DNA from: an uncultured bacterium
Lineage (GTDB): Bacteria > Babelota > Babeliae > Babelales > Babelaceae
Assembly: GCA_963819815.1 (NCBI GenBank)
Contig: CAWFXL010000001.1
Location: 160,001 to 224,000, forward strand
Direction of reading: 5' to 3'
Length of the DNA stretch: 64,000 bases
In this document: in pieces, positions 1-64,000 of the stretch
Layout of the letters: every line of letters starts with the position of its first letter
How positions within the stretch are numbered: the first letter of the stretch is position 1
Notes under the pieces: model-generated
Databases searched by the model: none
Told to the model about the DNA's origin: nothing
What the model saw: only the letters and a program-made list of their open reading frames with translations
Position numbers and translations under genes: made by a program

Positions 1-88
1 TATTTTCATTAAGAATACCAAGCTTCGCGGGCTCTTTCGAGTTTAGCGTTACGTTGCTAGTATGCTTCGATTTGAATCAATGCTTTTT

Positions 89-1477
89 CTAGAGGAGTGC
101 ATAGCCAATTCCTGAAATTACTAAAGCGCAGATTAACGTCTTGCCGTATGGTCTAAAGGATGGCCAAATATTCCAGCGATAAAAAGAGTACAACGAGAGC
201 AGCATAAAAGTACTGAGCCTGATGCAGACGATGGTAGTAAGTATGGCAAGAGGTGTCTGAAGATACTGTACCACGACATACACAACACCTATGCTCAGAA
301 GATTAATCCCAAGATAGGTATGTGCATCTTCTTCTACGATATACCATTTTTCATAGAGGACAAAAAGGCTTTCAAGAAAGGTAAGCAGCACCATACCATA
401 GAGGAGAGACCAGGTTACCGCCGACGCACTTGGTACGGTATGATGAAGGGCGATCTTTTTACCATTAATGATAAGAAATATGAGTAAGCCATACAGGACC
501 TGATTGAAGACCTCCGTAAGAAAATGGAAAGCTTGTGTTTGAGTTTCCAGCGAACGAGATTTAAGGTGAGCAAGGAGCGCATTACTTGTTACCCCAAGCA
601 CTTTTTTTGCCACAATAGTAATCCAATAAGAGATACTTGATATGACTTTCATGAGGCTTGCAGATTCGATACCAAACTGAAACGCACACAGGGGTACGAG
701 GAAATTTCCCGAATACAGTTGCTGTAAGCAGTTGAGTACCCACGAGAAAATTCGAGTTTTTGAGATGCGGAAAAAAAGCTCAAGCTTCGAAATTAGTGCT
801 ATCTCCTGAGTGTCTAAAGTGCCATACCAATAGGCAAGACAACCAATAAGGAGTATGCATTGCAGAAGGGACGCATACATGAGTATCTGCAAACTTGTAA
901 GAAGGGTAAGGTGGCCAAAGTAGTGAAGAACAATAATGCCGACTACATTGATTCCAATACCTAACAACTCCACAAAAGCGGCAAATCGAAAGTAAAAACT
1001 CAATTGAAGAAATGCTCGGATGGTTTTGCGGTTGCTTTCAAAGAAAAAAATGAGAAGTGTGTATACAAGCAAATGGGTTGAGAAATATGGTGCAATAGTT
1101 TTAAAAAAATGGAGACCTGGAATATGAGAGGAACTGAGGTAGGTTGTAGTGCAAAGGATAGCGAGGAATACTATTTGCGGTATAAGAAGTACCTGAGTAA
1201 GCAACCAAAACCGTTTACGAGAGACGGAAAAAGTTTCAAGAAAGGGAGCTAGGGTAGTATCAAGTCCCAGGTTAGCAATCGCAACTGCTAAGTAGATTAA
1301 TGAGAGTAAGCAACCAAGGACTCCATGGAGAATGGTTCCTGCGTAGGTGCGATAGAGAAGGTGGAAAAGTATAACAAGACCCTGACTACCAAAAGAGTCA
1401 ATAAACGTCCAGATAATACCAAACTTAAATTGTGGAAGATACGGAAGATGGTAGGTTTGTTTCGTCATGGTGCTCAC
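89..1477 (-). CDS. Polytopic membrane protein, probable polysaccharide/lipid flippase (Wzx/MATE-like)
   Basis: 462 aa with about 12 hydrophobic segments; early 'IANLGLDTTLAPF' resembles the Wzx-like motif. Confidence 0.5.
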   Translation of the reverse strand: MSTMTKQTYHLPYLPQFKFGIIWTFIDSFGSQGLVILFHLLYRTYAGTILHGVLGCLLSLIYLAVAIANLGLDTTLAPFLETFSVSRKRFWLLTQVLLIPQIVFLAILCTTTYLSSSHIPGLHFFKTIAPYFSTHLLVYTLLIFFFESNRKTIRAFLQLSFYFRFAAFVELLGIGINVVGIIVLHYFGHLTLLTSLQILMYASLLQCILLIGCLAYWYGTLDTQEIALISKLELFFRISKTRIFSWVLNCLQQLYSGNFLVPLCAFQFGIESASLMKVISSISYWITIVAKKVLGVTSNALLAHLKSRSLETQTQAFHFLTEVFNQVLYGLLIFLIINGKKIALHHTVPSASAVTWSLLYGMVLLTFLESLFVLYEKWYIVEEDAHTYLGINLLSIGVVYVVVQYLQTPLAILTTIVCIRLSTFMLLSLYSFYRWNIWPSFRPYGKTLICALVISGIGYALL

Positions 1478-1582
1478 AAGAAAAAAATGTGCATATGAGA
1501 CTAGTATAATCGTAAAACGAATGTTATACTAAAGTCACTTAATTCTAGTAAACCAATAAGCTTTTGAGCATGAGGTTAGTAA

Positions 1583-2098
1583 ATGTTTTCTGAACAAGAA
1601 AAAGTTGTCTATCCAGGGCATGGCGTTGCGAAAATAGAGCGAATTGTAAAAAAAAATGTCGGCGGCGCAGAAGCATCATTTTATGAGTTAGCATTTCTCA
1701 ATAAAGATATGACGGTTCTTGTACCCGTTGAAAGTTCCTGTTCTGTTGGTCTTCGTGCACTCAGTTCTCATGAGCATGTGGTGGGCGTATTGTCATACCT
1801 TACTGAAGAAGTAGAGCATGCTTCAACGATAGAGTTTGTTCCTGCAAACTGGAGTAAGCGTAATAAGGAATATCAGTCAAAGCTCAAAAAAGGTGACCTT
1901 AAAGAGCTCTGTGAAATATACCGAGATCTTCATATTATCTCTACCCACAAAGAACTTTCATTTGGAGAAAAAACTCTTCTTCATCAAATCGAATCACTAT
2001 TAGTCGAAGAAATATCGCTTGTTGAGGAAATTGGCGAGGAAAAAATGATCGAACATCTTCGATCTCTCTGCTCACAAATCTCTGAAAAAAGGGTGTGA
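1583..2098 (+). CDS. carD: CarD/CdnL family RNA polymerase-binding regulator
   Basis: N-terminal 'VVYPGHGVAKI', 'VLVPV...VGLR', 'NWSKR', 'LSFGEK' CarD motifs. Confidence 0.9.
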   Translation: MFSEQEKVVYPGHGVAKIERIVKKNVGGAEASFYELAFLNKDMTVLVPVESSCSVGLRALSSHEHVVGVLSYLTEEVEHASTIEFVPANWSKRNKEYQSKLKKGDLKELCEIYRDLHIISTHKELSFGEKTLLHQIESLLVEEISLVEEIGEEKMIEHLRSLCSQISEKRV

Positions 2099-2126
2099 TT
2101 GAAACCGCTTACTGGGATATGGGTAC

Positions 2127-3108
2127 ATGACACTTCCTTTTTTTATGATTATTTCAGGTCCGACCGGGGTAGGTAAAACGGCCCTCGTGGATGAGCTTAT
2201 TTCTCAGGTCTCTTTTCCTTTAGAAATTATTAATGCTGACATGGGACAGCTCTATGAGCCACTTACCATAGGTACTGCAAAGCCCGATCTCAGTGCCGTC
2301 AAAGTTCCTCATCATATGTTTGATATCATTCAAGATCCTCTTGATTACACTGCTTCTAGCCTATAGAGCACGCGCTCTTGAGCTGATACAAGAAATAACC
2401 TCACGTGGAGCAGTCCCGCTCTTTGTCGGCGGTTCAGGTTTTTATCTAGCTACATTATTCTATCCTCCTTGCGACGCACCTCTTCAAGGGGCAGATCCAG
2501 TAACCTATACAGAGAAACCAACACCAGAATTATGGGAGCTTCTTAATCAGGTTGATCCTGCACGCGCTCAGATGGTGCATAAGCATGATCGCTATAGGAT
2601 TATTCGTGCGTTGCGCATTTTTTATGAAACGGGCAAACAGCCTTCTTCATGTGAACCGGTATTTGATCCTCCGGGGAAATGCGCCTTTTACTACTTAGTA
2701 CGAGATCAGGAAGATCTCTATGAGCGCATAAATAAGCGCACTCAGATAATGCTCGATGAAGGGTGGTTTGATGAAGTGCAAGGTTTATCAAAAGAGTGGC
2801 ATGAATTCTTGCTTTCAAAAAAGTTGATCGGATATCCCGAGATTATCAACTATATGCAAGCAGAATCGTTAGGTCTTTTAGGTGATGATGCTTATGAGCA
2901 GCTGAATGCACAAATTTCTCAGAAAACTCGTTCTTATGCAAAAAGACAGATAACATTTTGGAAGCAGTTAAAAAAACGATGTATGCAGAGTGATCCACAG
3001 AAAGAGTATTTTCTCTCACTGGAAGAGATCAACCTCTCACACTCCTCTTTTGAAAGCGTTCTCACTTCTTTAAAAGCTGGTTTGGTATCACCTGTGCAAT
3101 CAAAATGA
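2127..3108 (+). CDS. miaA: tRNA dimethylallyltransferase, interrupted by a one-base frameshift near 2355-2360
   Basis: ORF 2127-2366 has 'GPTGVGKT' and 'INADMGQLY..LTIGTAKP'; ORF 2293-3108 has 'VGGSGFY', 'RIIRAL', 'IGYPE', 'TRSYAKRQITF'; removing one base joins DYTAS to AYRARA. Confidence 0.9.
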
Positions 3109-3197
3109 AGCTAGTTTTATGAGCTTTTTCTCCTTACAAAAAGCATGAGGCTGTTTTGAAACGATGAGCTGCTGAGGTCAAGCCAGCAGAAAAAACT

Positions 3198-3226
3198 TTG
3201 ACACCTCAAGCGTTGCATGGTACGGT
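3198..3226 (+). promoter_or_regulatory. Sigma70-type promoter
   Basis: TTGACA-17 bp-TACGGT with TGn extension. Confidence 0.5.
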
Positions 3227-3353
3227 ATGGACACGAAGCTTTACTCCTTAATGAGGGTGCGAAACTCTAGCACATAGCGAATTCCACCCAGATAAAAAAA
3301 GAGTGCGAGTTGAAATTCTATATATGATTGGTGAGTTATTAAGGATGTCTCAC

Positions 3354-3941
3354 ATGCTACACGATAGATCATTAGGTACACGCACGTCCCAGGAAAAAGA
3401 CATTGCTGGGGTGGACCGAGCTCTGACCGAATTGCTTGCTCATGAGGATATGAGTGAGCAAGAGAATGTTGGCACTACTTCTATGCATGGTAGCGACCGC
3501 ATCGAGATTACTCAACAGCAAGTAAGTCGAAGTATGGCACTGGTACTTGTGGGTTCCTTTCTTCTATTTTTAGCTGGCTATACACTTGGAAAATATCATG
3601 TAGTTCAGAGTACTTCAGAAGGTGCAAAGTTGATCCCTGACTTAGTCTATGGTATGTTCTTTGAAAGGGTTACTGAGGAACCGCTTACTGTACCTCATAA
3701 AGAAGTACATGGAGAATATGGTCGTTTTGCAACCTTTGAAGAAGCTGATAAGCTTTGTAGGGAGTTGAAAAAAAGGGGAATTCTTACTCAAGTAGTTACC
3801 CGAAGCAGTTCTACGGTGAATGGTAGATGTTTTGTGCACTATGCTGTTTGTAAAGAGACTCAAAAGGAACGTATTCCTAGTGAGCCTGTAGTGGAAAAGG
3901 TTGTGGAAGATATAAAGAAAGGTGGTTGCCTCAATGATTAG
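3354..3941 (+). CDS. Single-pass membrane protein with SPOR-like C-terminal domain
   Basis: TM 'ALVLVGSFLLFLAGYTLG'; 'YGRFATFEEADKLCRELKKRGI' SPOR-like; start chosen from AAGGA RBS (track start 3303). Confidence 0.5.
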   Translation: MLHDRSLGTRTSQEKDIAGVDRALTELLAHEDMSEQENVGTTSMHGSDRIEITQQQVSRSMALVLVGSFLLFLAGYTLGKYHVVQSTSEGAKLIPDLVYGMFFERVTEEPLTVPHKEVHGEYGRFATFEEADKLCRELKKRGILTQVVTRSSSTVNGRCFVHYAVCKETQKERIPSEPVVEKVVEDIKKGGCLND

Positions 3942-5877
3942 TGATATACGTAAGACGTTACAAACTCGTCCAGTTAAAATATTTCTGTGGATGCTCGTTG
4001 CCTCTTTTTTTATTGGGATTATTCCTTTGGCATTTCGGGGACGTCATGCTGAAGATAGCCTCGGCACAGTAAATGGATATCATATAGGGGTACTTGAATA
4101 TAGGCGTAAGCTTAATGAAATACAAGGTCATATTCGTGAGCTTCAACAAGCATATGGGATTCAAGCGGATATGGTTCTGAAGATGTGGGGCTTAGATAAG
4201 CGTCCTGATGAGGTAGTATTAGACAGTCTTATTAATGCTAAGGTGAGTAAGTCTTTAAATGATCGTTTAGGTGTGCAAGTAGATAACGAGTATCTCCAAG
4301 CCAAATTACGCGACCCTTATTTTGTGCGCCAATATTTGAGCAACATTATTCCTCCACAAGCTTTAGTGGGTGGTAGTATCGATACGGCTGCACTTGAATA
4401 TAATCTTGAACGCCAAGGGATCTCTCATGATGAGTTTGATGAAATGCTTAACGATGCTATGTTGAGTGCATTTCTTGCAAAACTCATTGCAGGTGGCTTA
4501 TATATTTCTGAAGGATCATTAAAGGATTACTTTATTGGCCAATCGGTGAAAAAGAAGTTTGCTTACGTCGGTCTACCTCTTTCTAAGTATCTTACGAAAG
4601 CTAAAGAGCAAAAAATTACTGATGCTGAGTTAGAAGAGTATTATGCAAAACCCGCACATCAAGATCCTTATCGCATTCCTGAAAAAAGGTCAGCCAAAGT
4701 GTGGACTTTCTCTCCAGATTCATTTGGTGTGGTGGTTACCGATAAAGACCTTGAGACAGCCTACCAGCGAAATAAGCGCAATTATATAAAGACTCCGGCT
4801 ACCGTACAGGTACAACATATCTTGTTACCCTTTACTGCAGAAAATAAAGTGGAGATGCGAGCTCGCGCACAGGCCATCTATGATGAAGTGACCGCAAAAC
4901 CGGATACCTTTGCAGCAGTTGCCGCGAAGGATTCACAATCAAAAGATAAAGGTACCACGATTACTCTAAAACGTACCGATAAAAATTCGGCTTTTACTAA
5001 GGAGGCGTTTGGTCTTCACAAGGGGAGCATTTCTCCGGTGGTAGAGACTGAGGAAGGATTTGAGATTATCAAACTGCTCGATAAAAAGGAGCCTGAGTTC
5101 AAACCACTTGATGAGGTTAAAGGGGATCTGTCGAAGCAGCTTAAAGAAGAAAAGTTTACTCAAGTCTTTGATGCAAACGCACAGCGCGTTTTAAGTCAAT
5201 CTAAGGACGAGCCAACGATCTTGGCAAGTTTTATTGAGCGCCATAAAGGGCAGGAAAGTACCCTTGCAGATGAGACTCGTTCTGAGAAGCGTCTCAATAG
5301 CAGCCTCTTTGGGCTGCGTCGCATCGGAGAGAAAGCTTTCTTTGAGGATGCTCAAAAAGGATACATTATAGAGTTAACAGCGCTTAATCCAAGTACGATT
5401 CCTCCTTTAGAAAAAGTGCAAGAAAAGATCTTGGAAAAACTCTACAGTGAGCGAGCACATGAGCTCTTAAAGAAAGATCTCAACCAGGGAGTTGCTGATC
5501 TTGCTGATAAAAAAATGACGTTAGAACAGGTTGCACAGGCCCTTAATGGGAAAGTGGAAACAACCGATTGGGTGTCGTTCACCGATCAAGATTCTCTCAA
5601 AAAACTTCGCGAGTTAAAGATCAAGATGCCTAAGCTGCAACACCTAACCACAAAAAATGCAGCAACAAGTGATATTGCCGGCAATGAAGGCTATATTATT
5701 CAGGTTAAGGAGATCGAGCCGATTAACGAAAAAGAATTTCAGGAAATGAAACCGGCTATTCGTTTTCAGATCGCACGAAATGAACTAGAGGGAATAGGAA
5801 GAGCGTTCTTTCAAGCCTTAAGAGATAAAGCCCAGGTATCTATAAACAATGAGATGCTACGTCTGGCAAAAAGCTAA
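3934..5877 (+). CDS. PpiD/SurA-like membrane-anchored chaperone with parvulin PPIase domain
   Basis: N-terminal TM, 'GTVNG', 'VQVQHILLP', 'FAAVAAKDSQ', 'ISPVVETEEGFEIIKL'; about 650 aa PpiD architecture. Confidence 0.85.
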   Translation: MISDIRKTLQTRPVKIFLWMLVASFFIGIIPLAFRGRHAEDSLGTVNGYHIGVLEYRRKLNEIQGHIRELQQAYGIQADMVLKMWGLDKRPDEVVLDSLINAKVSKSLNDRLGVQVDNEYLQAKLRDPYFVRQYLSNIIPPQALVGGSIDTAALEYNLERQGISHDEFDEMLNDAMLSAFLAKLIAGGLYISEGSLKDYFIGQSVKKKFAYVGLPLSKYLTKAKEQKITDAELEEYYAKPAHQDPYRIPEKRSAKVWTFSPDSFGVVVTDKDLETAYQRNKRNYIKTPATVQVQHILLPFTAENKVEMRARAQAIYDEVTAKPDTFAAVAAKDSQSKDKGTTITLKRTDKNSAFTKEAFGLHKGSISPVVETEEGFEIIKLLDKKEPEFKPLDEVKGDLSKQLKEEKFTQVFDANAQRVLSQSKDEPTILASFIERHKGQESTLADETRSEKRLNSSLFGLRRIGEKAFFEDAQKGYIIELTALNPSTIPPLEKVQEKILEKLYSERAHELLKKDLNQGVADLADKKMTLEQVAQALNGKVETTDWVSFTDQDSLKKLRELKIKMPKLQHLTTKNAATSDIAGNEGYIIQVKEIEPINEKEFQEMKPAIRFQIARNELEGIGRAFFQALRDKAQVSINNEMLRLAKS

Positions 5878-5896
5878 GAAAAAGTTATGATTAGAA

Positions 5897-5933
5897 GTAG
5901 TAAGGGTATCCTTGTATAGGGTACCCTTACTGC
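5897..5933 (+). terminator. Stem-loop downstream of ppiD-like gene
   Basis: GTAGTAAGGGTATCCT / AGGGTACCCTTACTGC inverted repeat. Confidence 0.6.
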
Positions 5934-6062
5934 AGAGTTATTCAAGCAGTACCAGAGTACAGTAAGACTTGAACCGTGTAGTGAGTTCGAGAGATCTCAA
6001 ATTCAGAATCTGCAAAAGATATAGTGAATACGTGAATATACAAATAGCCCAAAGGGGTACCT

Positions 6063-7017
6063 ATGATTATTCAAGCGACACAGCTTCGTAAAACTTTTGT
6101 GAGTAAGTCCCATGTCGTAGAGAGCGTAAAAGATGTGACCCTTGCATGTAGAGCAGGGTGAGATATTTGGGTTCATTGGACCAAATGGTGCTGGAAAAAC
6201 GACTACGATGAGAATGCTCACGACACTCTTGGTTCCCACTGAGGGAAACGCCTTGATTGCAGGCCATGATCTTATTAAAGAGCAGCAGAGCATTCGAAAA
6301 AAAATCGGCTATGTAAGCCAAGCAGGGGGACTCGATCCTGCCTGTACTGCTCGAGAAAATCTTATTTTCCAGGCACAATTGCATGGGTTTTCGTTGCATG
6401 ATGCACAGCTTCGCGCCAAGGAACTTGTTGCAACGTTTTTGCTTGAACCCTTTGCCGATCGTCCGGTGAGCACCTATTCAGGTGGACAGAAAAGACGGGT
6501 AGATGTCGCATTATCATTAGTACATAAACCGCAATTGCTGTTTCTTGATGAGCCGACCACAGGACTTGATCCACAAAGTAGAGCTCATCTTTGGCAAGAA
6601 CTTATGAAGATTAGAGAGCAGGGTACGACGATATTTTTAACGACACATTATCTTGATGAAGCTGATGTGCTCTGTGATAGGATCGCTATTATTGATTATG
6701 GTATGATAGTTGCAGAAGGCACTCCGCATGCTCTGAAAAAGCAGATAGGTGGAGATATTGTGATGCTAGGTATTGAAGCTTCATCCAATGACTCGCTTAA
6801 AGATCTCATTAAATCGCAGTCATTTGTACGTGAAATAACCGAAAGCACTGAGGGACTTCGTATTTGCGTAGATCACGGGGAGCATGCACTGGCAAGCTTA
6901 GTACGTCTTTTTGATCAAACTAAAGTTCCTCTACAAAAAATCAGTCTTTCACGACCTACCCTTGATGATGTATTTCTTAAGCAGACTGGTCGATCATTGC
7001 GCGAAACTTCTTTATAA
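6063..7017 (+). CDS. ABC exporter ATP-binding subunit (DrrA/NodI type); frameshift near 6140
   Basis: 'GPNGAGKTT', 'YSGGQKRR', 'LFLDEPTTGLDP'; expected N-terminus MIIQATQLRKTF... begins at ATG 6063 in another frame and joins by removing one C in ACCCTTG. Confidence 0.9.
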
Positions 7018-7028
7018 AGGATCTTTTC

Positions 7029-7790
7029 ATGAAAGTACTTAACGACACCTTACTTATCTATCGCTATACATTACGTGCTACGTTACGTAATCCGATTTTT
7101 GTTATTATTGGTCTATTTAATCCGCTATGCTTCTTATTCTTATTTGCGCCGTTATTACGCGAGCTTTCCAATACCCCGTATTTTTCAGGTGCGAATACGC
7201 TCTCTATCTTTTTACCAGGTCTTCTGGTGATGATGGGAATGTATGCATCAGCATATGCAGGCTTTAAGATAATCGATGAAATACGAAATGGATTCATTGA
7301 GCGTTTATGGGTTTCTCCGGTAAGCAGACTCGCTCTGGTTGCTGGTAGGACTCTTCGTGACACGACTATTTTGGTATTTCAAACAACCATATTGATTATA
7401 TTGTCCTATTTCTGGGGCCTTGAAGCCAACCTGCTTGGCGTTCTCGGTGCTCTTTTCCTTGTCGTGTTAGTTGGTATAACGCTGTCTTCCTGCTCCTATA
7501 TACTAGGGCTTATCTTTAAAGAAGAGGAAGCATTGGCTGCTGCAATTAACTTCTTCATAGTTCCTTTGCAATTGTTGTCGGGCATTACGCTTCCTTTAGC
7601 GTTAGCGCCTTTATGGCTTAAGCGAACAGCTCAGTTTAATCCACTGTCTCATGTAGTTGATGGAAGCCGAGCTTTGTTTGCAGGGAACTTCTCAGATGCA
7701 TCAGTTCTATTAAGCTTTGGGCTGATGATTGCTTTGGCCAGTGGGACCGTTTATGCATTGGTAAGGTCCTACAAAACTAAAGCTGTCTAG
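7029..7790 (+). CDS. ABC-2 type permease (DrrB-like)
   Basis: Six TM segments, 'GFIERLWVSPVSR', 'FNPLSHVVDGSRAL'. Confidence 0.9.
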   Translation: MKVLNDTLLIYRYTLRATLRNPIFVIIGLFNPLCFLFLFAPLLRELSNTPYFSGANTLSIFLPGLLVMMGMYASAYAGFKIIDEIRNGFIERLWVSPVSRLALVAGRTLRDTTILVFQTTILIILSYFWGLEANLLGVLGALFLVVLVGITLSSCSYILGLIFKEEEALAAAINFFIVPLQLLSGITLPLALAPLWLKRTAQFNPLSHVVDGSRALFAGNFSDASVLLSFGLMIALASGTVYALVRSYKTKAV

Positions 7791-7894
7791 AAGCACAGTT
7801 CATACGTATAGTCTCATTTTGTTCCCATGATCAAATTCGCCTAAGATGCGATGAGGTTATTGCTTTCTCTTGCCCTGATTGGATAAATTTCGGA

Positions 7895-7922
7895 TTGACA
7901 ATTTTTGACTATATGATATCGT
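7895..7922 (+). promoter_or_regulatory. Sigma70-type promoter
   Basis: TTGACA-16 bp-TATCGT with TGn extension, about 100 bp before the ankyrin gene. Confidence 0.45.
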
Positions 7923-8020
7923 TAATTCTGAATTACTAAGGTTGCCGCATGGCAGTTACCGTTTTAGAATGTGAAATTAACGAGTATGACGGTGTTTCTA
8001 GAGACATATTAAGGATTTAG

Positions 8021-10171
8021 ATGACAAAATATAAAGTAATGAAAGTGCTGTGTATGCTTAGCATACCTCTGAATACTTTGAGTATGAGCATGCCTAGGGC
8101 AGAAGAAGTACAGAGAGTACGCTCAGAACTCTTTTCTGCTTGCTATAAGGGCGATACTGCGAAAATAGATGAGCTCTTATCGGGAGAGAATTTGTCTGTA
8201 GAATATTTTAAGGGCCCAGTAGAACCTTTAAAAGAGCTATGTAGTGATAATCGGTATATTTCTAGTATGGCATTAGTCAACAAACGTGAGGCTTCTTTGC
8301 TTCATTATGCTTCCTGGAGAGGCCATGCAGCTTTGATCCGCAGAGTGCATGAAAAATACCCAGGGCTAGTCTCGATGAAAGACAATAATGGAGTAACGGC
8401 GCTTCATTGTGCTGCAGCTGCAGGTCATAGAGAGTGCATTGAGCTCTTACATAATCTAGATCCAGAAATTGGTAGAGTGCAAGTCTCTGGAGCAACGGCA
8501 CTTCATTGGGCTGCAGCTGCAGGTCATAGAGAGTGCATTGAGCTCTTACATAATCTAGATCCAGAATTAATCAGGATGAAGGACAATCATGGAGCAACGG
8601 CACTTAATCATGCTGCATTTGGAGGTCGTAGAGAGTGCATAGAGCTCTTACATAGATTAGATCCAGAACTAATCAGGATGAAAGGCAATAATGGAGCAAC
8701 GGCGCTTCATTGTGCTGCTGAAAGGGACCAAAAAGAGTGTATAGAGACATTGCATAAGTTAGATCCAGAATTAATCAGGATGAAGGACAATCATGGAGCA
8801 ACGGCACTTAATTATGCTGCAGCTAAGGGTCATAGAGAGTGTATAGAGCTCTTACATAGGTTAGATCCAGAACTAATCAGGATGAAGGACAATAATGGAG
8901 CAACGGCGCTTCATTGTGCTGCTGGAATGGGCCATAGAGAGTGCGTAGAACTCTTACATAGGTTAGATTCAGAACTAATCAGGATGAAAACCAATAATGG
9001 AGCAACGGCGCTTCATTGTGCTGCTGAAAGGGGCCAAAAAGAGTGTATAGAGACATTGGATAGGTTAGATTCAGAACTAATCAGGATGAAAAGCAATAAC
9101 GGAGCTACGGCGCTTCATCGTGCCGCTGAAAGGGGCCATAAACAGTGTATAGAGCTCTTACATAGGTTAGATCCAGAACTAATCAGGATGAAGGACAATA
9201 ATCGAGCAACGGCACTTAATCATGCTGCAGCTAAGGGTCATAGAGAGTGCATAGAACTCTTACATAGGTTAGATCCACAGCTAATTAGGGTGAAAATGAA
9301 TAGTGGAATGACGGCACTTCATTGGGCTGCAGTTAATGGTCATAGAGGGTGCATAGAGCTATTACATGCGTTAGACCAAGAACTTATTAGAAGGCAAGAC
9401 AATAATGGTTTTACAGCACTTCATCATGCCGCGGATCGTGGTCAAGATGCATCTGTTGCATGGCTTTGTCGACAAAGTTATGGGATCAATAGTGTTAACT
9501 ATAATGGGCATACGCCCCTAGTAGTAGCCATTAGAGCTCGAAAGGCTAAAGTAATAGAATTGCTTCTTGATGCAGGATCTGATATAACATTTGAGCATGC
9601 ACTAGGTCGAAATGCTTTCTACTATTGTGCGCTATCATGTGATGAAGAACTTGTGACGATATTGCTAAGAAGGGCTTATAAGCTCTTTAGGCCTGTAGCA
9701 TCTGTAGTAGAACAGGCTGGAATGCGATTAAGGGTTTCAGAGAGAGTGCTGTCAAAATTCAGTATTATAAACTATCCATTGGCATGGACGTTCTTGTCGG
9801 AACCTTTACGTGAGGACTGTATTCTGATGCTTCAAGGAAAGCTAATCTTAGGAAAGCCGATTTTGAAGAAAGATATTTTCTTAGAAATGGCAAAGGAATA
9901 TACCGCGGATTTCTTAACAGACGAGTTTGTTAGTGAGTTTGAGAGAATTTTAGGTAGACCAGAGCTGACTCAGCAACAGCGCGAATTTATAAGCTCACTG
10001 CTGTTGAGAAGAGATGAGATGAAAGAAACCATTCTCAAGGGTATTGTTGAACGCTATCGTGAATTGTTAGTTGGAAACGAAGCAGGAAGTGATATCAATG
10101 CAGAAGAGATATCTGATCAGCATAAACGCCGAAGACTAGGGGAGGATGCTAGTAATGTTCCTTGTGCGTAG
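8021..10171 (+). CDS. Secreted ankyrin-repeat protein
   Basis: Signal-like N-terminus; about 11 near-identical 34-aa 'GATALHCAA..GH.ECIELL' repeats plus divergent flanking repeats. Confidence 0.95.
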   Translation: MTKYKVMKVLCMLSIPLNTLSMSMPRAEEVQRVRSELFSACYKGDTAKIDELLSGENLSVEYFKGPVEPLKELCSDNRYISSMALVNKREASLLHYASWRGHAALIRRVHEKYPGLVSMKDNNGVTALHCAAAAGHRECIELLHNLDPEIGRVQVSGATALHWAAAAGHRECIELLHNLDPELIRMKDNHGATALNHAAFGGRRECIELLHRLDPELIRMKGNNGATALHCAAERDQKECIETLHKLDPELIRMKDNHGATALNYAAAKGHRECIELLHRLDPELIRMKDNNGATALHCAAGMGHRECVELLHRLDSELIRMKTNNGATALHCAAERGQKECIETLDRLDSELIRMKSNNGATALHRAAERGHKQCIELLHRLDPELIRMKDNNRATALNHAAAKGHRECIELLHRLDPQLIRVKMNSGMTALHWAAVNGHRGCIELLHALDQELIRRQDNNGFTALHHAADRGQDASVAWLCRQSYGINSVNYNGHTPLVVAIRARKAKVIELLLDAGSDITFEHALGRNAFYYCALSCDEELVTILLRRAYKLFRPVASVVEQAGMRLRVSERVLSKFSIINYPLAWTFLSEPLREDCILMLQGKLILGKPILKKDIFLEMAKEYTADFLTDEFVSEFERILGRPELTQQQREFISSLLLRRDEMKETILKGIVERYRELLVGNEAGSDINAEEISDQHKRRRLGEDASNVPCA
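8375..9490 (+). repeat. Tandem array of about 102-bp ankyrin-coding units (about 11 copies)
   Basis: Recurrent 'ttagatccagaactaatcaggatgaa' and 'ggagcaacggc' at about 102-bp spacing. Confidence 0.95.
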
Positions 10172-10473
10172 AATTCAACTGTACGAAGTATTAACCATTT
10201 AGAGGGGGGTTTCAGTTTGTCATGAGCTGGAAAGCCTTGAATCTAAAGGTAGGGAGAGCGTAGTGCATTTCTTCAAATTATTCTTTTACGATTTACCGTG
10301 ATGTAGAACAATCCTTCTAAATAAGCTTTGAGCAGATAAGCACCGAGGTCTTCCCGACTTGCTTAACGGGAAGCCTGAGTGCCATGCATTTTTATTGCGT
10401 CTTTCGTAAATGCTGGTAAACTTAATAAACAAAGAGAAAATGTCTTGTACTACCTCACAGGAAAGCAACGCCC

Positions 10474-11559
10474 ATGACTGATAAAAAGAAGACAGTTGAT
10501 CAAACCAGCGAAAAGATGAAGGTTCTTGAGAGCGTTCTTGAGCAGATTGATAAGCAGTTCGGCAAAAATTCGATTATGTATCTTGGGCAGAATACAGCTA
10601 CTGTCTCAAACAATGATGTTATCTCTACCGGCTCAATCCTTATAGATAATGCTTTAGGCATCCGTGGCTTTCCTCGTGGTCGTATTGTTGAAATTTTTGG
10701 ACCAGAAGCGACCGGTAAAACAACCTTAGCACTTCAGGTATTAGCTCAAGCACAGTCTCAGGGTGGTGTGTGTGCCTTTATTGACGCTGAGCACTCCTTA
10801 GATCCTGCCTATGCGTCCAATCTGGGTATTAATACAAATGATCTATTGATCTCACAGCCAGATTATGGTGAGCAAGCTCTTGATATAGCTGAAATGCTTA
10901 TTCGCTCGGGTGCAGTAGACGTTATCGTCATTGACTCTGTTGCGGCTCTTGTTCCTAAAGCTGAGCTTGAAGGTGAAATGGGTGATGTACATATGGGCCT
11001 TCAGGCACGTCTTATGTCGCAAGCGCTGAGAAAACTTACTCCCGCTGTGCATAAATCGCGCACGGTACTCATATTTATTAACCAGGTACGTGCCAATATA
11101 AATTCTATGGCATTTGCAGAAAAAGAGGTTACCACCGGTGGTAAAGCCTTGAAATTTTATGCGTCATTTCGCTTAGATGTACGACGTATTCAGGCAATTA
11201 AAAATGGCGATGCCCATATAGGTAATCGCTTATCGATTAAAGTAGTAAAAAATAAATTAGCAGCTCCCTTTAAAAGGGCTGAAGTAGACCTTATATTTAG
11301 TGAAGGTATTTCTCCTGAACTAGATCTTATAGGTATAGCCCTTGAGCTTGGTGTTATTAAACAGTCTGGAGCATGGTTCTCCTATGGGACAGAACGGCTA
11401 AGCCAAGGTAAAGACCAGTTAAGAGTACTTTTGCGTGAGCATAAGGATGTAGCAGCAAAAATCCGTAAGCAGGTGCTTGAACTCATGGGGGTTAGAGTTG
11501 CAGGAGCTCGTGCAGTCGAAGCTGAAAAGAGCCCTAAGAAGCAGGTAAGTGCTGCTTGA
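10474..11559 (+). CDS. recA: Recombinase A
   Basis: '[16 protein letters not shown]', '[10 protein letters not shown]', '[12 protein letters not shown]', '[13 protein letters not shown]'. Confidence 0.99.
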
Positions 11560-11599
11560 AAATAGGTACGTAAGTGATAACGATGAGGGTATGTATAAT

Positions 11600-12148
11600 T
11601 TGAAACCAACAAAAAAAGAAGCGACCAACAGTCAGCCGATAAACGATAAGATTCGTTTTGATAAGATGCAGGTAATATCCCATGATGGTTCTAATCTGGG
11701 TATATTATCTCGAGATGAAGCATTACAATTAGCGCGGACATCGAATCTTGATTTAGTATTGTTAACGGCAGCTGGTGGTGATGGGATGCCCGTTACTAAG
11801 ATTATGGACTTTGGTAAAGCGCTCTATGCAAAGAAAAAGCAGGCAGGAGAGGCTAAAAAAAGCCAAAAGGTAATCCAGGTAAAAGAGATGAAGTTTCGTC
11901 CTAAGATCGGCGAACATGATTTTATGACCAAGATGAACCAAGCGATTGAGTTCCTTAACGAAGGAAAGCATGTGAAGGTTACGCTTATGTTTAGAGGTCG
12001 CGAGATTGGCATGAAAGAGGAACGGGGAAAAGAGCTTTTTGATAAAATTGCAGAAGCATTTGAAAAAGCTGGATTGACAAAGATTTTTGCAGAAAAAGAT
12101 TCGAAGATTGGACAGCTCTGGTCGCGTATCTACTATTTAAAGAAGTAA
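11600..12148 (+). CDS. infC: Translation initiation factor IF-3 (start uncertain: TTG 11600 or ATG 11591)
   Basis: 'INDKIR', 'KIMDFGK', 'KEMKFRPKIGEHD', 'MFRGRE'; precedes rpmI-rplT. Confidence 0.97.
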   Translation: MKPTKKEATNSQPINDKIRFDKMQVISHDGSNLGILSRDEALQLARTSNLDLVLLTAAGGDGMPVTKIMDFGKALYAKKKQAGEAKKSQKVIQVKEMKFRPKIGEHDFMTKMNQAIEFLNEGKHVKVTLMFRGREIGMKEERGKELFDKIAEAFEKAGLTKIFAEKDSKIGQLWSRIYYLKK

Positions 12149-12158
12149 GGAACTCAGT

Positions 12159-12353
12159 ATGTATAAAGTGAAGACCCATTCAGGGGCAAAAAAAAGATTC
12201 AAAAAGCTAAAGAGTGGTCTTATTAAGGCATATCATCCTTATAAGCGTCACTTGTTAACGAAGAAAACAACTAAGAGAAAGCGGAACTTAAGAAACACGA
12301 TGTATCTATCGCCTGCCGTAGTAGGGCATGTTTCACCGCTTTTACCGTATTAA
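12159..12353 (+). CDS. rpmI: 50S ribosomal protein L35
   Basis: 'KTHSGAKKRFK', 'HLLTKK'; synteny. Confidence 0.97.
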   Translation: MYKVKTHSGAKKRFKKLKSGLIKAYHPYKRHLLTKKTTKRKRNLRNTMYLSPAVVGHVSPLLPY

Positions 12354-12383
12354 TACCATTACAGTGATTGAAAGGATAGTACC

Positions 12384-12734
12384 ATGACGAGAATTAAACG
12401 TGGAACGGTTACTAAAAAGCGTCATAGTCGTTTATTAAAAAAGACCAAAGGATTCTGGGGACAACGCAGTAATGTTTTCCAGCGCGCTAAAGAAACATTA
12501 ATGCGTGCAATGGCCTTTGCGTTTACCGGTAGAAAGTTGCGCAAGCGCGATATGCGCTCGCTTTTTATTATGCGTATTAAAGCAGCAGCTGAACGTAATG
12601 GAACAAAGTATAATACTTTGATCCATGGTCTTCATAAGGCTGATATTCAGTTGAATCGGAAAATGCTGAGCCAGCTTGCTGTGTATGATCCTGAGATATT
12701 TGCAAAATTGGTAGCGATGGCGCAGGCAGCTTAG
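12384..12734 (+). CDS. rplT: 50S ribosomal protein L20
   Basis: 'MTRIKRG', 'RKLRKRDMRSLFI.RI', 'LNRKMLSQLAV'. Confidence 0.98.
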   Translation: MTRIKRGTVTKKRHSRLLKKTKGFWGQRSNVFQRAKETLMRAMAFAFTGRKLRKRDMRSLFIMRIKAAAERNGTKYNTLIHGLHKADIQLNRKMLSQLAVYDPEIFAKLVAMAQAA

Positions 12735-12794
12735 GTGAGCGCGCATAGCTAGGTAGTAGTAACGGAATATACGCAAAAGCGTAGATAAGGAATT

Positions 12795-13082
12795 GTGATG
12801 GAAACTGTACAGCCGCTTGAAAGATTACAAGCTCTTGAAAAGAGAATTGCTCATATTATCGACCTTCTTCATGCAGAGCGTGATCGCACTGCGATGTTAG
12901 TAGAAGAAAAAAATGCACTCCTTACGCGTATTGACGCTATGGAGTCTTCTCTTCTGAAGGAAACGAAAAGTATTGAAGATTTGTCACGAGAGCGTGTACT
13001 CACCAAACAGATGGTTGATGAGCTTATTCAGACGATTGATGAGCTTGTAGAGACTATTCCTCAGTCGGAGGCTTCCCTGTAG
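12795..13082 (+). CDS. Coiled-coil protein, ZapB-like
   Basis: Heptad coiled coil directly upstream of zapA. Confidence 0.55.
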   Translation: MMETVQPLERLQALEKRIAHIIDLLHAERDRTAMLVEEKNALLTRIDAMESSLLKETKSIEDLSRERVLTKQMVDELIQTIDELVETIPQSEASL

Positions 13083-13121
13083 GAAGAGCGGTTACCGATT
13101 CTTTGGAGCGTGGAGAGCACG

Positions 13122-13421
13122 ATGACAAAAGAACTAAAAAAATATAAAGTAACCATCGCTGGAGAGAGTTATTTCTTGGTGAGTGATGAAACTGAAGAGC
13201 AAGTCATGCGCGTAGCGAAGCATGTGAATGATCAAATGCGTACGATTGCTCAATCAGGACTTTCAGATGATCCACAAAGGCTTGCAGTACTCGTTGCTTT
13301 GCAAAGTACCAGTAAGATGATGGAACATGGAGAGCTTTTAAAGCATCATCAAGAAAGTACGGAAAGAATGATTGAACTTCTATCTGAGCAGGTTCCTCAG
13401 GAAAGTTCGGTAACTTCCTAG
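13122..13421 (+). CDS. zapA: Cell division protein ZapA
   Basis: 'KVTIAGESYFL', 'VAKHVNDQM', 'RLAVLVAL'; synteny with rny. Confidence 0.85.
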   Translation: MTKELKKYKVTIAGESYFLVSDETEEQVMRVAKHVNDQMRTIAQSGLSDDPQRLAVLVALQSTSKMMEHGELLKHHQESTERMIELLSEQVPQESSVTS

Positions 13422-13602
13422 TCTCGTTTCCTTCCGTTCTACGACATTTTCGCCACAGAGACATCTCTGTATGCGGGTAAAAAGGATGTGATAAACTTAA
13501 AAGATTTCCAATAGTATTATTAATGGGGGTCCTGGTAGTTTGTTACTCAGTATGATATACTGTAGAGTAAATTTTGATAGTTGATGGAAGTTAGGATAGA
13601 TC

Positions 13603-15162
13603 ATGACCGTATTAGTAACAGTTCTTATCGCCATAGCGGCACTAGTTGGCGTAATAATAGCATTAGTATATGCCTACCGCATGTATATACGAGCTCAGCA
13701 GATGCTGACCGAAGCACGCTCAAAGTGGGAAAGTGCCCGTAAAGGGATCGAAGCTGAAAAGCGTGAAGCGCTTATTCAATTGAAGGATGAGCTTTATAAA
13801 AAGCGTACCGAATTTGATTTGGATATGAAGCGTGAACGAGCAGAGCTTGAGCGGTTTCAGATAAAAATAAATGGTAAGTATGATGCAATCGAGAAAAAAG
13901 AGCAACGTCTCGAAGAATTAGCCAATGAGCTGCAGCAAAAGGAAAGAACTTTGTCTCGTGCTATCGATGCACAGCGGGCTCATGAGTTGAAGCTTAAAAA
14001 GGTTTACGATGATCTGACGAGTAAGTTAGAGTCGATGAGTGGCATGACTCGAGAACAGGCTCGTGCGGGGCTTCTTGAAACGCTTGAAGATGAAGTGATA
14101 CTTTCAAACCAAAAATATATCCAGAAGATTGAGGAAGAAGCTCGATCTATGGCTAAAGAGAAAGCACAAAACATTGTGGTTACTGCTATGCAGCGGTACA
14201 CTGCAGATCAGGTTGCTCCAAATTCATCAGGTGCGGTTCATTTACCAAATGATGAGATGAAGGGGCGCATTATCGGTAAAGAAGGGCGTAATATTAAAGC
14301 TCTAGAAATGGCGACTGGTATGGAGTTTGTTATCGGAGATACCCCAGAAATTATTACGATTTCTGGATTTAATCCGATTCGTCGTGAAGTAGCACGAAGA
14401 TCGTTAGAAAAATTAATTGCTGATGGTCGTATCAATCCAACTCGTATTGAAGAGACGGTGGTTCAATGTGAGGCTGAAATTGAAGAGATGATTCAAGAGT
14501 ATGGCAAAAATGCGATTCTTGAATTTAATTTGCAGGGTATTAAGCCTGAGATTGTCACGCTGCTTGGTAGATTACATTTTAGAACAAGCTTTTCACAAAA
14601 CGTCCTTGCTCATAGTATCGAAGTAGGGATATTTGCCCGTATGATTGCTGAAGAGCTAGGTCTTCCTAATCCTGATATTGCTTTGCGTGGTGGGTTACTG
14701 CATGATATTGGTAAGGCGGTTTCTGCTGAAGTTGAAGGGCCTCATGCACTCATTGGTGCTGATATAGCAAAACGATGTGGTGAAGATCCTATGATCGTTA
14801 ATGCTATTGCTGCGCATCATGAAGAAGTATCATTTGAATCGATTTATAGTCCTATTGTGATGATAGCTGATACGATTTCTGCTTCTCGACCAGGAGCACG
14901 ACGTGAAACATTATCTGCCTATATTAAACGTCTTGAAAAGCTTGAAGAGATAGCCTATGGCTTTGAAGGGGTTAAAAAGGCATATGCATTCCAGGCTGGC
15001 CGTGAAGTACGTGTCATTGTTGAGGAAGATTACTTGGATGATGAAAAAGCAGCTCAATTGGCACGCATGATTGCACGTAAGATCGAAAAAGATATGGCAT
15101 TCCCTGGACAAATTAAGGTAAATGTTATTCGTGAAAAACGTTCTATCGAATATGCAAAATAG
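13603..15162 (+). CDS. rny: Ribonuclease Y
   Basis: TM and coiled coil, KH domain 'KGRIIGKEGRNI', HD domain 'LLHDIGK', 'SASRPGAR'. Confidence 0.98.
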   Translation: MTVLVTVLIAIAALVGVIIALVYAYRMYIRAQQMLTEARSKWESARKGIEAEKREALIQLKDELYKKRTEFDLDMKRERAELERFQIKINGKYDAIEKKEQRLEELANELQQKERTLSRAIDAQRAHELKLKKVYDDLTSKLESMSGMTREQARAGLLETLEDEVILSNQKYIQKIEEEARSMAKEKAQNIVVTAMQRYTADQVAPNSSGAVHLPNDEMKGRIIGKEGRNIKALEMATGMEFVIGDTPEIITISGFNPIRREVARRSLEKLIADGRINPTRIEETVVQCEAEIEEMIQEYGKNAILEFNLQGIKPEIVTLLGRLHFRTSFSQNVLAHSIEVGIFARMIAEELGLPNPDIALRGGLLHDIGKAVSAEVEGPHALIGADIAKRCGEDPMIVNAIAAHHEEVSFESIYSPIVMIADTISASRPGARRETLSAYIKRLEKLEEIAYGFEGVKKAYAFQAGREVRVIVEEDYLDDEKAAQLARMIARKIEKDMAFPGQIKVNVIREKRSIEYAK

Positions 15163-15165
15163 ACG

Positions 15166-16007
15166 ATGAGTGTACTCAAGGTCCTCATGTTAGGGGATAT
15201 CTGTGCAGCTCCTGGAAGAGCGATCTTTCAGAAGCATTGTGCACAGTTAAAGCAGCAGTATGGAGCGGATGCGATTATAGTTAATGGAGAGAATAGCGCC
15301 TCCAATGGAAAAGGTATCACTTCACGTATCATGAAGTTTTTTAAACATCATGGCGTGAATGTCGTAACCTCCGGAAACCATATATGGGCCCAGAGAGAAA
15401 TCTACAGCTATCTTAAAGCCAATACTGATCTTCTTCGTCCGGCTAATTTCCCCTCAGAGTGTCCTGGGGTTGGTGTTACTACCTTCGAGGTCGGGGCTAT
15501 ACTGTAGGGGTGATTAACCTACAAGCACGTACCTTTATGCGAGAATTTGTATCGTGTCCTTTTAAAGCTGCTGAATCTCTTTTAACCTATCTTAAACCAC
15601 GCACTAATATTATTATTGTTGATTTTCATGGTGAAGCTACTTCCGAGAAGATGGGCCTAGCCTATTTTTTGGAGGGCAAAGTTTCTGCAGTAGTGGGTAC
15701 TCATACCCATGTTTTAACCCATGATGCACGTATATTGCCTGGTGGTACAGCCTATATTACCGATCTTGGTATGGCTGGAGCCTTAAATTCTATGATTGGC
15801 ATGAAAAAAGAGCCGATTATCACCCATATGATCACCCAATTGCCCATACGGTTTGAAGTAGAGACGACCGGTCCTATGATACTGAGTGGCGCGTGCATTT
15901 CTATCGATACAACTACTGGTAAAGCAGTAGGTATCGAGCCTGTCAAAGTTATCGATGAAGCGATTGTCCTTGAAGGACCTGACGAGTTCGACGAACGAAA
16001 ATACTAA
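15166..16007 (+). CDS. ymdB: YmdB/TIGR00282 metallophosphoesterase; frameshift at G-run near 15494
   Basis: 'GDI', 'NGEN', 'TSGNH', 'RPANFP' then 'DFHGEATSEK', 'GTHTH', 'TDLGMAG'; adding one G to GTCGGGGC joins the two ORFs. Confidence 0.92.
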
Positions 16008-16081
16008 ACTCTTGAGTTTTCCGTAAGAAATACTTTATACTTATTTAAATGGTAAATATTTCACAATGGAAAGGATATAGT

Positions 16082-16270
16082 ATGACAAGGTTTAGTAAAA
16101 AAGGTCAGAAAAAGATTGCCGAGGTTATGAAGGACTTAGAAGAGGGGACTCTTACACGTGGTCCCTTAGATACACCTGTTCATAGTCACAAGCGCGCTCT
16201 TAAGATAGCTGAAGATGAGGCGCGCCAGTTACATGTGGTAAAGAAAAAGCCTCATCGTAAGAAATCATAA
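16082..16270 (+). CDS. Small basic protein, DUF6496-like
   Basis: 'KKGQKKIAEVMKDLEEGTL', paralog of 17379-17558; AAAGGA RBS. Confidence 0.65.
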   Translation: MTRFSKKGQKKIAEVMKDLEEGTLTRGPLDTPVHSHKRALKIAEDEARQLHVVKKKPHRKKS

Positions 16271-16360
16271 GAAAATTGTGAACTCACACAAAAAGGCGCT
16301 ACTATGGCAAAGATAGTCAAAAGAAAATCGCCGGAATCATGAAAGCGAGCTTAAGAGTGG
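16181..16360 (+). repeat. Degenerate direct repeat, left copy (partner 17256-17458)
   Basis: Shared 'cttaagatagctgaagatgaggcgc', 'gtgaactca', 'atggcaaa', 'gcgagcttaagagtgg'. Confidence 0.9.
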
Positions 16361-16565
16361 TATGAGTCTATAATGAGATTTTTTCAGCATAGATTCATAC
16401 CTTTCTCTTCGTTATTACACGTCAATATGTGCGAGATGTGAATATGCATTATTCTGTGTGGGAGAAAAAATAAATTAAAAAAACATCTGACAGATTGAGT
16501 CGATAATGGCTACAATTACTAATATAGACGCCAAAATAGGCCTAATTTCTATGAAAGGATCAACG

Positions 16566-17123
16566 ATGAAGAAACTTACATTATTTGTCGGTGTATTTTT
16601 TGCACTGATATTCATGAGGATATATCCACTCCATATGGCTGTAGAGAGACGTGATATGATTCAGGTAGAGCAATATATTGCACATGGTGAGGATGTGAAT
16701 GCTCAAAATAAGGTCGGATCAAGGCCACTCAATTATGCCTTAACCGTTGAAACGGTAAAACGTCTTTTGGCTGCAGGGGCAGATCCCAATGGTCGCAATG
16801 CTGAAGGAGATACTCCTCTTTTTAACCTTTTTGGAGGTCCTACATGGAGAGCAGATCCTGCATGGACAGCTGAGTCTATAAAAGCGCTTGTGAATGCGGG
16901 AGCTAAAGTAGACGAACAGGGTCGTTATGGAGAAACTGCACTTTTTGCAGCGGTTGTTGGAGGTGATGAGGTAAAAGTAAACGAATTGCTCGCCTTCAAT
17001 GCTGATCCGACTATAAAAGATAAATGGGGCAGGACTCTGTTTGATGTGCTCGATGATTACAAAGCAAGAATTAAGGATGAGGGATTACGGCAGACTTTTG
17101 AGCGGATTGGGGAGGTCTCTTAG
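16566..17123 (+). CDS. Secreted ankyrin-repeat protein
   Basis: MKK-type signal peptide; 'PLHMAV', 'GADPNGRNAEGDTPLF', 'GETALFAAV'. Confidence 0.9.
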   Translation: MKKLTLFVGVFFALIFMRIYPLHMAVERRDMIQVEQYIAHGEDVNAQNKVGSRPLNYALTVETVKRLLAAGADPNGRNAEGDTPLFNLFGGPTWRADPAWTAESIKALVNAGAKVDEQGRYGETALFAAVVGGDEVKVNELLAFNADPTIKDKWGRTLFDVLDDYKARIKDEGLRQTFERIGEVS

Positions 17124-17214
17124 GCGAAGAGTTCACCCTCCGATGCAACCGGCGCCGCAGAAAGTTTTTACTACTGAAAGCAAAGATTAGTGTGAACAAT
17201 ATGTATATAACAAG

Positions 17215-17245
17215 AAAAGCCCTTGTTTACCGGGAGGGCTTTTTA
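17215..17245 (+). terminator. Intrinsic terminator
   Basis: AAAAGCCCTT..GAGGGCTTTTT hairpin with T-run. Confidence 0.65.
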
Positions 17246-17255
17246 TCTGAGATTC

Positions 17256-17458
17256 CATGTCATAAGCATGTTCTTAAGATAGCTGAAGATGAGGCGCTCC
17301 AGTTACAGGTGGAAAAGAAAAAGCCTTACCGTAAAAGATCATAGGAAAATAGTGAACTCATTAGAAAAAGGAGATATAATGGCAAAATATGGTAAAGACA
17401 GTCAAAATAAAATTGCTGAAGTCATGAAAAAATGGGAAAAAGGCGAGCTTAAGAGTGG
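17256..17458 (+). repeat. Degenerate direct repeat, right copy (partner 16181-16360)
   Basis: Same shared blocks as the left copy. Confidence 0.9.
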
Positions 17459-17558
17459 CAAATCAGAAAAACCGGTAACGAGCCAAAAGCAGGCAGTTGC
17501 TATAGGAATATCTGAAGCGCGCAAAGCAGGCGACAAAGTACCGCCCAAAAAGAAATAA
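17379..17558 (+). CDS. DUF6496-family small basic protein
   Basis: MAKYGKDSQNKIAEVMKKWEKGELKSGK...SQKQAVAIGISEARKAG; AAGGAG RBS. Confidence 0.8.
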   Translation: MAKYGKDSQNKIAEVMKKWEKGELKSGKSEKPVTSQKQAVAIGISEARKAGDKVPPKKK

Positions 17559-17609
17559 GAGCCTAAGATCGGTTCGACCATGAGCGAATCTTGAGCAAGT
17601 CATTATTAT

Positions 17610-17644
17610 GAAGAAGGAGCCTTTTTTAGGGCTTCTTCTTTTTT
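17610..17644 (+). terminator. Intrinsic terminator
   Basis: AAGAAGGAGCC / GGGCTTCTTCTT followed by T-run. Confidence 0.6.
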
Positions 17645-18004
17645 GATGTACCGAGAAAGTACCAGAGCAAAAAAACAATGATCCCCGTGTGGTACTCTTC
17701 TAGTTCTACCCTTCGAGTTGTATTGCCCGATAGATTCTTCCAAAGATACGATTGAATGAGTTCTCCTCTCAAGAGTGCATACGGAGTTCCTGATGGCCAA
17801 TTAATATCTTGAAATAGTCGTCTTCTTTTTTGTATATTGTTTTATAGGTGTGGATGCATTTTATAATCGATCATGGGGGGAAGACTACCACTAAATGGAA
17901 CTTTTTTTAAATCTTTATATCAATGTAGATTCTTGTTATTAAAATAACTTAAAAAGGGGCGCCAATCTTTCAAGATAAAAAAGATAGTTCGCCAAAAAGA
18001 AGGA

Positions 18005-18607
18005 ATGATTATGAATATTGCATCAAAAATTTTGACCGCCGGGCTACTCATAGTAGCATTGCCTATGGTTGCAGTTGATAGCTGTACCAATCGTAGCTGC
18101 AACAAGCCTGCTAGCTGTAATGATCGTAACAATGACCATAACTGTAATGACCGCTGTAAAGAACGCGATTGTATTGAACGTGACTGCATTGTAGGAGCAT
18201 ATACCGGTTTTCTGAGCGGTTCATTTTATACCCCCCACGATGCTATTGTTGCCCAGTTTAATCCAGGTGGTACTATGACTATTTCAGATGTTGGTAGCGT
18301 TCAACCAGCAACTCCAACTACAGAATTCGTGGGCACTTGGAGATGTGCAGGCAAGAATACCTATACATTTAAGGCCGTTGCTACAGGAGCCTTTATTACC
18401 TGTCCTGCGGGAGCTGTTTGTGGCTCTATAAATGATGTTCAATACTTAACCTTAACGGGCACCATTACCTTTGATACAGGATGTCAAAATGGCACAGGGA
18501 CAAATATTACCTTCACTGGGTGGACTGATTATACATTAACAACAATACGTGATGGTGGACCATTTGTGAACCAAATGATCACCTTACTACGCTATCCAAA
18601 CGCTTAA
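18005..18607 (+). CDS. Secreted hypothetical protein with Cys-rich N-terminal segment
   Basis: Signal peptide, C-x4-C spaced repeats, beta-rich C-terminus. Confidence 0.7.
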   Translation: MIMNIASKILTAGLLIVALPMVAVDSCTNRSCNKPASCNDRNNDHNCNDRCKERDCIERDCIVGAYTGFLSGSFYTPHDAIVAQFNPGGTMTISDVGSVQPATPTTEFVGTWRCAGKNTYTFKAVATGAFITCPAGAVCGSINDVQYLTLTGTITFDTGCQNGTGTNITFTGWTDYTLTTIRDGGPFVNQMITLLRYPNA

Positions 18608-18637
18608 ACTTTTAGGTTAGCATATTTTAAGTACATA

Positions 18638-18675
18638 AGAGTAGGTGGGAACGCTTTGACGTTCCCACCTACTCT
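18638..18675 (+). terminator. Perfect 16-bp stem-loop
   Basis: AGAGTAGGTGGGAACG-ctttga-CGTTCCCACCTACTCT. Confidence 0.7.
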
Positions 18676-18831
18676 CTAACAAATTATTTTATACGCTCCC
18701 TTATGACGCTTCTCCAATCATTAGCATAACCAATGCTTTCTGGTATCCTATGAGATGAATAGGTTTCTCGTTATAACCATTGCTCCTATGCCTTTCTTAT
18801 GTATTCTTGTATATGAGACTCAAAGGATGAG

Positions 18832-19725
18832 ATGTTCTTAATAGTGCTACTCTATATGCTGTGCGCAGGTACGTTCACGATCAGTAAATGGGGTCTTTCC
18901 TACACTGAGCCTATTTTTTTTGTAGCGGTACGTATGCTTCTTGCGGGAGCACTCCTCTGCGGCTATGTTGTTGCCCGCAGTGGCTATACTACTAAAAACA
19001 TGTGGCATTACCTCAAGAGAGACTGGTTGCTTTTTGCTCAGATCATTTTTTTTCATATCTATCTTACCTATATATGTGATCTATGTGCGCTTAAAAATAT
19101 CACGAGCATTGAATCGGCATTTATCTATAACCTCTCACCGTTTATTGCGGCATTATTATCCTACGTTTGGTTTGGAGAATACATGACCAAGAAAAAATGG
19201 CTAGGGTTACTTGTGGGGTTCTTCGCTTTTCTTCCGCAACTATTGCAAGCTGATGGGGGGAGCTTCTTCACACATGCCTGGCCTCGATTTCTTACCTTAA
19301 TCGCGGTTATCTCAAGTGCCTATGGTTGGATTGTTTTACGAGCGTTAGTAAAGAAGGGCTATTCTCCGATCGTTGCCAATGGAGTAGGAATGTTTTTCGG
19401 GGGGCTCTGTGCCTTGGGAACATCATTTATGACTGAATCGTGGAATCCTGTGGTTACAGAATGGGTTCCTTTCATGCAAGCAACAGTGTTAATTGTGGTA
19501 GTCGCTAATCTGCTCTTTTATAATCTATACGGCTATTTGCTTGAGCATTATACGGCGACACTGTTATCTTTTGCAGGCTTTATGTGCCCCTTGTTTGCAG
19601 CACTCCTTGGATATCTCTTCTTTGGGGAAACATTTTCTCCAAGTCTCTTCTTCTCATTTATCGTTGCCTGTATCGGTTTGGTCATTTTCTATCATGAAGA
19701 GTTAAAACAGGGCTATGTAACCTAG
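18832..19725 (+). CDS. DMT/EamA family transporter
   Basis: About 10 TM; 'PIFFVAVRMLLAG', 'LSPFIAALLSYVWFGE'. Confidence 0.88.
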   Translation: MFLIVLLYMLCAGTFTISKWGLSYTEPIFFVAVRMLLAGALLCGYVVARSGYTTKNMWHYLKRDWLLFAQIIFFHIYLTYICDLCALKNITSIESAFIYNLSPFIAALLSYVWFGEYMTKKKWLGLLVGFFAFLPQLLQADGGSFFTHAWPRFLTLIAVISSAYGWIVLRALVKKGYSPIVANGVGMFFGGLCALGTSFMTESWNPVVTEWVPFMQATVLIVVVANLLFYNLYGYLLEHYTATLLSFAGFMCPLFAALLGYLFFGETFSPSLFFSFIVACIGLVIFYHEELKQGYVT

Positions 19726-19742
19726 GACTACATACGGATGAG

Positions 19743-20357
19743 TTACACTGAACTTTTTGCTTTAGGCTCTTCCTTAGGAGGGAAAGCATTTGTAATGGCC
19801 TCAGATAAAAAGGATGCTAGCTCATTATAATGTGAGCGCACCTTAGCATAGTTCTCGATATCTTCTTGCCATTTCATTTTGAGTCGGTCAGTAACCATAG
19901 CACTTACCAAGTCGAGGTATTTAGATAGCATGTCTTGCATTTTACAGAACGTAATATAGGGATTAACTTTGCTTATTAAACAGCTGATAGCGGTGGCATT
20001 TTGTTTTAAGGTGGCAAGCTCGCTCTCCATTTTCTTAGCATCGTCTTTCTTTGCTGCATTGATGAAGTCTACTAAGTGCATTGCCTGAAACTTGAGAAGA
20101 TCGCTTAAGTCTTGTCCCATTTTTGTACCGTAATAGGGTTGCAGGGTGATGGTTCCGAGCTCTGCCTGCCGTGCAAGGAATATTTTTTCAGTTGCTTGGG
20201 TTGCTTGATCAGGAAGGTTATCAGATACTGCAAGCAGATATTCTCGTAGTAATAGGGGAATTTCATTCCACTGAGTGTGCAAAGGAACCTCATGTTTTCC
20301 CTGAAGGTCTAAGCAGAGCGTGCAGAGTAGTAGAAAGATGCTGAGTATGTGTTTCAT
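19743..20357 (-). CDS. Secreted helical conserved hypothetical protein
   Basis: Signal peptide; 'LQPYYG..G..L..LL', 'NATAIS..ISKVNPY' resemble an uncharacterised helical family. Confidence 0.55.
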   Translation of the reverse strand: MKHILSIFLLLCTLCLDLQGKHEVPLHTQWNEIPLLLREYLLAVSDNLPDQATQATEKIFLARQAELGTITLQPYYGTKMGQDLSDLLKFQAMHLVDFINAAKKDDAKKMESELATLKQNATAISCLISKVNPYITFCKMQDMLSKYLDLVSAMVTDRLKMKWQEDIENYAKVRSHYNELASFLSEAITNAFPPKEEPKAKSSV

Positions 20358-20499
20358 AGTGCCCCTTTAAAGAGTAAGCAGGTAGTTTTCATATCGTGCA
20401 GCGTAGCATACATTGGCTGGGCAAATCTAGGTTCTTCATAAGTTTGTGAGAAGAGACATACTTCTTTCTGCTAAACATCTAAAAAGATCAAAAAATAAC

Positions 20500-21693
20500 T
20501 TATCGAAGAGATTCATAGCCACCAGTAAGACCTTCTTTTGAGAGAACCACTTGCCAAAGCTGAATTCCACGAGCTCTAAAAAGCCCCGCACATGAAAGAA
20601 GGTAGTAGCTCCACATGCGGTAGAAGCGCTCACCATACTGTGCCTCAAAAGTTGGCCAGGATCTTGTGAAGTTTGCATACCAGGACATAAGGGTCTTATC
20701 GTAATCTGCACCAAAGTTATGGATATCTTCTATTATGAAACGTCCTTCTACTGCCCGAGTTATTTGTACGAGCGAAGGTAGAATGCTATTAGGAAAAATA
20801 TATCTGTTTATCCAGGGGTCAGGAGTATAGGCGGAGACATTAGAACCGATCGTATGTATAAGAGCAATGCCTTCATCTTTAAGACATGAGCAAACCATAC
20901 CCATATAGGTGTCATAATTTTTAGCGCCCACGTGCTCGAACATGCCTACACTGACCACACGATCAAAAGTTGCGGTGCAGTCGCGATAATCTTGAAGAAG
21001 GAAGGTGACCGGGAATGTACCTTTATGAGCTTGTGCATACTCATACTGCTCTTTTGAGATGGTAATACCAGTTACCTCAACGCCATATTTTTCGGCAGCA
21101 TATGAGGCAAGCCCGCCCCATCCACAGCCGATATCAAGAAGAGTCATCCCTTTCTTGAGCTGCAGCTTCCGACAAATAAGATCAAGCTTATGTTCCTGGG
21201 CCTCATCTAATGTGGTAGCATTTTTCCAGTAGGCACATGAATAGATCATACGAGCGTCAAGCATCGCTTTGAAAAACTCATTTGATAAGTCATAATGTTG
21301 TTTACCTACTTCAAGAGAACCTTTGCGAGTTTGGTAGTTAAAGAGTTTAAGCATGCAAGCTCGATAAAGCTCATACCAATTCTTTGTTATATAGGCATCA
21401 AGGTCTGCGCGAAATACTCGGTAGAAAAACTGATCAAGAGCTTGACAGTCCCACCAGCCATCCATATAAGATTCACCTAAGCCAAGCGATCCTTCTTGAA
21501 GAACTCTTTGATAGAGAGCAGGGTTATGTACGGTAATATCCCAAGGACGGGAGCCATCAATTTTGATATCGGCTTTATCAAGTAGTGAGATTATGAAAGT
21601 CTTTGCTTCTTCTTTCCCATAGGCTTGCTTACCAAAATATACGATTGCAAAGAGACCTAGGATGCATGAAAGTATGATAACCGGCCATTTCAT
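20500..21693 (-). CDS. cfa: Cyclopropane-fatty-acyl-phospholipid synthase
   Basis: 'GSLGLGESYMDGWW', 'HYDLSN', 'YSCAYW', 'LDIGCGWGG', 'SVGMFEHVG', 'YIFP'; start at AAAGGAGG RBS. Confidence 0.96.
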   Translation of the reverse strand: MKWPVIILSCILGLFAIVYFGKQAYGKEEAKTFIISLLDKADIKIDGSRPWDITVHNPALYQRVLQEGSLGLGESYMDGWWDCQALDQFFYRVFRADLDAYITKNWYELYRACMLKLFNYQTRKGSLEVGKQHYDLSNEFFKAMLDARMIYSCAYWKNATTLDEAQEHKLDLICRKLQLKKGMTLLDIGCGWGGLASYAAEKYGVEVTGITISKEQYEYAQAHKGTFPVTFLLQDYRDCTATFDRVVSVGMFEHVGAKNYDTYMGMVCSCLKDEGIALIHTIGSNVSAYTPDPWINRYIFPNSILPSLVQITRAVEGRFIIEDIHNFGADYDKTLMSWYANFTRSWPTFEAQYGERFYRMWSYYLLSCAGLFRARGIQLWQVVLSKEGLTGGYESLR

Positions 21694-21869
21694 AGGCGCC
21701 TCCTTTGAGGCATAAGTATTGTCATTATCAGCAAGCAGAGTCAATAGTTTTATTGAAGAGCACGGGATAAGGATGGCGGGAATGGAGTATGACAGTGCAA
21801 TAGCAATGTACTCATGTGAGATGAGGGTTATATGTATACGTGATTGACGAGTTTTATAGTGGAGGAATA

Positions 21870-22739
21870 TTAGAGAGCCTTATACCCTAAGTCCCTAAGT
21901 AACGCACCAAAATCTTCGAGTACCTGGCGCAGTTCTCTATAATTACCTCTCTGCAAATGGAACGTATTAAACCCGAGTGCTTCTGCAGCTTCAAGGTTTT
22001 CTTCTCGATCATCTATGAAGAGACATTCTGTTGGATTGAGTTTATGAAGATCTACAAGATACTGAAAAGCAGCTTTCCTTGGCTTAATAAATCCGGTTCT
22101 TCCTGAAATGAGTATGTCATCAAAGAAGGCAAATGTATCCCTATTAAGCTCATGCATAATTTCAAATGAAAAGGGGTCCCAATTTGAGAGAGCAATAAGT
22201 TTATTTCGTGGGGTCCCATCAGGATTGACCTCGCGGGCACACTGTTCTAATAATCGGATGCCTGCTCTAATTGGTCGCATATTATGCGCTAACGTGTGCG
22301 GGTTAAAGACTGCAGCAACCGCTTTTTTTATGAGCTCTTTTTCTCGGTGACTTGCAAAGAAGGTCCCTTGTTCAGCAAGCACTTCAATTTTAGTATGTGC
22401 TCGGTTGATGATCTCTTCACTTGAAAGTGTTCCTGCTTGCCAATGGGACATGATAGGGGGTAGGAGGACGCCCCGAGCATTACGCAGGTGAATACCTTCA
22501 GGTACGGGTTCGCACTCGAGCTGCGAAATGACTTCAAAAAAGCGCATTTCTAAATTCCAAGGGTTTTTCCAATCGAAGAGGATATGTTCAAGTAGGTGAG
22601 AAAGACCAATAGACTTCATGTAGCCAAAGGTGCTTTTTTCAAAAAGCACATCGCCAATATCCCAAACAAGCACTTTAGCAGATAGGGCAGAGCTGCTCAT
22701 GAGAAAGGTTAATGTAAATAGTAATGATCGGATGTTCAT
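21870..22739 (-). CDS. HAD-superfamily hydrolase with signal peptide
   Basis: 'VWDIGDVL', 'LSNW', 'KP', 'FIDDREEN' HAD motifs. Confidence 0.85.
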   Translation of the reverse strand: MNIRSLLFTLTFLMSSSALSAKVLVWDIGDVLFEKSTFGYMKSIGLSHLLEHILFDWKNPWNLEMRFFEVISQLECEPVPEGIHLRNARGVLLPPIMSHWQAGTLSSEEIINRAHTKIEVLAEQGTFFASHREKELIKKAVAAVFNPHTLAHNMRPIRAGIRLLEQCAREVNPDGTPRNKLIALSNWDPFSFEIMHELNRDTFAFFDDILISGRTGFIKPRKAAFQYLVDLHKLNPTECLFIDDREENLEAAEALGFNTFHLQRGNYRELRQVLEDFGALLRDLGYKAL

Positions 22740-23050
22740 CAGACTCCTTTAGAGGATATTACGATGTGGATCTCTCTTATCATGGTAAAGTATCCTTGGA
22801 AAAGTGCAAGAACCCTTCTTGTAACCAGCGTGTAGGCATAATGGGGCTTTATAGTAGTGAAGAATAAGCTTAATAGGCATTATTTCTGTGATGGCTTCAA
22901 ATTGAACTATGCACGGGCTGAATAACTACTACCGAAATCAGACAAGAACAATAGGTACATGAATAAATAGAAGAGGCCAACAGAAAGGCATGAGTTCGGA
23001 AATGCTCAAAGCTTAACTTTAATTTTCAATCTCATTAGTGGCTTCGAGTG

Positions 23051-23797
23051 CTATTCAAAAAATTCTTGAAGTCTCGCCTTTTGGACTGAATTAAACTTAT
23101 GCCCTTTCGTCTCAAGGGCAGTCTTAAGCCATTCCTTAGGCAATTGGTTCAATAAGAGATTCAACCAGTTAGGCATTTCAGCGGGTGCTAAATGGGCAAT
23201 CATGTTAACATAGAGATACAATGTAGCGGTACGCATTCGAGCGAAATCTTCCCTATATTGTTGAGCAGCTGTGTTAGAATGAATTATCACCACATTTTCA
23301 TAGTTAACGTTACCACTATTCCTGAGCCCTGGCTTTGTGAAATTAGATGAACCGGTAAAGACGTCTGCATTATCGATCACCACAAATTTATCGTGCATAC
23401 TCGCGCCTGTATATTTTGACGGGTAGACAAGAGGAAGCATACCGTGTTCTAAAAATTTTGTTATAAGGCTTTCAATATCCTTTGACGATTCATCAATTAT
23501 GACCTTTACATCTATTTCCCTATCTTTTAACTTGATGAGCTTGCCGATTACTGTTGGATCGGTCATCCAATAGATCGCAACTAAAACTGAATTTTTGGCA
23601 GTATCAAGAAATTCCAACAACTTTTCTAACACATTGTCTCTCGGAACAAAATAGATTGAATGATATTCACCTGAAGAAGTTGTACTACTAGGCGTAGTGG
23701 GAGTCTCGGTAAAAAGGCGCCTTTTTGCATGCGGTACTTCAGAGCAATGAGTATCAAAAAGCACTGCCAGAAATAAAAAAAATATAAGCTTTTTCAT
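23051..23797 (-). CDS. Secreted PLD-superfamily (Nuc/Zucchini-like) single-HKD protein
   Basis: 'MHDKFVVID...TGSSNFT...NYEN'; signal peptide. Confidence 0.9.
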   Translation of the reverse strand: MKKLIFFLFLAVLFDTHCSEVPHAKRRLFTETPTTPSSTTSSGEYHSIYFVPRDNVLEKLLEFLDTAKNSVLVAIYWMTDPTVIGKLIKLKDREIDVKVIIDESSKDIESLITKFLEHGMLPLVYPSKYTGASMHDKFVVIDNADVFTGSSNFTKPGLRNSGNVNYENVVIIHSNTAAQQYREDFARMRTATLYLYVNMIAHLAPAEMPNWLNLLLNQLPKEWLKTALETKGHKFNSVQKARLQEFFE

Positions 23798-23832
23798 GAG
23801 TTCACCTCTTTAAAATCACACCAATTTGGTAG

Positions 23833-25329
23833 TTAACACCGTCCACTTAGTTGGAGTGAACGCTTTTTGAGCCTTTCAAAAGACTTTGTATAGGCTTCAA
23901 AGAGGTCTTCATTTTCAATGATTACGACATTTTCCTGATTTTTTTCATTAGCCCTCATCGTAAGATTATACGATCCGGTCCAAACAAGCGCTTTACCCTC
24001 TATTGTCTGAGAGAAAAGCATAAATTTATTGTGCATAAGCCCTGCTTCAGATTTATTTGATGCGGTTTGGAACACCCAGAGTGGAATCTTAGCATTAGCG
24101 AGCATACACACCTCCTGTCCATATGAGCGGTCTACAACTCCTTCAACCAATACTCCTCTACGAGCAGCCCGTATAAGTGCTTCTGTTATAGCTTTATCGG
24201 TGAGTTTAAATATGGCAATAGAAATACGCTTTTTTTCAGCATCGATAAGCCTTATAAGTCTCGTGCTAAGATGGTCATCAGGGGAAAAAAATGGTTGCAC
24301 AACACAGCGCTGATGTGTCGAGAGGAGGGGATCTTCTTCTATAACGCTAGCGGGTGCTATGGAAATTTTGATACGTGGGGATGGGGTACTCGAAGCGTTA
24401 CTATTTGTAGCACTGCTACTGCTAGATGTACTCGATCTATCAGTGGTCTCGGTATTATCAGTATCTTTTTCTATAGATGGAACTTGAGTACTTAATAATG
24501 CAATAACCCTTGCCCGCGAACCTGCGGTGCTTTTCTTTGCTTCATCGAGCGCTGAGCTGCCTTTACTATCTGCGATAGAAGGATCTGCACCATGGGCAAG
24601 CAAGTATTCAACAACATCAGCATGACCATTCAAAGAAGCCAAATGTAATGCTGTCTGTTTATTAGCATATTTTTGGAAATTAGGGTCAACGCCGAGCTTT
24701 AGAAGTTCTTTGACTTCGTTAAGTTCTCCACTATCTGCTGCAATTAAGAGATCATACGCCAGACTCAAAAGGTCTCGCTCTTTTGGATTGCTTTTCTCAG
24801 CGGGCTGTATGTCAGATGAAATGCTAGCAACTGACTGATTACTCGAACTTTGGGTAGCATTTTTACTCGATGTGCTTGATTTCACCGCCGTTGCAACTTG
24901 ACTCGCATTTGTTTTAGCTCGAACTGAGGCTTTCAATAAAGCAATAACCTTTTCCCGCGAATCCGCAGTGCTTTTCCTTGCTGCATCTAGTGCTGTTTTG
25001 CCATCACTATCTCGAATATTGGGATTTGCGCCATGTGCAAGCAAGTATGCAACAACATCAACATGCCCATTAGAGGCCGCCAAATATAATGCTGTTTTCT
25101 TGCTACGGTTTTGATAATTGGGATCCACAATCCTTATGAGTTTCGTAACCTTTTTCAGATCTCCGCTATTCGAGGCATTAATAAATTGTGCCCCCTCCGA
25201 TGCCGTCTTTTTTGGGTTCCTTTTCATCGCAGATTTGCCGCTCAATTCTTTAACTGTTTTAGCAGGCAAGGTAGCCTTTTCCATCGAAATGACAATACCA
25301 AGTATTGAAAGTAGATATATGTGCTTCAT
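23833..25329 (-). CDS. Secreted ankyrin-repeat/PLD-domain fusion protein
   Basis: Two ankyrin modules, Ser/Thr linkers, C-terminal 'FFSP...MHNKFMLFS...WTGSYNLT...NQEN'. Confidence 0.88.
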   Translation of the reverse strand: MKHIYLLSILGIVISMEKATLPAKTVKELSGKSAMKRNPKKTASEGAQFINASNSGDLKKVTKLIRIVDPNYQNRSKKTALYLAASNGHVDVVAYLLAHGANPNIRDSDGKTALDAARKSTADSREKVIALLKASVRAKTNASQVATAVKSSTSSKNATQSSSNQSVASISSDIQPAEKSNPKERDLLSLAYDLLIAADSGELNEVKELLKLGVDPNFQKYANKQTALHLASLNGHADVVEYLLAHGADPSIADSKGSSALDEAKKSTAGSRARVIALLSTQVPSIEKDTDNTETTDRSSTSSSSSATNSNASSTPSPRIKISIAPASVIEEDPLLSTHQRCVVQPFFSPDDHLSTRLIRLIDAEKKRISIAIFKLTDKAITEALIRAARRGVLVEGVVDRSYGQEVCMLANAKIPLWVFQTASNKSEAGLMHNKFMLFSQTIEGKALVWTGSYNLTMRANEKNQENVVIIENEDLFEAYTKSFERLKKRSLQLSGRC

Positions 25330-25762
25330 GGGATACCTCTTTTTAAACGTTGCGGCCAATTAAATCAGCTCAAATTGTATCGATTGTGCTGTTTCGGTAA
25401 TTATTTAAGCATTATATTTTTTAAATATTTAATTCCATATGTATTATTGTATCAAATTTGATCTACCAGAGTAAAGAATTTGTGGGATGTCGACCACTTT
25501 TCATTATATTTCAGGTTAGAATATGCAGAGTAATAAAAGAGATTTAAGAGGTCTTTGGCCGTGAGGGCCGTCTGGTGGTTGTTTTGAAGTGGGGACATCT
25601 ATATTGCGGCAACGAGTTTACCACTTAAAGCTCTGGGGTCCGTTGAAGACCATGGTAGGGTGCTGATAAGAGCAGATGGGTCGTCTTTTAGGTACATTCA
25701 ATCATATTCGTGATTTTGAAGGTCTATGCAAAAGGAGACTTCTGTAGGGGCTTTTAAAGGTT

Positions 25763-26329
25763 TTAATGAAGGACAATCCAGAAGGATATAAAGAAAGAGA
25801 TGCCTGCAGCAACGACCCAATAAAAGTATTTGTCTAAGTAGTACTGCACCTTTTCGCCCCAGATATAGATAGCCCCTGAAATGGCAAAGAAGCGCAATCC
25901 TCGGGCACCCATAGAAAGAAGAATAAAGGGCGTTAGGGGAAGCCTCAGAAACCCTGCACTAATCGTAAGTATCTTATACGGCATGGGAGTAAGTGCTACA
26001 ATAAAGGTTGTCCAGGCTTGGTAGGCGGTAAATTGTTCGACCAGATGATCAAATTTCTTTGCATTTATGACATGTTCAAGAACGCTCCTACCACCAGCTT
26101 TCCAGAGCAGAACTCCGATGTAGTATCCTACTAGTGCTCCAAGACCAGATACGAGTGTTGCAATGGTGGCGTACATAAATGCTTTGGGTCTATTTTCAAG
26201 GCTGAAAAAGGCGAGCATGGTGCTGACGGGGACGATAAAAAAACCCTCGATGAATACCAAAAGACCGAAGATGAGAGTACCATACCAGGCGTGTACATGC
26301 TTACCCAGCCACTGATACAGTGCTTTCAT
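25763..26329 (-). CDS. DedA/YqaA (VTT domain) membrane protein
   Basis: 'FIEGFFIVP', 'SGLGALVGYYIG', 'LTPMPYK', 'ARGLRF'. Confidence 0.88.
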   Translation of the reverse strand: MKALYQWLGKHVHAWYGTLIFGLLVFIEGFFIVPVSTMLAFFSLENRPKAFMYATIATLVSGLGALVGYYIGVLLWKAGGRSVLEHVINAKKFDHLVEQFTAYQAWTTFIVALTPMPYKILTISAGFLRLPLTPFILLSMGARGLRFFAISGAIYIWGEKVQYYLDKYFYWVVAAGISFFISFWIVLH

Positions 26330-26330
26330 C

Positions 26331-27641
26331 TTAGCCTAACGTTTTCTTGATGTATGCTTCAATCTGGTCGATGCTAATTCGTTCTTGAGCCATCGTGTCA
26401 CGGTTGCGCACGGTAACTGATGAATCTTGCTCTGACTCAAAATCATAGGTAAAACATAATGGTGTGCCTATCTCATCTTGGCGGCGATAGCGCTTTCCGA
26501 TCGATCCTGAGTCATCATACTGCACCATATATCCTTTTTTCTTTAGCTCTCCATAGATGTTCTCAAGAGGGGCTGCAATTTTCTTTGAAAGGGGCATAAA
26601 AGCTGCTATATAGGGAGCTAGACGAGGGTGAAGCCTCAATGAGATTCGTGTTTCGCCTTCAACCGTATCTTCGCGATAGCTATCAAAGAGTATCGTTAAG
26701 AAAAGCCTATCAGTACCGACTGAGGTTTCAACAACGTGAGGAACAAAGGCGCTCTTTGTATCATCGTCATAGACTGAGAGGTCTTTACCTGAGAATTCCA
26801 TATGTCTTGAAAGATCGAAGTTGCCTCGATTGGCTATTCCTTCAAGCTCTTTCCATCCAAAGGGGAACTGATACTCAACATCTGAGGTTTCGGAAGAGTA
26901 ATGTGAGAGCTCATCCTTTTCATGAGCTCGTAAACGAATCCGTTCTGGAGCTATACCGATATCTGCATAAAAGGCCTTGCGAATCGCGCACCAGATACGG
27001 AAGAACTCCTCCGCCGTTTCTGGGCGACAGAACCATTCCATCTCCATCTGCTCAAACTCGCGCATTCTAAATAGAAACTGCTTGGGGGTGATTTCGTTTC
27101 TAAAGGCTTTTCCAATCTGGGCAATGCCAAAGGGGATCTTAACCCGGTTGCTGTTCATGACGTTTTTAAAGTTAACAAAAATCGATTGTGCTGTTTCTGG
27201 GCGTAAGTAGGCAACTGAGGTGGCATCCGCTGCTGCTCCAACTTGGGTTTTAAACATGAGGTTAAATTGACGGACCTCTGTCCACGCGGTGTTACCACAA
27301 TGAGGGCAGGGTTTTGAAAGATCTATATCATCAGCTCTGTAGCGATGTTTACAGAAGGTGCAATCTACCATAGGATCCTGAAACCCTTCAAGGTGTCCTG
27401 ATGCTTCCCAAATCGCTTCGGGAGTGATCACCGATCCTTCCATAAAAAGAATATCATAGCCTGTTGCTTCGAGTGATTTCATCCAGGCATTTCTAAGATT
27501 GCGCTTTAAAAGAGTGCCTAATGGACCTGTGTCATAGACACCATTGAGTCCACCGTAGATATCGGCTGTTTGATACACAAAGCCGCGACGTTTACAGAGT
27601 GCTACTAATTTCTCAAGGGTAACAGACGTTTGTTCAGCCAT
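26331..27641 (-). CDS. glyQS: Glycine--tRNA ligase, homodimeric type
   Basis: 'LCKRRGF', 'LRPETAQ', 'GKAFRNEITP', 'REFEQME', 'SIGKRYRRQDEIGTP'. Confidence 0.98.
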   Translation of the reverse strand: MAEQTSVTLEKLVALCKRRGFVYQTADIYGGLNGVYDTGPLGTLLKRNLRNAWMKSLEATGYDILFMEGSVITPEAIWEASGHLEGFQDPMVDCTFCKHRYRADDIDLSKPCPHCGNTAWTEVRQFNLMFKTQVGAAADATSVAYLRPETAQSIFVNFKNVMNSNRVKIPFGIAQIGKAFRNEITPKQFLFRMREFEQMEMEWFCRPETAEEFFRIWCAIRKAFYADIGIAPERIRLRAHEKDELSHYSSETSDVEYQFPFGWKELEGIANRGNFDLSRHMEFSGKDLSVYDDDTKSAFVPHVVETSVGTDRLFLTILFDSYREDTVEGETRISLRLHPRLAPYIAAFMPLSKKIAAPLENIYGELKKKGYMVQYDDSGSIGKRYRRQDEIGTPLCFTYDFESEQDSSVTVRNRDTMAQERISIDQIEAYIKKTLG

Positions 27642-27794
27642 AGAGGGTCCTTAACGCAAGATGATGCAGCGGTAGTATATCGATCTATGAGCTAGTATAC
27701 TCTGTTTTCTAGTGGTGGTAAACGAAACTGAAAGATGTGTTAGCCACAAAAATACTTTCCGGAAGCTTGCTACAGTGTGAATCCCTTTTGAAGC

Positions 27795-28298
27795 TCAAGA
27801 TAGGCCACAACGTACCAGACAGTTCCATACTAGTACGGTCAAGAGAACAATTGGACCAGGCAATTGCTCTTGTCGCTCGACAATGCTCAGCAGCCTTCTA
27901 GCAGCGTTAATGATTGCGCTGTTTTGTCGTGCTTCTTGAAACGGCCGACTTCGTGTGACTTCTTCGCAATAGGTAACAATGGACTCTCGAATTTCCTCTA
28001 AAATCGGATATTCGTAAACCTCATCAGGAGCTGCTCGGCGAACCGTACTTGGGTTTCTTATTATTTGTTTGAGAAGGGCTCTACAGCGGGCTCTAACCGA
28101 TTCTCTCATAAGTTGGAGGGCAGTGTCAGGTCTAAAAAATTCCCTCGCCAAGTTATCGAGCCTCCTCTCATCAACATGGTTACGAGCATAGTCATCAACG
28201 TCATATTCATCAATGCTCATGGGTACAGAGACCTGCATCGCAAATGCAGAGAAGACACTTAGTTTTATTGCCATTAGTATATATAATTTAGCATTCAT
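27795..28298 (-). CDS. Secreted hypothetical protein
   Basis: Signal peptide ending SAFA-M; AAGGA RBS. Confidence 0.6.
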   Translation of the reverse strand: MNAKLYILMAIKLSVFSAFAMQVSVPMSIDEYDVDDYARNHVDERRLDNLAREFFRPDTALQLMRESVRARCRALLKQIIRNPSTVRRAAPDEVYEYPILEEIRESIVTYCEEVTRSRPFQEARQNSAIINAARRLLSIVERQEQLPGPIVLLTVLVWNCLVRCGLS

Positions 28299-28861
28299 AC
28301 CTATCCTTTAATGGTATTTACTCGTAATATAAACACTTATCAAGGAGAATCCTTTATGATTGGAGATGATGGCTGATCTCACTTTCTTAGTATAACACAC
28401 TAGCTACTTGTGCAAAGGAGTCTTGCTAATCGATTCTACAAGAGAGTTCGGCTAATGAAGTCTTGGTGGCCTAGCAAAAGCCCGATGCTGAAAGTACTGA
28501 TCACGCCAAACTGGATAAGTGGGCGAGGTAATTGGGCGCTAAAGCAGCCGCGTCACGAGTTGCTCAGCTTTGTAATGCATCCATTGCATCTTGAATAGCA
28601 GGCTCTACTTTTCTGCAACGTAGTCTAGCTCTCGAAGCAACTTTCCAATTAATTTGATGTCTCTTCAGTTTCAAAGGCATCTCTTCATTGTGCTCGGATT
28701 CTACAACCTAGAGAGCCTTTCGAATCATTCCTCTTTGTAGTGTCAAGGTCCTGGCTCTGGTAATTTTTAGCAAGATAGGTACTCTAAGAATGAGCAGACT
28801 TCTTGAATTCATTAGTTATTACATCTTAGCTCAAATATCATTCGAGTAAGAAAGGCTTTTC

Positions 28862-30526
28862 ATGCAAAATAAATCTCTCCAAGTATACGGCGCGATATTT
28901 TTCACCGTTTTTATGGTGTTGGCAGGTGCATTATTGCTTATGCATCGGCAAGTGGGTCATATGAAAGGTAGGCTTGAACAGCTAACCTCAACACAGGTTG
29001 ATCAGCCTAAATTGCCCGAATCAAATCTAGCCCACGTGGATGTATCCGCTCCTAAGCGACAGCGTTGGAGTGAGTTGCAATCACAATCTCAAAATGCAGT
29101 ACTTCAGGTCTTTTCTCAGATTAATGAATTCAATTGGGTAGAACCGTATAAGAGTCCGGCACAAAAAGAATCTCGAGGATCTGCATTCTTTATTAATGCA
29201 GAAGGCGATATCATCACCAATGCACATGTCGTTAGTCAAGCCATTTACGTGACTGTTCAGATTCCTTCGGTGGGTAAACGCCGCTTTGAGATTGAGATTA
29301 TAGGAGTAAGTCCTGAACGAGATTTAGCGTTACTAAGACTTACAGATAAAGCGCGTGATGCGCTTAAAAAAGAGCTCGGGGTGACTAAACTTCCTTACTT
29401 AACGCTGGGCGACTCAGATGCGGTGCATCGTGGTGACAAGATTATGGCTCTTGGATTTCCGTTAGGACAAGAGGGACTTAAGAGTACTACCGGTGTGGTT
29501 AGTGGTCGTGAACATCTACCAGCTTCGGGATATTTTATACAGATTAGTGCTCCTATTAACCCGGGTAACTCGGGTGGTCCATCTTTAGACCATGGAGGTC
29601 GAGTTATCGGTGTTAACTCTGCCGGTATTCCTGGAGCTCAAAATGTTGGCTATATTATTCCGTCAAATGAGGTACTTCTCTTTTTAGATCAGCTAGAGAA
29701 TGTGGTGCCAGAAGATGGGAACCCGAAACTATTACGTAAGCCGTTCATGGGGGTATTTTTCAATTCAGCGGATGATAACCTGCGTGAGTTCCTCGGTAAT
29801 CCATCTCCAGGAGGCCTCTATGTAATTGATGTGTACAAAGGAAGTCCTTTTGACCTTGCAGGCATTAAAGCAGGAGATATGATCTATACGATGGATTCGT
29901 ACCCTGTGGACATGCATGGAGAGATGTCGGTTCCTTGGAACAAAGAGGATAGAATTTCGCTTCTTGATTATGTATCGCGCCTTAAGCTCGGTCATAAGGT
30001 TGTCATGGAAATTTATCGAAAAGGCAAGCTTTTGAAGGTGACTATTCCCTTAGAGAATAATGAACCTCCTATTAGGAAGATGTACCCAGGATTTGAGAAG
30101 ATAGATTATGAAATGATCGGAGGCTTTGTGTTCATGCCGATTACCGTTAATCATATCATGCTTCTTGCGCAGTATGCTCCCAAGCTCATAGAATATGCAG
30201 ATCCGGCAAAGCCGATAGAACCGTCCTTGCTTATTACGCATGTGCTGCTTAATTCGCCAGCTTCTAGGCTGCGTACTATTGGAGTAGGGGGAATTATCGC
30301 TGAAGTAAATGGACAGAGGGTAAAAACTCTTGGAGACCTTCGTGCTGCAATAGTATCAAATCCACAGAGTAAATATCTTACCTTTAAGACCACCGATAAT
30401 CAGTTTGCAGTGATTCCTGTAGATGATGTACTTGCTTCAGAAGAGCGTTTATCAGCTATGTATTACTACCCAGTATCGGATACTTTTAAAGAATTTAAGA
30501 AACGTATAATGGAATCAAGAAAATAA
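28862..30526 (+). CDS. HtrA/Deg-family trypsin-like serine protease with PDZ domains
   Basis: 'TNAHVV', 'DLALL', 'INPGNSGGP'; N-terminal TM. Confidence 0.93.
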   Translation: MQNKSLQVYGAIFFTVFMVLAGALLLMHRQVGHMKGRLEQLTSTQVDQPKLPESNLAHVDVSAPKRQRWSELQSQSQNAVLQVFSQINEFNWVEPYKSPAQKESRGSAFFINAEGDIITNAHVVSQAIYVTVQIPSVGKRRFEIEIIGVSPERDLALLRLTDKARDALKKELGVTKLPYLTLGDSDAVHRGDKIMALGFPLGQEGLKSTTGVVSGREHLPASGYFIQISAPINPGNSGGPSLDHGGRVIGVNSAGIPGAQNVGYIIPSNEVLLFLDQLENVVPEDGNPKLLRKPFMGVFFNSADDNLREFLGNPSPGGLYVIDVYKGSPFDLAGIKAGDMIYTMDSYPVDMHGEMSVPWNKEDRISLLDYVSRLKLGHKVVMEIYRKGKLLKVTIPLENNEPPIRKMYPGFEKIDYEMIGGFVFMPITVNHIMLLAQYAPKLIEYADPAKPIEPSLLITHVLLNSPASRLRTIGVGGIIAEVNGQRVKTLGDLRAAIVSNPQSKYLTFKTTDNQFAVIPVDDVLASEERLSAMYYYPVSDTFKEFKKRIMESRK

Positions 30527-30553
30527 ACAGATAGTGCACTTGAAAGGTTAGCC

Positions 30554-32092
30554 ATGCTTAAAAGATGTTTGACACTTGCTCTTATTGTAGGACTACCGGC
30601 AGCTCGAATAAGTTGTTATGATGGAGAAGTAGAGTGGGGCTATGCTGAAGAACGGACGCGCAATGCAGTAGTCCAAGTATGGGCACAGTCGACAGCCTTT
30701 AATTGGATCTATCCTTACAGTAGTCCGGAACAGGCACAAGGAGCGGGTAGTGGCTTCTTTATCGATAAAGAAGGGCACTTTCTTACGAATTACCACGTGA
30801 TACGTGCTGCCAAATCGGTCTACATTTCTTTGCCTACTTTGGGAAGGACGCTACTTCCTACAAAGATTATTGGAGTGTGTCCGGAGCTTGATATTGCGCT
30901 CTTGCAGTTGACGGCAGAAAGTAAAAGAATTATTGAGCAAGCATGTGGGCCGATTAATGCGTTAGAGTTTGGTGATTCTGATAAGCTCTATGATACTCAA
31001 TCAGTTCTTGCTATAGGATTTCCTCTTGGATTGCGTACCCGAAAAAGTACGGTAGGCGGAGTAGCGGGACAAGACTTTGTAAAAGGAAACTCACTTATCC
31101 ATATTACCGCTCCGATTAATCCTGGAAACTCAGGGGGACCTTGTGTGACCAAGGATGGTAAAGTTGTGGGTATAAATAGCTCAAGCTATTGGAGTGCGCA
31201 AAATTACAATTACATTATCCCTATAAAGGAGATACTGGTAGTTCTTGACGATCTCTTTACAACTCCTTTAGTTCGCAGACCTGATTGGGGAATGGGGATT
31301 AATAAAACCACAGCAGCTCATGCACGCTCACTGGGTAATCCACTTCCTGCAGGGTTGTACATCAATTATGTCTACAAAAATTCTATGGAAGAAAAAGTAG
31401 GATTTAAGGCCGGTGATATGCTCTATGAGGTAGGGGTTAATGGAGTTCATTATACGTTAGATGAATTTGGCTATACCTCAGTTCCTTGGCGAACCAGTGA
31501 AAAAATTTCGCTCAAAGAGCTCTTAGTGCGCTGCAAAGTGGGAGATGCTCTCTCCTGCGTTGTGTATCGTAAAGGGCAACGCAAAGAGCTTCGTTGTTCT
31601 TTTGAAGATTCACGATTGCGCCCAGTACGTGAGATTTATCCTGAGTATGAGCCTGAAGAGCTTGATTATGAAATATTTGGTGGATTAGTTATCATGCAGC
31701 TACGCGAAAATCATTTTGAGTATTTCAAGAATAACTTTGTGGACCAAATAGGAGAGCTTCGTAAGTATCATCTTAAGGAACATCAGTCTGAGCCGGTTCT
31801 TGTTGTTACCACCGTGCTTGCAGGGTCAATAGCTCACTTGAGCGAATGCATTGCACCAGGCTACCTTCTTGATACTATCAATGGCCAGAAGGTGACCACC
31901 TTGGCTGAGCTACGTGCTGCACTTAAGCTGAGTACTAAGAATGGCGAGATAGCGATTGTCTTGAAAGATCGCCCGGTAACGGTGTTTAATCTCGGTGAGG
32001 TACTTGAAGACGAATATAGGTTATCTGATGCATTTATGTATCCGATAACCAATACTATGCAGCAGCTTATGGCCTCACACAAAAAAAGTTGA
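30554..32092 (+). CDS. HtrA/Deg-family serine protease, tandem paralog
   Basis: 'TNYHVI', 'DIALL', 'INPGNSGGP'; signal peptide. Confidence 0.93.
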   Translation: MLKRCLTLALIVGLPAARISCYDGEVEWGYAEERTRNAVVQVWAQSTAFNWIYPYSSPEQAQGAGSGFFIDKEGHFLTNYHVIRAAKSVYISLPTLGRTLLPTKIIGVCPELDIALLQLTAESKRIIEQACGPINALEFGDSDKLYDTQSVLAIGFPLGLRTRKSTVGGVAGQDFVKGNSLIHITAPINPGNSGGPCVTKDGKVVGINSSSYWSAQNYNYIIPIKEILVVLDDLFTTPLVRRPDWGMGINKTTAAHARSLGNPLPAGLYINYVYKNSMEEKVGFKAGDMLYEVGVNGVHYTLDEFGYTSVPWRTSEKISLKELLVRCKVGDALSCVVYRKGQRKELRCSFEDSRLRPVREIYPEYEPEELDYEIFGGLVIMQLRENHFEYFKNNFVDQIGELRKYHLKEHQSEPVLVVTTVLAGSIAHLSECIAPGYLLDTINGQKVTTLAELRAALKLSTKNGEIAIVLKDRPVTVFNLGEVLEDEYRLSDAFMYPITNTMQQLMASHKKS

Positions 32093-32187
32093 GAGGTTAC
32101 CATAACCGTGTAGACTAGCAGCATGGAGGTCTTCCTTCAAGTTTCTGTGTAGTATCATATTTCGATATCTTACCTAAAGGGCCTAAT

Positions 32188-32619
32188 ATGATTAACAAAA
32201 TCATCTCAATTGTGTCGATCGTTTCAATCTGCTTACTACAGCATTCCATACTGCCAATGGAGAAGTTAGCTTTATCGACTACTCATACCACAGCCTCACG
32301 TTCACTTGATGAACCGCTACAGAAGCTGATAGCAAGATGGGCCTTCATGCAAGCACATGTGGCAAATGCAGGCTTGTTGTTAGCAGCAGAAATAGAGAAA
32401 CGAAAAAAGCAATTAGCAGAACTACAGGTACAAGGGGTAGATAGAGATGAGCTTAACAGGCTACTAACAGAATATGAGCAAGTTGAAAGGCTTCTAGCTG
32501 AGTATGTGCAGGAACAGCAATCTCAGTTAGATCTGAAAGAAAAAGTTGAAGAGAACCAAGTGAGAAGTGGTGGATGGATCAGGAATCTCTTGGAGACATT
32601 GTGGGATTCAATTGAATAA
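32188..32619 (+). CDS. Secreted coiled-coil hypothetical protein
   Basis: Signal peptide; termini shared with 32693-34057. Confidence 0.7.
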   Translation: MINKIISIVSIVSICLLQHSILPMEKLALSTTHTTASRSLDEPLQKLIARWAFMQAHVANAGLLLAAEIEKRKKQLAELQVQGVDRDELNRLLTEYEQVERLLAEYVQEQQSQLDLKEKVEENQVRSGGWIRNLLETLWDSIE

Positions 32620-32692
32620 CAAGTAATCTCTTGTATGAAAGTTTTTGTGTGTCATTATATACTATATCTCAACCTAGCAATAAAGGCTTATT

Positions 32693-34057
32693 GTGATTAA
32701 AAGAATCATCATATTTGTATCGATTGTTTCAATCTTTCTAATACCAAATTCCGTACTGCCAATGATGTCTGTGAAGGTAGCTACACCGGTCGCTCAAATA
32801 CCTTCTTTTACTGCTCAGAAAGAAGAGATAAAAAGGCTACTAGCATCATATGAAGAACTAACAAAGATTCATCATGAAAATGCCAATGTTATAGCAATAA
32901 GAGATCAGGCGAAAAAACTATTAGCAAAGGTTGAGCTGCTTGAACAGGAAGAAAAGCTCACGGCATTTTCGCAAGAAATGCAACGACGAAACGAAGCAGC
33001 CCTTGCATCTCGAACCCTTGTCTCGATACAGCATGCCTTTGTTAAACGTCTTCAGGCAGTACGAGCTGATAATGGGACCATCCTAGCAAGAGTACAATCA
33101 TGCAGTGCTGAGACTATTCAGAAAGGTCATGCGCAATTACGAGAAAATATTGATGAGTGTTTAGAGAATATTGAAGGGAACCTCGAAAGAGATGTAGTAA
33201 CTCACAAAAGTGATCCTGTTATGCTTGGAGCGATGTGCATTGAAGTTTTTTATCGAGAATCTGAGCTTGCTGTGGTAGAAGCTTTTCAGCAGGAATGGTT
33301 TAATCCTTTGTTTCAGTATCCCGATGGCGAAACTCCATTTTCGCTTATTTTGCAACTTGCAAAACTTCAAATAGACCATGAAGCTGAATGGCCGATACCG
33401 TTTTTGTGTGATCTGCTCATGGTTACCGATACCCTGGGTTGGCGTGTAGTCTCACAAGAAGCCTTGAATAAGGGTCTTTTTGAGATAGGAAGAAACAAAG
33501 ACTATGAGTTTATTGTAGAGGAGATGTTACGTTGGCACCCATGTAAAGATATTGAAGGTCTGAAAAAACTCTGCATTGAATTAATACGGCATGATCGCTT
33601 TTGTCGATTTCACCTCCGCATATTGAAAGAGTCTCAGTTGGATCAAGATATGCTCAATACTCTATTGAAAGAGATTATTGCAAAAAAGCCGGAAAAGCTA
33701 GATGAAACTGAATTAGAAGCAAGGTTTGAAACATGCGCCTGTTTGATAGATGCAGGTGCTTCGATGAATATGGACATAGAGGGTAAACATCCCGTTGTTG
33801 CTTTAACTGAGCTACTTTTGGCCAATGGCCCTGATGTTGATAAAAACGCCTTAGCTTATTTTAATCGTATCATGAAATGGTGTTATAACCCCCAGCCTGC
33901 GCAGCGAGCACTACCACAAGCTCAACAGCAATCACCGCTGCACGGTCAATTAGTAGGTAATAATGAAAGTGTTAAAGAGCTGAATGAACGTGGTATCGTA
34001 AGAAGTAATGGCTGGATCTGGAAGCTCTGGGAGATATTTTGGGGTCAAAGTGCATAG
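32693..34057 (+). CDS. Secreted hypothetical protein (helical, one ankyrin-like segment)
   Basis: Signal peptide; 'LIDAGASMN...GKHPV'. Confidence 0.7.
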   Translation: MIKRIIIFVSIVSIFLIPNSVLPMMSVKVATPVAQIPSFTAQKEEIKRLLASYEELTKIHHENANVIAIRDQAKKLLAKVELLEQEEKLTAFSQEMQRRNEAALASRTLVSIQHAFVKRLQAVRADNGTILARVQSCSAETIQKGHAQLRENIDECLENIEGNLERDVVTHKSDPVMLGAMCIEVFYRESELAVVEAFQQEWFNPLFQYPDGETPFSLILQLAKLQIDHEAEWPIPFLCDLLMVTDTLGWRVVSQEALNKGLFEIGRNKDYEFIVEEMLRWHPCKDIEGLKKLCIELIRHDRFCRFHLRILKESQLDQDMLNTLLKEIIAKKPEKLDETELEARFETCACLIDAGASMNMDIEGKHPVVALTELLLANGPDVDKNALAYFNRIMKWCYNPQPAQRALPQAQQQSPLHGQLVGNNESVKELNERGIVRSNGWIWKLWEIFWGQSA

Positions 34058-34253
34058 TACCTTTCCATTACATGAAAGCTCCTGAAAATAAATATTTTAC
34101 CTATCTTACTTATTCAATAGCTGCCTCTTATGTTGAGCAAAGTCATCTTAATGGTATCTATAAAAAATACCTGATATGCTAGCATGCGTATGATGCGAAC
34201 ATGACTAATGGGCATAAAAATTTGCCTACCTAAAAACTCTCAGCGAGGTTCTC

Positions 34254-35492
34254 TTGAACGCTATACCTACTCAAGTACTTATTTTGTTGATGTTCTCATG
34301 TGCTATGCGTGCAGCAACTAATGCCCAAACTGCTCAAAGGGATGTGCGTCTAATAAGACTAGAGACAGAGCTCAATAATGACAATGACAATCTTACCCGT
34401 TTGTATCGACAAGAGAACGCATCTCTTTCAGATGCACGGCTTTTGGCAGTAGTGCAAGCCAACCAATATCCTAACGCAAATCCTCAAGCACTTTCCGCTG
34501 ATTTCGCTCATTTTCAATTGAACATGAGAGCGCAGCACTATCAATATCTATTAATCGCCTGTCGAAATGGATGCCCTGATGTGGTACAACGGCTCTTTAA
34601 ACTTGGAATTACCCCTTTTTGTTCCGATTTGCAAGGAAGAACTCCGCTGCATAATGCCGCATTGAGCCAATCAGGTGAGGTTGTTAGATCTGTTACTCAA
34701 GCAAGGGATCTTCTCGAAAGTCGTTGTCAGAAATACTGGGATGGGAACCACGTTACCTGTATTCTTTGCAGTTCAATTCCAAAAGACATAACCCATGTGG
34801 ATGATAATGGTAGGACTCCCGTTGATCTCTATCTCGACCTTATCAATACCTTATTGTTCGCAGGAAAAAGAGTCTCTGGGCTTAACACTTGCTTACAGCT
34901 GTTATTTTTAAGAGCCGTAAGATTAGGTGTTCAACAGGAGGTCACTAAGGTATTAAACTTTTTTAGTGACATCCATACTGCAGTAATAAACGCAAACCAA
35001 CCAGGGCAAATCTTTGGGGATATTCTTGAGAACAGGCATCAATTTGTTCTTAATGGACACAATGGCCCTGACATTGAGCCTGCAGTTCATTTTATTGATA
35101 CTGAAGAAATCTTTAAAGATTCTGCGCTTCATATTGCGGCAAGAAATGGAGATCATACCCTTTTAGGGGCACTTCTTAATAGCATCAATCCTTACGACAG
35201 AGAAAGATTAGTTAAGAAAAAAAATGATTGTTCAGGCGGTGAAACAGCTTTAACGACCGCAATGTTTTATCTGAATTGGCACGTCGAACGTAAGTCAGAA
35301 ACGGAGGATAGAAGGGTTGATGTAGGGAAGGTCCAAGATCTTCTAAATTGTATTGCTCTTCTGCGTACAGCTGGCGCAGTGATTACGCAAGACCAAGATG
35401 AACTGCTTAATTGGGTGAATGGCTTACTTACCCCACAGTTTATAAACAATCCTATAGTAAGAGCTATTTTTCCACGCACGGAAACTGATTAA
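34254..35492 (+). CDS. Ankyrin-repeat protein, probably secreted
   Basis: 'GRTPLHNAA', 'DSALHIAARNG', 'GETALTTA'; TTG start after GAGG. Confidence 0.85.
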   Translation: MNAIPTQVLILLMFSCAMRAATNAQTAQRDVRLIRLETELNNDNDNLTRLYRQENASLSDARLLAVVQANQYPNANPQALSADFAHFQLNMRAQHYQYLLIACRNGCPDVVQRLFKLGITPFCSDLQGRTPLHNAALSQSGEVVRSVTQARDLLESRCQKYWDGNHVTCILCSSIPKDITHVDDNGRTPVDLYLDLINTLLFAGKRVSGLNTCLQLLFLRAVRLGVQQEVTKVLNFFSDIHTAVINANQPGQIFGDILENRHQFVLNGHNGPDIEPAVHFIDTEEIFKDSALHIAARNGDHTLLGALLNSINPYDRERLVKKKNDCSGGETALTTAMFYLNWHVERKSETEDRRVDVGKVQDLLNCIALLRTAGAVITQDQDELLNWVNGLLTPQFINNPIVRAIFPRTETD

Positions 35493-35687
35493 CACGCTCT
35501 AAGATTAGTATGCAGAAGCTTTGATGGTGAAAAATTGAGCACGAGCTCTTCATAGGCCCCAACCTGCATGGCAAGTAATGCGGCACGTGAAGTCAGTTGG
35601 TCGAGGGCAGCATGAGAGTGACAAGTGATGGCTTGATCTGGAAGTTCTTGGAGTCTGTTTTACCCTCAAAGATTCGAGTTAAACATC

Positions 35688-36356
35688 TTACAAAAGTTCA
35701 GGGCGTACACAGAGCAGATTGACTTTGTTATGCCGAGGAGAATCTTTTTGAATGATTCGAAATCCCTGGGCCACTATCCATGAAGTGAGCTCGTCAAACA
35801 ACGGGATCCCCTTGAATCGCTCGGTTAGGCTTGCTTCTACTACCATGACCTGTATCGTTCCCACTATAGTAGGAGAAGCTTTAAGTACTTTAAGTTCTGC
35901 TCCTTGCATGTCAAACCATACAGCATCTATATGGGTGATACCCTCTTTGTGAGCCCAATCATCTAAAGTGATAGTGGAAACTTTAACTTGTTCAAAGAAG
36001 ACATTAGGCCGTTCTTGAATATACTCAAGTGGCTCATAGAATGAGCTTACTGCCGTAGATGCTCCCGAGCATTCATAGAACGCTTCAACACCGGTATGAT
36101 CACTTAAGGCGATATTATAGCACGTAATGTTTGGGTAGGGTGCGGTGCGCTCAAGCAATTGACTATATAATGAGGGAACAGGTTCAAAGGCATAGATCTG
36201 TGCATGTGGCCAGAGCGTCGCCATACGTATTGTATCTCTACCAAAGTGTGCCCCAGACTCTATTATGATAGGGCGTTGAGGTAAATATTGGGTTATCTGT
36301 TCTTTTAATATAGGAGCTTCTTGCATATATTCTAAGACTATCTTTTGGGTGTACAT
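35688..36356 (-). CDS. FkbM family methyltransferase (start may be 36326)
   Basis: 'ESGAHFG', 'YAFEPVP', 'ITLDDW', 'DMQGAELKVL'. Confidence 0.9.
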   Translation of the reverse strand: MYTQKIVLEYMQEAPILKEQITQYLPQRPIIIESGAHFGRDTIRMATLWPHAQIYAFEPVPSLYSQLLERTAPYPNITCYNIALSDHTGVEAFYECSGASTAVSSFYEPLEYIQERPNVFFEQVKVSTITLDDWAHKEGITHIDAVWFDMQGAELKVLKASPTIVGTIQVMVVEASLTERFKGIPLFDELTSWIVAQGFRIIQKDSPRHNKVNLLCVRPELL

Positions 36357-36559
36357 TCCGCGATTAGTATAGAGGGAAGCATCTTTTTATGAAAGCTTTC
36401 GTAAAAATCATTCGCCTCTGAAAGCCTTCTAGGGTTCCTAATGTTATGTGGGCTGATGGGGAAAGTGTGCTATTTTTGAGGGTGATATTTTTTCTATCAT
36501 CATGAAAATCATGATATAGCATATACTGTGTGGTACACTATCACCAAGGAGACGATCAC

Positions 36560-37291
36560 ATGAAAATTAAAGAACGACTCGACCTTAAGATGCAGAAACT
36601 TTTTCCTGCGTTGAGTCGTACGCAGATACAAAGTTATATCATGCAAGGTAAAGTAACCGTTGACGGTCAGGTATGCTTAAAACCGGGTATACTCGTAAGC
36701 GATGAACAAGAAGTATTTTGCACCTACGAGGCTCCTCCTTATGTATCTCGTGCAGGTCAGAAACTCGCACATGCCTTAGATCATTTTGGTGTTGATCCGA
36801 AGAGTATGATCATCCTTGATGCAGGTCTGTCTACGGGTGGATTTACTGACTGCTTACTCAAACGTGGCGCAGCAAAAGTCTATGGAGTTGATGTAGGCTA
36901 TGGGCAAGTGCATGAATCAATTCGCCAAGATCCACGTGTAGTTGTTATGGAGCGCATTAATCTAAGATATCTTGAGAGCCTTCCTGAGAAAGTTGATCTT
37001 GTCACTCTAGATCTCTCATTTATTTCAGTTACCAAAGTACTTGTGGCGGTAAAACATCTTATGAAGCCACAGGGAAAACTCATAGTTCTTATTAAGCCAC
37101 AGTTCGAAGCGGAGCGGCACGAAGTCGGCAAAGGGGGCATCATTAAAGATCCAGCTATTCATAAGAAAGTTATCGAGAAGATCATAGCTGCTTGTGCTCT
37201 CGAAGGATTTGTATGTCAGGGGGTAATCGAATCGCCGATTACGGGAACTGAAGGCAATAAGGAGTTCTTGGGCTATTTTATCTTAAGTTAA
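36560..37291 (+). CDS. tlyA: TlyA family rRNA 2'-O-methyltransferase
   Basis: S4 domain, 'YVSRAGQKL', 'STGGFTDCLL', 'VDVGYGQ', 'DLSFIS', 'LIKPQFE', 'GNKEF'. Confidence 0.96.
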   Translation: MKIKERLDLKMQKLFPALSRTQIQSYIMQGKVTVDGQVCLKPGILVSDEQEVFCTYEAPPYVSRAGQKLAHALDHFGVDPKSMIILDAGLSTGGFTDCLLKRGAAKVYGVDVGYGQVHESIRQDPRVVVMERINLRYLESLPEKVDLVTLDLSFISVTKVLVAVKHLMKPQGKLIVLIKPQFEAERHEVGKGGIIKDPAIHKKVIEKIIAACALEGFVCQGVIESPITGTEGNKEFLGYFILS

Positions 37292-37299
37292 AACACTAA

Positions 37300-37327
37300 T
37301 TGACAATTTTGCTCGAGATGGTAGAAT
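37300..37327 (+). promoter_or_regulatory. Sigma70-type promoter
   Basis: TTGACA-16 bp-TAGAAT with TGn extension. Confidence 0.6.
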
Positions 37328-37461
37328 ATACCTACGGGTTATACTACTGTATGATTTAAGAAAAGCTTCAGCGCAAGTATGCTGGGAGCCCATTATGGAT
37401 TTGATCCAGATTCAAGTGCTCCATTTACCGATAAAAATAATGTTATTGAAAGGAATTAGGT

Positions 37462-38463
37462 ATGAAATTAGTATGTGTACTCAGCTTGCTTTTTATGAGC
37501 CAGGCTCTTGCGATGAATAATGCTGACTTTGATGATTTCAACTTAAGCGGTGTTGTGAGAGTGCAGAGAACTCTCCATGATGCTGCGAAAAATAATGATG
37601 GAGCACTTCTTACGGAACTTATTAATGAGGGTTCAGATGTTGATGCTCTCGCTGTGGGCAGGGGAGTAACGATGGATGGTATGACGCCACTCTTTTGTTG
37701 TATTGTACACGAAGGTACAGAAGAGAATATTGATGCTCTCAAGGTACTTATCAGCAATGGTGCGGATCTTAATCTTCGCCGTGGTAAACGTACGCCAATT
37801 CATTGGGCACTCGAGCAAAAGCGTTTTGCCAGTGCAGAAGAATTAATCATTGCTGGAGCTAATCTGAAAATTCTTGGTCACTTTGAGAATACCTTTCTAC
37901 ATTGTGTTATAGAGGAGAATGCTCCTATCAGAATTCTACGTGCACTACTTAAAAGGGGTCTTTCTCAAGCGGTGAACGCAAGCAATGTGCGTGACGAGAC
38001 GCCTCTCATGGTTGCGGCCGGTAAGTGTAATAACCTCAAGGCTGTCGTAGTGATGTGCAATGCAGGTGCGGATGTAGCTTTAGAAAATTCCGGGGGGCAG
38101 AACGCCTTAGAAATTGCAGATAGTTATGGCAATATTAAGATTATGAGAGCATTGATTGCACGCGGGGCAACATCGGACGAGATGCTTTACATTGCATCCA
38201 AGTGCAATGCGCATGAAACTGTCAAAGCATTACTTGAGGCTGGCTGCAATGTAAATGAAAAAAGGGATGATCAGGGGGGGGCTACTGCTCTTCATATAGC
38301 GGCTGAATTCGATGCATTTGAGTCTGCGCAAGTACTTATTGGAGCTGGAGCAGATGTAAATGCTTTGATGTTGAGCTCTATTAATACTCCGATATCTGTG
38401 CTAGCATTGGCAACCGAAGATAGTCAGCTCGCTGCGCTTTTAAAATCTGCAGGAGCGAAATAA
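37462..38463 (+). CDS. Secreted ankyrin-repeat protein
   Basis: Signal peptide; 'TPLFCC', 'TPIHWA', 'TPLMVAA', 'GATALHIAA'. Confidence 0.93.
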   Translation: MKLVCVLSLLFMSQALAMNNADFDDFNLSGVVRVQRTLHDAAKNNDGALLTELINEGSDVDALAVGRGVTMDGMTPLFCCIVHEGTEENIDALKVLISNGADLNLRRGKRTPIHWALEQKRFASAEELIIAGANLKILGHFENTFLHCVIEENAPIRILRALLKRGLSQAVNASNVRDETPLMVAAGKCNNLKAVVVMCNAGADVALENSGGQNALEIADSYGNIKIMRALIARGATSDEMLYIASKCNAHETVKALLEAGCNVNEKRDDQGGATALHIAAEFDAFESAQVLIGAGADVNALMLSSINTPISVLALATEDSQLAALLKSAGAK

Positions 38464-38499
38464 GGTCGGGTTGTCAGACATTTTTCTTAAGGGATATTG

Positions 38500-38574
38500 A
38501 AAGAGTGTGAGTAGCTTAAGAAATGTTCTTGAGCTACTCACACTCTTTAGTGAGGACTATTGTAAGGTCCTCAC
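38500..38574. terminator. Two adjacent hairpins (23-bp and 8-bp stems)
   Basis: AAAGAGTGTGAGTAGCTTAAGAA-atg-TTCTTGAGCTACTCACACTCTTT; GTGAGGAC..GTCCTCAC. Confidence 0.65.
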
Positions 38575-38779
38575 CGGGTATTTAACATTAATACCTTACA
38601 GACGCCATCCTTTAGCGCTTTCTCTTTTCTCTGTAATCAGAACTTCAGCAGATTTTTCTCAAAAATGTGGACAATCTCATAGCATTCCAGCCAATTTCAT
38701 TCAAAACTCTTGCATGTGCTCTATCAAAAAAGCTAGTATGCGGGAAAAGATTCCAGAGAGTGATTATGAAAGGATGACT

Positions 38780-40630
38780 ATGAAGAATCAAAAAAGCATC
38801 TATATGAAGGGCTCAGGAATGCTCGGTGCAGTAGTTGCATTTTTCTGCCTCTTCGTGTCTGGTGAGCTCATTGCGGCGGCCCCTGATGACTGCTGTAACT
38901 TTATCCCTATAACGGCACTTCCGTTTGTATGTCAAATGTCAGCTCACTATAAGATAGTGAATGATGTTGTATTTGGAGAATCTCAAACTTCTCAAGGTAA
39001 GACCGATGGCAAGCTTCAAGCTGGTATCGTCCAGCCACCAGCATGTCCTGTGCTCCCGGCCGTAGTCTTTGGAATAACCATTGCTGCAGATAAAGTAACG
39101 GTTGATGGTAATAATAAAACGGTTGCAATTGTAGGAGAGAATGTAGGAGGAGTAGTCGTAGCCAATGGGGTAACCGATGCGGTAGTAAATGGGGTTAAAG
39201 TCGTAGGTGATGCTGTCTCGGTTGTCCAAGTAGGAGTAGCAGTTTCGTCTGTAGTTGCTACCGTAAGCGGTGTTAGTGTAGTAAATGTTGGTGTCGCTTC
39301 TGTGGCAGAAGTAACAGCGCCTCCACTTGTAAATGTTGGGCAGGGTCCAGTCCCTCCTGTTGCGGGAGCGGTGGTAGTGGCTCCTATTGTGTCTGAAGTA
39401 GTTGCTCGCTCCAAAGGGCTTGGCCAATCGGGGGTGATTGAAGGTGGCGGTGTACTTATAGAAGATTTGAATGTTTCAAATAGTATCAACGGCGTAACTA
39501 TTCAAGGATCAAATGTAAATGTTATTCTAAGAGATAGCTTTATTTCCGATAGCATCGAAATGGGTATTTCGCAGCCAAACAGGAGTGGATTCGAGGGGAA
39601 CTTTATACTTGAGAATGTCCAAATTACCGATTCTGGGATTAATGGCATTTATACTACTTTTAATCAGGACAATTGGATTCTCAAGAACGTGCAAATTCGT
39701 AATAGTGGATTTAATGGAGCAATCTTTGAAGGGTTTCAGAATCTGAGTATTATAGATAGCCAGATTTTTGACAGCGGCGCAAAAGGGCTTGTTGCGAGCA
39801 TTAGACAAAGTCAAAATATTTCCCTTATTGGTCTAGAAATTTTTAATAGTGGTGATGAAGCATTGCGTGTCGACAATGTCCAAAATCTTTTTATAGACCG
39901 CAGTCTTTTTACTAACTATAACCCGACGTCCTTGCCGCTTGCTAAGATCCAGGATGTTAATAATGGCTTAATAAAGAACAGCCAGTTTATGAGTTTTGGT
40001 GGATTATCTGACGGACTCTTCATCAGAAATTCTCATGGACTTATCGTGGATTCGAATCTTGTGAAAGTATTTAATAATTTCTCAAGCGAGACTCCAGTTT
40101 CGCAGCCACCAAACCTTTCCGGTAATCCAATTGGGAACTATATTCAGCAAAAATACTGCTCGGCACCACCAACCTCTAAGGGTGTAAATGGTCCGGTAGG
40201 TATAAATCTGCAGGGAGGTGTCACAGCTGCACAGATAAAAAATACGGTAGTATCGGGAACTCCTTCGATTGGGATAGCTGTTCAAGCAGATAGCTTAAAT
40301 GGAATTGATGAAGGTGTAATACTTGAAAACGTTCTTGTTGATGGAGCTCAAAATAGTGGGATCCTTTTTGATAGTGCACTTAATTCTGCTGTCTTTAATT
40401 CACAGGTAGTTAATGGCCAGGGTGACGGTATCACAATCTCAGGTAGTAGCAATACCGCCGTGCGTGGAAATACGCTTACGAATAACCGTGCCTTTGGCGT
40501 GAGAGATAACGGAGTACATTCACAGATCTATCAAAATTTTGCCTCAGCTAACGGCGCAAATTATACCTCAAATATTCTTACTTCAAGGCCAACTGCAGAT
40601 CTTGGGTCCCTAGAAAATATTAGTAGTTAA
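38780..40630 (+). CDS. Secreted right-handed beta-helix (pectin-lyase-like) repeat protein
   Basis: Repeats 'ILENVQITDSGINGI', 'ILKNVQIRNSGFNGA'; signal peptide; start moved from 38507 on RBS evidence. Confidence 0.8.
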   Translation: MKNQKSIYMKGSGMLGAVVAFFCLFVSGELIAAAPDDCCNFIPITALPFVCQMSAHYKIVNDVVFGESQTSQGKTDGKLQAGIVQPPACPVLPAVVFGITIAADKVTVDGNNKTVAIVGENVGGVVVANGVTDAVVNGVKVVGDAVSVVQVGVAVSSVVATVSGVSVVNVGVASVAEVTAPPLVNVGQGPVPPVAGAVVVAPIVSEVVARSKGLGQSGVIEGGGVLIEDLNVSNSINGVTIQGSNVNVILRDSFISDSIEMGISQPNRSGFEGNFILENVQITDSGINGIYTTFNQDNWILKNVQIRNSGFNGAIFEGFQNLSIIDSQIFDSGAKGLVASIRQSQNISLIGLEIFNSGDEALRVDNVQNLFIDRSLFTNYNPTSLPLAKIQDVNNGLIKNSQFMSFGGLSDGLFIRNSHGLIVDSNLVKVFNNFSSETPVSQPPNLSGNPIGNYIQQKYCSAPPTSKGVNGPVGINLQGGVTAAQIKNTVVSGTPSIGIAVQADSLNGIDEGVILENVLVDGAQNSGILFDSALNSAVFNSQVVNGQGDGITISGSSNTAVRGNTLTNNRAFGVRDNGVHSQIYQNFASANGANYTSNILTSRPTADLGSLENISS

Positions 40631-40655
40631 AAAAATTCAATACAAAGGAGTATCT

Positions 40656-42257
40656 ATGAAACGCATGATATTTTGTCTTCTTATGTGCCGTAGCATGACA
40701 GGCATAGTCAATGCAGATGGCGTTCAAACCCCTCTTGTGTTGACGACGACACCGGTATTTCGAACTACGGCACAAATCATGCAAGGACAAGTACCTGCAC
40801 CTGTTAAAGGTCAGACGCCACAGGCTTCAGGACCAGCTACACCTGGTACCCCGTTAGTAGTAAACCACTTTACAGTAGCTGACTATCAAGAAACAGGTCA
40901 ATATGGGCCAAGTGCAGAATCAAGTGTTGGTTCTACACAGCTTCTTGTTGCTTCAAAGGGTCGTATACGTTCCTTTTTAAAGAACGGTACTCTTGATAAT
41001 GTTCTTAATCTTGCACATGATAGTTTTTTTAGCCCGATAACTTTGGGTGGTTTTACCGCAGATCCCAATGTGATCTTTCATCCTCAGTGGAAGCAATGGA
41101 TCATCTTTGCAAACGCGCAGTCTTCACTAGTGCTTGCTGTAAGTGATGGAGACCCGATAACTCCTAATACCGTATGGAGTTTTTATGTCGTAGATTCAAT
41201 CACTGCACCATGCACAGATCCGACAAAGGCAGAATGTTTTACCGCGACGTCGTCCTTTGACTATACGACATTGGGAGCAGATGTACAGGCGGTCTATTGT
41301 GCCGCTAATATTATAGATACTGCTACCGCAGAAGGATTTGTTTCGGCAGCCGCCTATGTACTTCCAAGAAGCTCTTTGATGAATGGTGTCTCGGCAAAGG
41401 TTTTTGCCTTTAGAAATTTAACGACAGTTGATGATCCTATACGACCATTTACGTTCCAGCCAGCGCTTAATTTTGATGCAGCTCCGACTGCTGGGATTTT
41501 TCCAAGCATAGATTTCGTTACCTTAAATGCTTTCAATGCTTCATCTTTAATATTAGTGAGCGTCGTTACGTTTACCAATGGGATACCTACGAGTCTTTCA
41601 GATCCAATTTCAGTGCCGGTTGATACCTTTGCACAACCTATATCGGTTAGTGTCTTGGGTACTCCAGATTCTCATATGGTTGCACCTGTGGCAGGATGCC
41701 GTTTGGCACCTTCTCACATTCGCAATAATAGGCTCTGGCTTGTAGCTAATACCGGAGTAAACAATAATGGGGTAAGTCCAGAGTCTAATTGTTCTCCCAT
41801 TGACACAACAAAGGTAAATCGGGATGCAGCTCAGTTTACGCAGATAGATGTTTCACGACCAACGAACCCCGTTCTTGTAAGCCAGGGAACGCTCTTTCAG
41901 CAAACTGCGTCGAATAATTTGGGAGAAAGAAGTTTTCTTACGCCATCGATCATGTCAAATGCTAATGGCAATGTGATTATAGGGGCAACCACGTGTGGTG
42001 CGAGTGAACGTCTTAACGCTGCAGTAGCTCAGCTGATAGAGGACAATACAGCGGTGGGAACTCCCATTCTTTATACCTCGAGTACTAGTGACTACGATGC
42101 CGGCCAAGATTGGGAATTTGTTCCTCTTGCACGGTGGGGTGATCATACTCGAATATCTCCAGATCCTGAAAATCCAGCACTTTTTTGGACTTCTCAGCAA
42201 TGGTGTTCCCAAGAGAATACCTGGGCTCTTGAAGCCGCACAGGTACTTACTCAATAA
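40656..42257 (+). CDS. Secreted uncharacterised beta-rich (probable propeller) protein
   Basis: 'VGSTQLL', 'DPNVIF', 'DYTTLGAD', 'RWGDHTRISPDP..FW' motif series. Confidence 0.65.
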   Translation: MKRMIFCLLMCRSMTGIVNADGVQTPLVLTTTPVFRTTAQIMQGQVPAPVKGQTPQASGPATPGTPLVVNHFTVADYQETGQYGPSAESSVGSTQLLVASKGRIRSFLKNGTLDNVLNLAHDSFFSPITLGGFTADPNVIFHPQWKQWIIFANAQSSLVLAVSDGDPITPNTVWSFYVVDSITAPCTDPTKAECFTATSSFDYTTLGADVQAVYCAANIIDTATAEGFVSAAAYVLPRSSLMNGVSAKVFAFRNLTTVDDPIRPFTFQPALNFDAAPTAGIFPSIDFVTLNAFNASSLILVSVVTFTNGIPTSLSDPISVPVDTFAQPISVSVLGTPDSHMVAPVAGCRLAPSHIRNNRLWLVANTGVNNNGVSPESNCSPIDTTKVNRDAAQFTQIDVSRPTNPVLVSQGTLFQQTASNNLGERSFLTPSIMSNANGNVIIGATTCGASERLNAAVAQLIEDNTAVGTPILYTSSTSDYDAGQDWEFVPLARWGDHTRISPDPENPALFWTSQQWCSQENTWALEAAQVLTQ

Positions 42258-42625
42258 TGTACAACTCTCCGCTTCTTTATGGCTGCTAGGGGATAGTTAA
42301 TGCATTTTAAAGGCTAGTATCTTGGAAGTACGAGAGCCTCAATGTATATCATACTTGTCCGTATATCTCGATCTGTTTTTTAATCCGTATACTTGCATGT
42401 AATTGCAGATGTTGATTGTTGCAGCATGAAAAAACACCTATTGATCGATAGGTAAAATCGATCAGTCTCTAGAACTCTCCTTTCTGAGCCACTTGTGCGT
42501 GTCCGTAAAGAATCCATAGCCTTCACAAAATGAATGAGTAAAATAATTTAATCCATTTATTTTATTTCTATCTGAAATGTGCTATGCTTAGATTATAGTA
42601 ACGAAAGGCATCGGGTAAGAAAAAT

Positions 42626-43567
42626 ATGAAGTTATTGCAGAGCATATGGCTTTTACTGTTTAGTTGCACTCTCAGCATGGCACAAGACGATGAAAAAGCT
42701 CTTTTAATCAAAAATGCAACTGGGAAAACCCTCGTAGTGATTGTTGGGGGAAAGAATCAACCTGAGAGAGAATTCTTGCACCGTCTTGTTGCTCCTTTAG
42801 GAACCATGATGGTGCCATTTAAGACTATTGGAACTCTAAATATTGCTCCACATGGTATAGAACACAATTCACTATGGATGTTTCCTTATAACTATGCTGG
42901 TCAGATTAATCCATTTATTGACCTTCATAAAGATCTTCAGAAGATCTCACTTGAAATTTATCCTCCCCAGCAGGAGGGCTTTTTAGGCCCTATTACAGCT
43001 ATGGTGAGGCCCTACAGCCTCATAATCGGTCAGCCAGATCAAAAAATTCCTAATGGATTCGAACTTAGTTTTAACTACATTCTTTCACTTCTGAGACGCA
43101 ATCCACAGGCTGATATTACGGCTGCCGATATCCTTGGCCTTAATGAGGATAGTGCTACTTTTGGACCATTTATGTTCGATCAGTATAGAGAGATATGGTG
43201 GCAACAAGAGAGCTATTGGAAGGGTGTGTATGGATCTGGTCCTACCTTGGAAGACATTAAGAAGATTATCGAGGAAACTGAGCAGATTTATCGAGAGCTG
43301 CTTGGAGCAATGCCTCACGGACGATATCAAAGAGAAGACAAAGATTATGCACGAATTGCTTTAGAAATACTTGATTTGACGAATCAACTGCTTAACGAAG
43401 ACATAATACTACGCAATAAGGAGTTGCTTTGGATGATGTCTCCCTTATCTGACCCTGAGGCCACGATAGCCGTTCAAAAAGTTGTAAATCCTGCACGCAT
43501 CAAAAAAACTGAGCTTCTTGAGAAGATTAGAGATCATTTTAAGAACTATATACAAAGCGAAGCATAA
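42626..43567 (+). CDS. Secreted hypothetical protein
   Basis: Signal peptide; 313-aa ORF. Confidence 0.65.
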   Translation: MKLLQSIWLLLFSCTLSMAQDDEKALLIKNATGKTLVVIVGGKNQPEREFLHRLVAPLGTMMVPFKTIGTLNIAPHGIEHNSLWMFPYNYAGQINPFIDLHKDLQKISLEIYPPQQEGFLGPITAMVRPYSLIIGQPDQKIPNGFELSFNYILSLLRRNPQADITAADILGLNEDSATFGPFMFDQYREIWWQQESYWKGVYGSGPTLEDIKKIIEETEQIYRELLGAMPHGRYQREDKDYARIALEILDLTNQLLNEDIILRNKELLWMMSPLSDPEATIAVQKVVNPARIKKTELLEKIRDHFKNYIQSEA

Positions 43568-43941
43568 GCTTATAGACCTCTTTTAATGAGCATTATAGAG
43601 ACTCATCTCAACTACGATCTTTCAATTTGCCAGCTATAAACCTTTCGGTTGTCCGTTCTGATCGATTATTATCAACGTTTCAGATCGATGATAAGCAGGT
43701 GATTTGAGATGGGAAAAGAACTGGTAAAAAAGTGATGCTTCGGTTGTGAGAAATTCACGATAATCTTGGATATATCGAGTTTTTGAGTAGGGATTTGATT
43801 TAAAAAAACCTTTGTTAATCAAAAATTTTCAGTAGGGGGATCATCTAGGTACGCTGTGCAAAAAATTCTCTGAAAGATACTTCCTGGATTCCCTCGTCCT
43901 AGTAGTTTTGGAGGTTTTATGGTACCTTTTTCAATAGACAA

Positions 43942-44018
43942 GCGCCCGTAGCTCAATTGGATAGAGTACCGGACTTCGAATCCGTTGGTTGTAGGTTCGA
44001 CTCCTACCGGGCGCACCA
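43942..44018 (+). tRNA. tRNA-Arg (anticodon TCG)
   Basis: GCGCCCG/CGGGCGC acceptor stem, loop CTTCGAA, GGTTCGACTCC T-arm, CCA end. Confidence 0.95.
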
Positions 44019-44029
44019 GAGTGCCTTAA

Positions 44030-44106
44030 GCGCCCGTAGCTCAGTAGGATAGAGCGACAGATTCCTAATCTGTAGGCCACAGGTTCAAATCCTGTCGGGC
44101 GCACCA
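44030..44106 (+). tRNA. tRNA-Arg (anticodon CCT)
   Basis: GCGCCCG/CGGGCGC acceptor stem, ACAGA-TTCCTAA-TCTGT arm, GGTTCAAATCC, CCA end. Confidence 0.96.
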
Positions 44107-44192
44107 GCAGTTTCCCGTCAGTCTTTTAGTCATGAAGCACTGGATGAATGATATGAGCATAGATTAACTTGTAAATACTATGGAGTTTGCTT

Positions 44193-44930
44193 ATGGCAGA
44201 AGAAGCCACAACCCTGATTAAGTATATTTCTGCTCATTCTTACTATTCTCGTAGGAAAGCTGGCGATCTTATCAAAGATGGGCACGTTAAAGTAAATGGG
44301 CTCCTGATTCGCAAACCATGGTTTGAAGTTGATGATGACGATGATGTACGTGTTGACCGTGTAAAGATTGTTCCTGGGATGGTGTCCTATATTCTCTTAA
44401 ATAAGCCTGAAGGGTACATCACTTCAATGGCAGATGATGAAGGGCGTCCTTCTGTTGCAGGGCTCATCAAAGGGGCATCAAAAGAGCGCGTATTTCCTGT
44501 AGGTAGGCTAGATAAAGATACCACGGGGCTCTTATTATTTACCAATGACGGGCTTCTTACTCAGAAGCTTACTCATCCCCGATTTAGCATAGCAAAGGAA
44601 TACCAGGTAACGTTGAATATACCAGTTGTACCTGAGCATCTGAAAGCTATGGTTAAAGGGGTCTATCTTACCGATGGGTTTATTCATTTTGATCGGGCAG
44701 TATTCGTTGCTAAGACAAGAAAGTTTGTCGTACAGGTGGAGATTCATAGCGGAAAAAAACGCATTATAAGAAGGCTTTTTGGTAGGCTGGGGTATGAAGT
44801 AAAACATCTTGATCGCGTAGGGTTTGCAGGACTAACCAAACGGAATCTTCCCCTTGGAAAATGGCGTAAGCTTGAGCCTCGTGAAGTTACTCGCCTAAAA
44901 GTTCTTGCAGGGCTTACCGAAGATGAATAA
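44193..44930 (+). CDS. rRNA pseudouridine synthase, RsuA/RluB family
   Basis: S4 domain, 'LLNKPEGY', 'PVGRLDKDTTGLLLFTNDG', 'LTHP'. Confidence 0.93.
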   Translation: MAEEATTLIKYISAHSYYSRRKAGDLIKDGHVKVNGLLIRKPWFEVDDDDDVRVDRVKIVPGMVSYILLNKPEGYITSMADDEGRPSVAGLIKGASKERVFPVGRLDKDTTGLLLFTNDGLLTQKLTHPRFSIAKEYQVTLNIPVVPEHLKAMVKGVYLTDGFIHFDRAVFVAKTRKFVVQVEIHSGKKRIIRRLFGRLGYEVKHLDRVGFAGLTKRNLPLGKWRKLEPREVTRLKVLAGLTEDE

Positions 44931-45591
44931 GGTGTTTGGTTGCTTCCCGATAACTCAAGGGAGATAGCGCATTCTTTTCTTGTAAGACAAACTGGCACAC
45001 CGCTTCTGGATCTGTGCGAGCATAGTGTCTTAGGGCCCATCCAATTGCTTTTCGTATGAAAAACTCTTTCTCATTAATCCGAAGCTTACAGTATCTAAAG
45101 AGACGGTCATTCTGTGTATCCTTTTTATAGGACAGCTGATAGATGAGCGCAGTTCTTCGGATCCACATAAAATCGTCTTCAATCCACATGTCCATATTGC
45201 TTTTTAAAGAAGGGTACTTTTGTAAAAGGGGCCCTACGAGATTAGATGCTAGTGTATCGACCGAGTCCCACCAAGATTTTGTGCGGATGAGTTTCTCAAA
45301 ACAAGGAAAAATCTCAGGTGTCCAGAGCTTCCTGTGAGCGTAAGCAAGATCAAGCGCAGCCATCTGATATTCTCGCTCGGGTAGCTCCCAAAGCTTATTC
45401 AAAAGCCGTATGAGCTCTCGCTCTGAGGTGACTGGATGCGCTTTAAATACTTCTTTTTGAATGAGACTTCGTGGGGGCTTTTTTATGCCAAGAAAGGGAA
45501 ATAAGTTTCTCATGTATGCAGATTGTTGGGCAGCGATGAAAGGATCTTGTAGCTCCTCAAAACGCAAGCGCAGTGTCTGAATGAGAATCAT
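44914..45591 (-). CDS. DNA alkylation repair protein (AlkD-like)
   Basis: 'AYMRN.FPFLGI', 'KSWWDSVD', 'EFFIRKAIGWALR', 'LSPLSYREA'. Confidence 0.9.
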   Translation of the reverse strand: MILIQTLRLRFEELQDPFIAAQQSAYMRNLFPFLGIKKPPRSLIQKEVFKAHPVTSERELIRLLNKLWELPEREYQMAALDLAYAHRKLWTPEIFPCFEKLIRTKSWWDSVDTLASNLVGPLLQKYPSLKSNMDMWIEDDFMWIRRTALIYQLSYKKDTQNDRLFRYCKLRINEKEFFIRKAIGWALRHYARTDPEAVCQFVLQEKNALSPLSYREATKHLIHLR

Positions 45592-45599
45592 GAGAATCC

Positions 45600-47102
45600 T
45601 TAATGAACTGCAATAGCGGCAACACTTTGTCCGGCCGCTTGCTCAGGCGAACGGAAGACGTTGTTAGATTTTCCCTTAGTATATCTATCCAGTAGCCAGT
45701 AGAAAGCAGCTCCTGCTACAATGCCTCCTAGGAGTCCTACGGAGAAGGGATATTTTTGGACGAATTGCGGAGAATTCTCTTTAAGCCGATTCAACAATTT
45801 CGCAACTATAGGACTAGATGCAGGATAAGATTCTTTGATCCATTCATCAAATCTTCCATCAATCGCATACGTAACATCACCTTGAAGTAGGCATTTCAAC
45901 TCTTTAATTCGATAATGTTCGATACAGGAAGACGAGCAAGAGTTGGCCATAAGAAATTGTCGAATACTTCCTTCCCTATGTGCAACAAAAGTAACCCAAT
46001 GCCCATCGGAACTTGTGCCCATACCATTGTTAAAAATAGTTTTTTGATCGGCATTGGTGTCGATTTTGTTTTTACTTGGCGATTTGAGGTAGATACAAAA
46101 TATTCCGGTTACAGAGCCTTTGTCACTCATAAATTGGTCGACAAATTGATTGAATGCGGTAGGTATAGGCTTTTTGGTGATGGGATCAAGAAGGTCGGGA
46201 TCAAAAAGTTGAGTGTCTTTTGTGAGCGCATCAGATCCCTGAAGCTGATTGTTGCCCGTAATAAAAATATTCTTCATATCAGCTTTTTCTGCATCGCGTA
46301 GTACTAGTTCTATATCATGGGAATCAATCCAATTGCCAATATGTCCGCTAGGCACTGAAACAGTAATATCCTTAAAATCGATGAGTGATTCGAGCATGCC
46401 AGGTTCTAGAAGCTCCACAAAGGACTGTTTATCCTCTATATTCGGATCATCTCTTCGCTCTCTTAATCGTTTTCTGAGTTGCTTCTTTATGACTGCTGCT
46501 GGTATCGTATATGATGAACCGTTATTCGCTTTCTGAGACTTTTCACCTAAGACCCTTGATAAAGATCTTACTTCTGACCTCAACTTATCCCAAGGTACTG
46601 CATTCTCTTCTGAAGGTGCTGGAAACGTTATCAAATGTTCATTTGATAACGTCCTGAAAATGCCCACATTCTGATCTTTACTGTGTATGAGTTTTGCGCC
46701 TTTATACATAAGCATGATCTGTTCCTCGATCGCTGGCCTTAACTCATCTTGGACATGACTGTTGATAACCGTTGCTCTCCAAGGACTTTCTGTAGAGGAA
46801 AATTTCTTATTACGGCTATCTATGTCATTCTTGAGATTTGTTAACGCAGCTGCGCGCTGAGTTTGGTCTGTAAGCTGCAAGATGTCACGTATAGCAAGGC
46901 CATTATAACTAGCTTGATAGCCACAACTCGCATAGCCATTCTCCATACCAAATTGGCTAGGAACGAGAAGTTGTATGGTATCGGTTCCATTGTCATAAGC
47001 AATAAAGCCTTTTAATTCTTCGCGAGAAAGTGGTACTGCTTCGATTAGTCCCACATATACTGAGAGCGTTAAAGAAATGACTAATAATCTGTTAATTTGC
47101 AT
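45600..47102 (-). CDS. Secreted, C-terminally anchored protein with papain/Josephin-like Cys-His-Asn motifs
   Basis: Signal peptide, 'SQ..ASCGYQA', 'GHWVTFV..FLMANS', TM 'VGLLGGIVAGAAFYWLL'. Confidence 0.55.
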   Translation of the reverse strand: MQINRLLVISLTLSVYVGLIEAVPLSREELKGFIAYDNGTDTIQLLVPSQFGMENGYASCGYQASYNGLAIRDILQLTDQTQRAAALTNLKNDIDSRNKKFSSTESPWRATVINSHVQDELRPAIEEQIMLMYKGAKLIHSKDQNVGIFRTLSNEHLITFPAPSEENAVPWDKLRSEVRSLSRVLGEKSQKANNGSSYTIPAAVIKKQLRKRLRERRDDPNIEDKQSFVELLEPGMLESLIDFKDITVSVPSGHIGNWIDSHDIELVLRDAEKADMKNIFITGNNQLQGSDALTKDTQLFDPDLLDPITKKPIPTAFNQFVDQFMSDKGSVTGIFCIYLKSPSKNKIDTNADQKTIFNNGMGTSSDGHWVTFVAHREGSIRQFLMANSCSSSCIEHYRIKELKCLLQGDVTYAIDGRFDEWIKESYPASSPIVAKLLNRLKENSPQFVQKYPFSVGLLGGIVAGAAFYWLLDRYTKGKSNNVFRSPEQAAGQSVAAIAVH

Positions 47103-47503
47103 GGAGCTCCTCTTTCAAGTGAGTATATACAATAAGTGTATCGTATCTTTTCCTAAGGCGCAACAGTTAGACATCTTTTGAGGATTTTTTTGTGCGAATT
47201 GGGCCTTGGCACATAAGCTGGCGCTACATGCGCTTATGCAGAAGGCCGTTGGGAAGTGGCGTTTCATTGTGCTTTGAGATCTAGAAAATCATGTTTTCGA
47301 ATTTGATTTTGACTAACTATTATAAACGCTAATGTTTTCTAATTGTGTGGAAATCTATAGATTGTCGGGAGGATTTGTCCTAATGGAAACATTAAGGGCG
47401 CATTCTTGTAACCTTCTGTGTACTAGGCAAAGGGAGGACCAGAAAGAACAACTCCTGATGCCGCCACTAAATGATTGGTCTCCTTTTTGCTTATGATGAC
47501 ACT

Positions 47504-48967
47504 TTAGACATATTCTCTGAATAAATCATCAAGCGTTACTACTCCAGAGATGAGGTCTTCTGAATAGATGGTCTTTTTAAGGCCACTGGCAGAAATCATT
47601 GCAAGATAGAGCGTTTTTCGTGTTTTTGTTTGTTTTGCGAATACTGCGCATTTTTTTTGTAGTACTTGGGCATATTCCTTATCTATTGCAAAAGCCTTTT
47701 CAGTATATTTTATCTCACAGAGCGTTATTGATCGATCCTCTCTATCAAATAATAAATCAATTTGTGCTCCTTGCTCAGGAGAGCCCTTTTTTGGCACGAA
47801 GCGCCATTGGGATGCACCGGCCATTGTGAGATTTACCGCTTGTCTAATCAAAGGGACATGCTTATTGCAAATTGATTCAAAAGCACATCCTGCCCAGCTA
47901 TGCCATGCTGGAGAGTTTTGAACCTTCGTCCAATGTCCTTTCTCTTCCCCCCGTTCTATCATTTCTTTTTTTGGCTCTATCCACTTAAAGTAGAAGAGGC
48001 TATATTCGTCTGACATCTTATAGAAGATCCCTTTCTTTTTGCGACCAAAAGAGGTGAATCGTTGAATGAATCCTGTTTGCTCGAGCACTTCAAGGTGAGA
48101 CTTTAACCAGCCACCTGACTCTTGGACAGTCACCTGATCAAAAAGCTCTTCCTGGCCGATTCCATAACAATGCTGAGCTATAATTCTTGCCAATTCAGCG
48201 TGAATACTATCTTGGCCAAACAGCGTGGCATAGAGGAGCGAAAACTCCTTCAACAGAAAACTATCCTTTTTGAAAGCAAGATACTCAATGTTCTGCATAG
48301 CCGATAATCCAGCCTTTATTTGATCCAAATAAAACGGAATACCACCGATAACCATATAGAGATGGACAATATCATTATTAGCTAGCTTTACTTTCTTATG
48401 TTTCAAATACTCTTTTGTCTGATGCAAGTCGAATGGCTTTAGGTGGATCACCCGAGTAGCACGGTTATAGAGCCCCCCGATATTGTGAATGATATTTTTT
48501 AAAATCCAGTTCGATGCTGAACCGCAAATAATCAACTTAATTCTTCGGTCCATAGACCAATGGCGATTCCAAAAGTAATCGAGCATTTGAAGTAATTGAG
48601 ATTTTCTCGTAACCATCCAAGGAAATTCATCAAAGAACAAGACAATTTTCTTTTTCTGCGATAATTCGATCGTATTAGTGAGCAGATTAAATGTTTCTCT
48701 CCAATCCTTTTTAACACTGAGCTCAGGATGCCCAAAGGCACGAGCGATAGAGTCAGTAAATTGTGCAATTTGTTGCTCTTGAGTCCCGTCCTTTATGCCT
48801 GTTACGTACAAAAAGATGCTATTCGTTTTTTTTGAAAAGGTGTTCCTCACGAGAAATGTTTTTCCAACTCTTCGTCTGCCATAAAGGGCAATAAACTCAG
48901 GGTTGTCTGAATTGTAGGCTTCTTCAAGTATTTCTTTCTCTTCTTTTCTTCCAATAATCTTAAACAT
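47504..48967 (-). CDS. Archaeal-type/STAND-like ATPase with winged-HTH and C-terminal PD-(D/E)XK nuclease domain
   Basis: 'IIGR..E', Walker A 'GRRRVGKT', Walker B 'FFDEFPW', 'CGS', 'GGIPFYL', 'FE...QIDLL...EIKY'. Confidence 0.9.
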   Translation of the reverse strand: MFKIIGRKEEKEILEEAYNSDNPEFIALYGRRRVGKTFLVRNTFSKKTNSIFLYVTGIKDGTQEQQIAQFTDSIARAFGHPELSVKKDWRETFNLLTNTIELSQKKKIVLFFDEFPWMVTRKSQLLQMLDYFWNRHWSMDRRIKLIICGSASNWILKNIIHNIGGLYNRATRVIHLKPFDLHQTKEYLKHKKVKLANNDIVHLYMVIGGIPFYLDQIKAGLSAMQNIEYLAFKKDSFLLKEFSLLYATLFGQDSIHAELARIIAQHCYGIGQEELFDQVTVQESGGWLKSHLEVLEQTGFIQRFTSFGRKKKGIFYKMSDEYSLFYFKWIEPKKEMIERGEEKGHWTKVQNSPAWHSWAGCAFESICNKHVPLIRQAVNLTMAGASQWRFVPKKGSPEQGAQIDLLFDREDRSITLCEIKYTEKAFAIDKEYAQVLQKKCAVFAKQTKTRKTLYLAMISASGLKKTIYSEDLISGVVTLDDLFREYV

Positions 48968-49064
48968 ATGACTCCCAGGATATGTAACTTTTAATATACT
49001 TTCTAATAAGGTTTACATAGAGACGTTTGCAGTGTGCCTGGAATGGCCTTCCTCTATTTGAGAC

Positions 49065-49298
49065 TTATGCCGCGAAGTATAATCTACTATATTCCGCGGT
49101 ATAAAGCGAGGATTTTGATTATACCGCGGAATATAATTTTTTTTCCGACTCGAAATCTTATGCTTTGTTTGGTCGATTAGATAGTGATTTATTAAGACTC
49201 AAATTTATACCGCGAAATATAGATTTTTATATTCCGCGGTATAAATCAGGAATTTTGATTATACCGCGACTTATAATTTTTTATATACCGCGGTATAA
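49065..49298. repeat. Array of seven 17-bp TTATACCGCGGAATATA-like arms forming 40-bp inverted-repeat units
   Basis: Units at 49065-49104, 49119 (left arm only), 49205-49244, 49259-49298; 54-bp period; blocks offset by 140 bp. Confidence 0.95.
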
Positions 49299-49481
49299 GT
49301 TGGGAAATTTTTGGTATTAAACCAAAGGAAACAGAGGGTGTCGTTTTTGTACGATCAGATATAGTTAATAAGCTTGATTCAAAGAAGCTATCGAGTGTTT
49401 GAACCAAATTTTGCCTTGACTCCTCGCGTTTAAGTCGATACGTTAGGATTCATGACTTATACCAAGTAGAGGAATAGACTC

Positions 49482-50354
49482 ATGATGAATGTGATGGTAG
49501 CGCTCCTATGCTCTTTACTATGGGCAGGAGTGACTATTGGAAGTAAAATGCTTTCGGGAGCTCTTCCTTTTTTTGCCTTTGCTTTTCTGCGTTATTCATT
49601 GGCTGCTTTATGCTTACTCCCCATACTACTTATGCGGAAAGATAAGGAAGAGCTGAAAGTACGCTATCTTCCCACTCTTATGTTTTTAGGGTTTACGCTT
49701 GTGTTCCTGTTTAATGCATTATTCTTTAATGCTCTATATTATAGTTCAGCAACATCGGTAGCTCTCATAGGTGCTACTAATCCTATTTTGACTATGCTGG
49801 TATCTGCTGTAGTGTTTAGACATATTCCAAATAGGTACCAGCTTTTAGCGTTTATGCTTTCTTTTGCGGGAGCGGCCTTGGTAATTACCGAAGGAAAAAT
49901 GGGAGTTGCTGTGTTAATGGGAAGTGTTGGAGATTTTCTTATGCTTCTAGGGGTGCTTTGCCAGATACTCTATACTATGGCATTAAATAGGGTGAGTGTT
50001 CACTTTTCGCCGCTATTCCTATCATTTGCTACAATAGTAAGTGGTGTTCTATTTGTGTTTCCCTTTATAATAAGCAAAGAATTTGTTCACGTTGTAACGC
50101 ATCTTACGGTAGGACAATGGGGGATCTTTGCTTTCATTAGCTGCCTTGGAACAGCATTGGCCATCTATCTCTACTCCTATGCTATCAAGCATATGGGCCC
50201 TGCGAGGACTAGCTTAATCGTTTTTAGTTCGATGCCCGTCTTTGTATTCTTGCTTGCATTCCTGATATTGGGAGAGAGCATTTCAGTGTGGCAGCTACTT
50301 GGGGGCATTCTTGTTGTATCTTCATTAGTGATTGGTTTGCGGCATACCCGATAA
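49482..50354 (+). CDS. DMT/EamA family transporter
   Basis: About 10 TM; 'FAFLRY', 'ATNPILT', 'LAFLILGE'. Confidence 0.92.
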   Translation: MMNVMVALLCSLLWAGVTIGSKMLSGALPFFAFAFLRYSLAALCLLPILLMRKDKEELKVRYLPTLMFLGFTLVFLFNALFFNALYYSSATSVALIGATNPILTMLVSAVVFRHIPNRYQLLAFMLSFAGAALVITEGKMGVAVLMGSVGDFLMLLGVLCQILYTMALNRVSVHFSPLFLSFATIVSGVLFVFPFIISKEFVHVVTHLTVGQWGIFAFISCLGTALAIYLYSYAIKHMGPARTSLIVFSSMPVFVFLLAFLILGESISVWQLLGGILVVSSLVIGLRHTR

Positions 50355-50552
50355 TTCGTCAGATAGAGTTTCAATAAATGCACTAATGTTTCTTAAAGTC
50401 TCTACGTAGAATACGCCCATGCCGCATTTTACATCATGGAAGCTAAACTAATTATGCAACCATACTTATGAGTACATAACTCCTTGCCGCTTTTCTGAGA
50501 AACTATAAGATTAAGAAAAAATACGTACGATCTCATTTGTTCAGGAGCAATT

Positions 50553-51425
50553 ATGATGAATGTGATTATAGCACTTCTATGTTCCTTACTTTCGGCGGGA
50601 GTGACGATTGGCGGCAAAATGTTTACGGTAGCTCTTCCGGCATTTGCTTTTGCCTTCTTACGATATGGATTAGCTTCTTTTTTCCTATTGCCCCTTTTCA
50701 TTATAAATAAAGAGAAAGAAGCTGTTAAATTACACGATCTTCCGGTCTTCATGTTTTTAGGGTTTACCCTTGTATTCCTGTTTAATGCACTATTTTTTAA
50801 CGCTTTATATTATAGTTCAGCAACCTCGGTAACGCTTATAGGTGCTACCAATCCGATTTTGACTATGCTCGTCTCAGCCGTGGTTTTTAGACAGGTTCCT
50901 AATAAATATCAAGCGTTGGCATTTCTGTTATCTTTTGTAGGGGCGGTCCTCGTAATTACTGAAGGAGAAATGGCCTTAGAAAAGTTAGGCGGAAATATTG
51001 GAGAATTGCTTATGCTTTTGGCAGTTCTTTGCCAGATAACGTATGGCATGGTATTGAAAAAGGTAAGTGCACATTTTTCTCCTCTAACTCTTTCATTTGC
51101 TACATTGACAACGGGTATACTTTGCGTATTGCCATTTGTTGCCAACAGGGAATTTGTCTCTATCGTAACGAATCTTACCCTTTGGCAATGGGGTATGTTC
51201 GTCTGCATTAGTGGTCTTGGAACGGCCTTAGACATATATCTATACTCACTTGCGATAAAACGTATGGGCCCAGCACAGACGAGCTTAATTATATTTAGTT
51301 CGATGCCTATCTTCGTGTTTTTGCTTGCATTCCTGATATTAGGAGAGGGCATTTCAGCGTGGCAGCTGCTCGGGGGTATCCTTGTTGTATCTTCATTAGT
51401 GGTCGGGTTACGTCATACCCGGTAA
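50553..51425 (+). CDS. DMT/EamA family transporter, tandem paralog
   Basis: Same length (290 aa) and colinear with the previous gene. Confidence 0.92.
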   Translation: MMNVIIALLCSLLSAGVTIGGKMFTVALPAFAFAFLRYGLASFFLLPLFIINKEKEAVKLHDLPVFMFLGFTLVFLFNALFFNALYYSSATSVTLIGATNPILTMLVSAVVFRQVPNKYQALAFLLSFVGAVLVITEGEMALEKLGGNIGELLMLLAVLCQITYGMVLKKVSAHFSPLTLSFATLTTGILCVLPFVANREFVSIVTNLTLWQWGMFVCISGLGTALDIYLYSLAIKRMGPAQTSLIIFSSMPIFVFLLAFLILGEGISAWQLLGGILVVSSLVVGLRHTR

Positions 51426-51430
51426 CTCTC

Positions 51431-52155
51431 TTATACAGGTACGACAAATACCGTGTTGCTTTGTAAGGTACAGCTACAATATTTGTTGAAGATATAGGCC
51501 TTTAGAGGGTTTGCCATTCCTTGAGGGAAAGGAAATGTTATAGTGAACACGCCCGTGTGCTCTGTTTGAGGATCACAATCACCTAAAATATTAATGTCAG
51601 CCCTGAACGTTGTGGAGCTTTTCTTTGCAGAAAAGGTCTTGGTAAAAGGAGGTGCTGACACCGTATTTCTGATCTCATCTTCAACGGTAGGTACAATTGA
51701 AAATTCTACGGGACCGGGAACTTCGTTTGGTGAAACAGCTAACGTGATGCATCCCAGACCATTTCCAAGAGGAAGTGAATCAATATTCATGCTGGCCGAT
51801 TCGACTGCAGATTCAGTAAAAACAATCGTAGTGGTGATTGAACTGGTTGTGGAGTCGGTAACAACGATATTGAGCTCCGTTGCGTATTCTGCAGCAGCCT
51901 ACTTCCAGTAAAGTCTGCAATTTGCGTAGTTTGAGAGGCAATAACGGTTCCATTTGTCTCAAGTAACTGATACGTATATGACCCATTAGACGAAGGTGTG
52001 CCACCTGATGCAGTTACGGATATATTTAGGGTTGGGTTGGCTCCGCATTCCCCTTGAGGGTTGAACGTTATATTTGAGATAAATAATGGTTGTGGGCCAA
52101 CCTGGGCAGTTAAGCTGATAGGTAAGGCGATTAGGGTGAGTAAGAGTTTTTTCAT
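51431..52155 (-). CDS. Secreted beta-rich protein with SprB-like motif, split by a frameshift near 51900
   Basis: Signal peptide and 'ISVTASGGTP...YTYQL'; the frame of ORF 51431-51790 stays open upstream (AAAEYATELNIVVTDS...) to about 51898. Confidence 0.6.
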
Positions 52156-52334
52156 GAGTCTTCCTTTTGGATAATGTGGATTGTGTACGTGCTAACACGT
52201 TTGCTTCTAAGGTAGATTAACATATCGATTCTTACATATGCAATGATTTTGATCTTGATGTGCGCTTCCTAACTACTTACTAGATGTTTGCAAGTGGGCT
52301 TCTGAAGAAATAGGGCGCCTATGCATCCTGTATC

Positions 52335-52414
52335 CTATTTGTGTTTCCCTCATTATAATCAAGGAATTTGTTCACGTTGTAACGCATCTTACGGTAGCAC
52401 AATGGAGGATTTTT
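52335..52414 (+). pseudogene. About 80-bp fragment copied from the first EamA gene (50049-50129)
   Basis: Shared 'ctatttgtgtttccct' and 'gaatttgttcacgttgtaacgcatcttacggtag'. Confidence 0.9.
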
Positions 52415-52546
52415 AGTTGGCTTAGGCCATACATGGTAACTTTCTTAAAAGGGAAACGTTGAGGAATACGTTTCTGTAATTCTACGTATATCACTCAGAG
52501 CGTTCGCTTCTGGTGCTCAGCTCAAAATTTCTCTGCCTCGATCAGC

Positions 52547-53254
52547 TTAGATAGCGATGATTACATCTGGTGAGGACCATTCCAAGGGCGCTGCCACGCT
52601 TAGATCTGGATGGTCTTTGAGATTTTTTAGTACTTTCTCAGCATTGGCGGCAGCAGTTTCAAGAGTATCAATAGACCAACCTTTAGCCAACAAATATGCA
52701 CCAATAAGGCCGGAAGTAATACCTCCTGCCAGGTAGTTTCTCTGTTCACGCTCAGTCATCGCATTGAAACCTAGGCTTCGCACTGTAAAGCATACTAGGG
52801 AAGCAGCGAGTAGTAGAAGACCTCCAGAAACTGGTAGTCGTGAAGAAAGTACCGAATATTCTTTGAGATGTTCCTTGCGTTCATTAACGATTTCACGTGC
52901 ACGAAGGGCCAAATCGAAGCTCTCTTGCACTAGTTCTTCATGGGTCAAAAACTCGGCCATTTTGGCTAGGGCGGACCGTGCATGGTATAGGTCAAAAGGA
53001 CTAGAGCCTTCTACCGCTTGTCTAAGTTTTGTAATATGTTTTTCTTTATCCTTAAGAATCTTTGTTTCCAAAGAGGTAAGTAATTTCTCACGCATGCTGC
53101 TCTTTTGTTCATCAGGGACCGTGAAAGCATCAATAGAAGCAGATTCCTTTTTAAAATCATCAGTTGTTTGTATCATTTTTCTTATATGATCGTCTGATCG
53201 TGAGAATCCTACAAATGCTAAGCTAACAAGCAAGCTACATAACAATTTCTTCAT
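52547..53254 (-). CDS. Hypothetical protein with signal peptide and two C-terminal TM helices
   Basis: Start MKKLLCSLL after GGAG RBS; TM hairpin. Confidence 0.65.
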   Translation of the reverse strand: MKKLLCSLLVSLAFVGFSRSDDHIRKMIQTTDDFKKESASIDAFTVPDEQKSSMREKLLTSLETKILKDKEKHITKLRQAVEGSSPFDLYHARSALAKMAEFLTHEELVQESFDLALRAREIVNERKEHLKEYSVLSSRLPVSGGLLLLAASLVCFTVRSLGFNAMTEREQRNYLAGGITSGLIGAYLLAKGWSIDTLETAAANAEKVLKNLKDHPDLSVAAPLEWSSPDVIIAI

Positions 53255-53321
53255 AAGCAAACTCCATTGCGTAAAATCTAACCTTATCACCACGTTACTC
53301 ATCTTAACGATAACACACATA

Positions 53322-54188
53322 CTATGTCCTGCGTCTCTTCTGGCTATGAGCTTGATCACGTAGTTGGTCTCTATCACTATTTCTATCTTCTTCATCATCA
53401 TCTACTGATGCCTGCACAAAGGGGACATCAAGAGCGAATGTACCCTCGATCTCTGTTGATTGGGGCCTTGTTTGAGGGTACTCATTTTGAAAGGCACTTT
53501 GAGCCGATTCGGCAAGGAGAGCATTTAAGTGTGGTGTACCCGATCCTTGGTAGCCATCCCGAAGGTGATTATGTGCGGTTCTACTAGTAGTGAAAACCTC
53601 GTTGAGTAACCGAATGGTATAGTCACCCGTCGATTCATCAGGAGCTTGTTGGCATGCTTGAATCTTCTCAAAGTCATAGCCTACAGCGTTACAAAATCTC
53701 CTCAAGAGGGTGTGTGCAGAGTTATATGCAGACATATCGTCGTCATCTGTGTGACTCAATGGAGCATTATGGCTAGCTGTAATGTGCTGTCGAAGAAAAT
53801 CATAAGGGTGCAGAACCTGCCGAGAGCGATTGTAATATACGAGTGCTGCAAGAATCTTTGCGTGAGTCCTAACATAGTCAGGGCAGTTAACTAAACGGGT
53901 TGCTGCATCAAGTTGGCTTCCCAGAGTACCTCTTCCTGGAATGAGATAATCTTCTACCTCAACAGTATCGACATCAAAGGTATTCGATGCATAAAATGTT
54001 TCGAGCTTTGGAAGCATGCTATCAAACTGAGGTGGTTCAAGCTGGAGCATCATTTTAAGGCTTCCAGCAAATACGTGCTCCACCTGTTGCTCGATAGGTA
54101 AGTCCTCTACAGCTAAAAGGAGTGCTTCACTGCCCTCAAGCAGTGGTGCTCCTAGGCTCACAAGTCCGATTAAGAATAACTTTTTCAT
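53322..54188 (-). CDS. Secreted hypothetical protein with acidic-then-basic C-terminus
   Basis: Signal peptide; ends DDDEED...QKRRRT. Confidence 0.7.
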   Translation of the reverse strand: MKKLFLIGLVSLGAPLLEGSEALLLAVEDLPIEQQVEHVFAGSLKMMLQLEPPQFDSMLPKLETFYASNTFDVDTVEVEDYLIPGRGTLGSQLDAATRLVNCPDYVRTHAKILAALVYYNRSRQVLHPYDFLRQHITASHNAPLSHTDDDDMSAYNSAHTLLRRFCNAVGYDFEKIQACQQAPDESTGDYTIRLLNEVFTTSRTAHNHLRDGYQGSGTPHLNALLAESAQSAFQNEYPQTRPQSTEIEGTFALDVPFVQASVDDDEEDRNSDRDQLRDQAHSQKRRRT

Positions 54189-54436
54189 ACTGGCTCCCTC
54201 ATAATCTAATGATATATTTCTAAATTCTGTTCTAATCCTACCCGCTTAAGTATAGCACAGAGAGGCTGCCTGCGAAAGTGCCTCAGATCATTGTACCAGA
54301 GATACTAATGAGATGCGAACTTGATGCCTAGATGGTTAGAGAGGCTCAAAAGGGGGGCGGTTTTTCTTATGGAGGCATTTTGCTATAATTATTCCATAGA
54401 TAATGACTATAGAAAATTATAATAGGGTGATTTCTG

Positions 54437-55629
54437 ATGAACAGGCACCGGCTGCTAGGCAGTATACTCTTTTTATTGAGTGTTTTCTCCCCCTCTCAAG
54501 AGGTGTATTCCTATGTGTACGGGTATACGCGATTATACAGACCAGATACCCAAACAACACTTGACCTAGTCTATGACTACCACAAAGCTTCCGACTATCT
54601 CTCCCATGAAGAAATGAATTCCTTCTTATGTGATGATATTAAACAGGGGCTGTATTCTTCGGAGAAGACCTTTGTTGAGTCTCTTGAGCATCTTAATCGA
54701 ACAAATCCCCATGATACAACGGTGATCTGGGAAAATGCACCGAACTTTGTTCCAGCTGAGGTTCATCTCCTTACCTATCCGCAGCGGCTTGTCACAAATC
54801 GCCTACGCCAATTGAGCTTTATTCCCGCAGATACCTGGCGATCTGACTATCCAGGATGTCTCATGTCAGTGTTGCGCGGTGGTAGCTAGAAAATCGAGTT
54901 GATCGTCGTGCTATTATCCAAAACCACGGATCTCAGGTATGGGATGGGTACAAAGCATTAATGGGTACTACGCTTCGCAAACTGAAAACTACCTATGGGG
55001 CACACCGTGAAAGGGTGGCCTACTCGAGACTTGGCGATGATCTGTATAAAGAACTTTTCTTTGCAAAGCCACCTTATTCTGAACTCGCTGATTTAGAAAT
55101 GATATCCCAAATCTTACAATCTCCTCATCGCCATATTGTCCTCTTTGCTGGAGGACTCCACTGTCATAACATTGTGGACTTTCTTTTCTCTGCAGCCTCC
55201 TTTGAGGTGATTCATTCTGTAGTTGATCGGGATTGGGTAGAGATTGATCCCCATGAGCTTAAGCGGATTGCCCACAGTCATGGCCGAGAAACCCGAACTC
55301 CCCAAAGACCATATCGTGCCCCTAACCCAGGACCTAGTACAAGACCTGTACGGCCGGGCAAGACAGCCAAGCCAGCACCGCTTAAGACCAAGAAAAAGCC
55401 ACCTACAGAGATAGCTGAGAAGCAGAAGAAGCAGCTGCTCGTAGGAGGAGCGGTAGCTCTTGGAGCTCTTATGTTATCTGCGTACCGTGAAAGTAAGGAC
55501 ACTGGAGTAGCTATGTCGGGTATAGCACAGCGCAAACTGCTGAACACCTTGAAATATGGCGCAATACCAGGTCTGCTCTACTACGCATTGATTAAGAATC
55601 AAAAATATCAGAGTGCACTGACTGCTTAA
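54437..55629 (+). CDS. Secreted/membrane hypothetical protein, copy 1 (frameshift near 54887)
   Basis: ORFs 54437-54889 and 54961-55629 are colinear with 55668-56801; one T missing relative to paralog (AGCTAGA vs AGCTTAGA). Confidence 0.8.
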
Positions 55630-55667
55630 ATATGGATCTAGAGGAAAATTTGAAAGGGAGGTTGCTC

Positions 55668-56801
55668 GTGAACAGGATAGGTAAAATACTCCTCTTATTG
55701 CACGTTTTCTATCTCCCACAAGTATATGGCTATGTGTGTGGGTATACGCGGTTATATAGTCCTGAAACACAAACGACGCTGGATTTTGTGTATGATGTTC
55801 ATAAAGATTCGAAGAAACTATCTCATGATCAAATGCATAACCTCTCCTGTGATGATCTTTTGCAGAAACTTTATCCTTCTGAGAAGGCCCTCGTTGAGTC
55901 CCTTGAGCATCTTAATCGAACAAATCCCCATGATACAACGGTGATCTGGGAATATGCACCAAACTTTATTCCTGCTGAGGTTCATCTCCTTGCCCATCCA
56001 GAGCGGCTTGTCACGAATCGCCTACGCAAAGTGAGCTTTATTCCCGGAGATACCTGGCGATCTGACTATCCAGGATGTCTCATGTCAGTGTTGCATGGAG
56101 GTAGCTTAGAGCATCGAGTGGATCGCCGTGCCATTATCAAGAACTACGGATCTTGCGTGTGGGAGGGATACAAGGAATTAATGGAGACTGCGCTTCGCAA
56201 CCTGAAAACTTCCTATGGGGCACATCGCGAAAAAATAGCAGATTCAAGATTTGGCGATGATCTCTATTTCGAACTATTCTTTGGAGGGACTCCCTACGTT
56301 GTACTTGCTGATTTAGAAATGATAGCCAACATATTGCAATCGCCTCATCATCATATTGTCCTCTATGCTGGGGGGCTCCACTGTTATGAGGTTGTGAAGT
56401 TCCTTTTATCTACGGCCTCTTTTGAGATGATACATACCGTAGTAAATGAGGATAGGTCAGAGATTAATTCTCAAGAGCTTAAGCGGATCAGAAGACCAGG
56501 CAACTCTCGTGCGCTCAATCCAACGTCTGGCACGAGACCTGTGCAGCCTGGCAAGTCAGCCAAGCCGTCAGTAGAGATAGCTGCTTCTGAAAGTAAGAAG
56601 AAGCGCCTGTTCCTAGGAGGGGCAATAGCTCTTGGAGCTCTTATGCTATCTGTATACTGTGAAAGCCAGTAGACGTGAGTAGCTCTGTCGAATATAGCAC
56701 AGCGCAAACTGGTGAACACCTTGAAATATGGTGCAATACCAGCAGGTTTGCTCTATTTTTTATGGAAGAGATCTCAAGATCAGACAACAAAGTCTGCTTG
56801 A
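55668..56801 (+). CDS. Tandem paralog, copy 2, with two in-frame stops at 56670-56678
   Basis: GTG start after GGGAGG; homology to copy 1 continues past TAG 56670 and TGA 56676. Confidence 0.75.
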
Positions 56802-56927
56802 ACGGGGTTATCTAGGAAACAATTGATGAAATATTGAGCCAAGGAACGAGCAGATGGGTGGAATTGGCTTGACAAAAGAGACTCGATGCCACATGATCTT
56901 CATGTAGACGTACCTAAGAAGAAAGCC

Positions 56928-57791
56928 ATGAAATTCAATCAACCAGCCTCATCTATATTCCCGCCAGATGGTCTTAATGCTGAAGCAGCATTAGGGCGAA
57001 CGACGCACTTGGCCATTGTTGGGCATCAAGATGATACCGAGATTCTTGCTATTGATGGCATCCTTGCCTGCTTTCAGCAGAAAGATCAGTGGTTTACCAG
57101 TGTCGTGGTGACCGACGGGCGAGGTTCCCCTCGATCAGGCACGTATACAGCATACACCGATGATGATATGCGAGCAGTGCGAATTAAAGAACAGATGAGT
57201 GCTGCTATGATAGGGGAGTATGCTGCACAAGTATTCTTAGACTATCCAAGCTCTCAGGTTAAATCACCCAACGATCATCTTATTGACGATCTCGTCGACG
57301 TTATCAGAAGAACTCAACCTAAAGTTATCTATACGCACAATTTGGCTGATAAACATGAAACGCACGTAGCAGTGAGTCTTAGAGTGATAGAGGCCTTACG
57401 TCGTATGCCGCATACAGAGCGCCCTCAAAAGCTTTATGGCTCTGAAGTGTGGCGTGATCTTGATTGGCTTACAGATGAGGACAAAATTACGTTTGACTGC
57501 TCATCTCATGAAAGCCTTCAGCAAGCACTTCTTGGAGTTTTTGAGTCGCAAATTTCAGGAGGAAAGCGGTATGACCTGGCTACTATGGGGCGCCGAAAGG
57601 CCCATGCTACCTATGCAGTAAGCCATCAGACTGATGTTCAGACTGGTAGTGCCTTTGCAATGGACTTAACGCCCCTTATTAAGGAGGACTCGCTTGATAT
57701 AGATTCCTTTGTAGAGTCTTTGATTAATCGGTTTAAAGAAGATGTGCAAAGTCGCTTATACAAGCTGATGCAGAAGCAGGATACACGCTAA
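56928..57791 (+). CDS. PIG-L/LmbE family deacetylase
   Basis: 'GHQDDTEI', 'VVTDG', 'R.KEQ..AA', 'THN.ADKHETH'. Confidence 0.88.
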   Translation: MKFNQPASSIFPPDGLNAEAALGRTTHLAIVGHQDDTEILAIDGILACFQQKDQWFTSVVVTDGRGSPRSGTYTAYTDDDMRAVRIKEQMSAAMIGEYAAQVFLDYPSSQVKSPNDHLIDDLVDVIRRTQPKVIYTHNLADKHETHVAVSLRVIEALRRMPHTERPQKLYGSEVWRDLDWLTDEDKITFDCSSHESLQQALLGVFESQISGGKRYDLATMGRRKAHATYAVSHQTDVQTGSAFAMDLTPLIKEDSLDIDSFVESLINRFKEDVQSRLYKLMQKQDTR

Positions 57792-57827
57792 GCGTATCTG
57801 AAAAATGTGCCAAATAGGATTGAGGCT

Positions 57828-57855
57828 TTGACATTTTCATCATTTTTGTTATAAT
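57828..57855 (+). promoter_or_regulatory. Consensus sigma70 promoter
   Basis: TTGACA-16 bp-TATAAT with TGn extension. Confidence 0.75.
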
Positions 57856-57899
57856 TCAATTAGTATAAATAATAAGAAATATAACAACGAGGAACTTCT

Positions 57900-58193
57900 A
57901 TGAACTTGCTTAAAATTTCGTTTGCGGCGATTGTGGTAAGCTTTGGGCTTTGCGCTCCATCCTTTGCCCATCGTTACGTCAATCCAACCTACTATTCAAA
58001 GTGTTACGACTGTCCAACTCAGGTAGTCTACCAAGAACCTGTGTACGTTCAGAGGGTACCTATGGTTGAGTATGTTCAACCTGTGTATGTACAACCTACC
58101 TATGTTCGTCAGTATCGTTCATATCATAGACCACACCGTCATCACTACCGTCACTCATACCGACCATCAATTAACTTTTCATTTGGTTTTTAA
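57900..58193 (+). CDS. Small secreted Tyr/Pro/Val/His-rich protein
   Basis: Signal peptide, 'VYQEPVYVQ' repeats, His/Arg tail, ends FSFGF. Confidence 0.75.
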   Translation: MNLLKISFAAIVVSFGLCAPSFAHRYVNPTYYSKCYDCPTQVVYQEPVYVQRVPMVEYVQPVYVQPTYVRQYRSYHRPHRHHYRHSYRPSINFSFGF

Positions 58194-58202
58194 GTGATTG
58201 AA

Positions 58203-58229
58203 GGAGGTACTCATATACAGAGTACCTCC
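58203..58229. terminator. Hairpin between convergent genes
   Basis: GGAGGTACTC-7 nt-GAGTACCTCC. Confidence 0.65.
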
Positions 58230-58282
58230 CATTGCTTAGCTTTGAAGCGCTACCACTTGATTACTTGATGGGTATCCACGTC

Positions 58283-59488
58283 CTATTTTTTTTGATAACG
58301 GCGTAGGGGAAGAAGGGTGATAATGCTGAGAAAGCTTATAATTCCCGCTATGCAAAATGCAGCTTTGGCGCCTATCATACGCCAGATGATTCCTAGTATA
58401 ATACTCGAGAGCAACGCAGCAAGACTATCAATAGTATTGATAATGCCATAACCTGTTCCACGTACATTCTCAGGTAGAACATCCGCAGCAAGAGATTTCT
58501 GTAGACTTACGTAGGTTCCTGCGCTAAATCCTGAAAGGAAGAAGATGCAGAGGGCTGAAATGAGTGAGGTACTCTGCCAGGCAAGAAGAAAACACATAAT
58601 CCCAAAAAATCCAAAGCCTCCTATCCCTAAAGGAATAAGGCGTCCAATCTTATCGCTGATAGATCCCATTGCATAACTTGAAAATGTCTGAATAATATTG
58701 CGGAAAATATACATAAGAGCAACGGTACTTAATGCTACTGCCGCAGAAGCCCCTGGAGAGAGTACTTCTTGCATGCGCAGTACTAAGAGACTTTTATTAA
58801 AATTACCTAATCCAAACATCAGAAAAACCCCCATAAGATAATAGAAAGCCCTGGGTAAGGAATTCTTAAAGATAAACAAGAACGAAAATGGTTCATTGGT
58901 GACAGTATGCGGAACATCTTTGACCAGCATATATATAATAAGACAGGCAAGAACTCCTGGAATGAGCGTTATGAGAAAGAGCTTATGCGGTGACCAGTCA
59001 GCAAGAAAATAGACAATGAGTGGACCAAGTATCGATCCAAGAGTATCAAAGGCCTGTCTAAATCCAAAAGCTCTTCCGTAATAGGCTTGAGGAGTTGAAT
59101 CAGCAATGATAGCACTTCGGGGAGCACTGATGATACCTCTTCCAATCCAGGCTCCTGTCATGAGGAGAAATACGGTAACCCAATGGTTAGCAAAAGCAAG
59201 GAGACCTACGAGTGATCCTGCAAGAAAATAGCCAAAGACAATCATAGGTTTACGGTTCGTAAGCTGGTCACTCAATTTTCCAGCATAGAGACCCGAGAGA
59301 CTTGCTACGGCTGTAGAGGTTCCTCCAATAAGGGCCACATAAGGAGGTGCGGCATCTTTTCCGAGCAACTGAGAAATCAATAGAGGAAGTATGAGTGGTA
59401 CAACTTCATGACTTGCGTCACTCATAGTGCTCGCCAAGCTAAATCCGACGACGTTCTTAGTAAGCCATTGTGGATAAGAAATTTTCAT
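58283..59488 (-). CDS. MFS transporter
   Basis: About 12 TM; 'GKLSDQL..RKP', 'GRAFGFRQAFDTLG', 'GSISDKIGR'; start MKISY after AAAGGAG. Confidence 0.93.
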   Translation of the reverse strand: MKISYPQWLTKNVVGFSLASTMSDASHEVVPLILPLLISQLLGKDAAPPYVALIGGTSTAVASLSGLYAGKLSDQLTNRKPMIVFGYFLAGSLVGLLAFANHWVTVFLLMTGAWIGRGIISAPRSAIIADSTPQAYYGRAFGFRQAFDTLGSILGPLIVYFLADWSPHKLFLITLIPGVLACLIIYMLVKDVPHTVTNEPFSFLFIFKNSLPRAFYYLMGVFLMFGLGNFNKSLLVLRMQEVLSPGASAAVALSTVALMYIFRNIIQTFSSYAMGSISDKIGRLIPLGIGGFGFFGIMCFLLAWQSTSLISALCIFFLSGFSAGTYVSLQKSLAADVLPENVRGTGYGIINTIDSLAALLSSIILGIIWRMIGAKAAFCIAGIISFLSIITLLPLRRYQKK

Positions 59489-59543
59489 GGGATCTCCTTT
59501 TGAAGGAGTATACACAGGTCTTTTTCAAAAAATATAGATTTTG
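59480..59543 (+). repeat. 64-bp direct repeat, copy 1
   Basis: 63/64 identical to 61324-61387. Confidence 0.97.
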
Positions 59544-59692
59544 GTGGTAATTGGGCGTAGAATAGCACCCATGAGAAAAAGATGATACCAACAGCTCATG
59601 AAGTGGTTTTTACTACGCAGTCTGCTATCTAAAATTCTGCGCAGTAGATTTGCTCACTTCCTTTACATGTACTCTTTTGGGTATGATAGATC

Positions 59693-61135
59693 TTAGTTGT
59701 CGGGTGAGAAGATATCTGAAAAATTAATAATTTTTGCAAAAAAACCATTTGCTATAACTTCTTCATCGACGCCATTCACGTGAACTAAAACGGGCCTCAT
59801 TGAAAACCCTTTGGGATGAATCAGATGGGCCATTTTTTTTTGCATCTCTTTTATCACAGCTTTTCCAACGGGGTTTTTGGAAAACTTAAACTCACAAAGC
59901 CATAGCCCCCCGAAATGTGTCTGAATAAGATAATCAATCTGGCATCCAGGGAGCTTATTTGTCTTTCGTTGGAAAAAGGGATTGTCAGATACTATTTCAT
60001 CATGGCTGATTCCTAAGCAGTCCTTAATATATTGGCGATTTCTTAAAACGAGGTTGTCAAATTGCAGACCCATAAGAGAATCCCATCCGGGAAGCAATGA
60101 GAGTGATTTGGCAGTAAATGTATCAGTTTCTATTTTGGGTAGGTTTTTTTCAATATATTTCAAATAAAATCTTACGTAGTTATCGCTTAAGCGAAAATGA
60201 CTTAACCGTGAAGCTTCTCCTGAAGCAATATGCCAAGTATAGTCACGACTGACAAAGCCAGACTTTATAAGATCTTCAAGATATTCGCCTACAGATCCGC
60301 CTTGGTTTAACTCGAGTATTTTAGTTATTTCCTTAAGTTCACGAGCACCGTCTGCAAGGGTCTCAATAATTTTCTTATAGGTTTCAGTGCGCCGGGAAAA
60401 GATGTCATTAAAGATATCTTTAAACTCATGAACCAAAAGACCACGTTTAGTGAAACAGAGTTTGCGAATCGTTTGCTCTGCGGGTAAAGAAGGATTCATT
60501 TCTTCAAGATACCGAGGGACTCCACCGGTTACTGAGAGTACTTTTAGTTTTTCATAGGCCGAAATGAAATCCCCATTCTGAGCCCAAAACTGGTTACACT
60601 CTTTGAGTGGGAGCTCTTCAAGGGTGAGCCGATAAGATATTCGGCCAACGAAACCGGTGCTTGATAAGATGTTTTTATCGATCCACGTAGAAACTGATCC
60701 ACACAGGACAAGAATGAGGTTAGGGTTTTTCGCGAAATAGATGTCCCAGGCGTTCTTGAGTTTCCCTAAAAATTCAGGATCTTTTGAACCCATCCATGAA
60801 ATCTCATCAAATAGAACAATAATCCTACCGGTTTGAATGTCCCTATGCAACAAAATGAAGAGTTTGCTCCAATCGTCAGCAAAAACCTCAGGGGTTCCTG
60901 TTTGAGCGCTTAATTGACGAGAAAACTCATCTAATTGTGACTGCATCGTTGTGGCAGCGACAGGTGGGCTACCGGAAAAGTGGTAGAATGTATGATTCTT
61001 AGCAAATTCTTCAACGAGACGACTTTTGCCGATTCGTCGACGTCCCTGAATAACGACGAGACTTGCAGTTTTTTTTTCAAATAATTCCGAAAGCTCAGCT
61101 AGTTCACGCTTTCTACCAATAAATGGGCGGGCCAT
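59693..61135 (-). CDS. Archaeal-type/STAND-like ATPase with winged-HTH and C-terminal PD-(D/E)XK nuclease domain
   Basis: 'FIGR..E', 'GRRRIGKS', 'LFDEISW', 'CGS', 'GGVPRYL', 'QIDYL...EFKF'; start MARPF after GGAG. Confidence 0.9.
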   Translation of the reverse strand: MARPFIGRKRELAELSELFEKKTASLVVIQGRRRIGKSRLVEEFAKNHTFYHFSGSPPVAATTMQSQLDEFSRQLSAQTGTPEVFADDWSKLFILLHRDIQTGRIIVLFDEISWMGSKDPEFLGKLKNAWDIYFAKNPNLILVLCGSVSTWIDKNILSSTGFVGRISYRLTLEELPLKECNQFWAQNGDFISAYEKLKVLSVTGGVPRYLEEMNPSLPAEQTIRKLCFTKRGLLVHEFKDIFNDIFSRRTETYKKIIETLADGARELKEITKILELNQGGSVGEYLEDLIKSGFVSRDYTWHIASGEASRLSHFRLSDNYVRFYLKYIEKNLPKIETDTFTAKSLSLLPGWDSLMGLQFDNLVLRNRQYIKDCLGISHDEIVSDNPFFQRKTNKLPGCQIDYLIQTHFGGLWLCEFKFSKNPVGKAVIKEMQKKMAHLIHPKGFSMRPVLVHVNGVDEEVIANGFFAKIINFSDIFSPDN

Positions 61136-61167
61136 AGGGTACTCCAATATCAAAAACTTTCTAAAGA

Positions 61168-61262
61168 TCACTAATCATAAATGGAAAAAGCCAATTATGA
61201 TTGGTGAAACTCTGCCCCAAGTTTACCACTCATAATTGGAAAAAGTCGATTATGATTAGTGA
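61168..61262. repeat. Two tandem 40-bp inverted-repeat units (55-bp period)
   Basis: TCACTAATCATAAATGG-AAAAAG-CCAATTATGATTGGTGA and TTACCACTCATAATTGG-AAAAAG-TCGATTATGATTAGTGA. Confidence 0.93.
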
Positions 61263-61323
61263 AACTTTGAGAGCGCTGAATTGTCCTACCTTTTCCATGC
61301 CCCCCGATTGCATGTAGATATGT

Positions 61324-61387
61324 AATTTTCATGGGATCTCCTTTTGAAGGAGTATACATAGGTCTTTTTCAAAAAATATAGATTTTG
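61324..61387 (+). repeat. 64-bp direct repeat, copy 2
   Basis: 63/64 identical to 59480-59543. Confidence 0.97.
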
Positions 61388-61447
61388 AGTACATTTGAGA
61401 GTACACTTACCGGCATATGGGCAGGTCCTCTTCAGAAAGGGTTTTCT

Positions 61448-62074
61448 ATGAATCGCTATCATGCTTTTCTTTGTAGTGTACTATTCTGCGGCTTACTCTT
61501 TGGATCTGAGCAGCGGACTCTTCAAAGAACCTATTCTACGTTTCCAGCTGCAGATGCTCTTAAGCGTGCCATACGCAGAGGTGATGTTGATATCGTTAGG
61601 GAGCGCATGGCGGTGCTACCTCTCGGCATTGATTCTCAGTATGCGTATCTAGGATTAGCTCGTTCGTTTGATATGTGTAGCTTTTTGCTTGATGCGATCT
61701 GTTCTTCTTGGGTTGAGCGAATTAAAAGATCACCGCAAGATGCCCTAAAAACTCTTCATGTAGGACTTACTAGACTTTATAAATCGTTTCCGCTTGATGA
61801 GCTTGATCATGGGTTTCGATGTACTCTTGCTAAAATCAGAAGAGCAGCGCTTCTGTTACCCCGCGTAGCTGCGGATCCAAAAGCAAAAGCCCTTGCAAGT
61901 TCGATTCCCGACTATTTTTATCACCATGATGCTAGGATGATACAGGCTTACCGGGAAGCTTTTGAGGAGCACACCGATCTGAGTCCAGAGCGTAAGGAGC
62001 TTCTTTCAAGAGCCCATAGAATATATACGAGAACACTTCTGATTCAATCACAATCGCAAGAGACAGCTGACTAG
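61448..62074 (+). CDS. Secreted hypothetical protein with one ankyrin-like segment
   Basis: Signal peptide MNRYHAFL; 'LKRAIRRGDVDIVR'. Confidence 0.6.
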   Translation: MNRYHAFLCSVLFCGLLFGSEQRTLQRTYSTFPAADALKRAIRRGDVDIVRERMAVLPLGIDSQYAYLGLARSFDMCSFLLDAICSSWVERIKRSPQDALKTLHVGLTRLYKSFPLDELDHGFRCTLAKIRRAALLLPRVAADPKAKALASSIPDYFYHHDARMIQAYREAFEEHTDLSPERKELLSRAHRIYTRTLLIQSQSQETAD

Positions 62075-62312
62075 CATGCTCGAAGGGTGCTCCATGATGT
62101 GTGGTTGTCATGCCTCGTCAGTTATTCTCTTACTAATTCGGCGGCAAGTCGCAGAAATTATCTTCTAAAGATACTAATGAGTTACGACTTTGGAATGGAA
62201 TAATCAATACGCTCACAACTTGAATTTGCGAGCTGAAGTAAAATGATCTACGATACTATCTAAGACTTTCTTGCCTGAGTAACACAATAATACATAATGA
62301 GAGAGATTGCAC

Positions 62313-64000
62313 ATGGTTATTCGTTATCTTACCTACGCTTGTTTTTTGACGTCTTTTTATTACCTGCAGGGTGCAGCACTTTTACGCACACCTCTGAGCC
62401 CCTGTAAGCCTGGAATTCTTCAGGCTGTCAAGAACGATGTACATGCACATGTTGAAGAAGTCACTCAGCGGTGTCTTGAAGCAAGTGACCTTCATGCAGC
62501 AGCTGTTGCCGGTGACATACCAAAGACGAGAGATCTAGCTTTATCACATGAAAAAACTCCGCCACGTGTTCTAAGCCCTTTAATGTGTGCACTTGCTCAA
62601 AGACATACCGAAGTTGCTCGACTTCTTTTGAAAATGAGAAGTTTTGAAGTTGCTCAACAGGATCAGTGGGGCCTAACAGCGCTTTTCTATGCACTTAATG
62701 GGAGCACAGATCTTATTGATGAACTTCTTGATCAAGGTGCACATGCGCATCTGAGAGGTGTCCAACTGCTCGACGTTCTCTTCCTTGCGGCTCTCTTTGA
62801 GCAGCAAGATGTCATCGAGAAACTTCGCGAGGTAAGCGCTCAACCAAACATCGAACCTTATGGTAGTAACTTTTTTACATTCGTAAAAAGCGATCTGTTT
62901 AAAGCACTATTTGCTGATGCTTCACAATTCGATACGTTCGATGTCTTCAATTTTGTCGCCCTTACCGGTAAATCAAGGGAGTTTGATCCATCTGGTTCTG
63001 GATGCACCTATACCTGTGAAAAGTTACGGTTCGCTCTTGAAAAGCATCTAAAAAAAACACAGCCAAATAATCTGCCATTGCTTCGAGCGATTCTTGCAAA
63101 TAATCCACAAAGGGTTGCATCACTGATCGAGCGAGGTGCTTTGCCGGTAGCCCATTATCCAGATACCATAAGTCCTATTGACGTTGCCGCTCTAGTTGGT
63201 TCTGCGGAGGTTATAGATAGCCTTGTTACGACAGGCAAGAAAAAGAATAATTTTCACTTTCTTCCGTATCGCTTAGGTGGCGCTGCTCACTTTCTTAGAG
63301 GTCTAAACGGTGAACCTATGCTTACCGAACTTAATCAACTTCACCTTGCTGCTCTTGCATCAAATTGGCCTGCTCTCAGGCAATTGAGTACCTATGGGTT
63401 TACTAGTAATCGAGGTGAGCTAACTCCTCTTCACCTTGCGAGCCAATGGGCAACTCCTGAAACGGTTGCTACGCTTCTTGAGCTCGGGGCGAATGTAAGC
63501 AGTAGGGATGAATCAGGCCTCCTGCCACTTCATTTCGCCATAGATAACATCGATGTGCGTGCTGTAACTGCACTGTTAATCAGGGGAGGCGCATCACTCA
63601 GAGAATTTTTAGACAAGTACTCAACGGGCGCATCTATTACAACAACTCGGCGCAGTTCATCATTAAGAAGCAGTGAATTTATTCGAGGCATTCTCGATGC
63701 CCTTACTGACCTTGACGAAAATAACGGTGCACTATTGATCACTACTCTCCAAGCAGGGGGCATTCCTCAAGTTGCGATGCTTTTGAAAGCGGGTGCTCGA
63801 GCAGATACGCATGATGATCGAGGAAGAACAGTTATTCATCACACGGTAGAAGCATGCTGTAAAAAATCTCTGCGCCCTGAAGATACTTCTGCACTTATTA
63901 AGTTGCTTACTACTCATGGAGCAGACATTGATGCACAAGATGCTCATAATAAAACGGCCCTCAATCGTGCCATTGATCGCCGGTGTATGATGGTTTGGGT
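62313..64000 (+). CDS. Secreted ankyrin-repeat protein, runs off the window end (absent from ORF track)
   Basis: Hand translation from ATG 62313: MVIRYLTYACFL..., 'GLTALFYA', 'LTPLHLASQW', 'GANVSSRDESGLLPLHFA'. Confidence 0.88.
   Translation, partial: MVIRYLTYACFLTSFYYLQGAALLRTPLSPCKPGILQAVKNDVHAHVEEVTQRCLEASDLHAAAVAGDIPKTRDLALSHEKTPPRVLSPLMCALAQRHTEVARLLLKMRSFEVAQQDQWGLTALFYALNGSTDLIDELLDQGAHAHLRGVQLLDVLFLAALFEQQDVIEKLREVSAQPNIEPYGSNFFTFVKSDLFKALFADASQFDTFDVFNFVALTGKSREFDPSGSGCTYTCEKLRFALEKHLKKTQPNNLPLLRAILANNPQRVASLIERGALPVAHYPDTISPIDVAALVGSAEVIDSLVTTGKKKNNFHFLPYRLGGAAHFLRGLNGEPMLTELNQLHLAALASNWPALRQLSTYGFTSNRGELTPLHLASQWATPETVATLLELGANVSSRDESGLLPLHFAIDNIDVRAVTALLIRGGASLREFLDKYSTGASITTTRRSSSLRSSEFIRGILDALTDLDENNGALLITTLQAGGIPQVAMLLKAGARADTHDDRGRTVIHHTVEACCKKSLRPEDTSALIKLLTTHGADIDAQDAHNKTALNRAIDRRCMMVW

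What the first reader, a model, noticed from the sequence alone, without database searches (positions are those of the whole stretch)
47504..49298. ATPase-wHTH-nuclease gene headed by a phased array of 40-bp inverted repeats
Seen: 98-331 bp upstream of the gene lie seven CCGCG-core 17-mers in alternating orientation, forming units of 17+6+17 bp at a 54-bp period (about five helical turns), in two blocks 140 bp apart. Established: this ATPase/wHTH/PD-(D/E)XK architecture is widespread and largely uncharacterised, and related STAND-type proteins act in phage defence. Inference: the array is a cognate loading or operator site, or encodes a repetitive hairpin RNA, making a one-gene-plus-array system that I do not recognise as described.
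Basis: partly seen in the sequence, partly recalled or inferred. Interest (0 to 1): 0.85.

Follow-up and report, generated by a model that had tools for sequence, protein, structure and literature searches.

The report
ATPase-nuclease gene with its private operator
The repeats are real and are most likely the docking sites through which this little-studied ATPase-nuclease switches off its own gene; each family member carries its own version of the site, matched to its own DNA-reading helix, which gives a very common uncharacterised protein family a concrete target and a testable recognition code.

Summary
The array is real: seven 17-mers at 49065-49298, found nowhere else in the 1.64-Mb genome. 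The gene is a PF01637/DUF234 (COG1672, PADLOC PDC-S27) Orc1-like ATPase-wHTH-PD-(D/E)XK protein. Arrays of four or more copies head 61 of 87 close and 34 of 76 distant homologs, against 3 of 85 and 1 of 65 downstream controls. One arm fills the spacer of a TTG-N17-TAnnnT promoter. Operator cores differ between homologs, and their similarity tracks one protein segment, residues 280-290 at the start of the wHTH recognition helix. The rule Arg287 to C held in 9 of 12 held-out cases; tree-independent tests agree in direction but are underpowered. In this genome each paralog's dyad occurs only at its own locus, and twelve sister AAA_14/DUF4143 genes have similar arrays. Best reading: cognate autorepression operators with diversified specificity. 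A hairpin RNA is not supported. Antiphage function is unproven: one PDC-S27 tested in print gave no protection. The scan noted such arrays before on other DNA (two findings); the code and paralog privacy were not in the lines I saw of them.

The parts
47504..48967 (-). Gene for 487-aa ATPase_2 (PF01637) + wHTH + DUF234 PD-(D/E)XK protein (COG1672; PADLOC PDC-S27)
   Evidence: (E=8.5e-163)
48857..48880 (-). Walker A (residues 30-37)
   Evidence: K36 and T37 invariant in 110 of 110
48626..48643 (-). Walker B (residues 109-114). The loop after it (residue 122) shows a tentative link to operator position -6
   Evidence: D113 and E114 invariant in 110 of 110
48014..48205 (-). Winged helix-turn-helix (helices 255-264, 272-278, 285-297; wing 301-318)
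   Evidence: AlphaFold secondary structure
48077..48118 (-). Recognition helix with its N-terminal turn (residues 284-297); hypervariable positions 284 and 287 covary with the operator core
47519..47911 (-). PD-(D/E)XK nuclease domain (about residues 353-483); E364, D404, E418, K420 retained
   Evidence: DUF234 hit; 106-108 of 110 conserved
49065..49104 (.). Promoter-proximal dyad (arms 49088-49104 and 49065-49081, 6-bp loop)
49119..49135 (+). Unpaired arm; its partner expected at 49142-49158 has decayed
49136..49204 (.). 69-bp spacer between the two blocks, 71% AT
49205..49244 (.). Middle dyad (arms 49228-49244 and 49205-49221)
49259..49298 (.). Distal dyad (arms 49282-49298 and 49259-49275)
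49081..49109 (-). Predicted promoter in family register: -35 TCGCTT (49109-49104), 17 bp, -10 TAGATT (49086-49081). Inferred; weak at this locus taken alone
   Evidence: register; coordinates; not reported by the consensus scan
59693..61135 (-). Second family paralog in the window (about 25% identical; PDC-S27 E=4.6e-91)
61167..61263 (.). The second paralog's own, different four-arm array

Best explanation
The array is a cis operator read by the protein encoded just downstream. SHOWN (computation): each arm carries a 6-bp variable core at -15..-10 from the dyad centre. Dyad centres recur every 27-28.5 bp (period mostly 55-56 bp, about five turns). One arm fills the spacer of a sigma70 promoter whose -10 box sits in or beside the loop. 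Core sequence tracks residues 284-287 of the wHTH. INFERRED: one protomer binds each arm by putting the N-terminal end of its recognition helix in the major groove, as Orc1 does on origin boxes. Two protomers meet head to head over the -10 box, and several dyads on one helix face allow cooperative, ATP-dependent assembly (the conserved R169 is the likely arginine finger). This blocks RNA polymerase and keeps an intact, probably toxic nuclease at low level. Specificities have diversified, so paralogs in one cell do not repress one another and a newly arrived copy can be expressed. What the nuclease does once released (defence, stress killing or selfish spread) is the least supported step.
For: Arrays of 4 or more copies in both orientations upstream of 61 of 87 loci, vs 3 of 85 downstream and 0 of 87 shuffled; distant set 34 of 76 vs 1 of 65 and 0 of 76. 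In 41 loci with a dyad 29-42 bp before the start: T 39, T 35, G 33 of 41 at -25..-23; T 28, A 37, T 31 of 41 at -2, -1, +3. The promoter score over an arm beats its mirror image on the other strand in 85 of 106 loci (20 lower; p=1e-12). Operator similarity, after removing overall identity, peaks at residues 280-290 (r=0.51; r=0.46 vs permutation maximum 0.11), the start of helix 3 of the wHTH. The same window ranks first in the hold-out set. The rule R287 to C(-11) was fixed beforehand (note): 14 of 14 in training, 9 of 12 vs 4 of 31 in hold-out (p=2e-4). Two 95% identical proteins have 5 of their 25 differences at 281-284 and different cores. Ten of 12 paralog seeds give dyads at their own locus and none at another paralog. 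Of 1090 genome ORFs, 11 have phased arrays: 8 are this family and 2 share those arrays. No conserved neighbour: 153 neighbours in 144 clusters; upstream gene co-directional 45, divergent 27.
Against: No binding or expression data. At the window locus itself the promoter test is a tie (11.4 vs 11.4), the family-register -35 is poor, and the proximal dyad is 117 bp from the ATG rather than about 35. Hold-out r is only 0.24, below the largest permutation maximum of 0.26. Tree-independent pair tests all lean the predicted way, but none reaches significance (3-8 supported pairs, median p 0.125-1). The 286G rule could not be contrasted in hold-out (42 of 43 have G; 37 agree). The 284K/R rule had only 4 cases there (3 agree). 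Of 142 hold-out candidates, 58 were dropped for lack of a confident dyad, 32 as another subfamily and 9 as duplicates. Two of 11 full paralogs in the genome showed no array by the automated tests. The window array also lies upstream of a divergent EamA gene.
Confidence: 0.74

Rival explanations
1. Selfish cassette: array plus gene is a minimal mobile or addictive unit. The protein assembles on its array like an initiator or TnsC-type filament, and the nuclease nicks or cuts nearby, promoting duplication and transfer. Operator types act as immunity groups. This can coexist with autorepression.
For: Patchy in the phylum (33 of 261 genomes) but expanded in this genus (9 of 9 relatives; 11 full copies plus 2 fragments here). 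The tree mixes Chlamydiota, Pseudomonadota and Dependentiae. [quoted passage not shown] A cognate dyad lies just after the stop codon in 5 of 105 loci vs 0 of 525 non-cognate controls. Remnants and an orphan array exist.
Against: The repeat enrichment falls to 7 of 156 (p=0.08) when operator-derived repeats are removed, and is p=0.12 against neighbouring genes. The window gene has no flanking repeat. No empty site was found. No transposase or integrase domain. Rare on plasmids (7 of 72,556) and viral contigs (18 loci).
Confidence: 0.14
2. The array is an origin-like site (ORB-DUE-ORB) and the protein an Orc1-type initiator that opens DNA for local replication.
For: Fold similarity to Orc1/Cdc6 (Z 15.4 to 2qby). 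Two blocks flank a 71% AT spacer here. Haloarchaeal orc/cdc6 genes each sit beside their own diverse ORBs (PMC3528665, abstract).
Against: Most loci have one contiguous block ending about 15 bp before the ribosome-binding site, with no unwinding spacer. Strand-asymmetric promoter signal. The C-terminal nuclease is not part of Orc1. Rare on plasmids and phages.
Confidence: 0.04
3. The array encodes a repetitive hairpin RNA, or extrudes cruciforms, and acts through structure.
For: The strand folds strongly (z=-9.85), as any inverted repeat would. G-U 232 vs A-C 167 on the transcribed strand.
Against: The G-U excess is within what base composition predicts (p=0.11). No Rfam family near its threshold. 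Arms keep one sequence across units within a locus and covary with a DNA-binding helix. The left arm precedes the predicted -10 box.
Confidence: 0.03
4. The array is bound by a different host regulator, or chiefly controls the divergent EamA gene.
For: The window array lies between divergent genes. An orphan array of this type sits before lepA.
Against: Sixty different cores in 110 loci, private to each paralog and tracking the ATPase's own helix. The upstream neighbour is unconserved and mostly co-directional.
Confidence: 0.05

Closest known systems
PF01637 + PF03008 (DUF234) / COG1672 archaeal-type ATPases = PADLOC candidate PDC-S27; solved relatives PAB2304 (2qen) and SSO1545 (2fna)
   Same: Member: PDC-S27 profile over residues 1-483, E=8.5e-163; Z 21.2 and 20.9 over about 300 residues.
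   Different: The papers I read give no target site, operator or mechanism for the family (passages of PMC12988326 and PMC3424549). The two structures (about 350 residues) align only to residues 1-329.
Archaeal Orc1/Cdc6 initiators with adjacent, initiator-specific ORB elements
   Same: AAA+ plus wHTH fold; the gene sits beside inverted cognate boxes that vary between paralogs (PMC3528665, abstract).
   Different: Fused nuclease, bacterial hosts, arms placed on the gene's own promoter, usually no unwinding element; no origin activity shown.
Autoregulated toxic modules: type IV TA antitoxin AbiEi (wHTH on inverted repeats), RM controller (C) proteins, phage immunity repressors (all recalled, not from a call)
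   Same: Self-operator over the promoter of a hazardous gene; diversified specificity groups.
   Different: Here reader, ATPase and effector are one polypeptide with no antitoxin, methylase or partner, and the operator is a phased array of 2-8 arms.
AAA_14 + DUF4143 (COG1373; probably PDC-S01) ATPase-nucleases
   Same: Twelve such genes in this genome also came up with upstream inverted-repeat arrays, mostly private.
   Different: Different arm spacing (about 27-37 bp, no 55-bp period). Helix-operator covariation was not tested for them.
Avs / bacterial STAND-NLR defence systems
   Same: Related NTPase-wHTH fold (Z 12.2 to Avs3, 17.3 to a plant resistosome).
   Different: No C-terminal repeat sensor; the nuclease is C-terminal; the wHTH appears to read DNA; no defence shown.

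Membership tests
PF01637/DUF234 (COG1672, PDC-S27) | N-terminal ATPase_2 domain above the Pfam cut-off with intact Walker A/B | tested here: met
   67.9 bits vs cut-off 33.2; motifs invariant
PF01637/DUF234 (COG1672, PDC-S27) | C-terminal DUF234 PD-(D/E)XK domain with catalytic residues | tested here: met
   33.3 bits vs 22.5; D404, E418, K420 in 106-107 of 110
PF01637/DUF234 (COG1672, PDC-S27) | Full-length match to the PDC-S27 profile; single-gene system | tested here: met
   no conserved neighbour
Autoregulated wHTH repressor with cognate operator | Inverted repeats overlapping the gene's own promoter | tested here: met
   Family-wide; at the window locus alone the test is a tie
Autoregulated wHTH repressor with cognate operator | Operator sequence follows the recognition helix | tested here: met
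   phylogenetically independent tests underpowered
Autoregulated wHTH repressor with cognate operator | Direct binding and repression | not testable with these tools
   needs EMSA and reporter assays
Antiphage defence system | Protects against phage | not testable with these tools
   In print, one PDC-S27 representative was not among the four protective candidates against T4/T5/T7 in E. coli
Antiphage defence system | Defence-island context | tested here: inconclusive
   14 of 128 immediate neighbours hit PADLOC at 1e-10, several of them generic (ankyrin, HTH, Cas12f/TnpB-like); no background rate measured
Avs / STAND-NLR | C-terminal repeat sensor domain with N-terminal effector | tested here: not met
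   487 aa fully accounted for by ATPase, wHTH and C-terminal nuclease
Orc1/Cdc6 origin-initiator pair | AAA+ and wHTH fold | tested here: met
Orc1/Cdc6 origin-initiator pair | Inverted boxes flanking an AT-rich unwinding element | tested here: inconclusive
   Two blocks with an AT-rich gap here, but one contiguous block in most homologs
Orc1/Cdc6 origin-initiator pair | Origin activity | not testable with these tools
   needs an autonomous replication assay
Gene inserted with long target duplication (as RM systems) | Direct repeats over 30 bp flanking the unit, single copy at an empty site | tested here: inconclusive
   Repeats in 9 of 156 loci, none at the window gene; no empty site found
Structured non-coding RNA | Rfam match or wobble-pair bias on the transcribed strand | tested here: not met

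The most novel reading that the evidence does not exclude
COG1672 and COG1373 ATPase-nucleases form a large, unrecognised class of one-gene elements. An Orc1-like ATPase recognises a private phased array through a programmable helix code, polymerises on it and licenses its own nuclease. The array then serves as operator, immunity determinant and mobilisation or self-marking site, letting some 20-30 mutually orthogonal copies accumulate in one 1.6-Mb genome.
Probability: 0.17. Interest if true: 0.87.

Novelty: new variant of a known kind. Interest (0 to 1): 0.62.

Why it matters
PDC-S27 and PDC-S01 are among the most abundant predicted defence genes: 8,065 and 39,480 detections in one survey, with S01 the fourth most common overall (PMC12988326, passages). 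They have no described target or mechanism in what I could read. A cognate site, a promoter position and a residue-to-base code make them testable with a single oligonucleotide. They also suggest why plain heterologous tests could fail: expression level and the native array may matter. A natural set of about 60 operator cores read by one scaffold is also a resource for studying how DNA specificity evolves and for orthogonal repressors.

Tried and rejected
Single-sequence AlphaFold failed (pLDDT 36); the alignment-based model was used instead. PDB sequence search found nothing; NCBIfam gave only a sub-threshold hit. A first IR scorer missed the window's own dyads (score 9.5) and was replaced by repeat-family detection. 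Homodimer prediction gave no verdict (score 0.00). No RNA holder was listed. Rfam gave four sub-threshold miRNA hits, read as chance matches to hairpins. The consensus promoter scan found 3 sites vs 6.3 expected and not the family-register promoter. A full footprint map (wing to -18/-17, ATPase loop 122 to -6/-5) was suggested by column tests, and 122K/R to A(-6) held in 62 of 74 with 35 of 36 others lacking A. The window-level signal did not replicate in hold-out, so it stays tentative. No regulon for the window operator. No cognate gene was found beside the orphan lepA array in six relatives. No synteny or empty site for the window gene. Literature searches for an upstream repeat or autoregulation of this family listed nothing relevant (listings only, open-access library). 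bioRxiv supplements were closed, so I could not see whether the PDC-S27 construct tested in 10.1101/2024.09.26.614923 carried its native array.

Full report
Observation. They form three 17+6+17 dyads and one unpaired arm; the two blocks are a 140-bp-offset duplication. The motif has no other cluster in the 1.64-Mb genome. The gene (47504-48967, minus strand) matches ATPase_2 and DUF234 and PADLOC PDC-S27 over its full length. The AlphaFold model (pLDDT 93) is closest to PAB2304 and SSO1545 (Z 21), then to NLR and Orc1/Cdc6 proteins. Walker A/B, R169 and the nuclease residues are conserved in 106-110 of 110 homologs. The host is probably a Dependentiae bacterium, judged from the title of a near-identical relative of one paralog and an earlier scan note.

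The array belongs to the family. I examined 80 homolog loci and 12 paralog loci of this genome; 5 had too little upstream DNA. Of the remaining 87, 61 have four or more copies in both orientations within 330 bp upstream, against 3 of 85 downstream and 0 of 87 shuffled. In 76 of 80 mostly more distant metagenome loci the counts are 34, 1 of 65 and 0 of 76. Dyad centres recur every 27-28.5 bp, with periods of 55 (37 cases), 56 (18), 57 (6), 54 (4) and 50 (4). Neighbours are not conserved: 153 proteins fall into 144 clusters. As a genome-wide control I scanned 1090 ORFs. Thirty-five had arrays; of the 11 phased ones, 8 are this family, 2 are divergent genes sharing those arrays, and 1 is an orphan before lepA. 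Twelve of the 24 unphased ones are AAA_14 genes, 11 of them with DUF4143. Two of these share one array and one array is distant and weak.

The array sits on the promoter. Aligning 41 loci on the dyad nearest the start gives TTG at -25..-23 and T-A-n-n-n-T at -2..+3, a 17-bp spacer filled by the left arm. The same dyads read on the opposite strand score lower in 85 of 106 loci (p=1e-12), so the signal is not a by-product of symmetry. A second register, 4-5 bp upstream, is common in other subfamilies. At the window locus this evidence is weak: the two strands tie, and the family-register promoter is TCGCTT-17-TAGATT with a longer leader than usual.

The protein's own helix tracks the site. Cores differ widely: 60 distinct hexamers in 110 loci. 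After removing overall identity, operator similarity correlates most strongly with residues 280-290 (r=0.51; 0.46 against a permutation maximum of 0.11); the next unrelated windows reach 0.16. Equally variable segments elsewhere show nothing. This is the turn and first turn of the recognition helix. I fixed four rules before the hold-out: G286 with G(-13), 64 of 67 concordant; K/R284 with G(-15), 19 of 20; R287 with C(-11), 14 of 14; K/R122 with A(-6), 28 of 35, and never with N, 0 of 32. The hold-out kept 43 of 142 candidates. R287 gave C in 9 of 12 against 4 of 31 (p=2e-4). K/R284 gave G in 3 of 4; G286 had almost no contrast; K/R122 gave A in 34 of 39. After seeing the data, T287 gave T in 8 of 10 and W/Y/L/H287 gave G in 8 of 8; the window protein has W287 and G at -11. 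Arg reading the guanine opposite C is standard protein-DNA chemistry (established knowledge). Limits: the hold-out peak is again window 280 but at r=0.24, inside the permutation range. Six tree-independent tests all lean the predicted way and none is significant. Seven helix residues predict the core slightly better than the nearest whole protein (3.90 vs 3.59 of 6 below 60% identity, p=0.03; no difference at 70%). One pair at 95% identity has 5 of 25 substitutions at 281-284 and different cores.

Operators are private. Ten of 12 paralog seeds give dyads at their own locus and none at another paralog. The single outside dyad lies next to a deleted remnant of the family. There is no regulon.

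Mechanism. Shown by computation: a site, its position on the promoter, and its link to the helix. Inferred: one protomer per arm, head-to-head pairs over the -10 box, cooperative assembly along one helix face, and autorepression of an intact nuclease; diversification avoids cross-repression among paralogs. I put this at 0.74. The nuclease's purpose is open. PDC systems were defined by embedding in defence loci and were untested (10.1101/2024.01.29.577857, passages). One PDC-S27 was later tested against T4, T5 and T7 and was not among the protective ones (10.1101/2024.09.26.614923, section 5). Only 14 of 128 neighbours hit PADLOC. A selfish-cassette reading has some support: patchy spread, cross-phylum mixing, long flanking repeats in 9 of 156 loci and downstream operator copies in 5 of 105. 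The repeat enrichment is marginal, and the window gene has none. Origin and RNA readings fit poorly.

Comparison and novelty. It is a member of COG1672/PDC-S27. It works like an Orc1-type reader used as an autorepressor, comparable to AbiEi or C proteins (recalled). It is not an Avs. My searches listed no paper on upstream repeats for this family. Two earlier scan notes reached the self-operator reading on other genomes; I had recorded the same reading before seeing them and tested it here. Added here are the promoter geometry with a strand control, the helix code with a hold-out, privacy among paralogs, and the extension to DUF4143 genes. Verdict: real, a new variant of a known kind of regulation, interest 0.62.

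Noticed in passing
window 59469-59543 and 61313-61387: A 75-bp, 95% identical direct repeat (promoter and first codons of the MFS gene 58283-59515) brackets the second paralog and its array, like a long target duplication.
   Followed up: partly
L225 (G027:C5:2500-8500): At the same site the closest relative has a frameshifted 5' remnant of the paralog, then a glycosyltransferase-like gene, then a second copy of the operator dyad.
   Followed up: partly
L249 (G000:C1 about 1580700-1580850): Orphan five-arm array of this family's type (core GCGCTG, period 51) upstream of lepA with no ATPase gene; no cognate gene in six relatives, though one has a short C-terminal remnant in that interval.
   Followed up: partly
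L252-L254, L256-L263: Twelve AAA_14 (mostly DUF4143) genes of this genome came up with upstream inverted-repeat arrays, mostly private and often ending at a TTGAC box; about 18 near-full copies of that family exist.
   Followed up: partly
L250, L251, L255: A Schlafen AlbA_2/HATPase_c_4 gene, an AbiEi-like gene (label recalled; no Pfam hit) and an HTH_3 gene also carry private upstream inverted repeats.
   Followed up: no
L264 (G000:C1:1467400-1467600) and G000:C1:1039635-1039860: Deleted or truncated family remnants that keep an intact operator dyad.
   Followed up: partly
L076, L077, L108, L110, L198: A cognate dyad directly after the stop codon, so the gene is bracketed by its own operator.
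   Followed up: partly
L091, L110, L127, L130, L143, L150: In these distant homologs the last arm overlaps a TAnnTTTG-like box, recalled as the Bacteroidota promoter element; hosts not determined.
   Followed up: no
L170-L179: A separate, roughly 28%-identity subfamily in other families of this phylum shares one conserved operator (AGCCAA-type arms) and a conserved helix, suggesting a vertically kept member.
   Followed up: no
window 49482-51425: Tandem pair of EamA transporter genes (73% identical) divergent from the ATPase; the first starts 184 bp from the distal arm.
   Followed up: no
window 43942-44106: Two adjacent tRNA-Arg genes about 3.4 kb downstream of the ATPase gene; another paralog (G000:C1:1505856) ends just before a tRNA-like sequence.
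   Followed up: no

Follow-up and report, generated by a model that had tools for sequence, protein, structure and literature searches.

A PDC-S27-type ATPase-nuclease gene and its palindromic array between long direct repeats that duplicate a neighbouring gene start

Genes and repeats at the locus

The window, that is, the whole 64-kb stretch of DNA that was analysed, contains a gene for a 480-aa ATPase-nuclease (59693..61135, minus strand) between two target-side neighbours, an intact MFS transporter gene (401 aa, 58283..59488, minus strand; Pfam MFS_1, 1.6e-46) and a divergent 229-aa ORF (61385..62074, plus strand) of no known family in Pfam or NCBIfam. The ATPase-nuclease gene sits in a cassette whose interior (59544..61312, minus strand) measures 1769 nt between two 75-nt direct repeats, or 1780 nt (59544-61323) between their 64-nt cores, and is composed of a 149-nt 3′ spacer, the gene, a 28-nt leader, a palindromic array and 43 nt of unique sequence. 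The array (61164..61269, no strand assigned) consists of two 51-nt units 55 nt apart, both of them imperfect palindromes in which two 17-nt inverted arms surround AAAAAG, and it is presumed to be an operator for the cassette's own protein. The 3′ spacer (59544..59692, minus strand) carries a hairpin with a 10-bp stem after the stop codon of the ATPase gene; folding of the spacer is not above that of shuffled sequences (z -1.6), and Rfam gives no match in 58000-62500 at E up to 1.

The original prediction described this unit as holding the ATPase-nuclease gene and its inverted-repeat array alone, with no recombinase encoded. Both statements hold: the 480-aa ORF and the array make up the unit, and Pfam detects no recombinase domain within it. 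Integrase, resolvase and transposase domains are also absent, by Pfam, from 49 of the 51 window ORFs of at least 150 aa, the set scanned being all except 38939-39427 and 39016-39489, which both overlap a larger ORF. No conserved or inverted termini were found at the cassette ends.

The direct repeats at 59469-59543 and 61313-61387 are 75 nt long, 71/75 (95%) identical and 1844 nt apart from start to start, and blastn-short aligns their cores (59480-59543 and 61324-61387) over 64 nt with 63 identities (98.4%). The repeat search and the blastn-short alignment thus reproduce the predicted 64-bp repeats with the MFS RBS and ATG. The note had described weaker similarity over the first MFS codons (MKISYP vs MKITYL), and the 75-nt repeat reaches codon 6-7. 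Copy A runs on into the intact MFS gene, for which it supplies the RBS, the ATG (59488-59486) and the opening 6-7 codons, while copy B is an orphan MFS start; neither copy is assigned a strand. At its right end (61385-61387), copy B provides the TTG with which the divergent 229-aa ORF starts, a feature absent from the earlier description. The repeat extends from this TTG to MFS codon 6-7 and covers the entire divergent intergenic region, so both neighbour genes remain intact. The MFS protein begins with MKISYPQW; from the duplicated ATG of copy B runs a 45-aa orphan ORF (61195..61332, minus strand; MKITYLHAIGG...), which starts at 61332, crosses the array, ends at a stop at 61195, and probably arose as a side effect of the duplication. 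A promoter and terminator scan of 59300-61600 gave sites not above shuffles and none inside the repeat. The repeat and the array arms have merely an A-rich 8-9-mer in common, which was not counted as similarity.

No further copy of the repeat was found elsewhere in the 64-kb window, and a 33-nt pattern from its core occurs exactly twice in 64 kb, against 0 expected from 100 shuffles. An assembly artefact or chance similarity is therefore extremely improbable: repeats can mislead assemblers, and nothing more specific favours such an origin, whereas the two copies have 4 mismatches in 75 positions, their flanks are unique, the shuffles leave no matches to chance, and the record is a 1.6-Mb contig. 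Three of the mismatches cluster within 13 nt of the coding end of the repeat. The 63/64 identity of the cores makes a recent insertion plausible.

The ATPase-nuclease protein

The cassette protein is composed of an AAA+ ATPase of the ORC/Cdc6-STAND-like type, a winged helix and a C-terminal putative PD-(D/E)xK nuclease. It matches the PADLOC model PDLC04984 at E 4.3e-91 over practically its full length (protein residues 4-476, profile positions 3-473 of 474) and is assigned from this profile to PDC-S27, a single-gene phage-defence candidate of PADLOC. The Pfam model ATPase_2 (PF01637) is matched at E 2.2e-16, its 60.8 bits exceeding the gathering score of 33.2; the DUF234 model (PF03008) gives no hit at E <=0.01, NCBIfam holds no family for the ATPase or the 229-aa ORF, and a sequence search of the PDB returned nothing below E 0.08 for the ATPase-nuclease. 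In an alignment of 32 sequences, the Walker A motif G31-R-R-R-x-G36-K37 (GRRRxGK) and the Walker B pair D110-E111 are invariant, as are D401 and E415 of the nuclease part, and K417 is conserved in at least 90%.

The AF2 model has a pLDDT of 90. Its C-terminal core (helix 351-374, strands 381-389, 398-406 and 410-417, helix 426-437, strand 445-452) follows an alpha-beta-beta-beta-alpha-beta pattern, and we infer a PD-(D/E)xK nuclease from this predicted pattern together with D401, E415 and K417. Foldseek matches the model to 2qen, 2fna, ORC2, CED-4 and NLRs, and also to 1w5t and 2qby; the nuclease part has no fold match to any solved nuclease in this search. A homodimer prediction with two copies scored 0.00 and carries no weight either way.

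Two paralogs were seen alongside. One, 25% identical, lies in the window at 47504-48967 and hits DUF234 at 6.6e-08; the other, P0054, is 64% identical and lies on a 1,604,641-nt contig, a length equal to that of the contig which holds the window.

Arrays, flanking repeats and an apparently empty site in relatives

That the gene and the array travel together, as originally predicted, is supported by comparison across the family. A direct repeat with 53-55-nt spacing is present within 160 nt before the start codon at 29/47 loci vs 5/260 controls, and on this ground the gene and array can be regarded as one insertable module. Even the 25%-identical paralog has the palindrome pair, as does a record of Wolbachia phage WO. 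The arms of the pair are lineage-specific and also differ between paralogs of one genome. Among the Wolbachia strains compared, homology is confined to about 85 nt upstream, which is the array, and the gene, and ends about 5 nt past the stop codon.

The original prediction had also proposed looking for flanking repeats at other homologs, and these were found at 6 of the 45 homologous loci in other bacteria that could be tested vs 0 of 102 control ORFs, with lengths from 18 to 203 nt. The homolog sample comprises 60 loci, with P0054 and the 79-83% identical homologs P0002-P0005 outside it, and its members are partly non-independent (L032 and L049 belong to one 12-kb duplication; L018, L024, L025 and L053 are syntenic). 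Under a stricter geometry with an exact match of at least 18 nt, 5/41 family loci are positive vs 1/125 controls, the lone control having a 19-nt flank match. The remaining 39 of the 45 loci have no flanking repeat, and flank matches of 11-17 nt in repeat-less loci show no excess over controls. Two annotated homolog records, L061 (a plasmid) and L062 (phage WO), carry the upstream repeat pair and no flanking repeats.

The six pairs match at 53/56 (L003), 56/67 (L014, 16% diverged), 78/83 (L016), 18/18 (L030), 193/203 (L033) and 55/59 positions (L056, 77 nt by BLAST). Together with the window locus, the repeats of the seven loci have no common sequence; each differs and is locally derived, and those of the six homologs lie at no fixed distance from the gene. 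At L003, an intact convergent ORF ends in the downstream copy, which makes up its last 18 codons; the upstream copy is an orphan. Two loci are complex: L033 is embedded in a mosaic of larger duplications and adjoins a transposase-like ORF, and the repeat of L056 corresponds to the 5′ region of the cassette itself, one palindromic unit included. Most pairs are about 5% diverged and no long pair is identical, which is compatible also with a homologous stretch brought in by a donor.

These comparisons bear on the proposal that the repeats are attL and attR of a site-specific recombinase acting in trans, the module then being a non-autonomous integrative element. Att sites often overlap gene ends, and the present repeat does overlap a gene end and bounds, with its partner, a unit that lacks a recombinase. 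However, the repeats of the seven loci share neither sequence, length nor distance to the gene, so a single integrase cannot account for them; the Pfam scan of 49 of the 51 window ORFs of at least 150 aa returned no integrase, resolvase or transposase domain, and the sole tRNA genes are 15 kb away. The attL/attR-like integration of the original prediction is thus not supported, given unrelated repeats of unequal length at variable distances at six other loci and no conserved or inverted ends, and we consider this origin decidedly improbable. A variable target duplication or a Campbell-type crossover accounts for the repeat pattern more readily than a dedicated att site does.

Close relatives of the two neighbour genes hint indirectly at an empty site. 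An MFS relative (P0121, 97% identical, with the same N-terminus) and a relative of the 229-aa ORF (P0184, 85% identical) each lie on a contig of 53,599 nt, and the best 120 ATPase homologs (at least 59% identity) all lie on contigs of other lengths; the closest ATPase homolog among the matches listed is 83% identical and is on a 12,681-nt contig. One relative therefore appears to carry both neighbours on one contig with no close ATPase homolog, which supports, if indirectly, the predicted integration of the cassette between them. Terminal redundancy from rolling-circle replication was considered for the window locus and rejected, because the repeat encodes the native MFS N-terminus that is kept in relatives.

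The opposite order of events, with the ATPase gene ancestral between its neighbours and the 75-bp MFS start region copied upstream of it later by a local event, is highly improbable. A duplicated promoter and start would, on this account, add a promoter to the ATPase gene. Against it stand the relative with apparently both neighbours on one contig and no close ATPase homolog, the recurrence of the flanking-repeat geometry at unrelated sites in other bacteria, and the scatter of the nearest ATPase homologs over unrelated phyla at 60-83% identity. Genomes with homologs in this range are Chlamydiae-like, Rickettsiales, Legionellales, Francisellaceae and Bdellovibrionota, a spread that lets the family serve as a marker for gene flow between intracellular bacteria.

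Mode of insertion and comparison with known systems

The explanation that we favour, and regard as probable, is insertion of a foreign cassette with a long target duplication of variable length. Judged from its sequence, the inserted cassette is the PDC-S27 gene plus its array. The 1.77-kb cassette would have entered the short divergent region between the MFS gene and the 229-aa ORF, and the insertion would have duplicated 64-75 bp of target from the TTG of the latter to codon 6-7 of the former, by which each neighbour would retain its own start and upstream region. Copy B would then be an orphaned MFS promoter and start, now directed through the array and towards the ATPase gene. The cassette may have been inserted at widely staggered breaks that were filled in afterwards, and either host repair or the nuclease of the cassette itself may have made the breaks. 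The winged helix of the protein may bind the array as an autoregulatory operator, which would explain both the joint movement of gene and array and the different arms of co-resident paralogs.

A crossover of the Campbell type is possible, if unlikely. Here a circle carrying the module and a stretch homologous to the MFS/229-aa ORF intergenic region would integrate by one RecA-dependent crossover, and recombination between the repeats at this locus in a different strain could earlier have released such a circle. RecA is encoded in the window at 10474-11559, repeats of 56-203 nt suffice for homologous recombination, and variability in their length would be natural. The divergence of about 5% within most repeat pairs and the three clustered mismatches at the coding end fit differences between donor and recipient, and the L056 repeat, being the module's own 5′ region, is as expected from recombination with a resident copy. 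However, both repeat-cassette junctions are illegitimate, the MFS/229-aa ORF sequence stopping at the cassette, so the circle must derive from a copy that was already bounded by repeats and the first insertion is left unexplained; the 18-nt repeat of L030 is also short for RecA.

A more far-reaching reading, which we consider improbable, makes the gene and its array an autonomous one-protein mobile element. The ORC/Cdc6-like ATPase would use the winged helix to recognise its cognate palindrome pair, the PD-(D/E)xK nuclease would nick the target at widely spaced positions, and the cassette would insert with a long variable target duplication and with no DDE, tyrosine or serine recombinase. If true, the module would represent a new transposable-element class, and the reading of thousands of "candidate defence" genes would change.

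Several known systems share some of these features. IS1549 and IS1634 have a DDE transposase and terminal inverted repeats, neither of which was found for the cassette. Their insertions are described with direct duplications of variable length, 8-514 bp (PMC2266710), and resemble the cassette in that the family's repeats (18-203 nt) are likewise unusually large and variable. Integrative elements without an integrase, bounded by attL and attR, are similar in that repeats flank a unit free of recombinase and overlap a gene end, and differ from the cassette family, in which the repeats are different at each locus and very unequal in length, and no integrase was found in the window ORFs scanned.

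On the protein side, the best structural matches are ATPase_2/DUF234 proteins (PF01637, PF03008, COG1672), namely PABY2304 (2qen) and SSO1545 (2fna), with a TM-score of about 0.65 on the target. The solved structures cover the ATPase and winged-helix part only, and DUF234/COG1672 is listed in a table of PD-(D/E)XK families (PMC3424549). The archaeal Orc1/Cdc6 initiators (1w5t, 2qby) also combine an AAA+ and winged-helix fold with neighbouring paired inverted repeats. In contrast to them, the cassette protein has an additional putative nuclease domain and the array lies directly before the start codon of its gene, as an operator would; no sign of replication was found for the cassette in this comparison.

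The closest known relative of the cassette protein is the PDC-S27 family, described like it as an ATPase fused to a PD-(D/E)xK domain and counted in one survey at 4562 bacterial and 3503 archaeal instances (PMC12988326); PDC-S27-type ATPase-nucleases rank among the commoner candidate defence genes. The part of that description available to us makes no mention of flanking repeats or a palindromic array (PMC12988326), and a narrow literature search returned no account of repeat-bounded cassettes, the array, or the movement or control of the family. The window locus and its homologs provide two testable handles, the palindrome pair at a spacing of about 54 nt with its lineage-specific arms and the recurrent long duplications of local sequence. 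For biochemistry, the array is a candidate binding site ready for use, and the flanking repeats delimit the unit that is gained and lost. The flanking copies at related genes point to an undescribed mode of movement for the family.

The repeat-bounded gene and its neighbors

Two copies of a direct repeat, copy A at 59469-59543 and copy B at 61313-61387, form the one long direct-repeat family of the region; they are 75 nt long, 95% identical and 1844 nt apart from start to start. The blastn-short comparison gives a 64-nt core identical at 63 positions (98.4%), and exactly two matches to a 33-nt core pattern are present in 64 kb, versus none in 100 shuffles. Copy A adjoins the MFS transporter gene, which is intact (58283-59488, minus strand; Pfam MFS_1, 1.6e-46), and includes its ribosome-binding site, its ATG and the first 6-7 codons (MKISYPQW), and copy B has an orphan start (MKITYLHA...) whose 45-codon frame crosses the array and stops at 61195. 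The original prediction had described the 63/64 core, the MFS ribosome-binding site and ATG within it and the MKIS.../MKIT... starts, all of which were confirmed. At its far end (61385-61387) the repeat coincides with the TTG start codon of a divergent ORF of 229 aa, which is also present as a 229-aa protein in the protein collection; the divergent intergenic region thus falls within the repeat in its entirety, along with both gene starts. The MFS gene and the 229-aa ORF would thus each retain a full upstream region, and the second MFS promoter and start, in copy B, would now face the array and the ATPase gene, so that the latter may be read from a borrowed promoter besides its own.

The sole ORF between the repeats (59693-61135, minus strand) encodes a 480-aa protein with a Pfam ATPase_2 match (2.2e-16) and weak winged-helix matches at residues 250-298; the DUF234 model was not reached in the Pfam search. 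In an alignment of 32 homologs (26-82% identity), Walker A (G31, R32-34, G36, K37), Walker B (D110, E111) and the residues D401 and E415 are invariant, and K417 is at least 90% conserved. The AlphaFold2 model is confident (pLDDT 90, pTM 0.87) and places an α-β-β-β-α-β unit around D401/E415/K417. The N-terminal 375 residues are structurally like the archaeal ATPases PABY2304 (2qen) and SSO1545 (2fna), as well as ORC/Cdc6 proteins and STAND ATPases such as CED-4 and plant NLRs. DUF234/COG1672 is counted as a PD-(D/E)XK family (PMC3424549). The PADLOC model PDLC04984, for the candidate defence system PDC-S27, covers the protein end to end (E 4.3e-91), and PDC-S27 is described as an ATPase fused to a PD-(D/E)xK domain (PMC12988326). 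Taken together, the motifs, the predicted fold and the PDC-S27 match justify the label ATPase-nuclease, its nuclease part being assigned from motif and predicted fold. The gene family is already known as a defence candidate, and validation of most PDCs is said to be pending (PMC12988326). A paralog of 64% identity (P0054) lies elsewhere in the source genome.

A comparison of the neighbors bears on whether the cassette was inserted. For the MFS protein the closest relative is P0121 (97% identity, with an identical N-terminal start), and for the 229-aa ORF there is a single relative, P0184 (85%); each is on a contig of 53,599 nt, a contig size absent among the best 120 ATPase homologs (at least 59% identity). 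The 90% cluster of the ATPase holds the window protein alone, and its nearest homolog, 83% identical, is on a contig of 12,681 nt. With contig size as a proxy, it is therefore very probable that a close relative carries both neighbors together without the cassette. Precise loss of the cassette from that relative by recombination between the repeats would leave the same picture; in either case the cassette comes or goes as one unit.

Tandem paralogs lie elsewhere in the window. Adjacent ORFs at 54961-55629 and 55632-56672, which encode 222 and 346 aa and match no Pfam or NCBIfam family, have in common a long stretch, …YGAHRE…GDDLY.ELFF…LADLEMI..ILQSPH.HIVL.AGGLHC…, and are tandem paralogs, the first of which looks N-terminally shortened. 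The EamA transporter genes at 49482-50354 and 50553-51425 are likewise tandem paralogs, 77% identical over their first 300 nt. The many ankyrin-repeat proteins (8021-10171, 16506-17123, 23833-25359, 34254-35492, 37462-38463 and 62307-63998), of which one carries a fused PLD-like domain, together with a G+C content of 42% and a source contig of 1.6 Mb, suggest an intracellular lifestyle.

The palindromic array and its travel with the gene

The array (61164-61269), upstream of the ATPase ATG, consists of two 51-nt units 55 nt apart, each made of two 17-nt inverted arms around AAAAAG. Such an upstream array characterises the family as a whole. Scanned over 160 nt before the start, 29 of 47 loci (counting the window) have as their best internal direct repeat one spaced 53-55 nt and scoring at least 9, versus 5 of 260 other ORFs; 29 is a lower bound because some starts are misplaced. 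At L034, for instance, the repeat pair was missed in the count yet is present in alignment A1. Most loci outside the 29 have at least one palindromic unit, and a homolog on a Desulfosarcina plasmid shows a repeat at 54-nt spacing. At L014, the 40-nt palindromic unit recurs as a third copy (7913-7952) beyond the downstream end of the cassette, and a dnaB-like ORF (8012-9418) begins ~60 nt further on.

The center of the unit is semi-conserved (GACA..TGTC-like), and the outer arms are lineage-specific, differing even between paralogs of the same genome (L017 versus L039, L006 versus L028), as would be expected if each protein recognises its own array alone. We infer that the protein may bind its own array via the winged helix, the array being a putative operator. 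Different arms are likewise found at L015/L042 and at the two modules of the window. The second of these, an ATPase_2+DUF234 gene (47504-48967, minus strand; 487 aa, 25% identical to the cassette protein), has four TTATACCGCG...CGCGGTATAA palindromic units upstream (49062-49310), which form two pairs, the spacing being 54 nt inside each pair and 140 nt from pair to pair; this gene showed no direct repeat on its flanks. The Wolbachia phage WO record MN180249.1 (L062) has a DUF234-type homolog, 29% identical, among phage head genes, and directly before its ATG lie two 38-nt palindromic units 56 nt apart (2903-2996), whose arms, CCGCGGTA, resemble those of the second module.

That gene and array travel together, as originally proposed, is supported by Wolbachia strains, in which homology between copies 84-90% identical is confined to a stretch that starts ~85 nt upstream, with the array, and ends ~5 nt after the stop codon; the flanks are unrelated. 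The match of L034 to L029 is confined to 5917-7420, and homology is likewise limited to gene and array for L003 versus L013, L033 versus L037/L038 and L016 versus L011. Homologs of 60-83% identity occur in Parachlamydiaceae, Rickettsia, Tisiphia, Paracaedibacteraceae, Legionella, Francisellaceae, Bdellovibrionota and others, and several genomes have two or three copies. At L029 (Wolbachia wStri) the module lies between inverted 1269-nt IS-like copies, 99.8% identical (3781-5049 and the 9468-10740 region), an arrangement like that of a composite transposon. In the same genome, L032 and L049 represent a segmental duplication of 12 kb. Many ATPase homologs are on contigs of just 1.7-2.5 kb, near module size, which could be repeat-collapsed or circular units or could reflect the abundance of short metagenome contigs.

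Flanking repeats at homologous loci and the probable mode of entry

Of 60 loci from a genome scan, 15 were dropped as no complete ORF could be delimited, and the 900 nt upstream of the gene were compared with the 1200 nt downstream in the remaining 45, some of which are not independent. The suggested search of other homologs for flanking repeats was positive in six: L003 (53/56 identical, upstream -328, downstream +8), L014 (56/67, -336, +5), L016 (78/83, -213, +855, the unit also including a 164-aa ORF), L030 (18/18, -246, +19), L033 (193/203, -386, +182) and L056 (55/59, or 77 nt by BLAST, -163, +39). No flanking repeat was found by this test in the other 39, and BLAST over 4 kb on each side recovered the identical set. 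Among 102 other ORFs (350-650 aa) from these sequences, none had one; under a stricter geometry (exact match of at least 18 nt) the counts were 5 of 41 family loci versus 1 of 125 controls, a single 19-mer.

At L003 an intact convergent ORF ends in the downstream copy, which makes up its last 18 codons, whereas the upstream copy is an orphan and meets a premature stop; at L014 and L016 the upstream copy starts 15 and 4 nt, respectively, after the neighbor's stop codon. L033 and L056 are less straightforward. L033 lies in a mosaic of larger duplications and adjoins a transposase-like ORF, both repeat copies being clpX 3′ fragments. At L056 the whole 5′ region of the module, with one palindromic unit in it, is repeated after the gene (3443-3650), followed only by ATG-AAT-TAG, and it looks as if a second cassette was lost or swapped; a HigA-like ORF is next, on the other strand.

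The repeats of different loci, 18-203 nt long, have no common sequence and consist of local material; their distance to the gene is not fixed, the extra sequence in the cassette varies, and no conserved or inverted cassette ends were found by repeat search in the loci compared. These features argue against a single site-specific recombinase, and with it the attL/attR-like integration first envisaged, and against a transposase of the classical kind. Most simply, the cassette would have been inserted at widely staggered breaks in the target, followed by fill-in that would duplicate the target. A duplication spanning an intergenic region or gene end would keep the neighbors intact, and insertions sparing them would be those that survive. 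We consider it improbable that the cassette's own nuclease makes the breaks. The main rival is a Campbell-type crossover, in which a circle carrying a homologous stretch integrates; the ~5% divergence of most repeat pairs and the presence of RecA fit it, but it requires a pre-existing repeat-bounded copy, because both repeat/cassette junctions are illegitimate.

A narrow literature search found no description of either the array or repeat-bounded cassettes. IS1549 and IS1634 have duplications that are reported as long and variable (8-514 bp), by a mechanism that is not agreed (PMC2266710). The cassette resembles them in its long, variable duplications, but those elements carry a DDE transposase.

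Follow-up and report, generated by a model that had tools for sequence, protein, structure and literature searches.

Restriction-modification controller (C) proteins are small helix-turn-helix proteins of the Xre type that are separate from the nuclease and have their C-boxes beside the R-M pair. They bind their own paired palindromic operators cooperatively, with the two operators lying within about 35 bp, and both the operator and the recognition helix have diverged into groups that do not cross-react. The locus described here lies in a 64-kb stretch of DNA (the window) and resembles this arrangement in that a nuclease-linked gene, ATPase 2, is preceded by paired palindromes. Unlike the C proteins, the putative binder is a 480-aa fusion of an ATPase, a winged helix and a nuclease, and the palindromic units are placed 54-55 bp apart. 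ATPase 2 is not a member of the C proteins: the Pfam search returned no Xre-type domain for it, and no methylase gene lies beside it.

The protein itself corresponds to PDC-S27, a COG1672-type 'archaeal ATPase' with the Pfam domains ATPase_2 and DUF234, which both ATPase 2 and a second protein of the window, ATPase 1, match over their full length. PDC-S27 is a single-gene phage defence candidate of PADLOC, in which an ATPase is fused to a PD-(D/E)XK domain (PMC12988326). The same paper counts 3503 of these systems among 7747 genomes of archaea and 4562 among 40,000 of bacteria, and describes validation as pending for most defence candidates. One representative was assayed in E. coli against T7, T5 and T4, and it is not among the four protecting systems named in the available part of that report (bioRxiv 10.1101/2024.09.26.614923). 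DUF234 has been placed in the PD-(D/E)XK superfamily (PMC3424549). The accessible literature on DUF234 and ATPase_2 consists of domain classifications (PMC3424549, PMC1913061) and census papers only, and in the accessible texts on DUF234, PF03008, PF01637, COG1672, PDC-S27, SSO1545 and PAB2304 we found no description of upstream arrays.

A sequence search of the PDB gave no matches, and the structural relatives of ATPase 2 were found by fold search only. The best Foldseek matches of the predicted model in the PDB were 2qen and 2fna, followed by Orc1/Cdc6, ORC subunits, Apaf-1, plant NLR ATPases and MalT. The first two correspond to PAB2304 (2qen) and SSO1545 (2fna), structural-genomics 'archaeal AAA+ ATPases' (E 2e-11 and 2e-10; TM ~0.65 on the target), which differ from ATPase 2 in their size of ~350 aa, in having no nuclease domain and in sharing only 15-17% identity with it. 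Like Orc1/Cdc6 and its ORB elements, the locus combines an ATPase-helical-winged helix fold (Foldseek 1w5t, 2qby) with long sites of 17-20 bp, arranged as inverted copies beside the protein's own gene. Unlike Orc1/Cdc6, the protein has an added C-terminal nuclease, there are many copies per genome, and there is no sign of an unwinding element. The Orc1/Cdc6 model TIGR02928 does not match ATPase 2, so that the likeness is in fold only, and a replication function is very unlikely.

MalT and the mycobacterial IniR are STAND-type regulators that oligomerise in an ATP-driven manner on arrays of sites; MalT (8bob) is among the fold matches, and the ATPase domain of IniR has been likened to SSO1545 (PMC5760070). 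Both differ from ATPase 2 in having LuxR-type C-terminal DNA-binding domains and sensor repeats, in activating other operons and in containing no nuclease. The NB-ARC domain model gave 17.4 bits for ATPase 1, against a cut-off of 23.5, and no match for ATPase 2.

Taking these comparisons together with the sequence analysis below, the two palindromes are probably a private operator of ATPase 2, to which the protein would bind to repress its own gene.

ATPase 2 and the array ahead of it

The preliminary description had reported two units of 17+6+17 bp with a 55-bp period, located 33-127 bp upstream of ATPase 2. We confirmed this arrangement both in the sequence and by repeat search. The features of the gene and of the array (array 2) are as follows.

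59693..61135, minus strand: ATPase 2 gene, 480 aa; P-loop ATPase (Pfam ATPase_2), helical domain, winged helix and PD-(D/E)XK nuclease
59885..59935, minus strand: nuclease core motif, D401 to E415-x-K417
60188..60352, minus strand: winged helix domain, residues 262-316, from the AlphaFold model and weak MCM_C and HTH_5 matches
60263-60298, minus strand: recognition helix, residues 280-291, within the winged helix
61022..61045, minus strand: Walker A motif GRRRIGKS, residues 31-38
61142..61145, minus strand: GGAG ribosome-binding site, nine bases ahead of the ATG, as read from the sequence
61168..61207, no strand assigned: unit A, gene-proximal, with left arm TCACTAATCATAAATGG (61168-61184) and right arm CCAATTATGATTGGTGA (61191-61207)
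61185-61190: spacer of unit A, AAAAAG, equal to CTTTTT in gene orientation
61208..61222, no strand assigned: outer spacer of 15 nt between units A and B
61223..61262, no strand assigned: unit B, gene-distal, with left arm TTACCACTCATAATTGG (61223-61239) and right arm TCGATTATGATTAGTGA (61246-61262)
61240-61245: spacer of unit B, AAAAAG, identical to the spacer of unit A

The arms of unit A are complementary at 15/17 positions, and the repeat search returned them as an inverted repeat of 17 nt with 88% complementarity and a 6-nt gap (61168-61184/61191-61207). Unit B starts 55 bp after the start of unit A, which sets the 55-bp period, and a direct repeat of 51 nt with 82% identity was found at the same 55-bp spacing (61164-61214/61219-61269). 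The sequence of the 15-nt outer spacer is not conserved between the units. The arm core of ATPase 2 is TCACYAATCATAA. A 13-mer, TCACTAATCATAA, occurs with 0, 1, 3 and 0 mismatches at 61168(+), 61195(-), 61223(+) and 61250(-), respectively, and no further site with at most one mismatch was found in the 64-kb window. When up to three mismatches were allowed, the whole window contained 37 sites against 31 expected; this count is not significant, while the clustering of the sites is.

The distance of 33-127 bp follows from the start of ATPase 2 at the ATG at 61135. The N-terminus encoded from this position, MARPFIGRK, lines up with the N-termini of all homologs. A longer version starting at a GTG at 61171 is unlikely, since that codon falls inside the array.

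ATPase 2 matches Pfam ATPase_2 (PF01637) with 60.8 bits and ATPase 1 does so with 67.9 bits, both above the cut-off of 33.2. Residues G31, R32-R34, G36 and K37 of the Walker A motif are invariant in 89/89 aligned homologs. The PADLOC model of PDC-S27, PDLC04984, covers residues 4-476 of ATPase 2 with positions 3-473 of its 474 (E 4.3e-91), and it matches ATPase 1 over the full length with E 8.5e-163. DUF234 (PF03008) was found by Pfam in ATPase 1 (33.3 bits; cut-off 22.5). ATPase 2 shows no DUF234 match at E<=0.01, yet its whole C-terminal domain aligns with that of ATPase 1. Of the 89 homologs, all have E415, and the conservation of D401 and K417 is 90% or higher. ATPase 2 carries the motif of the PD-(D/E)XK superfamily, D ... 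(D/E)-x-K on a conserved core, and is a predicted nuclease.

The AlphaFold model of ATPase 2, obtained from the 89 homologs (pLDDT 95.2, pTM 0.91), shows a P-loop ATPase followed by a helical domain, a winged helix and a C-terminal alpha/beta domain that contains D401, E415 and K417. Its winged helix comprises the helices 267-274 and 280-291 and a beta wing at 295-316. Weak Pfam matches to winged helix models cover residues 250-298, and the exposed positions of this domain are highly variable in the homolog alignment. The peptides QESGGWLKSHL and NQGGSVGEYL, which had been singled out earlier as differing recognition regions, are present in the two proteins, one in each, and, in the predicted structure, begin the third helix of the winged helix (280-291). 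For a helix that reads DNA, the recognition helix of ATPase 2, GSVGEYLEDLIK, has a rather acidic composition, which counts against the protein acting as the binder of its own operator.

Arrays of the other paralogs in the source genome

ATPase 1 is 25% identical to ATPase 2 over the whole length and is preceded by an array as well.

47504..48967, minus strand: ATPase 1 gene, 487 aa, a paralog with Pfam ATPase_2 and DUF234 matches
49066..49298, no strand assigned: array 1 (TTATACCGCGG type), four 17+6+17 units on TTATACCGCGR, upstream of ATPase 1

The units of array 1 start at 49066, 49119, 49205 and 49259 with a spacing of 53-54 bp, and the right arm of the second unit has decayed. The two arrays of the window therefore share their 17+6+17 build and differ in sequence, as the preliminary description had it when it called array 2 a second array of the same geometry.

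The source genome (1.64 Mb in 2 contigs, 88% complete) encodes 11 intact paralogs, together with one N-terminal and one C-terminal gene fragment. Walker A, Walker B and the D/E/K nuclease residues are retained in 11/11 paralogs, with the GRRRxGK[ST] and DE motifs invariant in all of them and D401, E415 and K417 all conserved. We applied a strict test for arrays of alternating arms, which called for a 10-mer with <=1 mismatch in at least 3 copies on both strands, spaced by 50-57 bp on the same strand and by 18-37 bp on opposite strands. Such an array was found at 9/11 paralogs. At the paralog L008, two 17+6+17 palindromes stand at a distance of 123 bp, and no recognisable array was seen upstream of L003. 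The arm cores of the paralogs other than ATPase 2 are listed here.

L002: TTGACRTGAAATTG
L004: CTTGAGCAG
L006: ACTTATCGCCAA
L007: AATTTGGCGCATTA
L008: CTAGGACAATTATA
L009: CTGTTCCGCC
L010 (ATPase 1): TTATACCGCGR
L011: TTCCGCTGG

When searched against the 1.64-Mb genome, the core motifs of the paralogs were found to cluster solely in their own arrays. The cores of L008, L009 and L010 have 3, 3 and 6 copies in their own arrays, respectively, and zero elsewhere in the genome, and those of the other paralogs show scattered single near-matches at most outside their own array. The exception is the 9-mer of L004, CTTGAGCAG, with 51 exact matches elsewhere, which is too short for specificity. Locus specificity of this kind is one of the properties by which a self-operator is recognised, and the fact that each paralog has an arm sequence of its own suggests that there is no cross-regulation between the copies.

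A scan of the whole 1.64-Mb genome for the geometry, blind to genes, returned 14 clusters, of which 7 adjoin ATPase paralogs, 4 are orphan arrays and 3 are others. The orphan arrays have the alternating-arm build of ~54 bp and no adjacent ATPase gene; they are listed below with the two paralog fragments.

C1:1418394-1418520: orphan array
C1:1479896-1479990: orphan array
C1:1487396-1487560: orphan array
C1:1580690-1580800: orphan array
C1:1039635-1039868, minus strand: N-terminal paralog fragment
C1:1467395-1467544, minus strand: C-terminal paralog fragment

Two of the orphan arrays have arm cores that resemble those of array 2 (AACCAATAATTGG) and array 1 (TATAGCGCGGGAT). These arrays may have been left behind by sister cassettes that were lost, or may be secondary sites. 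The existence of four of them indicates that an array can be maintained where no such gene adjoins it, which counts against an operator that serves its own gene. The N-terminal fragment contains stop codons and still has one palindromic unit upstream.

Several other repeated elements were observed. At C1:285983-286140, four short palindromes on TATTTCAA/TTGAAATA are placed ~45-55 bp apart, ~1.1 kb upstream of a weak match to a different, AAA-type ATPase (C1:287253-287849). Within the window, two tandem ORFs of 290 aa (49482-50354 and 50553-51425) share 77% DNA identity, with a third partial copy near 52344, and a two-gene block is duplicated at 54437-55629 and 55632-56672 with 78-83% identity; overall, tandem paralog genes span 49482-52425 and 54437-56742. 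A long open frame at 62307-63998 runs off the end of the window and is ankyrin-repeat-like by eye ('LH.A' and 'G.ADIDAQD' repeats).

Distribution of the layout and its relation to protein clade

Within the phylum, the family was detected in 16/121 genomes at E<=1e-20. These usually contain 1-2 copies, against 12 matches in the source genome, which points to a lineage-specific expansion. A scan with one genome per species found 591 relatives, and the best 80 of the 591 were kept; these belong to the Legionellales, Chlamydiae, Coxiella, Rickettsiales, Bdellovibrionota, Planctomycetes, Verrucomicrobia, Kiritimatiellae and Bacteroidota. Sufficient upstream DNA was available for 75 loci among these best 80, and at 56/75 of them the 250 bp ahead of the start contain a 10-mer in at least three copies on both strands. 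The same test gave 11/75 and 14/75 in two coding control windows.

The claim of a conserved geometry held well beyond the window. Over 95 loci of many phyla, the spacing of the repeats peaks sharply at 54-55 bp: direct-repeat shifts of 54 (92), 55 (53) and 53 (23) were the ones observed around this peak, compared to 0-5 in coding controls, with a harmonic at 108 (18). By the strict array test, 60/102 loci passed and 42/102 failed. Ten distant plasmid-borne homologs (10 of 55 records; 22-30% identity; three haloarchaeal) mostly have palindromes or repeats immediately ahead of the start codon as well. By eye, these repeats have mostly other spacings than 54 bp, so that the 54-bp layout is not universal in the wider family. 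It is a feature of the bacterial clades around ATPase 1 and ATPase 2, not of the whole superfamily.

The patchiness of the family within its phylum, and the fact that the closest relatives, among the best 80 of 591, are intracellular or predatory bacteria of other phyla, would also fit a selfish one-gene cassette. The arrays would then be sites for its movement or maintenance, recognised or cleaved by its own nuclease in homing or site-specific recombination, and regulation would be secondary. ATPase 2 and its array are indeed bracketed by a direct repeat that contains the start of a neighbouring gene.

58283-59489, minus strand: transporter gene, neighbour of ATPase 2
59469..59543, no strand assigned: 75-bp direct repeat, copy 1, comprising the first 7 codons of the transporter and 54 bp upstream
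61313..61387, no strand assigned: 75-bp direct repeat, copy 2, 95% identical to copy 1

The two copies enclose 1769 bp with ATPase 2 and the array, and the repeat looks like the scar of an insertion with duplication. Flanking direct repeats, counted at >=28 bp, are present at 9 other loci too, the nuclease residues are intact, and the gene fragments and orphan arrays point to turnover. However, such repeats are not enriched at these loci (10/93, compared to 19/300 random positions of the source genome), which makes mobility by this mechanism a lead rather than a finding, and the other ten paralogs in the source genome have no flanking repeats. Furthermore, the arrays are located only upstream of the gene and not on both flanks, and the interleaving of arms and promoter boxes seen in two clades fits regulation. 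A DNA search for the empty site in two genomes of the same genus, which are too diverged, gave no match. On this balance, we regard a selfish cassette as quite unlikely to account for the arrays, and an operator private to each gene as the better description.

If the arrays had the diversified specificity proposed in the preliminary description, their motifs should be related to the protein clade. This relation was found: both the arm cores and the period follow the protein clade, and the motif of each paralog is private in the source genome. In the protein tree, sister proteins have common arm cores.

L046/L053: GCGTAAGT
L051/L058: ACGTAGAAT
L045/L048: GGTACTGYAAA
L050/L056/L069/L087: GCACSAAAT
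L044/L055/L062/L076: TCACYAAA
L004-like clade: TTGAGCA
Seven orthologs of one genus: AGCCAAGTAG

For a quantitative comparison, arms were aligned across loci by their core motifs, the assignment to inner and outer dyad classes by spacer length being ambiguous (e.g. L114 compared to L001), and a pair was taken to share a core when >=10 of 16 core positions matched. Cores are shared by 21/21 protein pairs with >=80% identity, by 25% of the 12 pairs with 60-80% identity and by 3-7% of those with <60%. Under label permutation, protein and motif similarity correlate with rho 0.164 (2/2000 shuffles reach the observed value) and, after six of the seven same-genus orthologs were removed, with rho 0.139 (10/2000 shuffles), figures that are indicative only because related rows are not independent. 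The overall correlation (rho 0.16) is weak and is carried by close relatives, which also have a common ancestry of their intergenic DNA. The period separates one clade clearly: L006, L101, L109 and L110 have 50-51 bp in 10/10 spacings, and the 107 spacings of the other 60 loci lie at 52-56 bp (47 of them at 54 and 38 at 55).

Closely related arrays allowed us to follow individual changes. In the seven orthologs of one genus, the ~95-bp array is conserved and the DNA on both of its flanks is unalignable. In L026, an ortholog from another genome of the phylum, three arms carry AGCCAAATAG in place of AGCCAAGTAG, with an identical G-to-A change. A concerted change in three arms and on both strands is what a co-evolving binder would predict. 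Similarly, in the first palindrome of L022 both arms are changed in a complementary way, G-to-C and C-to-G. Since L021 and L026 have the same recognition helix, the changed base may be read by another element or be tolerated. The alignment of recognition helices yielded no clear rule for a residue-to-base code, and near-identical SEYL helix cores occur with different motifs, which suggests that specificity may lie elsewhere, for example in the wing. As a whole, the comparisons support the reading first put forward for these loci, in which a conserved geometry and a diversified specificity would give orthogonal protein-array pairs.

The diversity of the arms also bears on whether another host factor binds the arrays, or whether they are origin- or centromere-like sites, analogous to ORB elements or iterons. 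Iterons are repeats next to an initiator gene, just as the arrays lie beside an initiator-like gene, and the protein fold resembles that of Orc1/Cdc6, which binds inverted ORB elements beside its own gene. Nevertheless, each of ~60 loci, and each paralog within the source genome, has a different arm sequence, which excludes a common host factor, and each locus encodes only one candidate binder. Eleven sites in a 1.6-Mb bacterial chromosome would be implausible as origins, and the Orc1/Cdc6 model TIGR02928 reached only 15.7 bits, against a cut-off of 181.3, and this with ATPase 1 alone. Both ideas are very improbable.

Promoter overlap and the proposed operator

In two clades, the arms are placed on a predicted promoter. 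The seven same-genus orthologs have TTGCAA-18-TAAAAT, with one arm in the spacer and one just downstream, at the predicted transcription start. The L004-like clade has TTGACA-17-TATAAT, with TTGAGCA arms both around it and within it. This interleaving of arms with putative -35/-10 boxes is the classic arrangement for repression by occlusion. At ATPase 2, a consensus scan identified no convincing sigma-70 promoter inside array 2 (6 sites found, 4.6 expected), so that a promoter overlap at this gene rests on analogy with the other clades. By eye only, CATAAT and TATGAT inside the arms of array 2 are possible -10 boxes.

The position of the arms relative to the promoter also speaks to whether the palindromes act as RNA, namely as hairpins of the 5' untranslated region that would affect stability or translation or be bound by a protein, rather than as operators in double-stranded DNA. 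Each 17+6+17 unit could be folded into a hairpin, and many arrays end merely 10-50 nt before the start codon. In the two clades above, on the other hand, conserved arms precede the -35 box, which would leave them untranscribed. G:T mismatches between arms are slightly more frequent than A:C mismatches (192 and 144, respectively); this excess is equal in both dyad classes and so looks compositional, and transversions, by which a hairpin would be disrupted, make up most of the mismatches (481). In addition, one sequence is common to all arms of an array, including arms that do not pair within a unit. The Rfam search returned nothing credible, its sole match having an E of 0.84, far under the cut-off. 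An RNA role of the palindromes is thus very improbable.

For an operator in DNA, the following arrangement can be proposed. The winged helix, with helix 280-291 and the beta wing, would read each 17-bp arm, possibly aided by the ATPase domain in the manner of Orc1/Cdc6, and each palindromic unit would hold two protomers, head to head. The spacing of 54-55 bp between units, which would be set by the architecture of the protein, could allow the bound pairs to be linked by their ORC/STAND-like ATPase domains into a higher-order complex. This complex would cover the protein's own promoter and, by negative autoregulation, keep the expression of a nuclease that could be dangerous at a low set point. 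We infer ATPase 2 as the binder, the stoichiometry and the direction of regulation, and any role in phage defence would likewise be putative.

It is also conceivable, though unlikely, that the arrays are more than operators and serve as platforms for an ATP-dependent higher-order complex of the ATPase-nuclease, assembled on the DNA of its own promoter. Occupancy of the home site would then gate both the protein level and the licensing of the nuclease, and the system would be an immune sensor anchored on self-DNA. If this were true, diversification of the sites would be driven by cross-talk between paralogs or by phage decoys, and the source genome would offer a natural collection of orthogonal switches in its 11 pairs.

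PDC-S27 is among the commonest candidate defence genes of archaea and bacteria. As a private operator, a site with a fixed geometry of 54-55 bp would be the first concrete handle on this family, and it predicts the target of the winged helix. Heterologous tests of PDC-S27 that do not include the native upstream region may mis-express the gene. Finally, the eleven pairs in one genome provide a panel on which the encoding of specificity can be studied, and orthogonal repressor-operator parts might possibly be drawn from them.
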